A stretch of DNA of 61,941 bases, the filler included, from Nemertoderma westbladi (lineage: Eukaryota > Animalia > Xenacoelomorpha): assembly GCA_032718475.1 (NCBI GenBank). It is 3 parts of 3 records of this genome, joined end to end, with 100 filler letters (N's around TTAATTAATTAA, not from the genome) between each part and the next. Parts side by side here need not be neighbours in the genome. Positions count along the whole stretch, not along the records: positions 1 to 24,792 come from JAUCBJ010008416.1; 2 more parts are not named here. One strand, written 5' to 3'. The position numbers and the translations under genes were made by a program. This document shows, one piece after another, positions 1 through 61,941 of the stretch. The notes beneath the pieces were generated by a model that was not told the DNA's origin, made no database searches, and saw nothing but the letters and a program-made list of their open reading frames with translations. How positions within the stretch are numbered: position 1 is the stretch's first letter; every line of letters begins with the position of its first letter.

Positions 1-1441
1 ATAATTCTTTTTCTCTTTCCTTACTGCTCGTATTCTATTATAAATACGTGACTACAGTAAGATGAAATGTCCGTACTTATTAAAGTACAATAAAGCCACT
101 ACTATATTTAAGTATTATTGGTAGGCAGAGTATTAGGAATGCAAAGTTCAGATCCTCGTGTCTCGGCTAAACCAAGCTCTGGGTAGACCTTGGAAACGAC
201 TTGCCTCTTCACACTGACATTGCTTCGTGCGATATTGCTCTCATACCGTATATTAAATAATACATATAGTAGCGTGATGTCCCTTTAACAGTAGCGTAAA
301 ACGCAAAATAAATCTGTTAAACCCTTTGACCATCTGCAATTCTAGTCGATTAAGATATCGTGGCACCCACCGATATACTTGAAAGACAAATTATAGAATC
401 AGTGGTTAACATCCCCAGACAAGTTCTGGAATAAATCGGTGCCCATCTCAAATATTAATTAGTTAATATTTACAAATCAAATAAATCAAAATCTGTAAAA
501 TTCAGATCCTTCAACAATTCTAGTCAATTAAGATATTGTAGCATTTACCGATATTCTTAAAGAGACAATTTTCTTAGAATTAAGGATCTTGTGTCCCTAG
601 ACAAGTTCTAGAATCAAAATATGTCCATTTAATTATCAAATAATAAAATTTCAGGGAATAAATTTAAATTCATGTCTTTTAATGAATTTAATAAATTGCC
701 ATTTTACGCAATTTATAACATTCCCAAAATTCCATTAATTAATAGATCAAGGGAGCGGAGATTTATATTATTATGCGTATGCGTGTACGAAAGTCTCCCA
801 AACATAGTTAATAGCCGATAAAATTCGTAAAGTCATGTATAAACAGGACATTGACTATTAAAGAATTCCTATTAAATAACATCCCAGATCTGTATGCATT
901 GGAATTACCCTAATTCTACCGCTAGCTTTACATAATGTCACCATAGCAACAACCACGCTAGAATTAGAATTGAGTTAAAAGAACAATAGAAAGCTTGTCC
1001 CATTGAATAGCATAGGGAATAAATAGCGCACTGCTAGTATCCAAGGATACATAATAATACAGTGACATTCTGGAAGGCATTGACTAACGGACAAATGGCC
1101 CGAATGTGCGTAGTTGTGACCAGTTGTGTGGTATTTGTGAGTTTATAGGTGAATGTTACTGCTAAAGTGTGTTTACAGTAGCTAGTCGCAATCGTAAAAA
1201 TAACCTAACTCTCCAAGGAATACTTGAAGTACATCTAAGCCTTTGGGACGGACAGTGGAGTGACTTGTGCCGGTTATCGTTGTCGTTGTACAGCTACGTC
1301 GTTGGCGAAAGTACAGCTACAGCGGTACATCGGCGCTGAGAATCTCCTACTGTCCGGGGGCAAGGGAGAAATAGGCAGCGACGCCCGCTCGCCTAACGAT
1401 ATATAAACTCATTATAATATTGGTGAACTTGTATAGCAGAT

Positions 1442-3298
1442 ATGACTGAATTAATAGAAGATGATCTTGGTATCAGGGAGAGATATACTCTACCTTTACA
1501 AGCGTTTGTCGATAGCTTGATACGCGGCGACGCTGATCCAACTACTACGGAGGACGATGGTCGTTATATCGAACCGCCAATGTCCCAGGAGCAACTTACG
1601 CGTGAATTGGATTATAGAAAGTTCACTGCTCGCTACACGCATCGTAATGGTACGTATATGGACTTCTTGACCACTGGTCATCCTATTGATTTACACGACA
1701 CCGACGATGTAGACACCGAAAGGGAAATGGTTTTGTTTAAATATCATGCCCAGCGGAGTCGAAACGATAAATCGAGAATAGAACACGAGAACTCTATTCG
1801 AAACAAACTCGAAAGAGAAGACGTTGAAGAACCTGATAAACGTAACGGTTTCAACGATTATCTAGAATTCTTACGAGAGACCTATCTCAATGTTGCTAGT
1901 CAACAAAACCTCGAAACTCGATATCCCCAAGGTATGCATCAAGATCCTATAATGGAACTCAAACGGCTCTATTTTACGATGATGTATCTTACCGCCGATC
2001 GACCGCTACCTGTCGTTCCAGACAGCTTCGAACAGATGGAGGAATATTGTAAAACTGGAGAGCGATCACCCGCGTTTCCCCTTCAAGACGTTTGTATACA
2101 GAACCTACATTCATCCGTTATACAAAGACCCCGAATATCTACAGGTTATTCTGTCGTGGAAATACAGACAGTGGGTCCACTTACGGAAACCGACGCACCC
2201 ACTTCGTCTATGCAGCTGGAGGATGAACCAGTATGCTTGGAATCAGAAGCGATTCAACCTACGGCTTCTCGGAGCAGTGACAATGATTATGTCATAGAGT
2301 GGTATCAAGGTCCACAGCGTCTCACAGCGTACGATTATCGACACGCCAACTACGTTTCCCGAAAACGTTGTCGATTATGCGCATCGAGAGACCACTTCAC
2401 TCCTCTAGACTCGAGCGTACCTTGTTCCTATTTCCTCGAACAACCGATGATGGAAATATATTGTGCTTATTGCCGGCTTAATAACTCTCATATATTTGCC
2501 GTCTGCCCACAATTTATGACTCAATGTCACTACTGCCAACTTAAAGGACACGAAAGTTACAATTGTCCCTTTAATCGCGATTTAGAGAGCGTAGACGAGA
2601 TGATCACCCTGCGATACATCCGAGCTTGGGAAGCGAACGCAGATTTACATTGCGAATCCAGACATCGCTATTACCCTGGACGAGCTTACGAGGGAGTTTA
2701 CGCGTTCCATCCTTACCTATTCGCGTCGATTGAACAGAAAACACGCGTACCAAGTTACGAGTTAATAAAGCGTGTTGGTGAGTGTATTTCCACCAAGTTT
2801 GTCAGGAAATACCTTAGAAACGTTAACCCCAATGATATAACCACATATCACCTGATCAATTTTATCCGTCAGGACCCTGAGTATGGCGACATTTTCGTGA
2901 ACTCGCATCCTGAACTCCAGGAAGTATCTCGGCGCCCATATGAATATCGAACCCGAGAACGCGAGCTGGAGAGAACCATTAAACCGAGAAAGTTCCTCAC
3001 CACTCACGGTCCACCCACCGCTAGTGTCCAGACGACCCGTCAAGGACCCGTAGGAGCTGCTGTCCTAAGACGCGCTCTAAAGGCCGTTAGACCTCACTCC
3101 ACTGAGGTTGATATTAATCAACCAGGTACTTCGACCGGCGGGTATACCGATCGTAACCCTGCACCTTCTGATGCAATTATATTGCACCCTTCGCCTAGGA
3201 GCTACAGCCCTCCTCGTAAAGTGGCTCGCCCCAAAGAGAAAATGACTCTTGCTAGCTTTAAAAAACTGCGTAAACGCCGTCCGCGCAAGAAAGACTAA
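1442..3298 (+). CDS. Retrotransposon accessory ORF, 618 aa, three CCHC-type zinc knuckles and basic C-terminus, no obvious TM or signal peptide
   Basis: Intact ORF. Motifs CRLC-x4-H-x9-C, CAYC-x5-H-x4-C and CHYC-x4-H-x4-C at 2369-2566; C-terminal KKLRKRRPRKKD. Homologous copies at 41704-43310 and 52858-53498. Confidence 0.85.
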   Translation: MTELIEDDLGIRERYTLPLQAFVDSLIRGDADPTTTEDDGRYIEPPMSQEQLTRELDYRKFTARYTHRNGTYMDFLTTGHPIDLHDTDDVDTEREMVLFKYHAQRSRNDKSRIEHENSIRNKLEREDVEEPDKRNGFNDYLEFLRETYLNVASQQNLETRYPQGMHQDPIMELKRLYFTMMYLTADRPLPVVPDSFEQMEEYCKTGERSPAFPLQDVCIQNLHSSVIQRPRISTGYSVVEIQTVGPLTETDAPTSSMQLEDEPVCLESEAIQPTASRSSDNDYVIEWYQGPQRLTAYDYRHANYVSRKRCRLCASRDHFTPLDSSVPCSYFLEQPMMEIYCAYCRLNNSHIFAVCPQFMTQCHYCQLKGHESYNCPFNRDLESVDEMITLRYIRAWEANADLHCESRHRYYPGRAYEGVYAFHPYLFASIEQKTRVPSYELIKRVGECISTKFVRKYLRNVNPNDITTYHLINFIRQDPEYGDIFVNSHPELQEVSRRPYEYRTRERELERTIKPRKFLTTHGPPTASVQTTRQGPVGAAVLRRALKAVRPHSTEVDINQPGTSTGGYTDRNPAPSDAIILHPSPRSYSPPRKVARPKEKMTLASFKKLRKRRPRKKD

Positions 3299-3376
3299 CT
3301 GTTTAGAGTATTTTTATATTTTAGAAACTGTGATTTGGTATATTTTATAGACTTAAATCCCATTTTCTGGGAGCGG

Positions 3377-4596
3377 TGTAAAAGCTTTTGTGGGATAACT
3401 GATTCGTTTGCCTTGTTGGCCAGTTCCCCCCCGGTCGCTAGAATACTCTAAAGGGGATCTATAGTTAAAATAGTGCAAGCTACCAGCTTATTGGCTGATT
3501 TGCTGTATGCAGGTATCTGGGCTCTGTTTAATCGGCCAACCAGCCTAAGAAGGTTGCGTCATAGCCTTGTTTTGTATCTCCCAATAGAATTTGAGTTAGC
3601 CTTGATTTTGACCTATCACAGAGCTACTGAACTGAAATTTTCCTATCTCACTGCTCTTTCTCTGTGTTGAACGGGAGCTTCGTGGAATAAGGGTAGTTGG
3701 TATCCTCGTATAGAGCAGTAGTCACGAGTTTTTCAAAGCCACGAAAGAACGGCTTTATAGTGTTTTGTGCTTTTCTGCTTTTTAGCTCAACACTAGTAGG
3801 TTTAATTATAAGGACATATATCCTTTAACTGACATACCGACCAAACTCATGGAATCACTGCAATCACTGCTGACACACGGCTTTTAATAACTGCTGAAAC
3901 TGCTAAAATTACCTGCTCAATCAATACTGTATACTGCTATTTGTTGTCGGTTATTCATTATATTTGTTGATGAATTATTATATTGGAATAACGAGAAATA
4001 ACCCCGACACCCAATATTCTTGATATACCGAAGGTAAGAGAGAAAGGTTACCAATAACGATTGTGACTTATGTTAAAGTGGTTTGAAGTGAATCTAATGT
4101 TATTTGATAGACCCTACATGAGTCAGTCTGTGTTCCTTTTATATGTGACTAAAATCAGTGAAGATTGGCAGATTAGTGTGCAGTATTGTGCAGCATTGTG
4201 TATGAGTGAGTCTGTTAAAGAAGCATTTCCTAAAGAATGCGCCATATATGTGAATTATAATTAAGCCATATCGTTGTGAGTAGTTTAAGTCATAACTCTG
4301 TTTATATAGATAAAGCGCCACGTCCTAAAGGAACTGTTAATATTCCCGAAGGTGAATAATATTGTCAGAGATTATATAATACTGTCAGTCGAATAATACA
4401 TTAGGCTTACATAGCAATAAAATTAAACCGTCGAACCCAATCTCCCGGGAATATCCAGCGGGTGAATGATCGCGCACAGATTGGTTTCGACTAGTGTAGT
4501 GAATCAAATACTTGTCATAGGCTAAAAAGCGATTTAATATCTAGAAGACATCTTAATTTGGCGGGTTAAACTGCCAAAGGTCTGAAAGCGCGAACA
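3377..4596 (+). repeat. 3' LTR of copy A (~1.2 kb)
   Basis: Starts TGTAAAAG right after the PPT and ends GCGAACA. Near-identical to the reverse complement of 51614-52779. TATA-like motif near 3807, AATAAA near 4415. Confidence 0.9.
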
Positions 4597-5000
4597 GCGG
4601 GTCAATGACCTCCAATGCGTTCAAGGAGAGACTAATGAAGTTACGGAACTCGCCCTTGGCTCACTGGAAATCACCTGCCGAAATCCTCTTCGGCCACCAG
4701 ACGCGCACACTGGTCCATGCACACAGCCGCGCATTCCGCTCAGACCATCAGAAAGTCCGCACCCAGTTGGATTCCAAGGTCCCAGAACTCCAAGATAAAG
4801 TGGCAGCCCAATACAATAAGGGCTCCAAGACGCTTGACCCACTGACCGTTGGAAACCCGGTTCACATTCAGAATCCGTCGACCAACCGCTGGGACAAAAC
4901 CGGAAAGATTGTCGAAGTCGGACCAAAGCGTCGGAACATGGTACGAATGGCTTCCGGGCGCGTCCTTCAACGCAACCGCTGGTTCCTTCTGTATGACACC
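4597..5000 (+). mobile_element. Ty3/Gypsy integrase C-terminal fragment interrupted by BEL copy A
   Basis: LRNSP...SPAEILFGHQTRT...YNKGSKTLDPLTVGNPVHIQNP...W..GKIVE...GRVLQRNR matches the Gypsy integrase C-terminal pattern. It begins immediately after the LTR end. Confidence 0.75.
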
Positions 5001-6049
5001 TCGATCATCCAAGGCGGCGAGAAAACTCTACTGCAGAAGCCCTCAGACTCGGCCAACCTTTGTAATATCCTAAATCTAACACACAGTTTTTGTAGTTTGA
5101 TTGAAATTGAAATGATGTCGGACGCTTGGTGTCGGATGTTTGGATTTGCCCACTTATCCATGTTCTTTTATTTGTACTTTGTTGGGAAGCAATGTGAGTA
5201 TTAATATTGGCCTTGTCTTAAACAACATCTCAGCTCTACGAGGGCACGAAAATGAAATAATTTCGTTTACAACTTTTCAAAATATGGCATATTTATTGAA
5301 CCGTACATTTTTTTTATCACATCTTTTTCGAAAACTTTTTATGTGTTGCTAAATATTACAATAATCCTGCCATCAGAAGGTAGAACACCCCATCGCAAAA
5401 AATCATGTTTTGAGTAAATTGACTTAGACTTTGGCGGTTTGGTGTAAGGATCAGCAAATCGTGAGATTTAGACCCGTATATGTTCAGGAAGAGGAAAGAT
5501 TGGAAAAATTTTTGATCAAAAAAATTTTCATTCGCATGGCCTTAAGCACTGAGATAAGAAACATCGGTAGGGTGTTTGGCATATCACAATAATTACAATT
5601 TTCGCAAAGGGTGTTTTTACGGTCGACGAATTGCAATTATTATTAGGGTGTTTTGCATATCACCAATTTACATATGGTGATTTTTATTAATGTGTAATTA
5701 CTTTTGATTACCGGCTGGGGTGAAACATAGGTGTTAATTTATTCCGCATTTATATTTCATTTTTACTATCAAAATTATACCAGAGAAATATGTAGTAAAT
5801 AGTTTTCCAACAAAGAATTAGAAGTTCACTAATAATCTTCTCTTTACAGCCAAACTTGCACTTATATGAGCAACCAGCATCGCGCAATACGTGTTTATGA
5901 GAGTCAAAAATACGTCTATCATCAGGAGATCGACATCTGCTTTGGGCTGGTGTGGCATTACCATGCAAAATCCACTGATTTCGTGGATATGCTAAACTGT
6001 TGGACGATATTATTCTCTCCATCCAGATCATAAACATTATCAAATACTT

Positions 6050-7587
6050 TATAACTCCATCTACCAACACCAACATCACCCCGTTCATCCACACCATCTA
6101 CCTCCAACACCCCATATCCACCCTCTCCATCTACCTCCAACATCACTGTCCACCCACTCCAACTACCTCCAACACCTGTCCACCCATTCCATCTACCTCC
6201 GATATCCCCTGTCCACAAACTCCATCTACCTCCAACATCCCCTGTCCACCCACTCCATCTACCTCCAACATCCCCTGTCCACCCACTCCATCTACCTCCG
6301 ACATCCCCTGTCCACCCATTCCATCTACCTCCAACATCCCTTGTCCACCCACTTCATCTACTTCTGATATCCCCTGTCTACCAAATCTATCTACCTCCAA
6401 CACCTGTCCACCCATTACATCTACCTCCAACATCCCCTGTCCACACACTCCATCTACCTCCGACATCCCCTGTCCACCCACTCCATCTACTTCTGATATC
6501 CCCTGTCTACCCAATCTATCTACCTCCAACACCTCCTGTCCACCCATTCCATCTACCTCCGACATCCCCTGTTCACCCACTCCCATCTACCTCCGACATC
6601 CCCTGTCCACCCACTCCATCTACCTCCGACATCCCCTGTCCACCCACTCCATCTACCTCCAACATCCCCTGTCCACACACTCCATCTACCTCCAACATCC
6701 CCTGTCCACCCACTCCATCTACCTCCAACATCCTCTGTCCACCCACTCCATCTACCTCCGACATCCCCTGTCCACCCATTCCATCTACCTCCAACATCCC
6801 TTGTCCACACACTCCATCTACCTCCGATATCCCCTGTCCACCCACTCCATCTACTTCTGATATCCCCTGTCTACCCAATCTATCTACCTCCAACACCTCC
6901 TGTCCACCCATTCCATCTACCTCCAACATCCCCTGTCCAGGCACTCCCATCTACCTCCGACATCCCCTGTCCACCCACTCCCATCTATCTCCGACATCTC
7001 CTGTCCACCCACTCCATCTACCTCCGACATCCCCTGTCCACCCACTCCATCCTCCGACATCCCCTATCCACCCACTCCATCTACCTCCAACATCGTCTGT
7101 CCACCCACTCCATCTACTTCTGATATCCCCTGTCCACCCAATCCATCTACCTCCAACACCTGTCCACCCATTCCATCTACCTCCAACATCACCTGTCCAC
7201 CCACTCCATCTACTTCTGATATCCCCTGTCCACCCAATCCATCTACTTCCAATACCTGTCCACCCATTCCATCTACCTCCAACATCCCCTATGTCCACAC
7301 ACTCCATCTACCTCCGACATCCCCTGTCCACCCACACCATCTACCTCCAACATCCCCTGTCCACACACTCCATCTACCTCCGACATCCCCTGTCCACCCA
7401 CTCCATCTACCTCCGACATCCCCTGTCCACACATTCCATCTACCTCCAACATCCCCTGTCCACCCAATCTATCTACCTCCAACACCTGTATACCCAATCT
7501 ATCTACCTCCAACACCTCCTGTCCACTCATTCCATCTACCTCCAACATCACCTGTCCACCCACTCCATTTACCTCCGACATCTCCAG
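6050..7587. repeat. ~33-bp C-rich minisatellite (CCATCTACCTCCAACATCCCCTGTCCACCCACT)n, ~45 units
   Basis: Directly visible tandem array with 30-34 bp variants. It generates spurious repetitive ORFs on both strands. Confidence 0.95.
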
Positions 7588-7779
7588 CTATAAAGGATTA
7601 GTAGAAGAACATATGCTGAAAATTTCATGCAATTTGGTGCTGTAGTTCCAAAGAAACAGGTACATGGGTGAAAAATAAAAAACAAAACATAAAATTCTGA
7701 GATAACGGCATTTAAAATTTTTAAACCTTCCCGCCATTTTTTGTTAAATGGAGGGATAATTCAATTTATATTGAAAAAA

Positions 7780-8812
7780 TAAGGATGAATACTTCTTAAC
7801 TAAAATTTTCGATATGGGGGTTTTCTGAGATTGTGATTGCATTTCCGATGTCAATTTTAACGTTTGACAAATTCCAGACTGTCAGTCTGTCTGTTTATCA
7901 GACAATCTGTCTGTCTGTCTGTCAGTCGAAATTTAGGAAAGGACACGACATCAGCATTAAAGGGCTTTTCCTGGTAGGTGATTCCATTTCTGGTGTGAGT
8001 ATTCAAATATGATAGCTCTGTGTTGGTCTGTATACCTGTCGGTCTGTCCGTCAAAATATAACAGACAGACAGACAACCTGATAGACCTTCTATGAATCCT
8101 TTAAACGTTAAAACAGAAATTAGAAATGGAACCATAGACCAGTAAAACCCCTATACCAACATTTTCAGTTTAGTATTTCATTCATAATTTTTGAGTGACA
8201 GAGACAGATAGAAATGCACGCAGACAGAAAGACAGACAATCTTTGATTAGAACACTTTGATTAAAATAGACATTAGAAATGAGATCACTAAACAGGAAAA
8301 ATCATAGCGAAAATTGTACAATTCGCGTGTTTCTTTAATTTTGTCAGACAAGACCGACTGACAGGCAGAAAGACAACAATAACTCGAGAACTAAAAGAGA
8401 TCTCGCTATGTCATTTTCAGTTTTTAAATCGCAAGATACATTTTGATCAGAATCCGGTAAAAAAAAAATTTAATTTTTATCACATACACGACACGTGTCC
8501 TTAATGAAAAGTGAAAAATAATCACGTATAAAAATTACCCACCCCCAATTGCGCAGGGTTATAAAAAATTAGTAATTTACCGACATTTTAAACCAATAAT
8601 CTGAAGGCAAACAGTAATTTGCGTTTTACTCGAAATGACTTTTTGTAACTTGCGGTCTTTTCACATTGCACAGCTGAATTGGTATGTTACACATTATAGT
8701 TTAATAAAATCAAAATTACAGTGTTTAAGAAATTCTACAAATTAATTGAAATTTCGGAAAATAATATCTATTTTCTGAGCCTCGTGCTGCGCGAAGGCCC
8801 CACGAACGTGTA
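7780..8812 (+). mobile_element. Helentron/DINE-1-like non-autonomous element
   Basis: (CTGT)n/(GACA)n blocks and internal inverted sub-repeats. The GC-rich end GCGCGAAGGCCCCACGAACGTGT recurs inverted at 61327-61365. Confidence 0.5.
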
Positions 8813-8827
8813 CGTTATGTACCGGTA

Positions 8828-9410
8828 TGGGTCCGTGCACAAATGATGTCACGGTCGAAGAGGGGGGGGGGGGGGGAATTTTGTGACAATTTGTGACTTG
8901 GGGAGAGGGGGGTAGCTATACTTGTGACGTCACAATAGCACTTTGGTAAACAAATAAAATTAACAACACCAACATCAACAGCCAAAGTGAAATCCATTCA
9001 AGTAATCGCGAATCGAGGTGATGAAGTGTTAATTTATAATGTTAATAATAATTTAGTTAATTAATTTAATAATTAAGTTAATTATAATGTTCATTTATTT
9101 AATTTAGACCCAGGAAGGTGCACTGGTGCACTTCCGGTGATCGATGTCGAAACTCAAATGTCGTCATTCCGATGGGAGTGAATAATGAATATGTGGGGTG
9201 TCTTCCTTGTTTAGTAATTGCGTACAGCTGAATTAATGAAGTATTAACATTTAGTATTGACTAATAACATAATAATTTCAAATTTAACATTTTTATTAAC
9301 TATACTGCGTATTTTTTGTGACAGTGACGTTCAAGTGGGGAGGGGCTTACAAAATTCGTGACAGAGTGTGACAGGGGTTGAAAATCGTCAATTATTTGTC
9401 CACGGCCCCT
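8828..9410. mobile_element. PIF/Harbinger-like MITE
   Basis: Imperfect TIRs GGGTCCGTGCACAAATGA / TTATTTGTCCACGGCCCC in TA-rich flanks, with subterminal GTGACA motifs. Confidence 0.6.
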
Positions 9411-9552
9411 ATATTGGTTACTATGGCGATGAAAGTCAATTTAGTCAGCAAACAAAGATGGATCGAGGCAGGGTAATAAAAAAATCAGATCCCTTATATA
9501 TTTACAATATAAAAATACATAAATATATTTCTCAGAAAAACTTATGACATAA

Positions 9553-10625
9553 CGGCAGCTCCAAACCAAAACCCAGTAAGTACATTTTTTGACTTTTCGA
9601 GATAATCTCGTTTAAAGTTTTTGGACTTTAAACAGCTGGCATTTGGTTAAAATTTAATTTGATGAGTTATAATTTTGTGTACCTTTACAAATTGTACATA
9701 TATATTAGTGCCAAAACTTTTTTTTTTAATTTATTCCTTACTTTTCATATAAATCGACTTACACGGTTTTGGTATGGTAGAAAAGAAAATAATTGTGATT
9801 TTTGATGCATCAATACCCAGTAACGTCACGATTCCCATTTCAAAACACAGTAACTAATTTGCCCACACCAAAACCCAGTAAACTAACATTTAACTTTTCC
9901 AATCAGTTACCTTTCCCATGCCAAAACCAAGTAACTGACAAGTCCCTTCGCCAAAACCCAGTAACTCTGACTTCCTTCGCCAAAACGGTTAGCGAAAACA
10001 AAGAGGCAACATTCTAGAATATAATATTCTAGAACATTTAATTATTTGTCTACGTCTGTTGCGTTGCCGGAGTTACTGGGTTTTGGTTTGGCATAGTATC
10101 TGCATTCGGGAAATCCCACGTCAAAACCCAGTATCTCAAACTGCTGGAAACCCAGTAACTCTGTTTACTGGGTTTTGACGTGGTAAATCTGACATTATCA
10201 ATATACATACTGGGTTTTGACTTGGACAATTTGTCTTTCGGAAATGATACTCAATTTTGTTCAGAAAATACCATGTGAAAACCCAGTAAAGAATTTTGCT
10301 CGAAACCCAGTAAGTGCAGTTACTGGGTTTTGGCGCAGGATCTTGGGATTTTTGAGCACATACTGGGTTTTGATGGAGTAACTTTTTCAAAATAACACCA
10401 GAAAGGATACACGAAACCCAGTAACTAGCATTACTGTGTTTCGACGTGGTATTTGCTCTAAATTAGCTAATTAGTTAATTAATTAATTGTTAATACTGCG
10501 AAATCAGTTAGTGCTATGGTTTCGAAACTGAGTCAGATGAATTCTACGCCCCCAAAAACCCCAAAAATCGAAAAAGCTCGATTTCGAAAAAAATTGACAT
10601 ACTGGGTTTTGGTTTGGAGCTGCCG
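9553..10625. mobile_element. Non-autonomous TIR DNA transposon with 4-bp ATAA TSD (Sola-like)
   Basis: Perfect 26-bp TIR CGGCAGCTCCAAACCAAAACCCAGTA with ATAA on both flanks. Many internal AAAACCCAGTA copies in both orientations. Confidence 0.8.
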
Positions 10626-12262
10626 ATAAGTTTCCTTTAAACTAACGCTGGCATCGGGGCAATGGTTCGAATATTCGTGAAAGCAAACAAATATCGGAAA
10701 CTACTAGCCACAAGGTTTAAAGTAACTTCGTCATAAATTGCTACAAAACAATATGGAACCATGGCAACAATAAGCAGAACTCCAATAACAACAAGGCTAT
10801 GCGGAGACACACGGTTAGAGTTAGTAACACGAACTTATGGGAAATGCAATTGGCAATCCCTTATTATACAATCGCGTGGAATACAATGACTTAAATTAAA
10901 CGAATTATAGGTACACGGACCCCCCCCCCCCCCCCCCCCCTTTTTATCCAGCTTCTAATGAGATAAAAACACACTGCTCGATCTCCAGAAATATTATGTA
11001 TTCATGACATAGCATCGCGGATGCAAAACCATGTACCTTAGGCTAGCTGAAGAAATTAAAATATTGTTACCGATCTTGTAAAAATCACTAAATAAAGGTT
11101 GGAGAATAACTACAGTAGCAGTACGACGACTGGTACTGACTCAATGAGGAAGGAGGTGTAACTAAGTTCGTGCAATTTAATTAAGATTTGTAGAAAAATA
11201 GGGGAGGGGGGGGGGGTAGGTACCTGAATAACGACATTATATTCCGGGATCGGGACATGGTGTATACCATATAACAAATTGTAATAATTGAAAAAACAAA
11301 ATACAAAGACTCATAGCCATGTCTGTGGAGTTCTGCAACCAGACATACAACATCCACTCTAACGCAAAGCGCACCAGCAACCAATCAGAAACTACGTCCA
11401 TGCATTGTGTTGCGCCTCGTTGCGGGAGGTTTCGGTATTCCCTATTTTACTTTCAGTACTCGCATTGTGTGCCGCGTCCGTTTCGCTTCCGGCACAGTGG
11501 ATGGTCCCTTTTCCGAAAGTTCTATTGGCGACAGCTGCGTTGTTGTGTTGCTTGGCAACCAACCCGTTGCTGGAATTGCGACGGACTACATCCTCTGCGA
11601 ACACCAGCCCGGCGAACTGCGCGTCCGTATAGACTCCATTGGGGATCGTGAACGAATCATCTGGAACAAACGGGGGAGGGGGCGATACCTAAACTTGAAG
11701 AAAACTAAAAGTTATTAAGCTGTTCCCATAGCAACACCCACAAATACAACTCAGACAACCACAATTAATATATTAAGTTATAAAACTATATAAAAGTTGC
11801 GACTTGGAAAGTTATATGTTTTCTGTCATCAAGCAAAATATATTTAAAATGGATTTTTTGTTTGTAGAAGAGGAATAATTGTAAGAAATTGTTATAATTC
11901 AAAGTAACTAATAACAAACTCATGTTAACATATAAACATTATGGTAAACCAAGGAATACTATTGAGTGAGATACTGACAGTGCCGAAATAAAAGCGCGAA
12001 AGTAATTTACAAGTGCGAATATTCGCGTTTAGTTCTTCGATGATAATAAACAAAACATTAAATCCATCACACATTAAATATTCAAAAGGTAAATCAACGA
12101 CTTTAGTTTATTATTGTTTTTATGTGAATGTAAAAACAAACACCGTAAATTACATATTTAAGAATTAAGTTGTGAAAGAAACAGCCCAATAAGAACTCAA
12201 TGGCATTGCGCTATCCGGATCTCTCTGTTTTTACCAGTACGCACCATTGGGTGTCCGTCCAT

Positions 12263-15200
12263 CTACAAGAAGTAGTCCAGATGGTCCCGCGAATATGTGT
12301 TCTTTACGTCGTTTGGAACACGAGGATAGCTGTAGTTCAGTGAGTCCTGGGCTCCGACGTAGATCGTGTTGTACACCCTCCAGTAAACGTCTCGGACCTT
12401 ACGAGCGGGATGAAAGAGGCCCTGGAGGCAGTATTGGAGCATCTTGTTGGGACCCAGAGATACCCTAAACCCGTCAAGAGCCTCAAAGACAGCCTGGATG
12501 ACGTGAGGGGACGTCTCGAAGATGTTGGGCCAAACGTAGTTGAGGAGGTGGAGGAGGGCGTCTTCGCAGTTGAACCCTGTAACTCCGATCGCCATGTGTT
12601 TGATCGCCGCACTAGCGATCTGTCGATGAACTAAATCTCGTTCCATCAGCGCATCTTCCAGCAGCGGCGACACGGAATATATATAATCCTTACCCATCTC
12701 CCCAATGTACTCGAACATAAACGCCAACGCTTTGAGAACTCCGTTCTGAACGTTGAGTTCGGGAACTCTGTATTCGTTCATCAATGCGGGAAGGACCGTA
12801 AATGGGGAACAGGTTTCCGCTACAATCGCAATAGCAACTGTGGTGCAAACGCGCAACTGACGCTCCTGGACTTTAAGATTGTTCAATAAAGTTGCCATGA
12901 CATCATGCGGACCGATCGCTTTGGCGATGTACCCGAAGGTATTTACAGCGGCCCTTCTGATCGATTTCTTGTGGGCTTTGAGTAACTCGAGTAAATCGAA
13001 GCAGATCCGCATCCACTCCCGAGCTGAAACGTATTCGGAACCGCGGTCAGCCACTCGCCCAACCAAATCGATGCAGTTCTCCTGCACCTTCTCGTGGCGG
13101 TTCTTCAGCACCGGTGTCAGTCGCGGCAGGAGATCCTTTATGGGCGGCGTCATCTTGTGCATCCCGATCACGTTCACGATGGCCTTGAGCGCCCCGAGGA
13201 TGGAACCCAGGACCTCCGGATACTCCTCCCCAAGATACTCGTAGAGAACGACCCCCAGATGTCCCATCAACTTCTCCTCCTGACAGTTCTTCATAACGAT
13301 TGCGATTCGCGCGATCAGATCGGCCGCCTGTTGTCGTACTTTAGCCGACTTGTTGTTGAGTCGCCAGAGAATGGTCCCGCATATCTGCGGGAGGTAGGGT
13401 TTAACCCTCTTCCCGAGGGCGTTAACTACAGTACCGAAACCGTTGAGCATCACGTTATCCTCTTGGGTCTGCTCCTGGAAGGCGTACAGAATCCCATCAA
13501 TGAGCTGCTCCTCTAACCTACTGTCTATATCCGAGGCTCCCAAACCGCCCATTATCTTGTCTATAGTCTCAAGTACCATCTTCCTGTACTGTTCCGACTC
13601 ATCTTTGAGGTCGTCTACTATCCGACCTATTATCTCAGAGGCGCCGGTTTTACTGGCGATCTCGACCGTTGTATCAACCAACTGGCGGTAATGCCGGCGA
13701 TCCAAGGCCATTCGGTGGTTCCAAAAGTTCTTAAAGAACGGCGGCAGAATCTCGTCCCGGATGTACTGCGGCTGTACGCCGTCGGTGCCGCAGCATTGCT
13801 TGACTACCTTCAACACGATCTTCTTCATTTCCTCGTCGGGACTCTGGAACTCCCGGATTAGGATCAGCATCACCTCCCGTGTGTAGTAGTTCGCGTACTC
13901 CGCGTCCATCAGCGGGATCAGGTAACCGATGGCTTTGAGGAAGGCGGCCAACCCCTTCCCCCGGTGCTGCCGGATTCCCTTCCACAACGGTTTCAACACC
14001 GAATCGAACGACTCGATCCCGTAGGGGGTCGCCGCCTCGGCGAGCGCCGCCAACGCGAGCGCCGTAATCGTGCGGACCTTCTGCTGCTCGTCTACCAACC
14101 CGTGCTCGATGATCTCCACTAGGGACCGCAGATGGGGCAGCACCGCGCAGCCCATCAGTATGGAGATCTGCTGGACTATCTTTATCCCGGTGTGCCGGGC
14201 CTGCCACGACTTCTTGGACTTACAGACAGCCTTGAGGAAGGGAAGTAGCGAGGGGATCCCCAGGGAGGATGCGACCACCGCGAAGGCCCGGGCCGTCGTG
14301 TTGCGAACGTATTCGTCGAGGTTATCGATGTCGGGACGCATCGTGGAGATCATGGTGGCGAGTCCGGCGGCCTTGGCAAGGTTCGAGATGATCTCGCGCC
14401 CCTCGACTCGCGCGTAGTAATCCTCGTCGATGAGGAGCGGCTCGATAACCACGAGGATCTTATGGACGTAGGGGCGGACCAAGTCGTCGAGTTTGTAGAG
14501 AACTCGGTCGATAACCTTAACAAGTAGATGCCGTTCCTGGTCCTCTAGAGTCGGGGACATCAGCAACGGAAGGATCTGGTTGAACAACGGACCCGCTCCA
14601 AACTCGCGCGATTTATCAGTTACTTTCCGTAATGCCGCCTTCCTCATTGGCGGCGTTCCGTTCTTTATCTTTAACAAAAGTTTCATTATCAGTCGTTCCC
14701 TCTGTTCCTCGCTACTCAGTTGTTCCTCATCCACATCGACCAGGAGTTTCCCGAAGTATTGAACATCGTCGGGTTTAACGAACGGGAGAGTCCCGGACTG
14801 GAGTTGCTCGGTTGCCGCAGCAGCACCACCCGGGGTCCCCGGGTCCTGCATGGTGAATCCAGCGGCTGCAGCGCCCCCCAGGGGCGTCGGGGTCGCCGTT
14901 AGTTTCCGCGCCGGGGTCCGGATGGGAACGTAGGAGGTCGGCGGCTGGAGGACCTCATAGCCCTCGGTCGGGAGGATCGTGTCGAGTTCCTCGTCCCCGA
15001 GATGGCGGTTCCGTTCATCGATCTCGCGTTCCCAACGCCACGCCTGCCACTGTTCCGGGGTGAGGAACGCCCCGGGGGCGGGCGTCGCCATCCCCATGGC
15101 CTTGGCGCCCGCGGGCGTCGCCCCGCCCCCCGGGGTGGCTGCCCCAGGGGTTATCGGGGTCCCGGGGGTCCCCACCGTCCCGGGTGTCCCGCCCACCGTC

Positions 15201-16282
15201 CCGGGCGTCCCGGCCGGCGTCTCGTCCCAACGGGACCGCCGCTTTGAGGCCCCCGGGGTCTCCGGCTCACCACCCCGGTCGGTGCGCGGCGTCTCGGCCC
15301 AGCCGCTGTGCGCCCCGCCCCCATGGGGGGTGTCCCGCTCAGTCGCCGGGGTGACGTCCCAGCGGTTGCGACGGGAGCTGGGCGTGGCGTCGCCGCCCCT
15401 CCCCGGTGTGGCGGTCCCCGGGGTGGCGCCCGGCGTAGCTCCCGGGGTGGCGGTTCGCCCCGGGGTGTCCTCCCATCGCATCCTGGTGCTGGGCGTCGCC
15501 CCGGGGGTGTCCGTCGCCTTGCTACGGCCCGGGGTCTCCTCCCAGACGTCCCGGGTCCCGTGCGGCGTGGCGGAACCTCCCGGTGTGGGCGGCAGCGAGG
15601 GAGTGGCCCCAGCCTCGTCCCAACCCGACCCGGAGACCTTCTTCCTCGCCGGGGTATCCGCTCCGCCCGCCGGCGTATCTTCCTGGTCCCAACGGCGCTT
15701 TTTTAACGCCGCTTTTTGGACCGACAACTGCGGCGGCATCGCATTGGCCAACTCCCCCGCCTCGCCCTTCTCTTTGATTCGCTGTCGCACCACATTCTCG
15801 TCCTTAGCGAGTTTCTGCTCCTTCATTATCTCCATGTAGGTTCGGAGTTTCGGGTCGGGTGTTTTCCCGCCATCGGCGAAGGGATCGTGTCTCTCGGGAC
15901 TGATTATCATCTGTCGTCGCTTCGCTCGGTACTCGTTCTCCCGATCGGCTATGGTCGGGGCCCGGTGCTCCGCGAACGGGTCGTAGTCCTTCTCCGGTTG
16001 CTGCAGTTGGTTGAGCAACGCAACCGGAGCCGTAATCGACCGACTGTTCCGAACGAAACCCGTCGTTCCCATGTCGTCGTCATCATCGAAGTTTTCATTC
16101 ACATTGATGGAGAGGTCGTAGCCGTCGAACCGATTGGAACCTACTTTATCGTAGACATCGGTATCGAACACATCCCCGAAACCTATTTTCTCCGACTGTT
16201 TCGGAGATTCCAGTCCAACTAAACTCTCCTTTTTTTCCTGGATAGAACGAATTTGAGCTTCGATATCGTTCCCTCCAGCCAT
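12263..16282 (-). CDS. SF3B1: Splicing factor 3B subunit 1, single-exon, 1339 aa
   Basis: N-terminal RWD/TP repeats (ULMs), p14-binding region and HEAT repeats with conserved motifs ([53 protein letters not shown]). Confidence 0.98.
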
Positions 16283-17487
16283 CGATAAATGTTTATTAAC
16301 CCAGACTATTTAAACAATTAAACGGAATAATACCGGTCTGCCTGGCGGTAGTATGTCTGTATGTAGTAAGCATGGCAGCATGGTTGGATAATTGTTAGGT
16401 TACCCAATTCGTTGTTAGGCTTGCAACATAATCATTGAATGTAAATATTGAATTTATTCCTGTAGGCCATATTCAGTTCAGCAGTTAGTTGTTTGGAAAA
16501 CCATTCAAAGTCACATCAAATCTAGTAAACCTGTATACAGCAAGGGAGGGGGTGAGATTGATAAATAATTAATTAATAGGGGGCCTACTGTAAATGTAAT
16601 ATAGAACAGTAGAATAGAAATGAGCCTATACAAAATATTTTTCCTTGCTTTATATACCGGTCCGGTACGGTAAACAGACAGCCTGGGTCCTGTCTGCCCG
16701 TATCAGTGTCCTGTCACATAACCGTACTTACTGTACTACCGGTATCCTGTGCATGCACAGCAGCAGCAGCATAATTTAACTTTAATTTGCCAAAAAAAGT
16801 AACATCTTCCAAGCTCCAAGGAGACGATTTGAATTGACTCGCGAAGTTGCGGCTAGAGGTGATGCTCTTCGTTTATTGTTGGCTACCAATTTTCTGTAAT
16901 CCCATATCATTGTTCCTTATGGTATGGATAACTCGGATCTCGGATTAAATGTACTTTAATCTGCATGTTACAGTACAAGTGGCTACTACCAGACTCATTA
17001 ACCGGACCCTCAAAATACCGTATTGAAGCTTTATATTTGATTTATATTTTACTTGTGTATTATTGACCGGACCCTTATTACCTCAACTTTAGTAACCGGC
17101 ATAATCTTATAACATTGTGTTAACTTTCGTTTATTGTTTTGGTTCCCCAACACGCCTCTGTAACCTACTCCTTTAAATGGCAATGGGTCCGGTCAACGGG
17201 TCCGGTCAGTTGCCTTTGCCTGTTTCAGTAACTACAGCATGTATCTAATATTCAACAAGAGACCATCCTTTCCCAACCTCGGACTCGGACAAATTGCAAC
17301 AGTACAGTATTTGAATTAAGATTTTCTAGGCTCAAGTTTTATGCTTAACAGCATATCCAAAATCCGCCCATATTTTAGTAGCCGTAAGATTGAAGTGGAA
17401 TATAAGGTGACCGGCATTAAGAAAATAATATCTCCTATAATGTTTCATCAATTCAAATATAATTATTCTCAATTTAAAAAAAATTTA

Positions 17488-17808
17488 ATTCAGGGTCAAA
17501 TTGCCTTACATGTTGCTAAGTCTAGACAATAATTTTCCAACCAATCAGTTTTTTCCTTGTTACCATGGCGACCAAACCATCAACATTATAACAATATATA
17601 TTATATATTATATGTATTGCTATATATAATATTGTTACGGGCATATTTTATATATTAAAAATTATTATTATACATATAAAATGTTGCTGACAGAAATTCC
17701 ATACATTAAAAAATTAATTTTGTTGCCACGGTAACAATAAAAGACCCGATAAGTTGAACAAATATTGTCTGGACTTGGCAACATGAATGGCAGTTAGTTG
17801 ATCTTCAA
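17488..17808. repeat. Imperfect inverted repeat (MITE-like hairpin) with AT-rich loop
   Basis: 17488-17580 pairs with 17718-17808 (CATGTTGCTAAGTCTAGACAATA...GTTACCATGGCGAC versus its reverse complement). Confidence 0.6.
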
Positions 17809-18323
17809 GTGATTATTATTACGACTACTAAAAAACAATTACTCTTTATGTACAATGTACAGTATTTCCAATATTTTCCAAAATTTTGCAACATGAGGAA
17901 CACAATACGGATAGGTTTCTACCGAACCAGGTAAATGCGGTAGAGCCAATGAGAATAAAATATAAATAATACACTATAATATTTTCGTACAAAAATATAC
18001 AAATTGATGCAAAAATATATCCTAAACAACACAGAACAGAAACAAATTGCATTGTACGGTTCTGTAGGCAAGTTAGTAAAATGTTTTGTGCCTCTATGGT
18101 ATTTTTACTTAAATGTGTTTGTTTACCATAATGTTGAATTATTTGATTATTTTATTATACTGTAGCCTGCCGGGGCGAAATACGGACCTAAATTGAAAGG
18201 CGCACTGGAGCAGGTTGTAGATGTGGATAGGGGGGACCAAAACAATAACTGGTGATTATAAGTGGTAAATTAAAAAATATAATTCCAGAAATATTATTGA
18301 TAGAGTTAGCTTCCATATTCCAT

Positions 18324-18375
<52 letters not shown>

Positions 18376-18760
18376 TAAACAATATATTAAATAAAGGGTA
18401 GTTGTATGGGAATTATTATATTTGCGATACTTCGGGTATAAACTGAAAGCTTACTGCAGAGTGCTGGTGGATATTTACTGGCGTATGGTTAATCATATTG
18501 CGCATTGCATGGTGCTAAATAACCATTTTGGTGATTAAATGGCTAATTTGGTTTGGTAGACTAGAAAGCCAGTAAGCTGGTTATAAGAAGACCGTCTATA
18601 AGACAACAAAACCGAAAAAACTAAATCTTAATTCCGTTTCTGTGTTAGTCCGAAGCGAAAAGATGAACAAATATTTAACCATATCCAATCCTGGCATCAC
18701 TATGAAGCAACCAATTTAAAATAAGCATAATAATAATATGCATGTATCCTAATAATAATA

Positions 18761-19669
18761 CACCATGTCCCAGAATATAGTGTCGTAATTCAGTGACACC
18801 CCCCCCCCCCCCAAATTTTTTTACAAATCGTAATGAGATTGCATGAAATTTGAAACAGAGATAGTTTCACCTCCCGACCACTGACTGGGTGAGCCAGAAT
18901 TTTTATTTTTGCTTTCAATCTTTAGCTACAAGCGTTTAAAAAAGTGTCCCCAGCGATATTACACCAGTTACACCGCATTTGTTCTTCTACCTTATAGCTG
19001 TTTGTTGGTGCCAATGGAAAGCTGGCCATGCAAGGATTCAAAATATGTACTGTAACACAATTTGAATTTCGTTGAAAAATAGCTGAGATATGGGCGTTCA
19101 AATCTTGCATGGTTTATCACCGGCGCGAGGCTATTTTATTCTATTTAATAAATAAACCATATTCTGGAACATTTTTTAAATGAATGAATAGCTACGTAAT
19201 AGTATGATTAAATATGTAATGCATTGTTGCCCAGATACGTATTTGGATAAACAAAATATTCCAGATTATGATGCATTTATTAAATAGAATTAAATAGCCT
19301 CGCGCAGGTGCATAACCATGCAACATTTGAACGCCCATATCTCCGCTATTTTTCAACGAAATTCAAATTGTGTTACATCTTTGGAATCCTTGCGCGGTCA
19401 GCTTTCTATCAGTACCAACAAATCACTATAAGGTTTAAGAATAACTGCGGTGTAACTGGTGTAATATCGCTGGAGACACTTTTTTTAAACGCATGTAGCT
19501 AAAGATTGAAGGCAAAAACAAAAATTCTGGCTCACCCAGTCAGTGGTCGGGAGGTGAAACTATCTCTGTTTCAAATTTCATGCCATCTCATTACGATTTG
19601 TAGAAAAATTAAGGGGGGGGGGGGGGGGGCGTGTCACTGAATTACGACACTATATTCTGGGACATGGTG
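18761..19669. mobile_element. Tc1/mariner-type MITE with ~390-bp TIRs and TA TSD
   Basis: TA|CACCATGTCCCAGAATATAG...CTATATTCTGGGACATGGTG|TA, with long near-perfect arms. Confidence 0.9.
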
Positions 19670-22096
19670 TATTCTACGAAACCAGAACAATAGGCGATTA
19701 CTCTCAATAATGTTTTGATTAATAATCTAATGGAGGTAGAGAGTGGGGGTGTATAAAAGTCCGACAAGTCTAATACGTCTGCCCGACAACTGTTGGGATT
19801 ATAGCTGACTGCTTTATTAGTGGAATATTGGATTGATCGAAGACAGAGTTCAAGCTGCACATATACTTGACATCCCAACATATAGAACACGTTCTCTTCC
19901 AAGCCAATATCAATGTGCACGCACGAGACTAGTGCGGGGGGGGGGGGGGTGAACGCAAAACCTACCTCGGCGAATTAACATCCCGCCTCAATGTTAAATT
20001 CTCAATTTAGGGAAAGGAGCAGGTTACAGTGGCATATTTTAACCAAAACAATAAACTAAACACAATAGTCAACAAAAGGTTACAGTTTTATTTTTGAGAG
20101 TAATTCGCGTTATTTGCGTCGAATTTCCCCTGGAGAGGGATGCATTATTATTGCGTCCAGTTCAGGTACAAGTTCAGTCCAAGTACATTGCTTTGGTGGT
20201 TCATAATCGTGATACAAAATTCTAGATCGATTCTATATGTGGTATTCGATATATTTAGTTTTTTGACATTATTTTGTCGCGAAATTAAAAGCAATGGTAA
20301 AATAACACCTGGTGTTCACGATGAAATATGGCTTAATATGTCAGAGTTAGGCATAGTAAAACGTGTTGGTTGCCAAGTTTTACTAGTAGGCTATAAGGAA
20401 AGGCAATGTTTACTCACACATAAGCTGTTGGTTTCTAATGTACAGTATTACCCGATAAGCTGATTGCTCTCCCAGTGCTTCCTAAGGGTATATCTACAAT
20501 AAGGTTACTCACTCTGTTATGTTAGGGGGTGGATCAGGAGAATGAATCTTAGTTACACAAAGCAGTGTGTTGTGTCCTATTGCAGTTGTTACTCACTGTG
20601 GATTGCAAAATGTTTTATAGTTTACCTACAGTATAATACAGTAGTTGCATGTATTTAAGGAGCCCGCTCTGGCCTACCGCCTAACTTAGCAGGAGTGCCT
20701 ATATTATATATTCGCATATGACTCACTGGGAAGAGATATTCCGCTTGACGACGGGGTAATACATTTAGAAGGAAACTAAATTTATTATTTGGCTCTATTC
20801 GTTGTGATTTATCTGGTTGTGCATCATGGGCATTTTTTATAAATATCTATATATAAGTATCTTATATCTTGTAAACGTGCTTGATAATGAAATTATTTGC
20901 TTCATATTATACTTTTGTTAGTGGTAGCTAGTTGCATTTTTTATTACGTGGGGCGAGCCACAAAGTCAGCTAGCCTCACGCCTTACAGTTTTGACAATTG
21001 TTTAGTTTACTTACTGCTGACTGACTTAGTTCTTTGTAATAGTTTTGGCTAGGATTTTTCCCCCGGGCCCCTTCCAGCCAGCTTGCTGGCTGGAATATAA
21101 TATTAAACTGCTGGTATAACCTTGATGTAAAAGGGAAGCCAGGCAAAAATATATATGTTTTAATAAACATCCGCATCCGCATTCGTGCGGATGTCACCTC
21201 AGACATCTGCATCCGCGGATGTTAATAATAAGACATTCGCAACATCCCTATCAATTAGTATCTAGTTGTTGAATAAAAAAGTTTGGAACAATTCGATGTG
21301 CGATATTCGAAATATTAGCATATTATCAACATTATGTAACGCGAAATTAAATACCCACAACTACACTTTGTCAGCTGAACATCCTTTCACTATTTATTGT
21401 CAATTGGAGTTATGTACATTAATTATATTATTATTGTTATATCTCTATTCAGTCTGTTAGTGTAATGTCAAGCAGTACATTATTTATATATCGCATGTAT
21501 CTATAGGGCCATCGTTATAATACTGTCATCAACTCGGCTAAGCCCAATTATAATGTAAAGGCTTAGTAGGTTTTGTATATCTGGGACGTTTACAACATCT
21601 GACGATTAAACCACCAAAACCAGAAAACTGAACCCAGGGCGCCAGCCGGGTACCAACGGCTGTTGGGTAGACTCAATGGAAGATTTAACAAATTTTCATA
21701 GGAGGCTTGTACAGTACATGTATATTATATTGGTTGCTCCGATGTTTTTATTAGGCTAACAAAATCTTGTCTCCGTATCCTGCTCATTTCCCTCAATTCG
21801 TAAAGATAACCTTTAATGAATACAGATGCGGAACAATCGTCCTAAGTTAGATGGGAACCTCAGTAGGTTGTAGTTTTTAATATAATATATAGTAGCAGGT
21901 ACAAGGAACTGGTAGGAGAGGTTCAGTTTAGTGGTACCGGTAGAGCCCTATTAATTCAGTAATTGTACATACACGTACACGATACGGCTGACCGGGTGTG
22001 ACGCGTGTAAATTGACAAAGCTTAATAAAGACTACAATGAAGTAAGCCTCGCCTTGCCTTGACAAAGCTACATCCTAGCCTAGGCCTAGCATCACG

Positions 22097-23107
22097 ATGA
22101 ATCTAGGACATGGATTGCTACAAGTCTTGTACACTGATATGTACCATATGCTAAACAATGTAAATATTCCGTTATTATTGTTCGAGTTATTGTTATCCGT
22201 CGTTGTTATTATTATAGAAGTAGTGTTAATAAAGAGTAAGAGTCGCGGTATTAGGCCTAATGGACGGAGAAGTACCGATATTCCTCACAGAACGACGAGA
22301 GAAGTTACAGAGTATCGCAAGGAGTGGGCTCGGCCAGTGGCCCCGGAAATCCTACACTATCGACCTGACCGAGGTCGAGAAGTGCCGCAAGCAGAAGTGC
22401 CTCAACTACCGGCACCCGCAGCACCGGATGGCCTACACTACCGACGTCTGTACAACACAAACAGTCAACGAAAACTACCGGTAAAAGAAAAAGAAGATCC
22501 GAAACCGGGGGAGCGGACCAACAAACGAAATATACCTGTCTGGAGAAAATCATTCCACCGTCATGTCAGCATTGTATCAGATCTATGCGCCCGAATGGAG
22601 AGATTCCCATCAGCAGGTAAATGGAGCAAACAAGATTGCAAAATGATTGGAGTGTTTACATGTGGGCAATGCGGGAGAAAGTGGGATTCTGGGAAGTGTA
22701 AGGCAATGATACAATATAGGTTCAATCCCAAAGATCAAAGAGGAGAAATACAAGTAGATCGAGAATTCCGTCAAAAATGTAAACGATGTGAAGACTTGGA
22801 TAAATTCGAGTTTCCTCATTTTTATGAAATGTCTACCGATTCAGTGATGGAAAAGGTTTTTACTAAGATCAAAAACCGATTCTATAACTGTGATCATTCC
22901 ACTGACGATGTTATTAACGCTGCACCTATTGGCTTTAACTACAAACGCGGTGCCATAGGTCACGATAGAGTCAACTGCGAAGCTTGTAAGTTGGGAGTCT
23001 GTGATCACGTTTTTAATGTGACATTTGCGACAAAGCCAACATATTTTGAATATAAAAGGACTGAATTGAATGACAAGTTGAACTGGGTGTTTATTGAGTC
23101 ACAATAA
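22097..23107 (+). CDS. 3CxxC zinc-finger protein (RTP/ZAR1-type domain, RTP-like)
   Basis: GVFTCGQCGRKWDS...FRQKCKRC...PHF...KIKNRFY...HDRVNCEACKLGVC is the zf-3CxxC signature. The true start is uncertain. Confidence 0.8.
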   Translation: MNLGHGLLQVLYTDMYHMLNNVNIPLLLFELLLSVVVIIIEVVLIKSKSRGIRPNGRRSTDIPHRTTREVTEYRKEWARPVAPEILHYRPDRGREVPQAEVPQLPAPAAPDGLHYRRLYNTNSQRKLPVKEKEDPKPGERTNKRNIPVWRKSFHRHVSIVSDLCARMERFPSAGKWSKQDCKMIGVFTCGQCGRKWDSGKCKAMIQYRFNPKDQRGEIQVDREFRQKCKRCEDLDKFEFPHFYEMSTDSVMEKVFTKIKNRFYNCDHSTDDVINAAPIGFNYKRGAIGHDRVNCEACKLGVCDHVFNVTFATKPTYFEYKRTELNDKLNWVFIESQ

Positions 23108-23830
23108 TCATTTATTACAAGCAATTTAATAATAATGACATTCTATTAGCTCAAATAAGAATCTATCAACTGTGTATCAGACTCTATAATATGTTATATT
23201 CTATAATAATTGTTAATGTTAATTATGCTTTTTTTTATTTGTATTTAATTAATTTCGCACTACCAAATCGCCTGGGCTGCTGGGTGGCATATTTTCCAAC
23301 TTTATATCGCAGTACGACATTATTAGTATGTCCACATTGTCCAGAGTGTCGCCTTTGTTCAAAATTAGCACTTTAAAGCTTTTACGGGCCAGCTTGTTAT
23401 TTCCCTCGCTGATGTCGTATGGCTATAATGTACTAATTTATGAACAATGACGTATATTATTATTATTATATACAGAAAATACACATTATTTTTCAGTAGA
23501 CAATGTAAAGGTATAATTTAAATGTATAAATTTGCTTTTTAATTGAGTGAAACTGTCAGACGGTCTTTGGACAATACCGGAAGCATCGCCGTGTTCGCAA
23601 ACAAAACTTTTGAGTTTGAAAATGATTCAGCTGGGCCAGCATTTTCAATGGATGTATGGCGATAATCACTACTATGCAATAGCCATTTGGTAACGCGACT
23701 CACAGCCCATTGATTTCATTTCAAAGCGTGTGATAAACCCTACGATCTCGATCCTAAATCTCGATAACAAGATTCCATATAACCAACAGTACGAAATGTC
23801 CATCTATATGTCCATCTAAGAAATGTCACA

Positions 23831-23920
23831 GCGATTTTAATCTATTTCCCTTCGATTTTAATCTATTGCCCTACGATTTTAATCTATTGCCCAGCGATTT
23901 TAATCTATTGCCCAGCGATT
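23831..23920. repeat. ~21-bp tandem repeat (CGATTTTAATCTATTGCCCAG) x4
   Basis: Directly visible. Confidence 0.8.
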
Positions 23921-24792
23921 GCCCCGCTTGGACTATATGTATACTGTGTATCGTTAAAAGAAATCTACACACTAGTACTTTTTCATATTCAATTCTTGAT
24001 GATATTTGTAGCCCAACCAGCGTATGGATTTTAGTATGAATCTTGATATCACTAATGCGATGATTAATCATTTTGCCTCATCTTCAGTGAAACCTAGGAA
24101 ACTGTATATCCACACAGCAGCCCCCCCCCCCCCCCCCCCCCCCCCAGTGACAGTGGTCAGAAATCCCAAACCATTCATATCCTACTTCGGAAGATTTATT
24201 AGAAGAAATCTGTCCGTGACTGAAATTCTGTGAAATTTTTACGCACCACATCCAAAAGCAAAGTTTCACACTAATTTTCATACCGCATTTTCACATAATT
24301 TGTCCCTATTTTGGCCTGAAATTTTTTTTTGAAAAATCGTAACTAGTTATACTCTCCGTCGAGGTTAATACGGAGACATAAATTTATAATTTTCCTTGAA
24401 ATGTTTTATATAAGCGTTTTAAGGTCTTTTGTGAAATTTAACCATCTGTATCAGGGCCATTCTTTACAGTAATCGTGATTTTTTAAGAATAATGAGAAAA
24501 ATGCCAAATTTGTTAAATAGTCTGAGATAGTTTTGTTGTGAAACAGCTGATATATTGGCCTTCAAAGATTACAAATAAACGTTCGCTGGGGGCCATTATA
24601 CTCAATAAATAAAATACACAACTTTCTAGAACACGATATCCTATATCCTATACGGTATCCTATACAATATCTCAGTTGCGTAGATACACATACGATAGAT
24701 AAATAAAATGTTGCAGAACATTGTGGATTTATTAAATAAAATAATGGCCTGCAAAGAGCAACAATTCTTGCAATCTTTAAAACCAATTATAT

Positions 24793-24892
24793 NNNNNNNN
24801 NNNNNNNNNNNNNNNNNNNNNNNNNNNNNNNNNNNNTTAATTAATTAANNNNNNNNNNNNNNNNNNNNNNNNNNNNNNNNNNNNNNNNNNNN
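24793..24892. other. Artificial contig linker (N44-TTAATTAATTAA-N44)
   Basis: 100-bp N run containing a six-frame stop palindrome. Confidence 0.95.
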
Positions 24893-25255
24893 CCTAACCG
24901 TACTTAATCGGACAAGTGCTCTACACACACTGCAATTCGTTCGGACTTAACAGCAATCAGACAACAGCTCAGCCTACAAATTGTCTGTACAATCTGATCA
25001 GGCTTACACGCCTTCTGTTCAATACTGGCCTACAAATAAATAAAACTTGACAGAAATAAGTAAAAATCTCAATAAAAAACCAGGGCGGGCCCTCCCTGAT
25101 TAATTATTAAGGCCTACCGGTATATAACTATCAAAATCGACTAATACTGCTGTAGGTACCGGTCCGGATGATCAGGCAGTCAGGCCTACTGGTTACCGGT
25201 CGACCGGTACTTTCGACTTTATTGCTTACTGCAATAAAGAAGCTATATCCTTTAA

Positions 25256-26495
25256 TGTTCGCGCTTTCAGACCTTTGGCAGTTTAACCCACCAAATTAAG
25301 ATGTCTTCTAGATATTAAATCTGCTTTTAGTCTATGACAAGTATTTGATTCACTACACTAGTCGAAACCAATCCGTGCGCGACCATTCACCCGCTGGATA
25401 TTCCCGGGAGATTGGGTTCGACGGTTTAATTTTTATTGCTATGTAAGCCTAATGTATTATTCGACTGACAGTATTATATAATCTCTGACAATATTATTCA
25501 CCTTCGGTAATATTAACAGTTCCTTTAGGACGTGGCGCTTTATCTATATAAACAGAGTTATGACTTAAACTACTCGCAACGATATGGCTTAATTATAATT
25601 CACATATATGGCGCATTCTTTAGGAATTGCTTCTTTAACAGACTCACTCATACACAATGCTGCACAATACTGCACACTAATCTGCCAATCTTCACTGATT
25701 TTAGTCACATATAAAAGGAACACAGACTGAATCATGTAGGGTCTATCAAATAACATTAGATTCACTTCAAACCACTTTAACATAAGTCACAATCGTTTAT
25801 TTGTAACCCTTCTCTCTTACCTTCGGTATATCAAGAATATTGGGTTTAGGGGTTGTTTATCGTTATTCCAAATATAATTATTCATCAACCATATTATGAA
25901 GAACTGACGGTAAATAGCAGTATAAAACAACAATGAAAACACTGATTGTTATGAGTTTGCAATGTTTCAGCAGTCAGCATGTATGATCAGTCAGCAGTCA
26001 TCAGGTATGTAGTCCGCAGTTAAAGGATATGCCCTTTATAATTAAACCTACTAGTGTACGACTAAAAGCAGTACAGCACAAAATACTTCCAAGCCGTTCT
26101 TTCTTTGGCTCAAGACTGAATGTAAACACTGCACATAGGCATTGCGTCATTTCTCGGAAATTTTCTGTACAAGGAGCCACAAAAACGCTCTCATTGGCTG
26201 ACTGAACTGAGAGACGCCGTAGAACAAAGGAAATCAACACGTATGAATGTCAGCTGTTAACCGTAGTCATAGTAACTACTGTTCAAGAGTAGCTATCACC
26301 CCTTTGCGTCACGAATTGCCATAGAATCACAAAATATGCCTTTCACAGTACACATACGGAGGAAATAGGTCTTAGATCCTCTAAAAACACCGATACAGCA
26401 ATAATACGGTCTCTTACACTTATTAAATCAACTACAGAGTATTTTAATGTAAAAGATAATAAAAATAACGGGGCAATTCAGCAAAGGCTTTTACA
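25256..26495 (-). mobile_element. Solo LTR of the BEL family, chimeric
   Basis: TGT...ACA ends. 25256-~26100 matches copies A/C while 26100-26495 resembles copy B U3. No adjacent PBS or PPT. Confidence 0.85.
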
Positions 26496-26602
26496 TATAT
26501 TTTTCCCCTTTTCCACATACTGTATGACTTTAATCTCAATTTAGTTGTAAATATTGGTAAGAAGGCTGACAATAAAGAAAAATAATATCTTGTTTCTATC
26601 AA

Positions 26603-28800
26603 TCAAACTACAAAGTCTTTCTTCGTTTCATAAACAGCCATTCTTCCTCTAGATTTCAGAGTATTTCGGATCATACCATCCCTTTTCACTTCACCAATTA
26701 CTCTACGGGATACTTCGGTGACAATCTTCACTGTTCTTTCCACTTCTTGTGTGTGACAGGGTCATCAATACTCTCAGAACACAACATATCCTGTATTGTA
26801 GTCTGGGTTAATGAAGTTATAATTGGAGGTTCATGTTTCGCTTTACTCCAATCAATAAGTTCGTTCAATTCTTGGGCTTCTAAGTTTATTGTTGGCACTC
26901 TAAACAATCGTATTGAATCCTTTGAAGTTGAGGAGGATAGAGCTCGATACTTTAATATTTTATGAAGAGCTAGTTTCCGAATATTTATATCAGGGTCATG
27001 CATCATAGCCAATAGAACATTCTCCTCGTGTCCATAGAATGCATTATGTTGTAACACCTTTGTCGTGATATCCCTTAAATCAGGACGCAAATAACTCGTA
27101 AGTTTGACCAACTTCAACAAGGCAACTGACTTCACACGACTTCACACGACTTCACACTACTTCACACTAACCATTGTATGCAGCCGGATTTACCTTCACG
27201 TAAAACCATGCTGGTACACTTTTAAAATGTATTCAGCAAGAATTATCAGCTGCTCTGATGGTGAAGCTGGAGATACATATAGACGCAAAATTCTACAAGC
27301 CAGAATTAGCCAACGGGAATGGTTTAAGGGACCAGGACAACGGTTGGCAAGGGTTTTCGAACAAAATCCCTGTTTAACAGCTGCACAAAATTCATACAAG
27401 TAGTTTTGATCTGTGCTTAGATCCTTAACAACCTCCTTAGAGAGTTCTGTGAGTTCTGGTTAATTAATGTCTCTGTAGTTATCCATTACAGGTAACTTCG
27501 CAGGATCAGTAAATGACAGGGCCTTACCTAAAGTAGCATTGAACGATCTAGGGACACTTGTTACTCCATCTAGGGAAACAAACAAATGGCGCAATGGCAG
27601 TTCATTTATGTGGAGGGAACAAATGAGCCATTGAACAGGGTGTTTAATATAACATTCTAGAAAGTTAATTATGCCCCCAGCCCATCCTGAGTTGACATTT
27701 GTGCCATCACAACCAACTGCACAGCTTCAATTGAAATACTTTTCCCACCCAAATTATCTGTAATAGCTGTGATAATTGATCTAGCATCCTTATTCGCCTG
27801 CGAAACATGACCATTATACATCCGAACCTGGCTCAGAAACTAATGAGTACTGATCTTCTTTTATTACAGTTTGATGAAATGAGCTATCTTTCTTTACTTG
27901 AGTCAAAGTGTCATCACAGCGGCCATCAAAGTTCAATCCCATAATGTTATATTCAGCAGATTCAATTTCGTAGGTCCGTAACTTTTCTCATTCACGTCGA
28001 AGCTTACTGCGATCAATTATACTAGTTGTATCTTTTGGATTTATGAGGCCAAGATCTTCTAACACAGCACTTGCTATGGCTGCTCCTGGGCGGTCAGGTA
28101 TGCCATATCTCTCACATTATTGACTTAGAGATGGGAATGAAATGCGCATTTGCTTATTTGAAGGGCGAATGTCATAAGAAGTTTAAGGTATGGGCTCTTG
28201 ATCAAGCTCTTCATCTGAGGAGTCATTTAAAATAGCAACAGACATATCCGATTGGACATTGCGAATTGGATTTGCCAGTTTGGTTACTCTAGCAAGATTC
28301 TTTTCCAAAGCTGCTGATTTATTGATGTCTACAGCAGAGATTTGCATCAAACGATTGGAACGTTGGTCTATCAGGAAGCTTCTTTCAAGAATAGGAACCT
28401 TGGGGACTTTGGGACATTCACAAATAGAATAATCAAGACATTCGCAGGCAGCTATCAAAAAGATTACTGTCTGAAATCTGTCTGAATTCACCTATGTTTG
28501 AAATATTAGCCGGGGAATCTACACGTTTGGTGTTCTTAGTAATTGATTCATATTTTTTAAAATATGATAGCAGAATAGCAATAACACGTTGGTGTGACAG
28601 GTGTGGAATAGAGGCTCGATTCCAAATTGATTCAATATCATTTGCGACAGCAGAGAATACCTGCGCAACAGGGGCGGTCTTAGGAAAAAGTATTTGCGTG
28701 TTGGTAAACACGACAAACGGAGTTTAGTAGGTTCTCCAATCACGGGGCAAACGGTTTCAGTACGCAAGGTTGGTTTAGCCCTTTTAACAGCATTAGTCAT
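26603..28800 (-). pseudogene. Degenerate hAT-superfamily (hATm-like) DDE transposase
   Basis: Fragments GLNFDGR, VGCDGTNVNSG...VQWLICSLHINELPLRHLF, PGPLNHSRWL, NAFYGHEENVLLAM and VERTVKIVTEVS...RDGMIR, broken by stops and frameshifts. Confidence 0.8.
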
Positions 28801-30107
28801 TAAAATTTGATATACAAATTAGGACAACATGGTGAGACAGTTATGACTGACATTAAGGCTCTACTTAACCTGACAGAAGCCACTGGAAAAGTGTGAACCA
28901 ATTAGAAATAAAATAATCAGCAATAACAAGTACAATAAATACGCCATACAGTAAAACAACAGCTAGACTCTAATAGACACATCCAACAGTAGCAAAGTGA
29001 ATGTAAAGTTAACCAATTTGAGAGCAGTAAGCCTAACTAGGCCTAGTAATTTTTGACACTACTGTACTACACTGTCCAAAAGTAGTATCCTATAAAGTAA
29101 GTGGATATTAAGTGAAAGAATATGCAATGCAACAATCAGATTGTTAAGTACACACTACTGCAGTATACACTAGTAGGCCTAACTATTCATTTAGACACTA
29201 TAATAGTGTTTTGTTATTATCTGATAACATATTTGGAATCAGCACAAAATGTCGACTTATAAATCATAGTTTTATCTATGGTGAGTGAAAAAAATTGTAT
29301 TAAATTTAATATTGATAAATGGTTATTTTTGGAAAAATTCTAGAACATTAAGTGCGGTGAGGCCAAGCAAGGGGTGACTCAAATTTTTTTTTTTATTTTG
29401 AATGTTTTTATGCCCAATGGCGTCTTTCCAAAACTAGGGAGTATAGATATTCCAAAATTTTGTATTTTGTACGCGTCGCCGCGTCCCGTGGGCTGCTGAG
29501 GTGCTACTGCATATACTAGGCCGAAGGCCGTTGAAAATGACTGAGTTCTGAATAACTAACTAAGTGTTAATAATGACAGTATTGATAATAGCACAGTTAA
29601 ACTAATAATAGCATGCAATACAACGGTTAGTGACGACGGTCAAAATTATTCCGGTCTCACAACTGCAAGGAAACCAACTAAACTAATAATCAACAATCGC
29701 AACGGTTATATCATTGACACATATTACATTAGCCCTACACTACAGGGTGGCCTTAATATCCAATAGATGCGCTTTATTCACCCTCAATGTGCTTTCCCGC
29801 CCACTATTGGCTTAACCTGATTAATTGTCACCTCGCCACTCCCTGTTGCCCTTGCCCCTTGTGTGCTAGCCTTACTAGCTGGTTTGTCCCTCTGAGGTGG
29901 TTTGACCTCTCACCTCTCTCTGTGGCTTACGGCGTATGTCCCCCCCCCCCCCCCCCCCCCCCAGTTGGTTATGAGGTGAGATTATTGTTGGTAATCTCAC
30001 CTCACCAACTATATTGTTAAAATGCCACTAATCCCATTTTCAGTGGGTAATAAACGGAATTGAATCCGCTTACAAACTTAACGCTTAAACGCTTAATACG
30101 CTTAAAA

Positions 30108-30683
30108 TGTCAGTGCCAAAGTATGTAAAAAACTGAAAAACAACAAGTCCTGGACGTTACATGCAATCAGTGATCAGCTGACGGCAGCCAGCTGATCGGT
30201 AGGTTTCACCCCAAAACTGAAGGCATTCTCAGGAGGCCAAGCCGGGAAATGTCGAGAGAGATTCCAAAGGGGGACGGAACAGGTAATGAAATGAAGAGTT
30301 TGCTGAATGATTGGCGTGAATTGTTTTAACATTTCACTGTAATCGCTAGACAGCCATTGCGGCCAGTCTTGCAAAAGCTTGAAATATATTACATCCAAAC
30401 ACGCAAGCAGGTTATCAACAAGCAGAAACGTGATTGGCGCAAGTTTACGGTGCTGCTTCCCAGTGGTTAGTTACAGTACAGACATCTCTTCATTTCATTA
30501 CCTGTTCCGTTCCCCTTTGGGAATCTCTCTCTACATTTCCTGGCTTGGCCTCCTGAGAATGCCTTCAGTAGCCTGGGGGGCGAAACCTACCGATCATCTG
30601 GCTGCAGTCAGCTGATCACTGATTGCATGCAACGTCTAGGTCTTGTTGCTTTTTATAAATTTTTACATACTTTGGCACTGACA
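30108..30683. mobile_element. Long-TIR (~200 bp) non-autonomous element with TGT...ACA ends (Ginger-like)
   Basis: TGTCAGTGCCAAAGTATGTAAAAA / TTTTTACATACTTTGGCACTGACA with arms pairing over ~200 bp. No clear TSD. Confidence 0.7.
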
Positions 30684-31474
30684 TACCTACCGGTAAGGTC
30701 TTTACTTAACGTGCTTGATTAATAAATAAAATACAATTAATTCTTTAATATTGGATTTTCAAGCTTCTACTTCAATTTCCATTTAGGTAGACCTATTGAA
30801 ATTACTATTTCTATGTATAATGAAAGGTCGATTATCTACAAATATTTTTTTTATGAAATTGTCAACTTCAAAACCCGACTAGTTCTACTAATTTGAGCAA
30901 TTAGTTGAAACTTTATGTGGGTGTCTACATAGCCACCCTGCTCCTGCATAAATAAAAGTATCAGACAACTTGTTAATAAAATTTAACACTATTTATAACA
31001 AACCTAAAAAATTAGCCGAAATTTGCAGCGCCACCTAGCAGTGCAAAATTATATTAACAACATTTCGCCTGATAGTTATGTTGCGCCATCTTTGCTCTAT
31101 CATATAAAAAAACTTTCATGTGATTAGATTCAAAACTGTAAAAGCCTTAGGGTTTTAAGCGCAACCAAGTTTTTTTATTGTTAAATTAGTTAAAAATTAA
31201 ATAGCGAAAGATAAAAATTTTTACTGACCAATCATGTAGAATATCATCTTAGGAACCTATCTTTATTATTTTAGCCAAAACCAAACAATTTTGAAACGCT
31301 GAGAGTGATAAATCGATGAGTTATCCGAAAATGGACCCCCCCCCCCCCCCCCCCCCCCCTAATTAAATTATTAGCAGTTGTAATTACACAAATACACTGA
31401 TATTGAATTTAAACAGAGTTTAAAGAATTCAAATAAATTAAATTATGATTGAATGAATGAAAACTTTTATCCAC

Positions 31475-31980
31475 TCATGAGCAGTCCATGTCTGCCGTCT
31501 GGCCACTGTGGTAACTAGCAGTACACATAAGTAAACTCAAAAATAATCCAGCCAGTGCAGAAACACCATAAACACATAGGATATAGGCGAGAGAAAAAAC
31601 ATAAATTCTTTCATTACAGAAGTTTGTAGATTCTCGGACCGCATCGTGATGGACAGTATTGTAAATACCGAAAACCAAAAAGTTTCCGTAGATAAAAAAC
31701 ACGAATAGTACCAAACTCATAAGTAGATCACAGATTTGTGCTGATCTGGCCATTAGTAGATCGTCTTCTGTAGAGGAGAATATCTCTCCTTTAGCGATTT
31801 GTCTAAGTTTCCCACTCTGTCTCAGAAAGATGATGCATTTGAACATAAGTAGGATTCCCATGACTATGTTATAAGTGGCGAGCATCGGTTCCGCGGGGCA
31901 TCGTTTAGTAGATGATGCGCCGATGGTTACCATGGCAACCGGGACTATTATAAACAGAGCTAATAATGCCATGAAACCTC
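31475..31980 (-). CDS. TMEM272: TMEM272-like 4-TM protein, exon 2
   Basis: Acceptor TTTGTTGCAG at 31990-31981, phase 1. Pattern VPVAMVTIGA...CPAEP...FFIYGNFLVFGIY...C...IYVF is typical of TMEM272. Confidence 0.75.
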
Positions 31981-33154
31981 CTGCAACAAATAAATTAATT
32001 AGATATTAAAGTATAATTAGAACAAATTTGGGTTACAGAAACTTCAACGCAAATTCAAACTAAGGCAATTTTGTGTTTGATGAACCATAATGATGTGGAG
32101 CGTTGGTCTTAATGACCTGTTTGAATATTTTTCATTTTTTCCATATGGAAGAGCAATATATTTTCCGGTTTAAACCACTGGTTTAAACTTCTTGTATATA
32201 ATGTCCAAAATTCACTGAGAAATTCATTTTCGTAGAAAAAAACAGTGAAGAAAAAAAAATGAGAGTACATTTCGCATATTAACAAGGCGAATGTCAGATC
32301 ACATGAGTTTGAGAGACAAATTAAAGATGAAACTAATTTAGTTTTCTTGTACGGTTTGATTTGGTTGATGAAAAAAAATTACAAGAAACCGTATTTTGTA
32401 ATTTCACTGAATTACTTGCTTTTATCTATTTGATAATTTAAATTCTAATTTTTGTTGGCAAAACCTTCTCTCACAGTAGTTGTAGACATAAAATCAATCC
32501 ATCACTATGCCTACAGTGTAGTAAGATAAGCCGCTAATTCAATCGGAGCCTTGGGGGACACAGATTGCATCTCGTAAACGCATTACATCCATCGAACTAA
32601 TTTAATAACTCTTGAGGGATGGGGATGTGATAAAATTGAATAATGGAAGGAATCCCAATACATCACCATACAAGTCAATGACCGCCTTATTAACGAATCA
32701 ATACACAAGCATTACGGCCGCGGAATTCCAATGTATTTCCTTATCTTCCATAATAGTACAAATTAAATACTGAATATAATATATAATATATTAAAACCGT
32801 TTGAGTACTAACACTTAAAAAAGGCGGCGCACTGACGCTTGTAACATTCTAAATATTAAATGATCACTATGGCGGCAGAGTCCCGCCTTTACATAATTAT
32901 AAGTTAACACCCAAGGCGGCTGAGTGTCGCCTTTACTTATTTTACCCTGACCCCCATCATGGTGTGCCCTAACCAACTAAAATCTCTTATAACTTAGTTA
33001 TAACTTCTGGAACGGGAAAATTGAGTTTATATTCGTGTTGGAATGTGAATGGGATATACTAATCAGCTTTCCAAATGTCTGTTTTGGTATGGATGAGGGG
33101 TTGGGTGCAATCATACGGATGAGGGGTTTGGTGCAATCATACGGATGAGGGGTT

Positions 33155-33641
33155 GCACGCGTCCAACCTTCGCCCGCGTCCAATCTTCGCCCGCGTCCAA
33201 CCTTCGCCCGCGTCCAACCTTCGCCCGCCTCCAACCTTCGCCCGCGCCCAACCTTCGCCCGCGTCCAACCTACGCCCGCGTCCAACCTTCGCCCGCGTCC
33301 AACCTTCGCCCGCGTCCAACCTTCGCCCGTGTCCAACCTTCGCCCGCGTCCAACCTTCGCCCGCGTCCAACCTTCGCCCGCGTCCAACCTTCGCACGCAA
33401 TGCATTCTTCGCCCGCGACCAACCTTCGCCCATTAAGATTTGTGTTAGTAACCATTTTAGTTACCAATTGAGGGAAAGGAGCAGGTAATAGAGGCGGCTT
33501 TTTCTTAACCAAAACAATTATTGTTTAGTGGGCGAAGGTTGCTCGCGGGCGAAGATTGCCTTCGGGCGAAGGTTTCCGCCGAGCGATAGTTGCTCATTTT
33601 GAGGGCGAAGATTGGACGCGGGCGAAGTTTGCTGCGTACCG
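33155..33641. mobile_element. Foldback/MULE-like element with 18-bp subrepeat (CGCGTCCAACCTTCGCCC)n and inverted copies at the other end
   Basis: About 14 tandem units at 33157-33430, inverted GGGCGAAG units at 33530-33640, and a shared core motif between them. Confidence 0.7.
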
Positions 33642-34059
33642 CATGAGGGGGTGGGGGGCATTTTTTAATGACTTTACACATAATTAAAGCTTTAATTAAA
33701 ATTATCACACTTTTTCATGAATTGTTTGCTTTTTTTTTTCTGATATGATAAGTAATACACACAACAACAATAATGTATAAAGGGACACTATTTACAATAT
33801 ATATCATACGAGTAAATAATATATACATATATAAACATGATATAACCTACACCACCTATCGGACTAAAATATATAATATATAAATAAAGTATTTAGCAAC
33901 ACGAAGTACAAAATACGCTACAGGCCACAAGTGTAACCCAACATGCTATATTAATCGTATCACACTTAATTCACATAGTGATCTATTATATCACCCTTTA
34001 ACTCTACCTCTACTACTACTACTACTACAACGATCGGCATGCTGCATTGCAGCTGCATT

Positions 34060-34640
34060 ATATATATATTACATATATATTAAGAATAGCCGGCTTGCCG
34101 ACAAAATTGCACCGCCACAACTCCCTATCACCCATGACATTTGCTAGATCATCCGCATCTTCAAGGCCAGTGTCCTTTAAGATGCGTCTCAAAAACGTCA
34201 TGGGCTGTCCACCATGCTTATTCACTCCATGAGGCTGTCAAAGTACAAGATTATGCACTGGCTGGTCCTCACGGCGAAAGCAATGTCCTGCAAAGCGGAG
34301 GCGATTTTGTTCTAGTGTCAAGCTTGGGGGAACCAATGAGACACCTCCAATGTTATATAGTGTCTGGTTGGAGATGTGTGTATTGTACTTGACACAATGA
34401 ACCCGGTGTAGCATTCTTGTGAATATGCCATCCAGAGATTTGGTATCCTCTGCAGTTAGAGCCCAGCATGGACTCCCATCGAGGAGTACTGGAACTACTG
34501 CCGCTCTAAATATTCGAACCTTAAGGTTCATTTTTACTCTATGAGACTTCCCAATCCTGGACAGATTATTGAACGTTGCCCATGTCTTCCCCTTAGGTAT
34601 CCGAAGGTCTTCACCTGACATTATGATCCATGATCCCAAC
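34060..34640 (-). mobile_element. 5'-truncated RTE-clade LINE fragment in the TMEM272-like intron
   Basis: LKVRIFRAAVVPVLLDGSPCWAL...LDGIFTRMLHRV...RLRFAGHCFR...MGDRELWR is the RTE post-RT region, followed by a (TA)n tail. Confidence 0.8.
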
Positions 34641-34794
34641 TTAAACGCACCGAGGGAAATGAAGCGCAATCATACAGTAAATCATGCAATTTATCCTAAA
34701 ATAATTATTTATTCTAGAAAGGTAAAAAAATTATTATATTTCAATTTAAACCGTTAATGTATTAGATGTAGTGGATAGTAAGATTTCGGATTAC

Positions 34795-34975
34795 CTGATG
34801 AAACTATTGCGATGTAGACTTTGTAGAAGAAGTCCCTGTGGTTTATCGCGGTATTCTGGGCGTCCCTTATCCCATCCAGACACGACCGGTCCGTTTTCCT
34901 GCCGGTGTAAGGTGTCCCAGCAGACGGACCACTGTGCTTACCGATATTCTGTTCGCGGTGGTTATGGTGTCCCAT
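34795..34975 (-). CDS. TMEM272: TMEM272-like protein, exon 1
   Basis: ATG at 34975; 181 bp ending at donor G|GTAATC in phase 1. It joins exon 2 in frame (…IVSSGGFMALL…) to give 228 aa. Confidence 0.65.
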
Positions 34976-35161
34976 AGGTATTCGGTTATCATTATTCTAG
35001 AACATATGAATTGGTAGAGTCCTGTGGAATAATGTTTTTGATATAATCATATCAAGGCGGGGTCAAACCAACTATACTACTAATAATTTACATAAAAACA
35101 AAATATCTGCTGTAATTGTACTGAAAATAGCTAATAACAGCTCAATTATATGATTTCAGTA

Positions 35162-35958
35162 CACCATCTCCATTAATACAACAACCGTGTTTAGCAAGTC
35201 GGAGCCCCCCCCCCCCCCCCCCCCCCCCCTAATTTTTTCAAATTTAAATAATATGCAACGAAATTTGGTATGATCATATCATAATTCGACAACTTTTCTT
35301 ACTGCTAGCAGTGCCGGATTCCGGATTTTTCAATTTCTATACAACAAACCGTTAAAAAACGCCTTTGGCAATATTTTACCATCTCCGTTTCCGTGGGCTT
35401 TATTTATAGTCTTTGGAATGAAATATGGTTATCATTAGAACCGCCTTCATCTGCAGATTCTGAATCTGAAAACCGTTTTATATTTCACCAAAAATTGCCA
35501 AAGATATTAGCAAAATACTTAGGTGTAAATTTTTCTCCTATTCTAGAATATTAATTATTAGTTAGCTTTAAAAACTTTTCATCTTGTTTTTTCATTACGC
35601 GTAATTAATATTCTAGAATTGAGTAAAAAAAACATTAGATGAAAATATCTTTGGCAATTTTCGGTGAAATTTGAAACGGTTTTTTCAGATTCGGAATTTG
35701 CAGATGAAGGCGGTTCTAATGATACCTAGATTACATTCGAAAGATGAAAAATAAAGCCAACAGAGATAGTTAAATAATAATAGACGTTTTTAACGGCTTG
35801 TTTTATCGAAATAGCTCAGAAATTAAAAAATCGGGCTCGTCCAGCAATAAGAAAAATTGTCGAACTATCATCATACCAAATTTCGTATAGCATATGATAA
35901 ATTGAAAACAATTAGGGGAGGGGGTGGGGGTTTACGACTTGCTAAAAAAAATATGGTG
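35162..35958. mobile_element. Tc1/mariner-type MITE with long degenerate TIRs and TA TSD
   Basis: TA|CACCAT...ATGGTG|TA. Arms pair, for example TAGAACCGCCTTCATCTGCA / TGCAGATGAAGGCGGTTCTA. Confidence 0.75.
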
Positions 35959-36412
35959 TAGTTAACGGTGGGAAAATACAGCAAACACCAAAACTACACA
36001 TAGTTGGAAAAAAATTGTTTTATAACATTTAGGGAAAGGACCAGGTTACAGTGGCGGTGTTTTCTAACTGAAATAATAAACGTATGTATATTTAACTTGC
36101 GGTCAATTTGCGCACTGGGGGGGTCACTTCATCACTTACAGACAGGGAATTGGCGTCACTGAATGTTATAGGCCTACTGGATCTCTGTGATATTAAAATT
36201 CGAGTTCTGATAGCATCCATTTATGTCTTGTTGGTGATCAACTCAACGTTACGTATACACTAATACCTACAGGTACCGATATTTCCATACAGGCCTATAC
36301 ATCTGAATGTTGAACTCAAGTTGTGGCCTAACCCCAGCCGGGGTTGTGGCCCCAAAGAACGGTTTAGTCCACGGTTTTTTCCCGGATTTTTTCCTAAGGT
36401 CAAATGTATTAA

Positions 36413-36917
36413 CCCTATCCATACCGGGGTACTTTAGACGCTCAAACTACCGGGGGGGGGGGGGGGGGGGGGGGACTTTTGGGGACGTAAAGTTTGGAAG
36501 CATATAACTTTGTGTGGTGTGATGATATTACTTTAAAGTAAAAAGTTTTAGATACAAAATTTATTCCTCTATCCAAATATGCCACACACTAATGCTCAAA
36601 TATAATATTTATATACTATAATTATGTTTAAATTGATTTTAAATTGATATTAAATTGATTGAATTTTAAATTTCCCTCCTACAATAGTTCAGCAATAATA
36701 TGACAGTTTCAGAGACAGGTCAGTTTACGACTCATTTTCATGGTCATAAATAATAATATGAAAATTAATTTTTGTTTTAAGATAAAGAATAATACATTTT
36801 AGGAAAAGTAACGGAATTTCACTTGCAATAAATGTGGTTTGGCTTTGAACCAAGCAATCAAATGAAGTGCGTCTCCAAAAGTCCCCCCCCCCCCCCCCCC
36901 CCCCGGTATGGATAGGG
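36413..36917. mobile_element. piggyBac-like MITE
   Basis: TTAA|CCCTATCCATACCGGGG...CCCCGGTATGGATAGGG|TTAA. Confidence 0.9.
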
Positions 36918-37004
36918 TTAAATACCTAGTCTAATATTAATTGGAAATTACAGGACAATAAATCGATAGAATTGCCTGTAAGCATCTATAGAGCTTTTAG
37001 CTAA

Positions 37005-38627
37005 GTACAGTATGTAGTATACAGTTAGTACTGTAGTATGTACAGTAGTTACAATATGTAGTATACAGTTAGTACTGTAGTATGTACAGTAGTTACAGTA
37101 TGTAGTATACAGTTAGTACTGTAGTATGTACAGTAGTTACAGTATGTAGTCTACAGTTAGTACTGTAGTATGTACAGTAGTTACAGTATGTAGTATACAG
37201 TTAGTACTGTAGTATGTACAGTAGTTACAGTATGTAGTCTACAGTTAGTACTGTAGTATGTACAGTAGTTACAATATGTATTATACAGTTAGTACTGTAG
37301 TATGTACAGTAGTTACAATATGTAGTATACAGTTAGTACTGTAGTATGTACAGTAGTTACAATATGTATTATACAGTTAGTACTGTAGTATGTACAGTAG
37401 TTACAGTATGTAGTCTACAGTTAGTACTGTAGTATGTACAGTAGTTACAGTATGTAGTCTACAGTTAGTACTGTAGTATGTACAGTAGTTACAATATGTA
37501 TTATACAGTTAGTACTGTAGTATGTACAGTAGTTACAATATGTAGTATACAGTTAGTACTGTAGTATGTACAGTAGTTACAGTATGTAGTCTACAGTTAG
37601 TACTGTAGTATGTACAGTAGTTACAGTATGTAGTCTACAGTTAGTACTGTAGTATGTACAGTAGTTACAGTATGTAGTATACAGTTAGTACTGTAGTATG
37701 TACAGTAGTTACAATATGTAGTATACAGTTAGTACTGTAGTATGTACAGTAGTTACAATATGTATTATACAGTTAGTACTGTAGTATGTACAGTAGTTAC
37801 AATATGTAGTATACAGTTAGTACTGTAGTATGTACAGTAGTTACAGTATGTAGTATACAGTTAGTACTGTAGTATGTACAGTAGTTACAGTATGTAGTCT
37901 ACAGTTAGTACTGTAGTATGTACAGTAGTTACAGTATGTAGTATACAGTTAGTACTGTAGTATGTACAGTAGTTACAGTATGTAGTCTACAGTTAGTACT
38001 GTAGTATGTACAGTAGTTACAGTATGTAGTATACAGTTAGTACTGTAGTATGTACAGTAGTTACAATATGTATTATACAGTTAGTACTGTAGTATGTACA
38101 GTAGTTACAGTATGTAGTCTACAGTTAGTACTGTAGTATGTACAGTAGTTACAGTATGTAGTATACAGTTAGTACTGTAGTATGTACAGTAGTTACAATA
38201 TGTATTATACAGTTAGTACTGTAGTATGTACAGTAGTTACAGTATGTAGTCTACAGTTAGTACTGTAGTATGTACAGTAGTTACAGTATGTAGTATACAG
38301 TTAGTACTGTAGTATGTACAGTAGTTACAGTATGTAGTCTACAGTTAGTACTGTAGTATGTACAGTAGTTACAATATGTATTATACAGTTAGTACTGTAG
38401 TATGTACAGTAGTTACAATATGTAGTATACAGTTAGTACTGTAGTATGTACAGTAGTTACAATATGTATTATACAGTTAGTACTGTAGTATGTACAGTAG
38501 TTACAGTATGTAGTATACAGTTAGTACTGTAGTATGTACAGTAGTTACAGTATGTAGTATACAGTTAGTACTGTAGTATGTACAGTAGTTACAGTATGTA
38601 GTATACAGTTAGTACTGTAGTATGTAC
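37005..38627. repeat. 44-bp minisatellite (ACAGTTAGTACTGTAGTATGTACAGTAGTTACAGTATGTAGTAT)n, ~37 units
   Basis: Exact 44-bp period (the phase recurs at 37021, 37681 and 38341). Confidence 0.97.
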
Positions 38628-39404
38628 TTCTAAATTACAGTAACTATAAGTCTATAATATAATAAAAATACAAACCATTTTTTTTTTATGAACTTATAAA
38701 TTCCTTTGAGATTTAAAACATGAAAGGGAAAATATATCACAATTCAACCTTTGTAACATCTTGCAAATTGGGTCGTGTTGAAAGAATAAATAAAATAGCT
38801 AGCAGGCAGTGTCTGGGTGCTTTGCATGGTGTTGTGTTTACTATAATAGATGCTTCATCATACTGGCATTATAATACAGCCAATAGAAGCCCTTTGTCTC
38901 TTTGGCTAAACCAATAGGATTAACGATAATGTAGTTTAATGGGAGCTCTTCTGTGAGATTTAAGATTAGTTTTGTAATTAAAACTAGCTTTTGTTTGATT
39001 GTGAATTCGTATCATGTTTCCTTGCGGCTGAGCTACTGGCTGTTAGTGGCACCGGTGTACATGTACACAGCCTATGCGGATCAAATGACAAGTTCAATAA
39101 GATCATATATCGGTTGGTTTTACTAGGGAGAAAGAAATGGAATCGCATATATTAATGATTTCCTGTTAGCTTAGCTTCAAAAGCGCCCATATAATTGGGT
39201 AGATGGCGGTTATTTCCTGCGCAAATAATAATGATAAAGGTTAATTATAGCTGGTTTCGTATTCCTAATCATCAGTTGAAAAAATATTCTATCTTTGGAA
39301 AATTTCGCAGAAAGCTTTACAATGTGTGCATGGTAGGTACACTAGTGCCATGCCCACTTGTAGTAGTACATGGTACTGGTACATGGTACTGGTACATGGT
39401 ACTT

Positions 39405-40024
39405 ACTTTACAAGCCTCATTTATTCACACAATAATAAAAAACCTTCAGAAATACAAACACAATTCAGAAATACAAACACAATTATAGGCACTATAACAA
39501 ACAATTATTAAAAACAGTAATTACAGAAACGCAGGAAGTTTAAAAACTTAAAGAACAACTTAAACTGCACCACCACCAAACAGCCTGTAACCTATCTAAA
39601 CATGCCTGCGCCTGGCTCTCTGGCTCTGAGTCGGCGTTCGCTAACACGATGGACGTCTCAGTGACATCTGCTGCCCGTACCGGTCTCTTGGCGGCAGACT
39701 GGAACCCCCGCAGACACATTAGGGATGACCTGAGGAGAGCGAAGCTAATTCGTCGCCGCACCCACGAGATGCACTCCGGGTATGGGGTCTGCCGCTTCTC
39801 TGCCAGTTTTAACGCGAGGCGCTTGATGAACTGGCGACACAGCGGCGCCATTCCTCCGAAAGTCGAGAAGATGAGAGGAGTGAAAGTGGCGTGTTCCACC
39901 TCCCGGATCCTCTCCTCGTACTTCCGGATCTTCCGCGCCTCGTGGTGGAGATGGGTGGTGTCCAGCGACATTGCCGCATTGGTTGCCGCCAGCGGGTTGA
40001 AAACCGACACATCAATAAACATCT
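39405..40024 (-). mobile_element. 5'-truncated CRE-clade (restriction-like endonuclease) non-LTR retrotransposon
   Basis: FIDVSVFNP...HEARKIRKYEERIREVEHATFTPLIFSTFGGM...ISWVRRRISFALLRSSLMCLRG is the metazoan CRE RLE C-terminus. The 3' UTR has AATAAA. Confidence 0.8.
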
Positions 40025-40365
40025 CAGTACCAGTACATGGTACTGGTACATGGTACTGCTAAATGGTACTGACAGACTGATACATGGTACTGTACTGGTA
40101 CATGGTACATGGAACTGGTACATGGTACTGGTAAAAGGTACTGGTACATGGTACTGGTACATGGTACTTGTACATGGTACTGGTACATGGTACTGGTACA
40201 TGGTACTGGTACATGGTACATGGTACTGGTACATGGTACTGGTACTGATACATGGAACTGGTACATGGTACGGTACATGGTACATTGTACTGGTACATGG
40301 TAAGACTGGTAAAAGGTACTGGTACATCGTGGTTGTACTGTACATGATACTGGTACAGGTACATA
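40025..40365. repeat. (CATGGTACTGGTA)n simple repeat, also present at 39365-39403
   Basis: Directly visible 6/7-bp alternating units. Confidence 0.9.
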
Positions 40366-40430
40366 CACAAGGCCTTACTCTCACCTAGAAGCATGACACT
40401 TGAACAGAACCGTCCCCGCTTGCAGGACAT

Positions 40431-41625
40431 TGTTCGCGCTTTTAGACCTTTAGCAGTTTAACCTGCCAAATTTAGGTGTCTTCCAGGTTATAAATCGACT
40501 TTAGCCTATAACAAGTATTTGATACACATAAAGTTACATTAGCCGAAGCCAGCCTATGCGCGATCATTCACCCACGGTTAAGGGAGACTGGACTTGGATG
40601 CTCTGACCTTATTGCGGTGTAGGCCTACTGTATTATTCGATTGATCGTTAATATATAATCTCTGACAAATATTATTCACTTTCGGGAAATATTAACAGTT
40701 CCTTTAGGACGTGGCGCTCTAAGTATGTAAACAGAGTTATGACTTACACTAAACACAACGGGATGGCTTATGATTTACGTATAAGTCGCATTCTTTAGGA
40801 AATGCTTTGTTATCTATCACACTCATGCACACTACCGCACACTGCTGCACGCTGATCTGCCGACCTTCACTAATTTTAATCATATATAAGGAGAACAGCA
40901 ACTGACACATGTAGGGTCTATGAAATAGCATTCAATTCACTCCAAAACCACTATAATGTAAGTCGCAATTGCTATATGTAACCGGTCTCTCTAACCTTCA
41001 GTATATCAAGAAGATTGGGGTTTTCTGATTATTTATCGATATTCTCCAAATATAACAATATTCCATCAAATGATAACACTTAATAACCGACAGTAAATAG
41101 CAGTAAAATAATGCGGTGTTTGTATGTGATCAGGTTTGTATGAGATATGACAGGCTGATTTGCCAGTTTGATAACAGTTATACGTTTCTATGATCAAAGC
41201 CGTTCTAATGTTTGGCTAAAGTCTGAAACACATAATAATTGCACAGCCGATCTTCTGGGCTCAGGAAAAAAGGTAAACAAAGACCATAATGCATTGCGCG
41301 ATTTCCCAGAGGCCTCTGTGCAAGTAAAATGAAAATCGTTCTGATTGGTCGAGTGAGTGAGCCTGAACAAAGAAAGCCAAAAGCTACACGTTGACATATC
41401 AGCTGATAGATGTCGTAATCTGAACTACACTGTATTAAGAGTATTTTATTGCATTGCGGCATAAAATTGCTAGTTATGTCCGCTAAAGTACACATACAGA
41501 AGAAATGGCTTTTTATGTCCACTAAAACACCTGTACAGTAAGGAAACAGCTTTTTATGTCCGCTAAAACACCTACAGAGTACTTTGCGGGAAAAATAACC
41601 AGCTAAATCCGCAAAAGCCTTTACA
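40431..41625 (-). repeat. 3' LTR of copy B (divergent variant)
   Basis: TGTAAAGG...GCGAACA on the minus strand, preceded by the same PPT as copy A. Confidence 0.88.
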
Positions 41626-41703
41626 CCGCTCCCAGAAAATGGGATTTAATTCTATAAAATATAAAAAATCACAGTTTCTAAAATATAAAAATACTCTAAA
41701 CAG

Positions 41704-43310
41704 TTAGTGTTTCTTGCACGGACAGCGTTTACGCAGTTTTTTGAGGCTAGCAAGAGTCCTTTTTTCTTTGGGGGGAGCCACTTTACTAGGATGGCTATAA
41801 CTCCTGGGTGAAGGGTGCAATACAAATGCATCGGAAGGTTTAGGGTTATGGTCGGTGTATCCGCCGGTCAAGGTACCCGGTTGATCAGTATCAACCTCAG
41901 TGGAACGAGGTCGAACAACCTTGAGAGCACGTTTTAAGACAGCAGCTCTTACTGGTCCCTGACGGGTCGTTTGCACGAGAGCGGTAGCTGGACCATGTGT
42001 AGTGAGAAATTTCCTCGGTTTGATGATTCTTTCCAACTCGCGTTCTCGGGCTCTATCGGAATCGATATGCTTCTCCTCGAGCTGATTTTCCTCCGCTTGT
42101 CGTTGAAAACATTTGTCCAAACTCTTGCAGAAAGTAGAGTCGTCCAAGTTCGATATCTTCTTATAGATTTTGGATTTCCTGATCAAACTGAGATAAAGCT
42201 AATTCGTTTACCGCTTGGACTTGCTGCTGCAATTTACGTTTCTCTAAACATTGTAGGTTCCTTTTTACCGCTTGGACTTGCTGCTGCAATTTACGTTTCT
42301 CTAAACATTGTAGGTTCCTTTTCCGATCTTTTGACGAATAGTGTCCAACGCGTTTCGTACAACTCTCTCCTCCACCTCGGGGACAGGTTGTATCGGGTTA
42401 AACCGGGACGATGATACGGTTGAATGGCGATATTAGATGTCCACGTCCTAATCCGACTAGGTAAGATGGGCGAATATTTAGGGAGCCCACAACCGGAGTG
42501 CCACCGACTAATTGTTCGGGTAACACTAGATCTTTGAACAGTGAGTACAGTTCGGGAGGATCCGTGATACTATTAGGATCAAGATTCTGAGGTCTCACTA
42601 GGGAGTGAGGAGGTCTGACCGAGTATTCCGGAACTCTGATCATAGGTTTATTTAAGAATCGTTTGAGTCGAGCGAGCGTAGGTGATACATCGAACAAGTT
42701 TCGCTCGAAACTCCCGTAAATATAACGAGTAAAACTGTGTTTAGAACAACGTCTCCGCGGATGTTTATGTCTTTCCGTTTGTTGGTTGGGTCTTGGGCAT
42801 TCATCGCAATAATACCAAAGACGCACGTCTTGTAGGGGAAACGCGGGTGATATTTATTCGGTTTTACAATGTTTCTCTCAAGACTTCCAAATATACATTG
42901 GAGTTACCGCATTTATCCTGTTCTTTGACGTCTTCTCTTTCGAGTCGATTTCGAATAGAAATTTCGCATTCAATTTTTAGTTTATCGTTCCGACTCCGCT
43001 GGGTAGGATATTTAAATAGTACCATTTCCCTTTCGGTGTCAACATAGTCCGTATCGTGTAAATCGATAGGATGGCCAGTAGTTAAGAAGTCCATATACGT
43101 ACCATTACGATGCGTATAGCGAGCGGTGAATTTTCTATAGTCCAATTCACGCGTAAGTTGCTCCTGGGACATCGGCAGTTCGATATAATGACCATCGTCC
43201 TCCGTAGTAGTTGAACTAGCGTCGCCGCGTATCAAGCTATCAACAAACGCTTGTAAAGGTAGAGTATATCGCTCCCTGATACCAAGATCATCTTCTATCA
43301 ACTCAGTCAT
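41704..43310 (-). pseudogene. Degenerate accessory ORF of copy B with a different central module
   Basis: The N-terminus (MTELIEDDLGIRERY…) and C-terminus (RERELER…KKLRKR) match the 618-aa ORF. The middle is unrelated and carries stops and a 57-bp duplication. Confidence 0.85.
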
Positions 43311-45016
43311 AGCTGCTATATGAGTTTATCAATATTATAATGAGTTTATAATTAGGCTAGAGGGCGTCGCTGCCTACCCCTCACGGCCCCCAGACAGCGC
43401 AAGATCCTCAGCGCTGATGCACTGCCGCCGCTGTGCTTATCGCCAACATAGTAGCTGCACAACGACAACAACAACCAGCGCGAGTCACCCCACTGTCCGT
43501 CCCAAGGGCTAAGATTTACTTCAGGTTCTTACTGCAGAGTTAGGGCTACTTTCACAATTGCGACTCGCTACTGTAAACACACTTTAGTAGTAACATTCAC
43601 CTATAAACGCACAAATTCCACATAACTGTCACAAACCGCACACATTCGGGCCATTTGTCCGTTAGTCAAGTGCCTTCCAGAATGCCACGTTATTATTGGG
43701 TATCCTTGGATACTAGCAGTGTGCTATTTATTCCTTATGCTATTCAATGGGGCAAGCTTTATTGTTCTTTTAACTCACTTCTAATTCTAGCGTGGTTGTT
43801 GCCATGGTGACATTATGGAAAGCTAGCAGTAGAATTAGGGTAATTCTCATGCATACAGATCTGGGATGCTATTTAATAGTAATTCTTTAATTGTCAATAT
43901 TCCTCTTTATACATGATTTTATGAATTTTATCGGCTATTGACTATATATTGGAGATTCTCGCACACTAATATACTTAATAGGGTGAATCTCCGCTCCCAT
44001 GATCTATTAATTAATGGAATTTTGGGAATGTTATAAATTGTATAAAAATGACAATTTATCAAATTCATTAAAAGATATGAATTTAAATTTATTCCCATAA
44101 ATTTTATTATTTAATATTAAATAGACACAATTTTATTCCAGAGCATGTCTGGGGACTAGGATCCTGAATTCTAGGAAATTTGTCCTTTTAAGAGTATCGG
44201 TAAGTGCTACGATATCTTAATCGACTAGAATTTTAAAGGATCTAAATTTTAACAGATTTTGATTTATAGATTTTCTAGAGTTAACTTGTAAGTATTTACT
44301 CTATTGTATTTGTTTGACAGATTTTATAAATATTAATAGTTAATATTTAAGATGAGCACCGGTTTATTCCAGAACATGTCTGGGGACGTTAACCACTGAT
44401 TCCAGAATTTTGTCTTTTAAGTATATCGGTGGGTGCCGCGATATCTTAATCGACTAGAATTACAGATGGTCAAAGGGTTTAACAGATTTATTTTGCGTTT
44501 TACGCTACTGTTAAAGGGACATCACGCTACTATATGTATTATTTAATATACGGTATGAGAGCAATATTGCAAGAAGCAATGTCAGTGAGAAGAGGCAAGT
44601 CGTTTCCAAGGTCTACCCAGAGCTTGGTTTAGCCGAGACACGAGGATCTGAATATTGCATTCCTAATACTCTACTTACCAATAATACTTGAATATAGTAG
44701 GAGCTTTATTGTACTTTAATAAGTACGGACATTTCATCTTACTGTAGTCACGTATTTATAATGCAATACGGACAGTAAGGAAAGAGAAAAATAATTATTT
44801 CTCGCCGTCGCACTAAATATATAATATATAAGTAATTAAGTAATAAACGAGAATATATATATTGCACTAATCTACTAAATAATCGCTAAAATAACATTCT
44901 ACTAAATAAAATTAAAGAAAACGATTATAATAAAATTACATAATAATACATACATAAGTATAAAATAATAAAAGCAAATATAAAATAATATAGTCACACA
45001 CCCACTCCAGACACTG

Positions 45017-48000
45017 TTACGTTGGGGAGTCCCTAGATGTTTGTTGGATTAGGGAGGTGGTCGTGGGAAGAGTATCTTGCCTTCCATAGTTTCCGAAGAG
45101 TTCTCTGTCTCTTTCCAGTAAACATATACGACCAACTGGGCGATTGAGCTGCTGCGTCTCGAAGACAATTCCTGGTTTCTTAAAGTTACGCCGCATGACG
45201 ACGAGTTCTACCGATCGCACCAAACCATCATCCGAGATATGAGTCTCGATGATACGACCTGTCTGCTACCGCTTACGTGGAAGATCTGAATCCACAATAA
45301 GGACCATGTCTCCGGGGCTGACGTTTTCTTGCTGCGCAAACCACTTAGTTCGAAGTTGTAGCGTAGGCAGATAATGTTTTTCGAAATGGTCAGCGAAATG
45401 ACGGGATAACAACTGCATAAGTTGCCAAGTTTGCCGGCAGTATTCGTCTCCGTCCGTGATTTCCGATCGTGGGAGCATGGCTACAGGTTTCTTCAGTAGG
45501 AAGTGCGCAGGTGTTAGCGCTTCCAGGGAATCGGGACTCGATGAGACTGGCATAAGCGGTCTCTCGTTGAGATAGGCGGCGATTTCCTCCATTAACGTCC
45601 GCAAAAGTTCGTCGGTGAGATACGCGCGGCACGGCACTATAAAGTGAAATGCGGTCTTCACGCTCCTGATTAATCTCTCCCAACTTCCTCCCCACCAAGG
45701 GGCGTCGGCGGCATTGAAGGTCCAGCTAGACGCTGTTATCCTTAGCTGATCGTCCACCTGTCTTTGGTTCCAATCTTTGACGTAAGCCTTGATTTCATTG
45801 TTGGCACCAATGAAGTTCGTTCCCTTATCAGATCTCATCGTGTTACTAGTTCCAAAGCGAGCGATCTGTCGGCGTAAGCTCAATATGAAGCTATTGGTAG
45901 ATAAATCGTTCACCATATCGAGATGGATAGCTCTACAAGTCATACAGACAAAGATGACACACCATCTCTTGACTATAGTCCTAGCACGATATACTTCAAT
46001 AGGGCCAAATAAATCCACACCGGTATTAGTAAAGGGTGGTTCATAGAAGCTTACTCGTTCCCTAGGTAATTCTGCCTCTCGCTGTGTTAAAGGCCTACTG
46101 AATGCTTTCCTACAGGGTATGCAGTTCCTAAGAACTTGGTTCAGAGCTCTACGGGGTTTATAAAAATAATAGCGAGTTCGAATTTCGCTAAGAACTCGTT
46201 CTCTACCAGCATGATAAAGCTTACTGTGAACATCTACAATCATCTTGATTTGTATTTCAAGATTTCTAATGAGTATGGGAAACTTAGTGTCAAAGGATAA
46301 TGGAGCATTAGTTAGTCTTCCTCCAACACGTATTAACCCATCTATCATTGTGCTAGAGAAACGATCCCTTAAGCGCATCTGTGGATTTCTCAACAACAGG
46401 AAATACTTATCGGAATCCTCATAGCATTGCAGGAGTCTCAGTATCTGCTTATTGGTTTCTTCATGCTCCTGGTAACTGATCTTCTCCTTCAGAAACCTGT
46501 CGGATATCTTGTATTTGGGAAGATCTTTAACAACATGGACCTGCGCAGATGTCAGTGGAGCGGTATCACTAGTGGTCTTCGTCCTGGAGTAGTGATGATG
46601 AAAACATCGCTTTAAATAAGCAACTGCCTTACAGAGCCGATTCCAGGAACTATAGTGATGTATCTCTCTCTGCAGGAGAGGTGAGAGTCCTTGCGAGACG
46701 TCTGGTGTTCCAGATTTCCAATCTCTCTCTCTGATTTCCACAACAGACTTATTTGTGGCTGGGGGTTTTGGATCCAAAGCGTCGTCTCCGGAAGTGTGTA
46801 GTACAGACAGATCTATCACGGGTTTAAATAATTTCGATTTACTCGCCCGGGTTTTAGGTTTGACTTTCTCCACTCCCTTGGCTTGTCTAATCTCCGCCGT
46901 AGTAAGATGAGGAGGCCATTCATCCTCTTCTTTGCTTAGGAAGTCGGGTCCACCTAACCAGTCTGGAGTATCTATCAGTTCTTGCGGAGTTGCTCCCCTG
47001 GAGGCGATGTCGGCTGGATTAATCGTCCCGGGGCAATGTCTCCATTGATCTATCTTCGTGCGACTAAGTATAATGGCTACTTTGTTGGTAACGAAGACAC
47101 TGAACTGACAGACTTCATTGGTTATATACTCCAACACGAGAAAAGCATCGGTCCAATAGACAGTTTTCTCCAGTGGATAGTCGATCTGTTCTGTTACATT
47201 CCGGCCGATGGCTGTAGCGTATAGAGCCGCTTTTAACTCCGCTCGAGGAACTTTCAACTTGTTGTTTATCAAGGCCTTAGAGGTAACCAAGGCGACCTTA
47301 ATTCCATCCGGAGTTTCATCTCTCAGGTAGGCTACTATACCTATTCCCATATCGCTGGCGTCTCCAAACACATGGAGTTGATAGGAATACGTAGGGAGAA
47401 CATGACCAAAATATGAACGGGAAATTATAAAGTTCTCGATGGATGGTAACGAATCTTCCCATTTCATCCACTTCTTTAATAGTTCTCCCTTAAGTGGATC
47501 GTCCCATGAGTGGTTTTCAAGCCACATTTGTTGTACTAAACTCCGAGCAATCGAAATCCACCTCTTTTCAAGCACTCTACAGTTCCTTTGGAGACATCAA
47601 TGGCTTCTTCCACCGATGGGAGGGACTTTAAATTGTCGTCCATGTATATATCCCGTTTGATGTTGTCGGTAACCTCTTTGGAGAAGGCGTCCCGGTTGTC
47701 ATCAGCAGTGGTACGCACTACTGAGCAGGCGTTTGAAGGGCTCGAGATGATCCCAAAAGCCTGAATGGTCATCCAGTACTCCACCGGTTTCTGGTTGAGG
47801 TCTCCCTCCGGCCACCACAGAAATCGTAGGCTGTCTCGATCTCTATCCAGTGCCTTAACTTGTAAGAACATGCCTTCTATATCGGAGGCAAAAGCGATTG
47901 AATATTGTCGTAATCTTAAGAGTATTCCCAACAAGGATTGGAGTAAGTTGGGTCCTGGCAACAACTCGGAATTAAGGTATTGGCCCATGTAGAGGGCGGA

Positions 48001-51000
48001 GCCGTCAAATACTACCCGGACTTCATTGGGTTTACCAGGTTTGGGAACGTAATGATGTGTGAGATAGTATGTTCTCTCAGTTATGGGTGTTTCTTCCGGT
48101 ACTCGCTCCGCATATCCCTTGTCAATAAATTTCTTCAACTGAGTCTTGTACATTTCCTTAGCTGAAGCATTTGCCGTAAGGCGTCGATGTAGTTGCGCAA
48201 TTCTTTTCTCCGCCAAGGGTCGGTTGTTTATAAATTTAGGTTCTCGCTTTCGAAATGGCAGACCAATTTCATATCTACCTTGATCTTTAAGAAAACGTGT
48301 AGTCGTTTCCTGGATCTGCTTGGCTCTTTCTTCTTCTACCGATAGGGCCTTATCGTAGGAATTGGGCTCTACAGCCTCTTGAGTAAAGAATCGTACGGCG
48401 TGTTCATCGCGAGTCTTCGCGTTGTAGCGATCTATCACTTCATTCAGTTCGTCGTTGTATTCGACTTGTTCAGCTGGATGAATGAGGTGACATAGGTTCA
48501 CTTGGTTTTGCCAAGTTTCGTTTTCCGTAAGGAGGTCGATGGTCTTCTCCTCGTCGAAGAGTTGGTGGATGTCGTCATTATCTGAGGAGTATGGTGTTCC
48601 ATCAGTTGTGTCGTCTACCTCACTGAACTCTTATTCCCATTCACTTACCTGGTAGACCCTTTCTTTGGGTAACCTTTCCATGAGAGTTCTACGGGAAGGG
48701 CCAGTAAAGTACCAACCTACTCTAGTTCTTCCCGCATAGGTTTGTAGTGGTTGCGGTTGAGCAGGCCGTTTCTCCAATGTCTCAAGCGCCTCATGCGCAT
48801 TTTGGCCGATGAGTATTTGCACTCCAGGGTAGTCTGTGTTGAATCTAGGTATCTTATGCTGCTGGGTGAAATTGTCCTCATCCCAGTTATAAGGTTCCAC
48901 TTGGCTGGTAGCGAAGTTCTTTATTGCCACCATTTTTACTGACCTTATGCTGTGTTCTCCTAGTTCATCCTGGGGGGTGGACATCGCACCTACATAATAA
49001 TCTGCAATTACTGTAGATTTCCAAACCTGCATAATTCCTGACATGTTTAACTTAGTTCGGAACTTGGGTTGTCCAGCAAAGATGTCTTCGGCTAGTTCTT
49101 TGTCGATGAATGTTCCTGTGCTGCCGGAGTCAAGGAGGGCGTTCACTATATAGCTTTTTTCTGGCCCGTGGACTCTCAACTGCACCACGGGAAATTCTCG
49201 GATTCCTACATTGGAAGTTGGTGCTTTCCAAGATGGTTGTCGGTCAGAAGTAGTTAGGGGGAGCTCGCTGTCGGTGTCCTTTTCATACGTAAGTGCTCGA
49301 TATACTGCGGTATTTATCATGTAACAGGATTCGTCTTCGTCGGAAAATTCGTCCGTATAGAATCCTTCCATCTCAGAACTTTGGTCAGTGTCGTTCACAT
49401 CACTGAATTGGACATGTAGTTCGGAATCACTTACCTGACTCAGGCTGTTTCGTTCGAATTCAGTGTGCAACAAGCTATGATGTTTCGCGCCACACTTTGC
49501 ACACCTTGCGTCGGAGTAACAGGTTCGCCATTGGTGTCCTTGTCTGAGGCAATTATAACACAACCGCTTATCCCACATGACTTCATGTCTATCTTTTAGT
49601 GATTTCTTTAAAAATTTATCACACACACTTAAACGGTGGGGCCCGTCGCATAGCGCACATTTTGGTTTGATGTTACTCACCTTACCTTGGGTAACGTTGT
49701 GCACTCTCGTTCTTTCCTCGGGCTTTCTTCCGTGAACCTTATTAGGAGACGTAGGAGGAGTTTTTGTTACCTGTTCTCTCCTGTCATTGGTTCGAGACTT
49801 AAATTTACTTACGTCTTTAGGCGCTTTGTTGACATAGTAAGATCTTTCAGTGTCTTTCCCTCTGTCCTCTTCGCTTTCGCCGGCTTTCGCCGTCGTCTGT
49901 ATAACACACTGGTGTTACCTTTCTCCTAGAAATGGGTTTCTCACTTACCTTATTTTCTGGTGTCTTCTCTCCGGACTGCTTTAGGAGCTGTAATTTTACC
50001 TCTCCATCTAAGAATGACATGAGATCAGCCATGGTAGGGTCTCTTCGTTGTTGTTCCATCATATATAACACTTTCTTATCCCAGCGTGTACCTACTCCAC
50101 CCTTTGGTAAAGTAGAGGCCATGGCTCCAATAACCATAGAACTCTGATATTCATGAGACTTACCTAGCCAATCTAATTGTCTACAGATCTCCTGAATCTC
50201 ATCGGAAAACTCTATAATCCCACTGCTAATGAACTTTCGGGGCGCTACCAATTTTGCATACAAATACCTAGCTATGTTATTCCTATTACCATACCTGAAG
50301 TTTAGTGTATCCTAAACTTGTCTTAATCCATCTGGATGTCAAATAAACTTTAACGCCATTAACTTGGGAGATCCTTCCAAGCACTCGATGAGGAATCTAA
50401 GTTTCTCTCCGTTAGATAGTACAGAGTTCTGTATGTTATCTTTATAATATTCATTAAAAGGTAACCATTTCATCTCATCTCCATTGAACTTGACGATCTC
50501 TCCCACCTTTACCGCCTGACGGGCTTCGGTTCTAGCCATTTGACGCGTAAAACTTTCTTGGGCCATCGTGTTATTTAATATCGAGTTATCGGTATATAAA
50601 TTTCTCGGATTATGATCAGGTCTATATGGAATATCATTGTCAACAGGTTTATAATTACCCTTAATAGGGTTTACTATAGGAGTTTCTACTTCACTAGTAG
50701 TATAGATGCGTGTAGGCTCCACACCTTGCGCATGAAATACTTCAGACCTAACAGGTTAACACATTGTTACAGGGGGTGGTGGTATACCCCTTTGTGTATT
50801 TACTAATTTATCGCGTTCTAGCGCGATACTCTGCTGCACTTCTTGCAACTCTAACCTACTTTCCCTTACTGTTCCCTTAAACTGTTGAACAGTCTCCTGC
50901 ATCTGCCCGAGCAGGAGATTCATCCCCCGCCGCCCCTCATCCACCCACTCGACCGCCAAAGTGGGAGCCGCCAACATAGTAGCGGGTAGACGAGGGACAA

Positions 51001-51613
51001 CGGGCGACAAATCATTGATATTTCGCTCGGAGTCCAGGACAGGAACTGTCTCAGGGGCGGTTCTGTTGGGCACAGGTAGTTTAGTGCTGTGCAAAGGGAA
51101 TTTAGAGGTAGGTTCTGGGAGTACAGGTGTCTCTATCACCGAAGGGGTGGCTTCGAGAACAGGCCTAATTATTTCAGGTTCATCTACTATAGTAGGGAGT
51201 CTTTCTACTCTAATAATTTGGTCTGTAGGTTCTGTACTACCTAAGTCTGTGCTAGCTAGTTGCCTTCTCACAGCTGGGGGCAAATCAGGCAATTTCTGAC
51301 GGTGGAGCATTCTTCTACGCCTGCTGAGACGAGATCTATTTCCTCCGCCTTCAGGATCTGTTGTATCGCCTTCATCCGATGATGTAAAGCCCTGTCGCTT
51401 GGGGGTGGATCGACTTATCAGCTGCATTTGACTAGCTGTTATCTATTTATTGAAGTTGTCTTGCTTCTCTTGAAGATTTTCCAACTCTTGTTGGGCTGCC
51501 TCTTCAGATGCCCTCCGTTCTGCTTCTGCCACTGCTGCTGCCGCTTTTGCCTCTGCCACTGCCGCTTTTCTTTCCGCTTCTACTGCTGCAGCTGCCGCTT
51601 GCCTTTTCACTTC
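45017..51613 (-). pseudogene. BEL/Pao gag-pol polyprotein, disrupted
   Basis: DUF1759-like KFNGDEMKW, BEL triple knuckle CALC..H..C/CYNC..H..C/CAKC..HH..LH, protease LLDSGS, RT VRVVFDGSA/YMDD, RNase H LHVFGDAS, integrase H..H..C..C/GVDLFGP. Several stops and frameshifts. Confidence 0.95.
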
Positions 51614-53498
51614 TGTTCGCGCTTTCAGACCTTTGGCAGTTTAACCCGCCAAATTAAGATGTCTTCTAGATATTAAATCGCCTTTTAGCCTATGACAAGT
51701 ATTTGATTCACTACACTAGTCGAAACCAATCTGTGCGCGATCATTCACCCGCTGGATATTCCCGGGAGATTGGGTTCGACGGTTTAATTTTATTGCTATG
51801 TAAGCCTAATGTATTATTCGACTGACAGTATTATATAATCTCTGACAATATTATTCACCTTCGGGAATATTAACAGTTCCTTTAGGACGTGGCGCTTTAT
51901 CTATATAAACAGAGTTATGACTTAAACTACTCACAACGATATGGCTTAATTATAATTCACATATATGGCGCATTCTTTAGGAATTGCTTCTTTAACAGAC
52001 TCACTCATACACAATGCTGCACAATACTGCACACTAATCTGCCAATCTTCACTGATTTTAGTCACATATAAAAGGAACACAGACTGACTCATGTAGGGTC
52101 TATCAAATAACATTAGATTCACTTCAAACCACTTTAACATAAGTCACAATCGTTATAGGTAACCTTTCTCTCTTACCTTCGGTATATCAAGAATATTGGG
52201 TTTTCGGGGTTATTTCTCGTTATTCCAATATAATAATTCATCAACAAATATAATGAATAACCGACAACAAATAGCAGTATACAGTATTGATTGAGCAGGT
52301 AATTTTTAGCAGAGTTCGTCAGATAGTTAAAGGATATATGTCCTTATAATTAAACCTACTAGTGATGGGCTAAAAGCAGAAAAGCACAAAACACTACAAA
52401 GCCGTTCTTTCGTGGCTTTGAAAAACTCGTGACTACTACTCTATACGAGGATACCAACTACCCTTATTCCACGAAGCTCCCGTTCAACACAGAGAAAGAG
52501 CAGTGAGATAGGAAAATTTCAGTTCAGTAGCTCTGTGATAGGACAAAATCAAGGCTAACTCAAATTCTATTGGGAGATACAAAAAACAAGGCTATGACGC
52601 AACCTTCCTAGGCTGGTTGGCCGATTAAACAGAGCCCAGATACCTGCGTACAGCAAATCAGCCAATAAGCTGGTAGCTTGCACTATTTTAGCTATAGATC
52701 CCCTTTAGAGTATTCTAGCGACCGGGGGGGAACTGGCCAGCAAAGCAAACGAACCAGTTATACCACAAAAGCTTTTACACCGCTCCCAGAAAATGGGATT
52801 TAAGTCTATAAAATATACAAAATCACAGTTTCTAAAATATAAAAATACTCTAAACAGTTAGTCTTTCTTGCGCGGACGGCGTTTACGCAGTTTTTTAAAG
52901 CTAGCAAGAGTCATTTTCTCTTTGGGGCGAGCCACTTTACGAGGAGGGCTGTAGCTCCTAGGCGAAGGGTGCAATATAATTGCATCAGAAGGTGCAGGGT
53001 TACGATCGGTATACCCGCCGGTCGAAGTACCTGGTTGATTAATATCAACCTCAGTGGAGCGAGATCTAACGGCCTTTAGAGCGCGTCTCAGTACAGCAGC
53101 TCCTACGGGTCCTTGACGGGTCGTCTGGACACTAGCGGTGGGTGGACCGTGAGTGGTGAGGAACTTTCTCGGTTTAATGGTTCTCTCCAGCTCGCGTTCT
53201 CGGGTTCGATATTCATATGGGCGCCGAGATACTTCCTGGAGTTCAGGATGCGAGTTCACGAAAATGTCGCCATACTCAGGGTCCTGACGGATAAAATTGA
53301 TGAGGTGATATGTGGTTATATCATTAGGGTTGTCATTTCTAAGGTATTTTCTGACAAACTTGGTGGAAATACACTCACCAACACGCTTTATTAACTCGTA
53401 ACTTGGTACGCGTGTTTTCTGTTCAATCGACGCGAATAGGTAAGGATGGAACGCGTAAACTCCCTCGTAAGCTCGTCCAGGGTAATAGCGATGTCTGG
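51614..53498 (-). mobile_element. BEL/Pao copy C, 3' part (accessory ORF C-terminal portion, PPT, LTR 51614-52779), nested in gag of copy B
   Basis: Near-identical to the reverse complement of copy A 2658-4596. The LTR end abuts gag coding sequence (EVKRQAAAAAVE…) and the copy is truncated by the contig gap. Confidence 0.9.
52858..53498 (-). CDS. Accessory ORF of copy C, partial (5' end in gap)
   Basis: Open in-frame match to the C-terminal third of ORF 1442-3298. Confidence 0.75.
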
Positions 53499-53598
53499 NN
53501 NNNNNNNNNNNNNNNNNNNNNNNNNNNNNNNNNNNNNNNNNNTTAATTAATTAANNNNNNNNNNNNNNNNNNNNNNNNNNNNNNNNNNNNNNNNNNNN
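53499..53598. other. Artificial contig linker (N-TTAATTAATTAA-N)
   Basis: Same 100-bp spacer as at 24793. Confidence 0.95.
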
Positions 53599-53791
53599 GA
53601 GGGCGATATGTATGCTAGTGATAACCCTCCCAATATCCTTGGATATCTCGAAATATATGGGTGAAAAGGAGAGTTCCAGTCAAGGAGATCTATAAACGAT
53701 GGAGATATAGGCGATCTAATGAGGGAGATCTAGTTTCAGTTTAAACGAATTAAAATCACGGAAACGGGAGCAGGTTTTCACTTTCAGAATT

Positions 53792-54074
53792 TCGCCATCT
53801 AGCGGCACACTGGAGAACTGCAGATCAATCAGCTTCCTAAAAAAGAAGTAACATGTGGACTGCTACATATATTCCAAGATTCAGCTTAAACAGATTAAGA
53901 TCAAGGAAATGGGGATGGGGAAGGTTATCACTTTGATACTTTCGCCCCCTGGTGGCAGACCAGAGAACTACAGATGTAATAAGTTTTTAGCTTGAATGAA
54001 TCATAGATAACGGAATGTATAAGGATTTCACTTGAAACATTTCGCCCTCTAGATGCAGACTATAGAACTACAGA
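53792..54074 (-). promoter_or_regulatory. Three same-orientation extended CTCF-like motifs
   Basis: Minus-strand CTGCAGTTCTCCAGTGTGCCGCTAGATGGCG, CTGTAGTTCTCTGGTCTGCCACCAGGGGGCG and CTGTAGTTCTATAGTCTGCATCTAGAGGGCG resemble the CTCF core plus upstream TGCAG module. Confidence 0.55.
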
Positions 54075-54435
54075 TGGATTTGCCTCCTTTGAAAGACACA
54101 GAATCGTCTAAAATAAATCTTCTATCTATCTATTAATGTTTAGACATGTATGTAGCACTTTAGCAGGAGACTGTTGAACTGATGGTATCTGAAAGTCTCT
54201 AAAATTACTCACCTTTTCGCTTTAATGATGCCTACGACAACTTTAAATCCGACAAAGTTTAAATCAAAGCCAATTTGAGACCTTCGGGCTCAAAATGGCA
54301 TAAATGTTCTAGGTAGGCTTGGGGTTTAAGACACTTTTTGTCTAGGGTTGGGTTTCGACAGGGCGACCCTAATCTCTTGAATAAAAAGTGAGAGTACAAG
54401 CAAAAAAAAGAGAGCCACATAGAGTTGTGGCTGTA

Positions 54436-55357
54436 GCAGGGTAAAACGATCTTAGATCGTGCAAGGCCTGACTTTGATGAACTTAGATCTTTACGAACTT
54501 AGTCCTATATATGCGAGCATAGATCCTATCTGGGTGAACTTAGATCATAACGAGGTGAACTTATAGATCCTAACTAGGTGAACTTAGATCCTAACTAGGT
54601 GAACTTATATCCTAACAAGGTTAACTTAGATCCCAATTTATGCGACAGTATATTAAAAGCCTTTGGTACAGTAATCTAATCATCATGCTAGTCGCGAAGC
54701 GAACTTAGATCCCATGTTGAAAGCAAAGCGAATTTAGATCCCAATTCATACAAATTATTTAGCACACGCTAGAGGAGAAGCGAACTTATATGTATGTACA
54801 TGTTCCACGTACACTGTGTGCATTGGTCGGCAGCGTTCTATCGATATTATACAGTTATTGTACTGTGTTACTAAGCATATTAAAGTAGGCCTACTTATTA
54901 TGATCGAATGCAAATAAGTCATACACTCAAAATCTTTTTGGATTAGTGACTCACCAAAAAACTATAATTTGCCAATTATAATAGCTAATTCATTGCAATG
55001 TATTGGTGGTAGGATTTAAACAAAACAAACTATTCTCAACAAACTATAATTTGCCAATTATAATAGCTAATTCATTGCAGTGTATTGGTGGTAGGATCTA
55101 AGTTCGCCCTTCAAACGCGTGATAGCTCTGCCTGTCTGCTACTGCTGGCATATGGGAATGACATTTCACATTAACACAGTGATAAGGTACAGCAATATAT
55201 GCAAGGTGAGATCTAAGTTCGTATGGAAAATATCTATGTTCACCCAAGATCTAAGTTCGTTCAGGATCTAAATCCGGTGTCACAGGCAACAGGCGAAAAG
55301 ATTTACCCTTCGTTCCAGGATATAAGGTGCTCTAGGATCTAAAGCCGGGGAACCCTG
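54436..55357. mobile_element. Foldback/MULE-like element with inverted GAACTTAGATC subrepeat arrays
   Basis: GAACTTAGATCC copies at 54450-54790 and GATCTAAGTTC copies at 55095-55345, plus an internal ~58-bp duplication. Confidence 0.6.
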
Positions 55358-56183
55358 TGGCAGATCTGTTAGGCTGTCTCTAATAATGTTTTGTCACACC
55401 AGCATTGCGTCAGTCAGTCACTGGCAGCCTGTATGGAATCCATCCAAAAAGTGATGCATACCGGTAGGCCTACTCCATCTGTCCATATCCATATGCCCCT
55501 AAAATGTGGGGCGAAAAGGTCGAGGGGCGAATCGACCTGTACCCACATTACTGCATTATTTCTTCATGGGACGGGCTGACGGGTTTTGTATGCTCTGATG
55601 CTAGCTGGAGTGCTGAAATGTGCGGCATTGACAGATTGACGAAAGGATTTGCGCTGTTATTCAGTTATTTGTCTGTTGGAGTGTGCTGGTGTGCGCATTT
55701 GAAAGCACTGCGCGCTCGTTTTGCAGTTTTGCGCGCTTTGATGCCTTTTCCACCCTGGCACGTGGTGCCGATACACAATACAGCTTGGCCTGACAGCTGC
55801 AGCAGAATTGCTGGAGGACCCTGAAACCGCATTGCAGCATTAATTGTACCATGTTGCCATGATTGTTTCATATTCAGATATTGGCAGATTTGTAGCGGTA
55901 GAGTGCTGGAGTCGGAGTGTGCTAAATATGCCGGTCCCCTGCCTTCTCCCTCCTCATTTTATATTTCAGCATTTACCTGTTTACCTACCGGCAGACTGGT
56001 ACCGATCACTGCATTATCCGATAAAACAATCAGAATTTTCCAACATTCTATGCCTGTATGCGTGTAGGCCGTAGACCTAGTTTAGCTGTTCAGTAGTTAA
56101 TTTGTTTATTACACCCCCAGTTTCATGTTTTCCTGTTTCACGTTTTATCCGGTAAACTAAAGTACTAGTACTAAAATACAAAA

Positions 56184-56294
56184 ATGGATATTGAGGCTCA
56201 AATGGCTCTGAAGAAGAGGAGGACCTTCCGTAAATATACATACCGCGGAGTGGACTTAGATCAGCTGTTAGATATGAACAATGACCAGTTAATG
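56184..56294 (+). CDS. RPS15: 40S ribosomal protein S15 (uS19), exon 1
   Basis: [22 protein letters not shown]; donor GTTAGT at 56295. Confidence 0.93.
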
Positions 56295-56637
56295 GTTAGT
56301 TATCCTTCTGACCTTTTAGGCTTTTACTTCCTATGGGTTGCATGCAGTGTTTCAAATAAAAACAAACTGACAACTAGGCCTATATAACTTTATTTAACTT
56401 TTTTTCATGGTTGCGGAATATTCTGATATTTGTCTAATAAAATCCTCATGGTTTGCTTAGGCCTGTTAGTCCAAGATCTTAGGTCTTATGTGGTTTTTGC
56501 AAAGAGTACAGAGTACGAACTAAAACTACTGGCAAAAAATACTTATTTCTTTAATCGTCTAAAATATACTGTTAAGTTAACACACAGCTACAGCCGCAGG
56601 TTTTTATCAACCAGACGAGATATCAGACACCCAGTAC

Positions 56638-56766
56638 CAGGGACTGGGATCGAATCGAACGAATTTCACTGGGTCGAAATCGAATCGAAAGCTTTTTTCC
56701 AGAAATCGAATCGAAAATGACGAAATCGAATCGAAAATCGAAAGAAAATACCTATTCGATTCGACT
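56638..56766. mobile_element. hAT-like MITE end with TCGAA subrepeats in RPS15 intron 1
   Basis: CAGGGACTGGG followed by repeated ATCGAATCGAA. Confidence 0.4.
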
Positions 56767-58067
56767 TTTTAAATTAAACAAAATCACCTAGATTGATTGA
56801 ATAAATTATGTGCTTTAATAGAAATAGTGTGATTTAAAATACTGGGGTCAGCACCGCCCATTTGGACATTTTTCATTACTAAATTCCATGCTACTTTAAT
56901 TATTTTTCACTCAATATTCAATCAATATTTCAATATAGCAATGCCCAATATTTCAAACATATACCAAAACGTTCAACATCTGCAGCTTAGTGTTTAAATT
57001 TCAGAGTAGGAGTTTTTTTTATATATAAAAAAAATAATAGATTTGGGTTAATGGTCACCTTAAATCTCAAGGCGGAGCACGGAGCAACTTTTGTTTCTGC
57101 AACTTGTTTCTGAAACAAAAGTTGCAATAAGTTGTTGGAATGTTGGATACACTCAGAAACAGTGCGGAACAAAAGTTTGTGTGTGTGAGGATACCAGCAA
57201 GGAATTGCTGCAACATTTTAATAAAATTATATTCCCCTGCAACTTCTTTAAAAACTTTTATTACATCACATTTCAATGAATGGACATGTTTAATGTTTCA
57301 ATTCAATGAATGGACATGTTACCTATTTATTTTGAATAATTAATATATTCTTGAGCAAAACGTTTACCGGGTGTGAGGAGTCCAGCATCAAGCTTCAGAA
57401 ACAATTTTCTACGTGTAAGGACTTGTAAATATACCACAGATTGCTGAATATAAATCCAATGTGACTTCCGATGTAAGTCTATAATACAGTAGCTGTGGTC
57501 TGCTAAAATCTAAGTCGGGTACCCCCAGTTTCACAACGGAATAATGTACATAAAAATTATTTTATTACGTAACTAGAGATCCGCTTAACTACATAAACCA
57601 ATATTTAGGTCACTATTTAAGTATAGTCGTACCGTTGACGCTGATATTATTTTTGTAGCTAATAGGGTTAATACTTTTGTAGCGATCTGTAGGCCTGGAG
57701 TTGCTGCAGGTTCGCTATTTTGGGGGGATCTCGAAGTCCGGAAAATATGTTTACTCTCAGTCTGTATAAATTTTTGTACATCCTCATTATTCCTCAACTA
57801 TACGGGACCGTTGAGATGTATTACTTTCGGTGTAAAATTTATTGAATACCGGTATTCTTTCGGTATAAAATTTATTGAATTTGTATTCTACTTAAACTAG
57901 GCCTACATTATTTTTGTGTTATGTTCTTAGTTTATCTTATATATTGCTAGTTTATGTGTATATGTATATGTATACATATGCATATGTACACATGTATATT
58001 ATGTGTATATAAACTACTAGTTTACTTACTAAAAACAACCTCAAACCGATTTTCCTTCTGTTTTTAG

Positions 58068-58277
58068 GAACTCTTTCCAGCGCGAATTCGCAGGCGTTTC
58101 TCTCGCGGGGTGAAGCGTAAACCGATGGCGTTGATAAAGAAACTCCGTAAGAAGAAAAAGGAAGCGCCTCCGATGGAGAAACCCGAGTGCGTAAAGACTC
58201 ATCTACGTAATATGGTTATAGTACCGGAGATGGTTGGGTCTGTAGTCGGGGTTTATAACGGGAAAACATTTAATCAG
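58068..58277 (+). CDS. RPS15: 40S ribosomal protein S15, exon 2
   Basis: Acceptor TTTTTAG; [14 protein letters not shown]…[29 protein letters not shown]; donor GTTAGT. Confidence 0.95.
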
Positions 58278-58526
58278 GTTAGTTTATAGTAAATGCATAC
58301 ATGTACTCATTCCGCGACGATAGTTGAGATATTTATTAATATTTTAAAACTTATAATTTAAATATTTATATTTAAATAGCCCTGAAAACGAACCTGAGCT
58401 CTCCTACTCATTTACATTTCATGTCCCAAATTTTTAACATTTCCTAGGATTTTTCCTAGGATTGCCGCTTTTTTAATCTCCTCTATCAGTTCCGCACTTC
58501 TATTAAACCGCCTCCTCGTCCTCTAA

Positions 58527-58709
<183 letters not shown>

Positions 58710-58728
58710 ACAGCGTTTATACGGAGAG

Positions 58729-59250
58729 TGTCTGGTCGTACTGCGGGTACCGGTAGGACCGTCTGGTCGTACTGCGGGTACCGGGATAACCGTCTGGTCG
58801 TACTGCGGGTACCGGGAGTACCGTTTGGTCGTACTGCGGGTACCGGAAGTACCGCCTGGTCGTACTGCGGGTACCGGGAGAACCGTCTGGTCGTACTGCG
58901 GGTACCGGGAGTACCGTCTGGTCGTACTGCGGGTACCGGTAGTACTGTCTGGTCGTACTGCGGGTACCGGTAGGACCGTCTGGTCGTACTGCGGGTACCG
59001 GTAGGACCGTCTGGTCGTACTGCGGGTACCGGTAGGACCGTCTGGTCGTACTGCGGGTACCGGTAGGACCGTCTGGTCGTACTGCGGGTACCGGTAGGAC
59101 CGTCTGGTCGTACTGCGGGTACCGGTAGTACTGTCTGGTCGTACTGCGGGTACCGGTAGGACCGTCTGGTCGTACTGCGGGTACCGGTAGTACTGTCTGG
59201 TCGTACTGCGGGTACCGGTAGGACCGTCTGGTCGTACTGCGCGTACCGGT
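58729..59250. repeat. 31-bp GC-rich minisatellite (GTCTGGTCGTACTGCGGGTACCGGTAGGACC)n, ~17 units
   Basis: Directly visible, starting 20 bp after the RPS15 stop. Confidence 0.95.
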
Positions 59251-60065
59251 ATATGTGGGACCGAACTGAATCTATATTTGCAATGTAGGCAGTTTACCAG
59301 GCCTGTATCTATAATGTTGTGTTTATAATTAATCCACTTATTGATTATAAATATTACTTCATCTTTATATATTTAAAGAATTCGGCGATCCCTGTCTGGT
59401 AAGCTCACTGTGTTGGTATGGATAGGGGGGGGGGGGGGGGGGGGGGTTGGTTCTGAAGCTCCGCACCAAAAAATATTTTATTATTATTATTCTGTTTATT
59501 GTTAACAACATAGTTGAAGTGTGAAGAATGGCCACGATGCGGATGGCGCGATTTCGCAAGACACTTTTTTAAAACTAAACAATTTACAGTCAAATTACGG
59601 CTCCATAACAATATAAAAAATTTTAAGGCAGCTTGTAATTACAGAGTAATAAAAATATTATTTTTTTACCTCTTTATTTGCCTAACAAATTAAATCCACA
59701 AGCGAAATTAAATACATCTAAAATTACTTCGTTTCTTTACTAGAATGTTTAAATAGTTTTTCATGACGATTTTTAAAATAAATTACGCTAAATTATCAAT
59801 GATGTCTGTCAGCTGGTTTATTGCAGACAAGCATTACACTAAAATCACACAAACTATGTTTATTGCTTAAAGTTTTTACTAAACACTTAAATATTACAGT
59901 AGTATAATTTTATCATTAATTAATACCGGTACTGATTACAGTAGTATAATTTTATCATTAATTAATACCGGTACTGAAGACTCAATTATTCTATCTAATT
60001 TATCAAACATAGTCATAATTTGCAAATAATTAACAACAACGACATGACATTCCACACCACCTCAC

Positions 60066-60419
60066 CGGGTGAGTATAAAACAAAGACCAAAGACCCAATT
60101 ATAAAGACCTGCATAATCTTGTAATATGTGTTAACTTTCGTTTATTGTTTTGGTTCCCTCAACACGCCTCTGTAACCTGATCCTTTACTAATTTGCTCCT
60201 TTAATGGGCATTGCAGCAATGGGACCTAACTCTTTTTGCGACCTAACACTCTTTGGGACCTAACACTCTTTGGGACCTAACACTCTTTGGGGGGCCTAAC
60301 ACTCTTTGGGATCTCACACTCTTTGGGACCTTACGCCTACGCGACTTTACCTCTTTGTTCTTTGTTTTGTACAGTACGGGGAGTAAAGTCTTTGGTCTTT
60401 GTTTTGTACTCACTCACCC
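60066..60419. mobile_element. MULE-like non-autonomous element with TIRs and internal ~18-bp repeats
   Basis: GAGTATAAAACAAAGACCAAAGAC / GTCTTTGGTCTTTGTTTTGTACTC inverted ends, (GGGACCTAACACTCTTT)n, and the shared core motif. Confidence 0.65.
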
Positions 60420-60771
60420 CAACCTCACCCGGCAATAAATAACCACAATAGCTACAGGTATTCGAAATGATGGCCGAACTCAACTCCAATGTACGTACTG
60501 ATAGATACCGGTAAGCGGTAACGGTAGGTTTAATACACCACTAAAGCCCGCAGTACCGCATAGAGAATGCACAATATTTGTATGTCGGTACCACATTTCG
60601 TATGCCGTTTGAAGCTGGTACATAAGGTAGTAAGGTATTACACCGAAAGACAAAGTTCACTGGTATCGCTTCACTCGCATTGATTCAGGAACAAACATCT
60701 CCTCCGACTGACTATCGACCACGTCTCTGTAGTCTGCCAATCTGCTCACTGGTGGCGCTGACTGGTGGGAC

Positions 60772-61032
60772 TTACGTGCTCGACTTCTCATTATCCCAAC
60801 GTATCTGGGTTTCTCCATCATTCGGGGGGTCGTTCAGGGATATATACTTAGAAGAGAGAACTTCGCTTTGGAACGTTTGAGACGCAGTGGATTCAACAAA
60901 TTCGATGTTGTATAATAAACTCTGCAATGAAGAAGCCCCAACCAAACTGCCGAGTTCTACATCCTCTTTGCGTTTAATTCCGCGCTGACGTTGGAAATCG
61001 GCTTTCAGTTTATTGCCAACAGTAATATCCAT
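60772..61032 (-). other. Possible exon or ORF of unknown function
   Basis: Higher-GC 86-codon ORF with a GTAAGT donor-like end. No recognisable family. Confidence 0.25.
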
Positions 61033-61941
61033 GCTCCGGCTCCCTACGAATTGTAATTCCGAAATGTAGGCCTATGGCCTACGTGCAGTACCTTACATCA
61101 GTAAATACAAATACCTTGTATGAAGGATACGCCCACTTTCTTTATTCATATAATTACAGGTACTTTTCTTAACAGATTTCTACTTTACAGAATAAAGTAA
61201 AATAGATACAGAATTGTCTTGAACGCTGTGTTAGCTGAGGCTATTACAGTATTATAGCAGTATAGAGTACTGGTGGGATTATACTGGTACGGCAGTTCTT
61301 ATTAGTCTTAAGTCTACTAGTCTCTAACACGTTCGCGGGGCCTTCGCGAGGCACCAGGTTCAGTTATCAGAAACATCGGTATTTGAGAAATTTAAATAAA
61401 TAAATAAGAAATAACCGCCAATACCGCCAATAAGAATAAATCAAAGAAGGGAAAGTTCGCCCCTCGCTTCAACCGCCCTCTTAATCTGCACCACCCCAAT
61501 CCAAAGGAGCACAGCAGATTAATGAAAGGCAGAGGTATTAACAGGGGGGATACTGCAAACTATTCTATTGACTGATTGAGTTTTGTTTATTGTTTTTGTG
61601 GCGAGCGTCACGATCGTAACAACAATCAAGTGGGCATGTGAGGTGTTTAGACTTGAGCGAAGGGGATGCAGTTGTAGCGCAGAGAATGGGGCGATGGTTC
61701 AGTGGTATTTAAAATAGAGTTTTGAAGCAGCAATTATATTTTATTTACAAACAATAGAGCAAAACAACAGCTAAATAAAAACGGATATATAACTAACTGC
61801 GCACAATATTTACAGATTAAAGTACCTAAGTAAATTAGGCAACGAAGCAACTGAACTACTGAATAAAATACCAATATGCGGTCATATTTATAGGCGGCAA
61901 TGGCAATACGGAATACCTAATATGTTACAATCAAACAGATT

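What the first reader, a model, noticed from the sequence alone, without database searches (positions are those of the whole stretch)
1442..3298. BEL/Pao family carries a non-env accessory ORF with tandem zinc knuckles and a basic NLS-like tail
Seen: an intact 618-aa ORF sits in the env position (after pol and a spacer, just before the PPT and 3' LTR), with homologues in all three copies. It has three CCHC-like knuckles, a K/R-rich end, and no apparent signal peptide or TM helix. Known: extra ORFs described in BEL elements (roo, Cer, Tas) are typically env-like glycoproteins, and gag here already has its own knuckles. Inference: this is a nuclear nucleic-acid-binding accessory protein, such as a transactivator, RNA chaperone/export factor or silencing suppressor, in a complex retrovirus-like architecture.
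Basis: partly seen in the sequence, partly recalled or inferred. Interest (0 to 1): 0.85.

Follow-up and report, generated by a model that had tools for sequence, protein, structure and literature searches.

The report
Rev-like third gene in BEL/Pao retrotransposon
An abundant retrovirus-like jumping gene of an animal carries, where an envelope gene would sit, a conserved gene for a non-membrane zinc-knuckle protein, preceded by a predicted RNA hairpin whose pairing is kept between diverged copies; the protein likely binds the element's own RNA in the nucleus to get it exported, as HIV Rev does.

Summary
The 618-aa ORF (1442-3298) is real. It lies between the pol-side spacer and the polypurine tract/3' LTR of a high-copy, divergent BEL/Pao family. 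It is under purifying selection (dN/dS 0.14-0.19 in three comparisons; 19 of 21 listed variants at third codon positions), has no membrane helix, and ends in a basic tail. The knuckles occur in only one of three window copies. One copy is cut by an assembly gap. The other has a different, also multi-copy, middle segment and a different LTR U3. The knuckles do not resemble the element's Gag. They form a module (three knuckles plus a following segment) shared with one unnamed protein among 1.84 billion, which also sits before an LTR-like stretch. New: a 43-bp sense-strand hairpin (1249-1356, z -5.7) lies just upstream; 13 of 14 changed pairs are kept between subfamilies. Best reading: a Rev/CERV-like export factor for unspliced genomic RNA (about 40%). 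Rivals are an LTR transactivator/anti-silencer and an RNA-decay shield. Expression, splicing, localisation and binding are untested. Non-env third genes are known in Gypsy elements; my searches found none described for BEL/Pao. The scan noted knuckle third genes in Gypsy elements of other genomes.

The parts
1..1441 (+). Non-coding spacer between pol and ORF3 (copy A, cut by the window start); AT-rich and more structured as RNA than ORF or LTR
   Evidence: 86% identical to the copy C spacer that follows pol; folding z-scores of 9 spacer windows average -1.7, against -0.5 for 12 ORF and -0.1 for 8 LTR windows (means of the values)
1249..1356 (+). Predicted 43-bp RNA hairpin on the sense strand; candidate response element (inferred)
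   Evidence: z -5.7 sense, -1.5 antisense; 13 of 14 changed pairs kept in copy C, 3 compensatory, P 0.0012 or 0.035 by two nulls
1400..1439 (+). TATA-like box (1400-1407) and tandem AG (1434-1439): internal promoter or splice acceptor for a subgenomic mRNA, not told apart
   Evidence: seen in copies A and C; not more conserved than the spacer around it
1442..3298 (+). ORF3, 618 aa, intact
1442..2092 (+). ORF3 N-terminal part (res 1-217), acidic, shared by both subfamilies; no family match
   Evidence: dN/dS 0.15 over res 1-133; no Pfam hit
2369..2713 (+). Triple zinc-knuckle module with following segment (res 310-424)
   Evidence: shared with P0001; profile's best PDB hits are Lin28 and Air2 knuckles, E 0.0015-0.09
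3260..3292 (+). Basic C-terminal tail (res 607-617), NLS-like (inferred)
   Evidence: basic in all three copies
3369..3376 (+). Polypurine tract
   Evidence: same 8 bases before the LTRs of copies A, B and C
3377..4596 (+). 3' LTR of copy A (A-type U3)
   Evidence: 98.5% identical to LTR B; 78% over aligned columns to LTR C, U3 parts barely alignable
51614..53498 (-). Copy B: ORF3 res 407-618, PPT and LTR (52779-51614); cut by an N gap; appears nested in the gag of copy C
45017..51612 (-). Copy C gag-pol (BEL/Pao), interrupted by stops and frame changes
   Evidence: Peptidase_A17 E 2.9e-22, DUF5641, Integrase_H2C2; DUF1759 below cut-off; Pao-type triple Cys-His box
41704..43310 (-). Copy C ORF3: broken; shared ends, unrelated multi-copy middle (about 42825-42056)
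43391..43499 (-). Hairpin counterpart in copy C
40431..41625 (-). 3' LTR of copy C (C-type U3)
25256..26495 (-). Solo LTR of the family; its 5' U3 aligns with the C type; no target-site duplication seen

Best explanation
This BEL/Pao family carries a conserved, non-membrane third gene in the env position whose zinc-knuckle protein likely enters the nucleus, likely binds a predicted hairpin found upstream in the element's own full-length RNA, and would thereby get that unspliced RNA exported and protected, as Rev does for HIV and CERV for Cer1. Shown: the gene is intact, part of the element, under purifying selection, lacks env features, and carries a knuckle module unlike the element's Gag and a basic tail; the hairpin's pairing is kept between two subfamilies. 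Inferred, step by step: (1) ORF3 is made from a subgenomic mRNA that begins or is spliced in at 1400-1439, so the hairpin at 1249-1356 is present only in genomic RNA; (2) the basic tail imports the protein; (3) the knuckle module binds the hairpin or the structured spacer; (4) the shared N-terminal part recruits host export machinery or multimerises; (5) the variable middle sets RNA specificity per subfamily.
For: Selection: dN/dS 0.15 (res 1-133, A vs C), 0.19 (res 503-617, A vs C), 0.14 (res 407-618, A vs B); Fisher p 1e-9, 6e-9, 0.004. Of 40 variant rows shown (713 not shown), 21 fall in the ORF; 19 are at codon position 3 and 16 are synonymous (p 7e-5 or less). None of the 12 indel rows shown lies in the ORF. 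0 of 14 contig pieces inside the ORF have gaps, against 9 of 12 in non-coding element parts (p 7e-5; flank and straddling pieces left out). That includes pieces 13-20% diverged over the knuckles. Integral: 42,020 contigs of run X1 lie on window 1-4800; summed depth is 1e5-1.7e6 across spacer, ORF and LTR and 68 beyond the LTR (not a copy number). RNA-type knuckles: the profile's best PDB hits are Lin28, Air2 and retroviral nucleocapsids; Atlas neighbours are CCHC/Air2/CNBP-like, scores up to 0.87, leads only. Not a Gag duplicate: best E 0.25 against the element's own Gag. Hairpin: strand-specific, 13 of 14 changed pairs kept. [quoted passage not shown]
Against: No expression, splicing, localisation or binding data. 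No detectable homology to Rev or CERV: one hit only in the 1.84-billion search, none in PDB. NES-like motifs number 3 against 5.7 expected by chance. The hairpin test rests on two sequences; the stricter null gives P 0.035, and copy C alone folds at z -1.5. The knuckles are absent from the C-type subfamily, which has the same hairpin: awkward if the knuckles are its ligand. The middle of ORF3 changes together with U3, which fits a DNA target in the LTR as well. The TATA-like box and AG are not more conserved than the spacer.
Confidence: 0.4

Rival explanations
1. ORF3 is a family-specific transactivator or anti-silencing factor (foamy-virus Tas-like or VANC-like in logic) whose variable middle recognises a cognate site in the LTR U3.
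For: Copies A and B share the A-type middle (as far as B is visible) and A-type U3 (98.5%); copy C has another middle and another U3 while the flanks stay 78-86% identical. Acidic N-terminus and basic tail. VANC proteins act only on their own family through short motifs (PMC6719617 passages).
Against: Only two subfamily types are seen in linkage. U3 varies fast anyway: the solo LTR is a mosaic, and several U3 joints appear. CCHC knuckles usually bind single-stranded nucleic acid (general knowledge). No motif occurs more than 4 times in either U3.
Confidence: 0.25
2. ORF3 shields element RNA from host RNA surveillance (piRNA, exosome/TRAMP or uridylation pathways) as a knuckle decoy or adaptor, akin in logic to the exonuclease ORF3s of rotifer LTR elements.
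For: Nearest knuckles are Air2 and Lin28. In P0001 two copies of the module follow an N-terminal domain that looks by eye like a degenerate DEDDy exonuclease (recalled pattern). DEDDy ORF3s are described in rotifers (PMC5408684).
Against: The P0001 N-terminus has no exonuclease hit in Pfam or PDB. ORF3 itself has no nuclease domain. The Air2/Lin28 hits are weak and may reflect Cys/His spacing only.
Confidence: 0.17
3. ORF3 is a second nucleocapsid-like chaperone that is packaged into particles and helps RNA dimerisation, reverse transcription or nuclear import of the cDNA.
For: Knuckles plus basic tail; weak hits to retroviral nucleocapsids.
Against: Gag has its own full triple Cys-His box. 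ORF3 is large, separately encoded, and one subfamily lacks the knuckles.
Confidence: 0.1
4. ORF3 is a diverged env/fusogen, or a neutral passenger inserted in a few copies.
For: Env position; known third genes of BEL/Pao are env-like (PMC8742986; PMC13524379 passages).
Against: No hydrophobic segment, 2 sequons, 9 of 14 Cys in knuckles; no glycoprotein family; strong purifying selection and family-wide presence.
Confidence: 0.03

Closest known systems
CERV of Cer1 (C. elegans Ty3/Gypsy; Sun et al. 2023, PMC10309623)
   Same: Large non-env ORF between pol and 3' LTR; candidate basic NLS; Cys-rich putative zinc finger; no homologues outside its lineage; similar size (517 aa).
   Different: Cer1 is Gypsy, this is BEL/Pao. 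CERV is spliced and shares N-terminal exons with Gag; ORF3 has its own ATG behind an in-frame stop. CERV has a possible C4 finger and a G-protein-like domain; ORF3 has CCHC-type knuckles. No homology detected. CERV's function is shown; ORF3's is inferred.
Env-carrying Belpaoviridae (roo F-type, Tas/Cer7, Atlas, mosquito chuvirus-gB BEL elements)
   Same: gag-pol-ORF3-PPT-LTR layout in a BEL/Pao backbone.
   Different: ORF3 here lacks signal peptide and TM features and is no glycoprotein. The visible parts imply an element of about 12.5 kb or more, above the 4.2-10 kb of the ICTV profile.
Non-env ORF3s (DEDDy exonuclease, GDSL esterase) of bdelloid Juno/Vesta elements (Rodriguez et al. 2017, PMC5408684)
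   Same: Family-specific, modular non-env third genes, shared between unrelated retroelements.
   Different: Those are Gypsy-like elements with enzymatic ORF3s. ORF3 here shows no enzyme domain.
HIV Rev/RRE (as described in PMC10309623 section 15)
   Same: Works-like model: an accessory nuclear protein plus a structured RNA element in unspliced RNA.
   Different: Rev is small with an arginine-rich RNA-binding helix and a real NES (recalled). No sequence relation; no NES excess here.
P0001 (unnamed, 633 aa, contig FAOW01000007.1 = L001)
   Same: Same triple-knuckle spacing in knuckles 2-3 and a similar following segment (p 2e-4 for that segment alone against the second repeat). Followed by a purine tract, a TG-started 1.1-kb AT-rich stretch with AATAAA, a PBS-like TGG and an open acidic ORF: the look of a collapsed LTR element.
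   Different: Two modules instead of one; another N-terminus; no basic tail. No pol on the 3.7-kb contig, so its element class and even its LTR nature are unproven. The first repeat's following segment is not significant alone (p 0.26).

Membership tests
BEL/Pao (Belpaoviridae) | Gag triple Cys-His box CX2CX3-4HX4C, CX2CX2-4HX4-5C, CX2-4CX3HX4H (PMC554778) | tested here: met
   Copy C gag has CX2CX3HX4C, CX2CX4HX4C, CX2CX3HX4H with the HH doublet
BEL/Pao (Belpaoviridae) | pol order PR-RT-RH-IN with Pao-type domains | tested here: met
   LLDSG protease, YMDD RT, DAS RNase H, H2C2 integrase, Peptidase_A17, DUF5641; all 120 listed of 183 homologues carry PF05380, best 34% identity
BEL/Pao (Belpaoviridae) | LTRs of 0.2-1.2 kb (TG...CA) with a PPT of about 10 nt before the 3' LTR | tested here: met
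   LTRs of 1220, 1166 and 1195 bp, each behind the same 8-nt purine tract
BEL/Pao (Belpaoviridae) | tRNA-Arg/Gly primer-binding site after the 5' LTR; paired LTRs and target-site duplication | not testable with these tools
   No 5' end of any copy is in the window and no genome is held
BEL/Pao (Belpaoviridae) | Genome of 4.2-10 kb; third gene, if any, env-like (ICTV profile) | tested here: not met
   Visible parts add to about 12.5 kb or more with two LTRs; the third gene is not env-like. This is a descriptive range rather than a demarcation criterion.
Env/fusogen ORF3 | Signal peptide, C-terminal TM anchor, glycoprotein family match | tested here: not met
   Highest hydropathy window 0.59; no such Pfam or PDB hit. 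Dedicated predictors were not available.
CERV family | Sequence or fold homology to CERV (H, M, G domains) | tested here: inconclusive
   No CERV-like hit, but CERV's presence in that library is not known; the single-sequence model was unusable (pLDDT 35.8)
CERV/Rev-like export factor (works like) | Made from a subgenomic mRNA; nuclear; needed for export of unspliced RNA | not testable with these tools
   Only motifs and the hairpin
DEDDy exonuclease ORF3 | DEDDy nuclease domain | tested here: not met
   No Pfam or PDB hit for ORF3

The most novel reading that the evidence does not exclude
A BEL/Pao lineage has independently evolved a complex-retrovirus-style regulatory pair: a Rev-like knuckle protein and an RRE-like hairpin. 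The RNA-binding middle of the protein is a swappable cassette that changes together with LTR U3 between subfamilies, and the same knuckle module travels between unrelated LTR elements as an unrecognised accessory-domain family.
Probability: 0.25. Interest if true: 0.8.

Novelty: new variant of a known kind. Interest (0 to 1): 0.62.

Why it matters
Described third genes of BEL/Pao elements are envelope-like, and the ICTV profile calls their replication poorly understood. A selected, non-env regulatory gene with a candidate RNA target would extend the Rev/CERV strategy to a third family of reverse-transcribing elements, by convergence. It gives a testable protein-RNA pair for how LTR elements get unspliced RNA past nuclear surveillance in a germline. 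The alternative middles offer a natural experiment on how such specificity evolves, and the knuckle module appears to be an undescribed domain.

Tried and rejected
No genome is held, so no genome-wide copy survey. Word-index protein search with ORF3: 0 hits among 1839 candidates of 339-1082 aa; with P0001 res 290-633: itself only, of 796 candidates. No ORF3 relative in metagenome contigs, viral contigs or phage records; none for P0001 or the module alignment in viral contigs. PHROGs: nothing below E 0.06. Single-sequence AlphaFold models of ORF3 and P0001 were unusable (pLDDT 35.8 and 32.7), so no fold search was run. Atlas structure search was not possible. Expression: no RNA holder listed; X4 is only guessed to be RNA and holds the genomic flank of the solo LTR, so it says nothing on expression. 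Rfam on 1-4800: one chance-level hit, mir-23, E 0.14. NES motifs: not above chance. ORF3 knuckles as a Gag duplicate: rejected. Homology between the A-type and C-type middles: none in six frames or in DNA (p 0.11-1.0). Coding status of the C-type middle is unresolved. It is multi-copy (4,891 contigs in X1), and one frame has 3 stops against 14.5 expected (P 3e-4 for that frame), but the 40 listed variants do not favour that frame (synonymous in 14 of 40; 18 of 40 in another frame with 10 stops). No target-site duplication found at the solo LTR. Host not identified beyond an animal (SF3B1 match). Literature: searches returned no description of a non-env ORF3 in BEL/Pao. The tool cannot search the slash spelling, most subscription journals are missing, Repbase/GyDB/Dfam were not searchable, and no supplements were read. 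I recall, without a call, a putative small accessory ORF reported for Cer7 in addition to env; one search did not return that paper.

Full report
Setting. The window is animal DNA (intronless SF3B1 at 12263-16282 matches human SF3B1), rich in satellites. It holds four pieces of one LTR family. Copy A (1-4596, +): spacer, ORF3, PPT, LTR. Copy B (53498-51614, -): the end of ORF3, PPT and LTR, cut by an N gap and apparently nested in the gag of copy C. Copy C (51612-40431, -): broken gag-pol, spacer, broken ORF3, LTR. The fourth piece is a solo LTR (26495-25256). Gag has the Pao-type triple Cys-His box described in PMC554778 (passages; motifs). Pol hits Peptidase_A17, DUF5641 and Integrase_H2C2. 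Its best homologue among 183 hits is 34% identical, and the top named hits are from fish, a barnacle and a tunicate. This is a divergent BEL/Pao lineage; I did not place it in a named clade.

Observation. The 618-aa ORF, its position, the three Cys/His arrays, the basic tail and the lack of a hydrophobic segment are all there. Only the third array is canonical. The claim of homologues in three copies holds for the ends of the protein only: copy C has an unrelated middle (about 770 nt in place of residues 218-502), and copy B's upstream part is hidden.

Is it a functional gene of the element? Yes. dN/dS is 0.15 and 0.19 for the two segments shared by A and C, and 0.14 for A against B. In four public runs, 19 of the 21 listed variants inside the ORF are at third positions and 16 are synonymous; these come from the 40 best-supported rows, with 713 not shown. 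None of 14 listed contig pieces inside the ORF has a gap, against 9 of 12 in non-coding parts. Pieces 13-20% diverged span the knuckle region without gaps, which is the only selection evidence for that region itself. Summed contig depth stays at 1e5 to 1.7e6 along spacer, ORF and LTR and falls to 68 past the LTR end in X1. The tool warns that this is no copy number, and X1 may be the source sample. The knuckle-bearing middle and the A-type U3 show roughly five- to ten-fold lower depth than the ORF ends at 80% likeness, which fits subfamily-specific parts. The C-type middle is multi-copy too; whether it codes is unresolved.

What is the protein? It has no family. A search of 1.84 billion representatives gave one hit, P0001, E 6e-4. 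P0001 has two copies of a module that aligns with ORF3 residues 310-424: three knuckles, conserved spacing between the second and third, then a segment with further invariant residues. The match is more than Cys/His spacing. With C and H fixed, shuffles give p 3e-4 and 0.016 for the two repeats; the post-knuckle segment alone gives p 2e-4 for the second repeat and 0.26 for the first. These p-values are post hoc, for a pair picked by a large search. A profile of the module hits Lin28, Air2 and nucleocapsid knuckles weakly and does not resemble the element's own Gag. P0001's contig (L001) reads ORF, purine tract, TG-started AT-rich 1.1 kb with AATAAA, CA and a PBS-like TGG, then an open acidic ORF. 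That is how a collapsed LTR element looks, but no pol is on it, so this is a lead.

A cis partner. Scanning 30 windows of copy A gave the strongest folding signal at 1201-1380 (z -4.3). Refolding gave a 43-bp hairpin at 1249-1356, z -5.7, with 0 of 200 shuffles as stable, and only z -1.5 on the other strand. Using the structure from A alone, copy C changes 14 pairs and keeps 13, three by double changes (P 0.0012 with a transition-matched null, 0.035 with a base-matched null). Copy C alone is not significant (z -1.5). The whole spacer folds better than ORF or LTR in A, and several spacer windows of C do as well. About 45 nt downstream lie a TATA-like box and a tandem AG, then the ATG. With either an internal promoter or a splice acceptor there, the hairpin would be in genomic RNA and not in the ORF3 message. 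That is the geometry of a response element (inference).

Mechanism. The best-supported reading is a Rev/CERV-like factor (40%). [quoted passage not shown] Against it: no NES excess, no homology, no expression data, and the C subfamily keeps the hairpin without these knuckles. The main rival is a U3-directed transactivator or anti-silencer (25%), because middle and U3 differ together between subfamilies; VANC is the precedent (PMC6719617 passages). An RNA-surveillance shield (17%) and a second nucleocapsid (10%) follow. Env or a neutral passenger is all but excluded.

Novelty. The ICTV profile (PMC8742986, whole text) lists only gag, pol and env for Belpaoviridae. Passages of PMC3118150, PMC13524379 and PMC2774666 mention only env-like extras for BEL/Pao. 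Non-env ORF3s are known from Gypsy-type elements: CERV, rotifer DEDDy/GDSL genes (PMC5408684, parts 1-2 of 5) and sORFs (PMC11952523 passages). Eight searches found no BEL/Pao case, within a library that lacks most subscription papers; repeat databases and supplements were not seen. Earlier scan notes report knuckle or exonuclease third genes in Gypsy elements of other genomes and nothing on this sequence; they are unchecked leads. Verdict: a new variant of a known kind, with a new domain and a candidate RNA target; interest 0.62.

Noticed in passing
window 12263-16282 (-): Intact, intronless SF3B1 (1339 aa) inside repeat-rich DNA; a retrocopy or a naturally intronless gene.
   Followed up: partly
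window 22097-23107 (+): Intronless 336-aa ORF with a 3CxxC zinc ribbon (PF13695, E 7.6e-16), RTP/ZAR1-like by recall.
   Followed up: partly
window 4597-5060 (+): Copy A's LTR is followed by a multi-copy fragment that looks like the integrase end of another LTR element (recalled Gypsy-type pattern; no Pfam support), so copy A may be nested too.
   Followed up: no
window 18757-19673, 35214-35930, 30107-30684: Long palindromes or inverted-repeat elements, MITE/foldback-like.
   Followed up: no
window 6144-7651, 33104-33460, 36874-38700, 58637-59349: Satellite arrays with 33-, 17-, 44- and 31-bp units.
   Followed up: no
window 310-651 and 44097-44489: Degenerate tandem duplication (period about 200-230 bp) in the spacer; the unit at 301-480 folds at z -3.1.
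   Followed up: partly
window 42056-42880 (-): Contigs show further variant segments in the C-type middle (loose ends at 42141 and 42246, joints), suggesting more than two middle types; a 57-nt tandem duplication lies at 42207-42322.
   Followed up: partly
L001 124-780: The P0001 N-terminal domain resembles by eye a degenerate DEDDy exonuclease; no Pfam or PDB support.
   Followed up: partly
window 39540-40022 (-): 160-aa ORF that reads like the C-terminal end of a non-LTR retroelement protein (recalled; not searched).
   Followed up: no
window 31475-31972 (-): 165-aa ORF with several hydrophobic segments, probably a host membrane protein; not searched.
   Followed up: no
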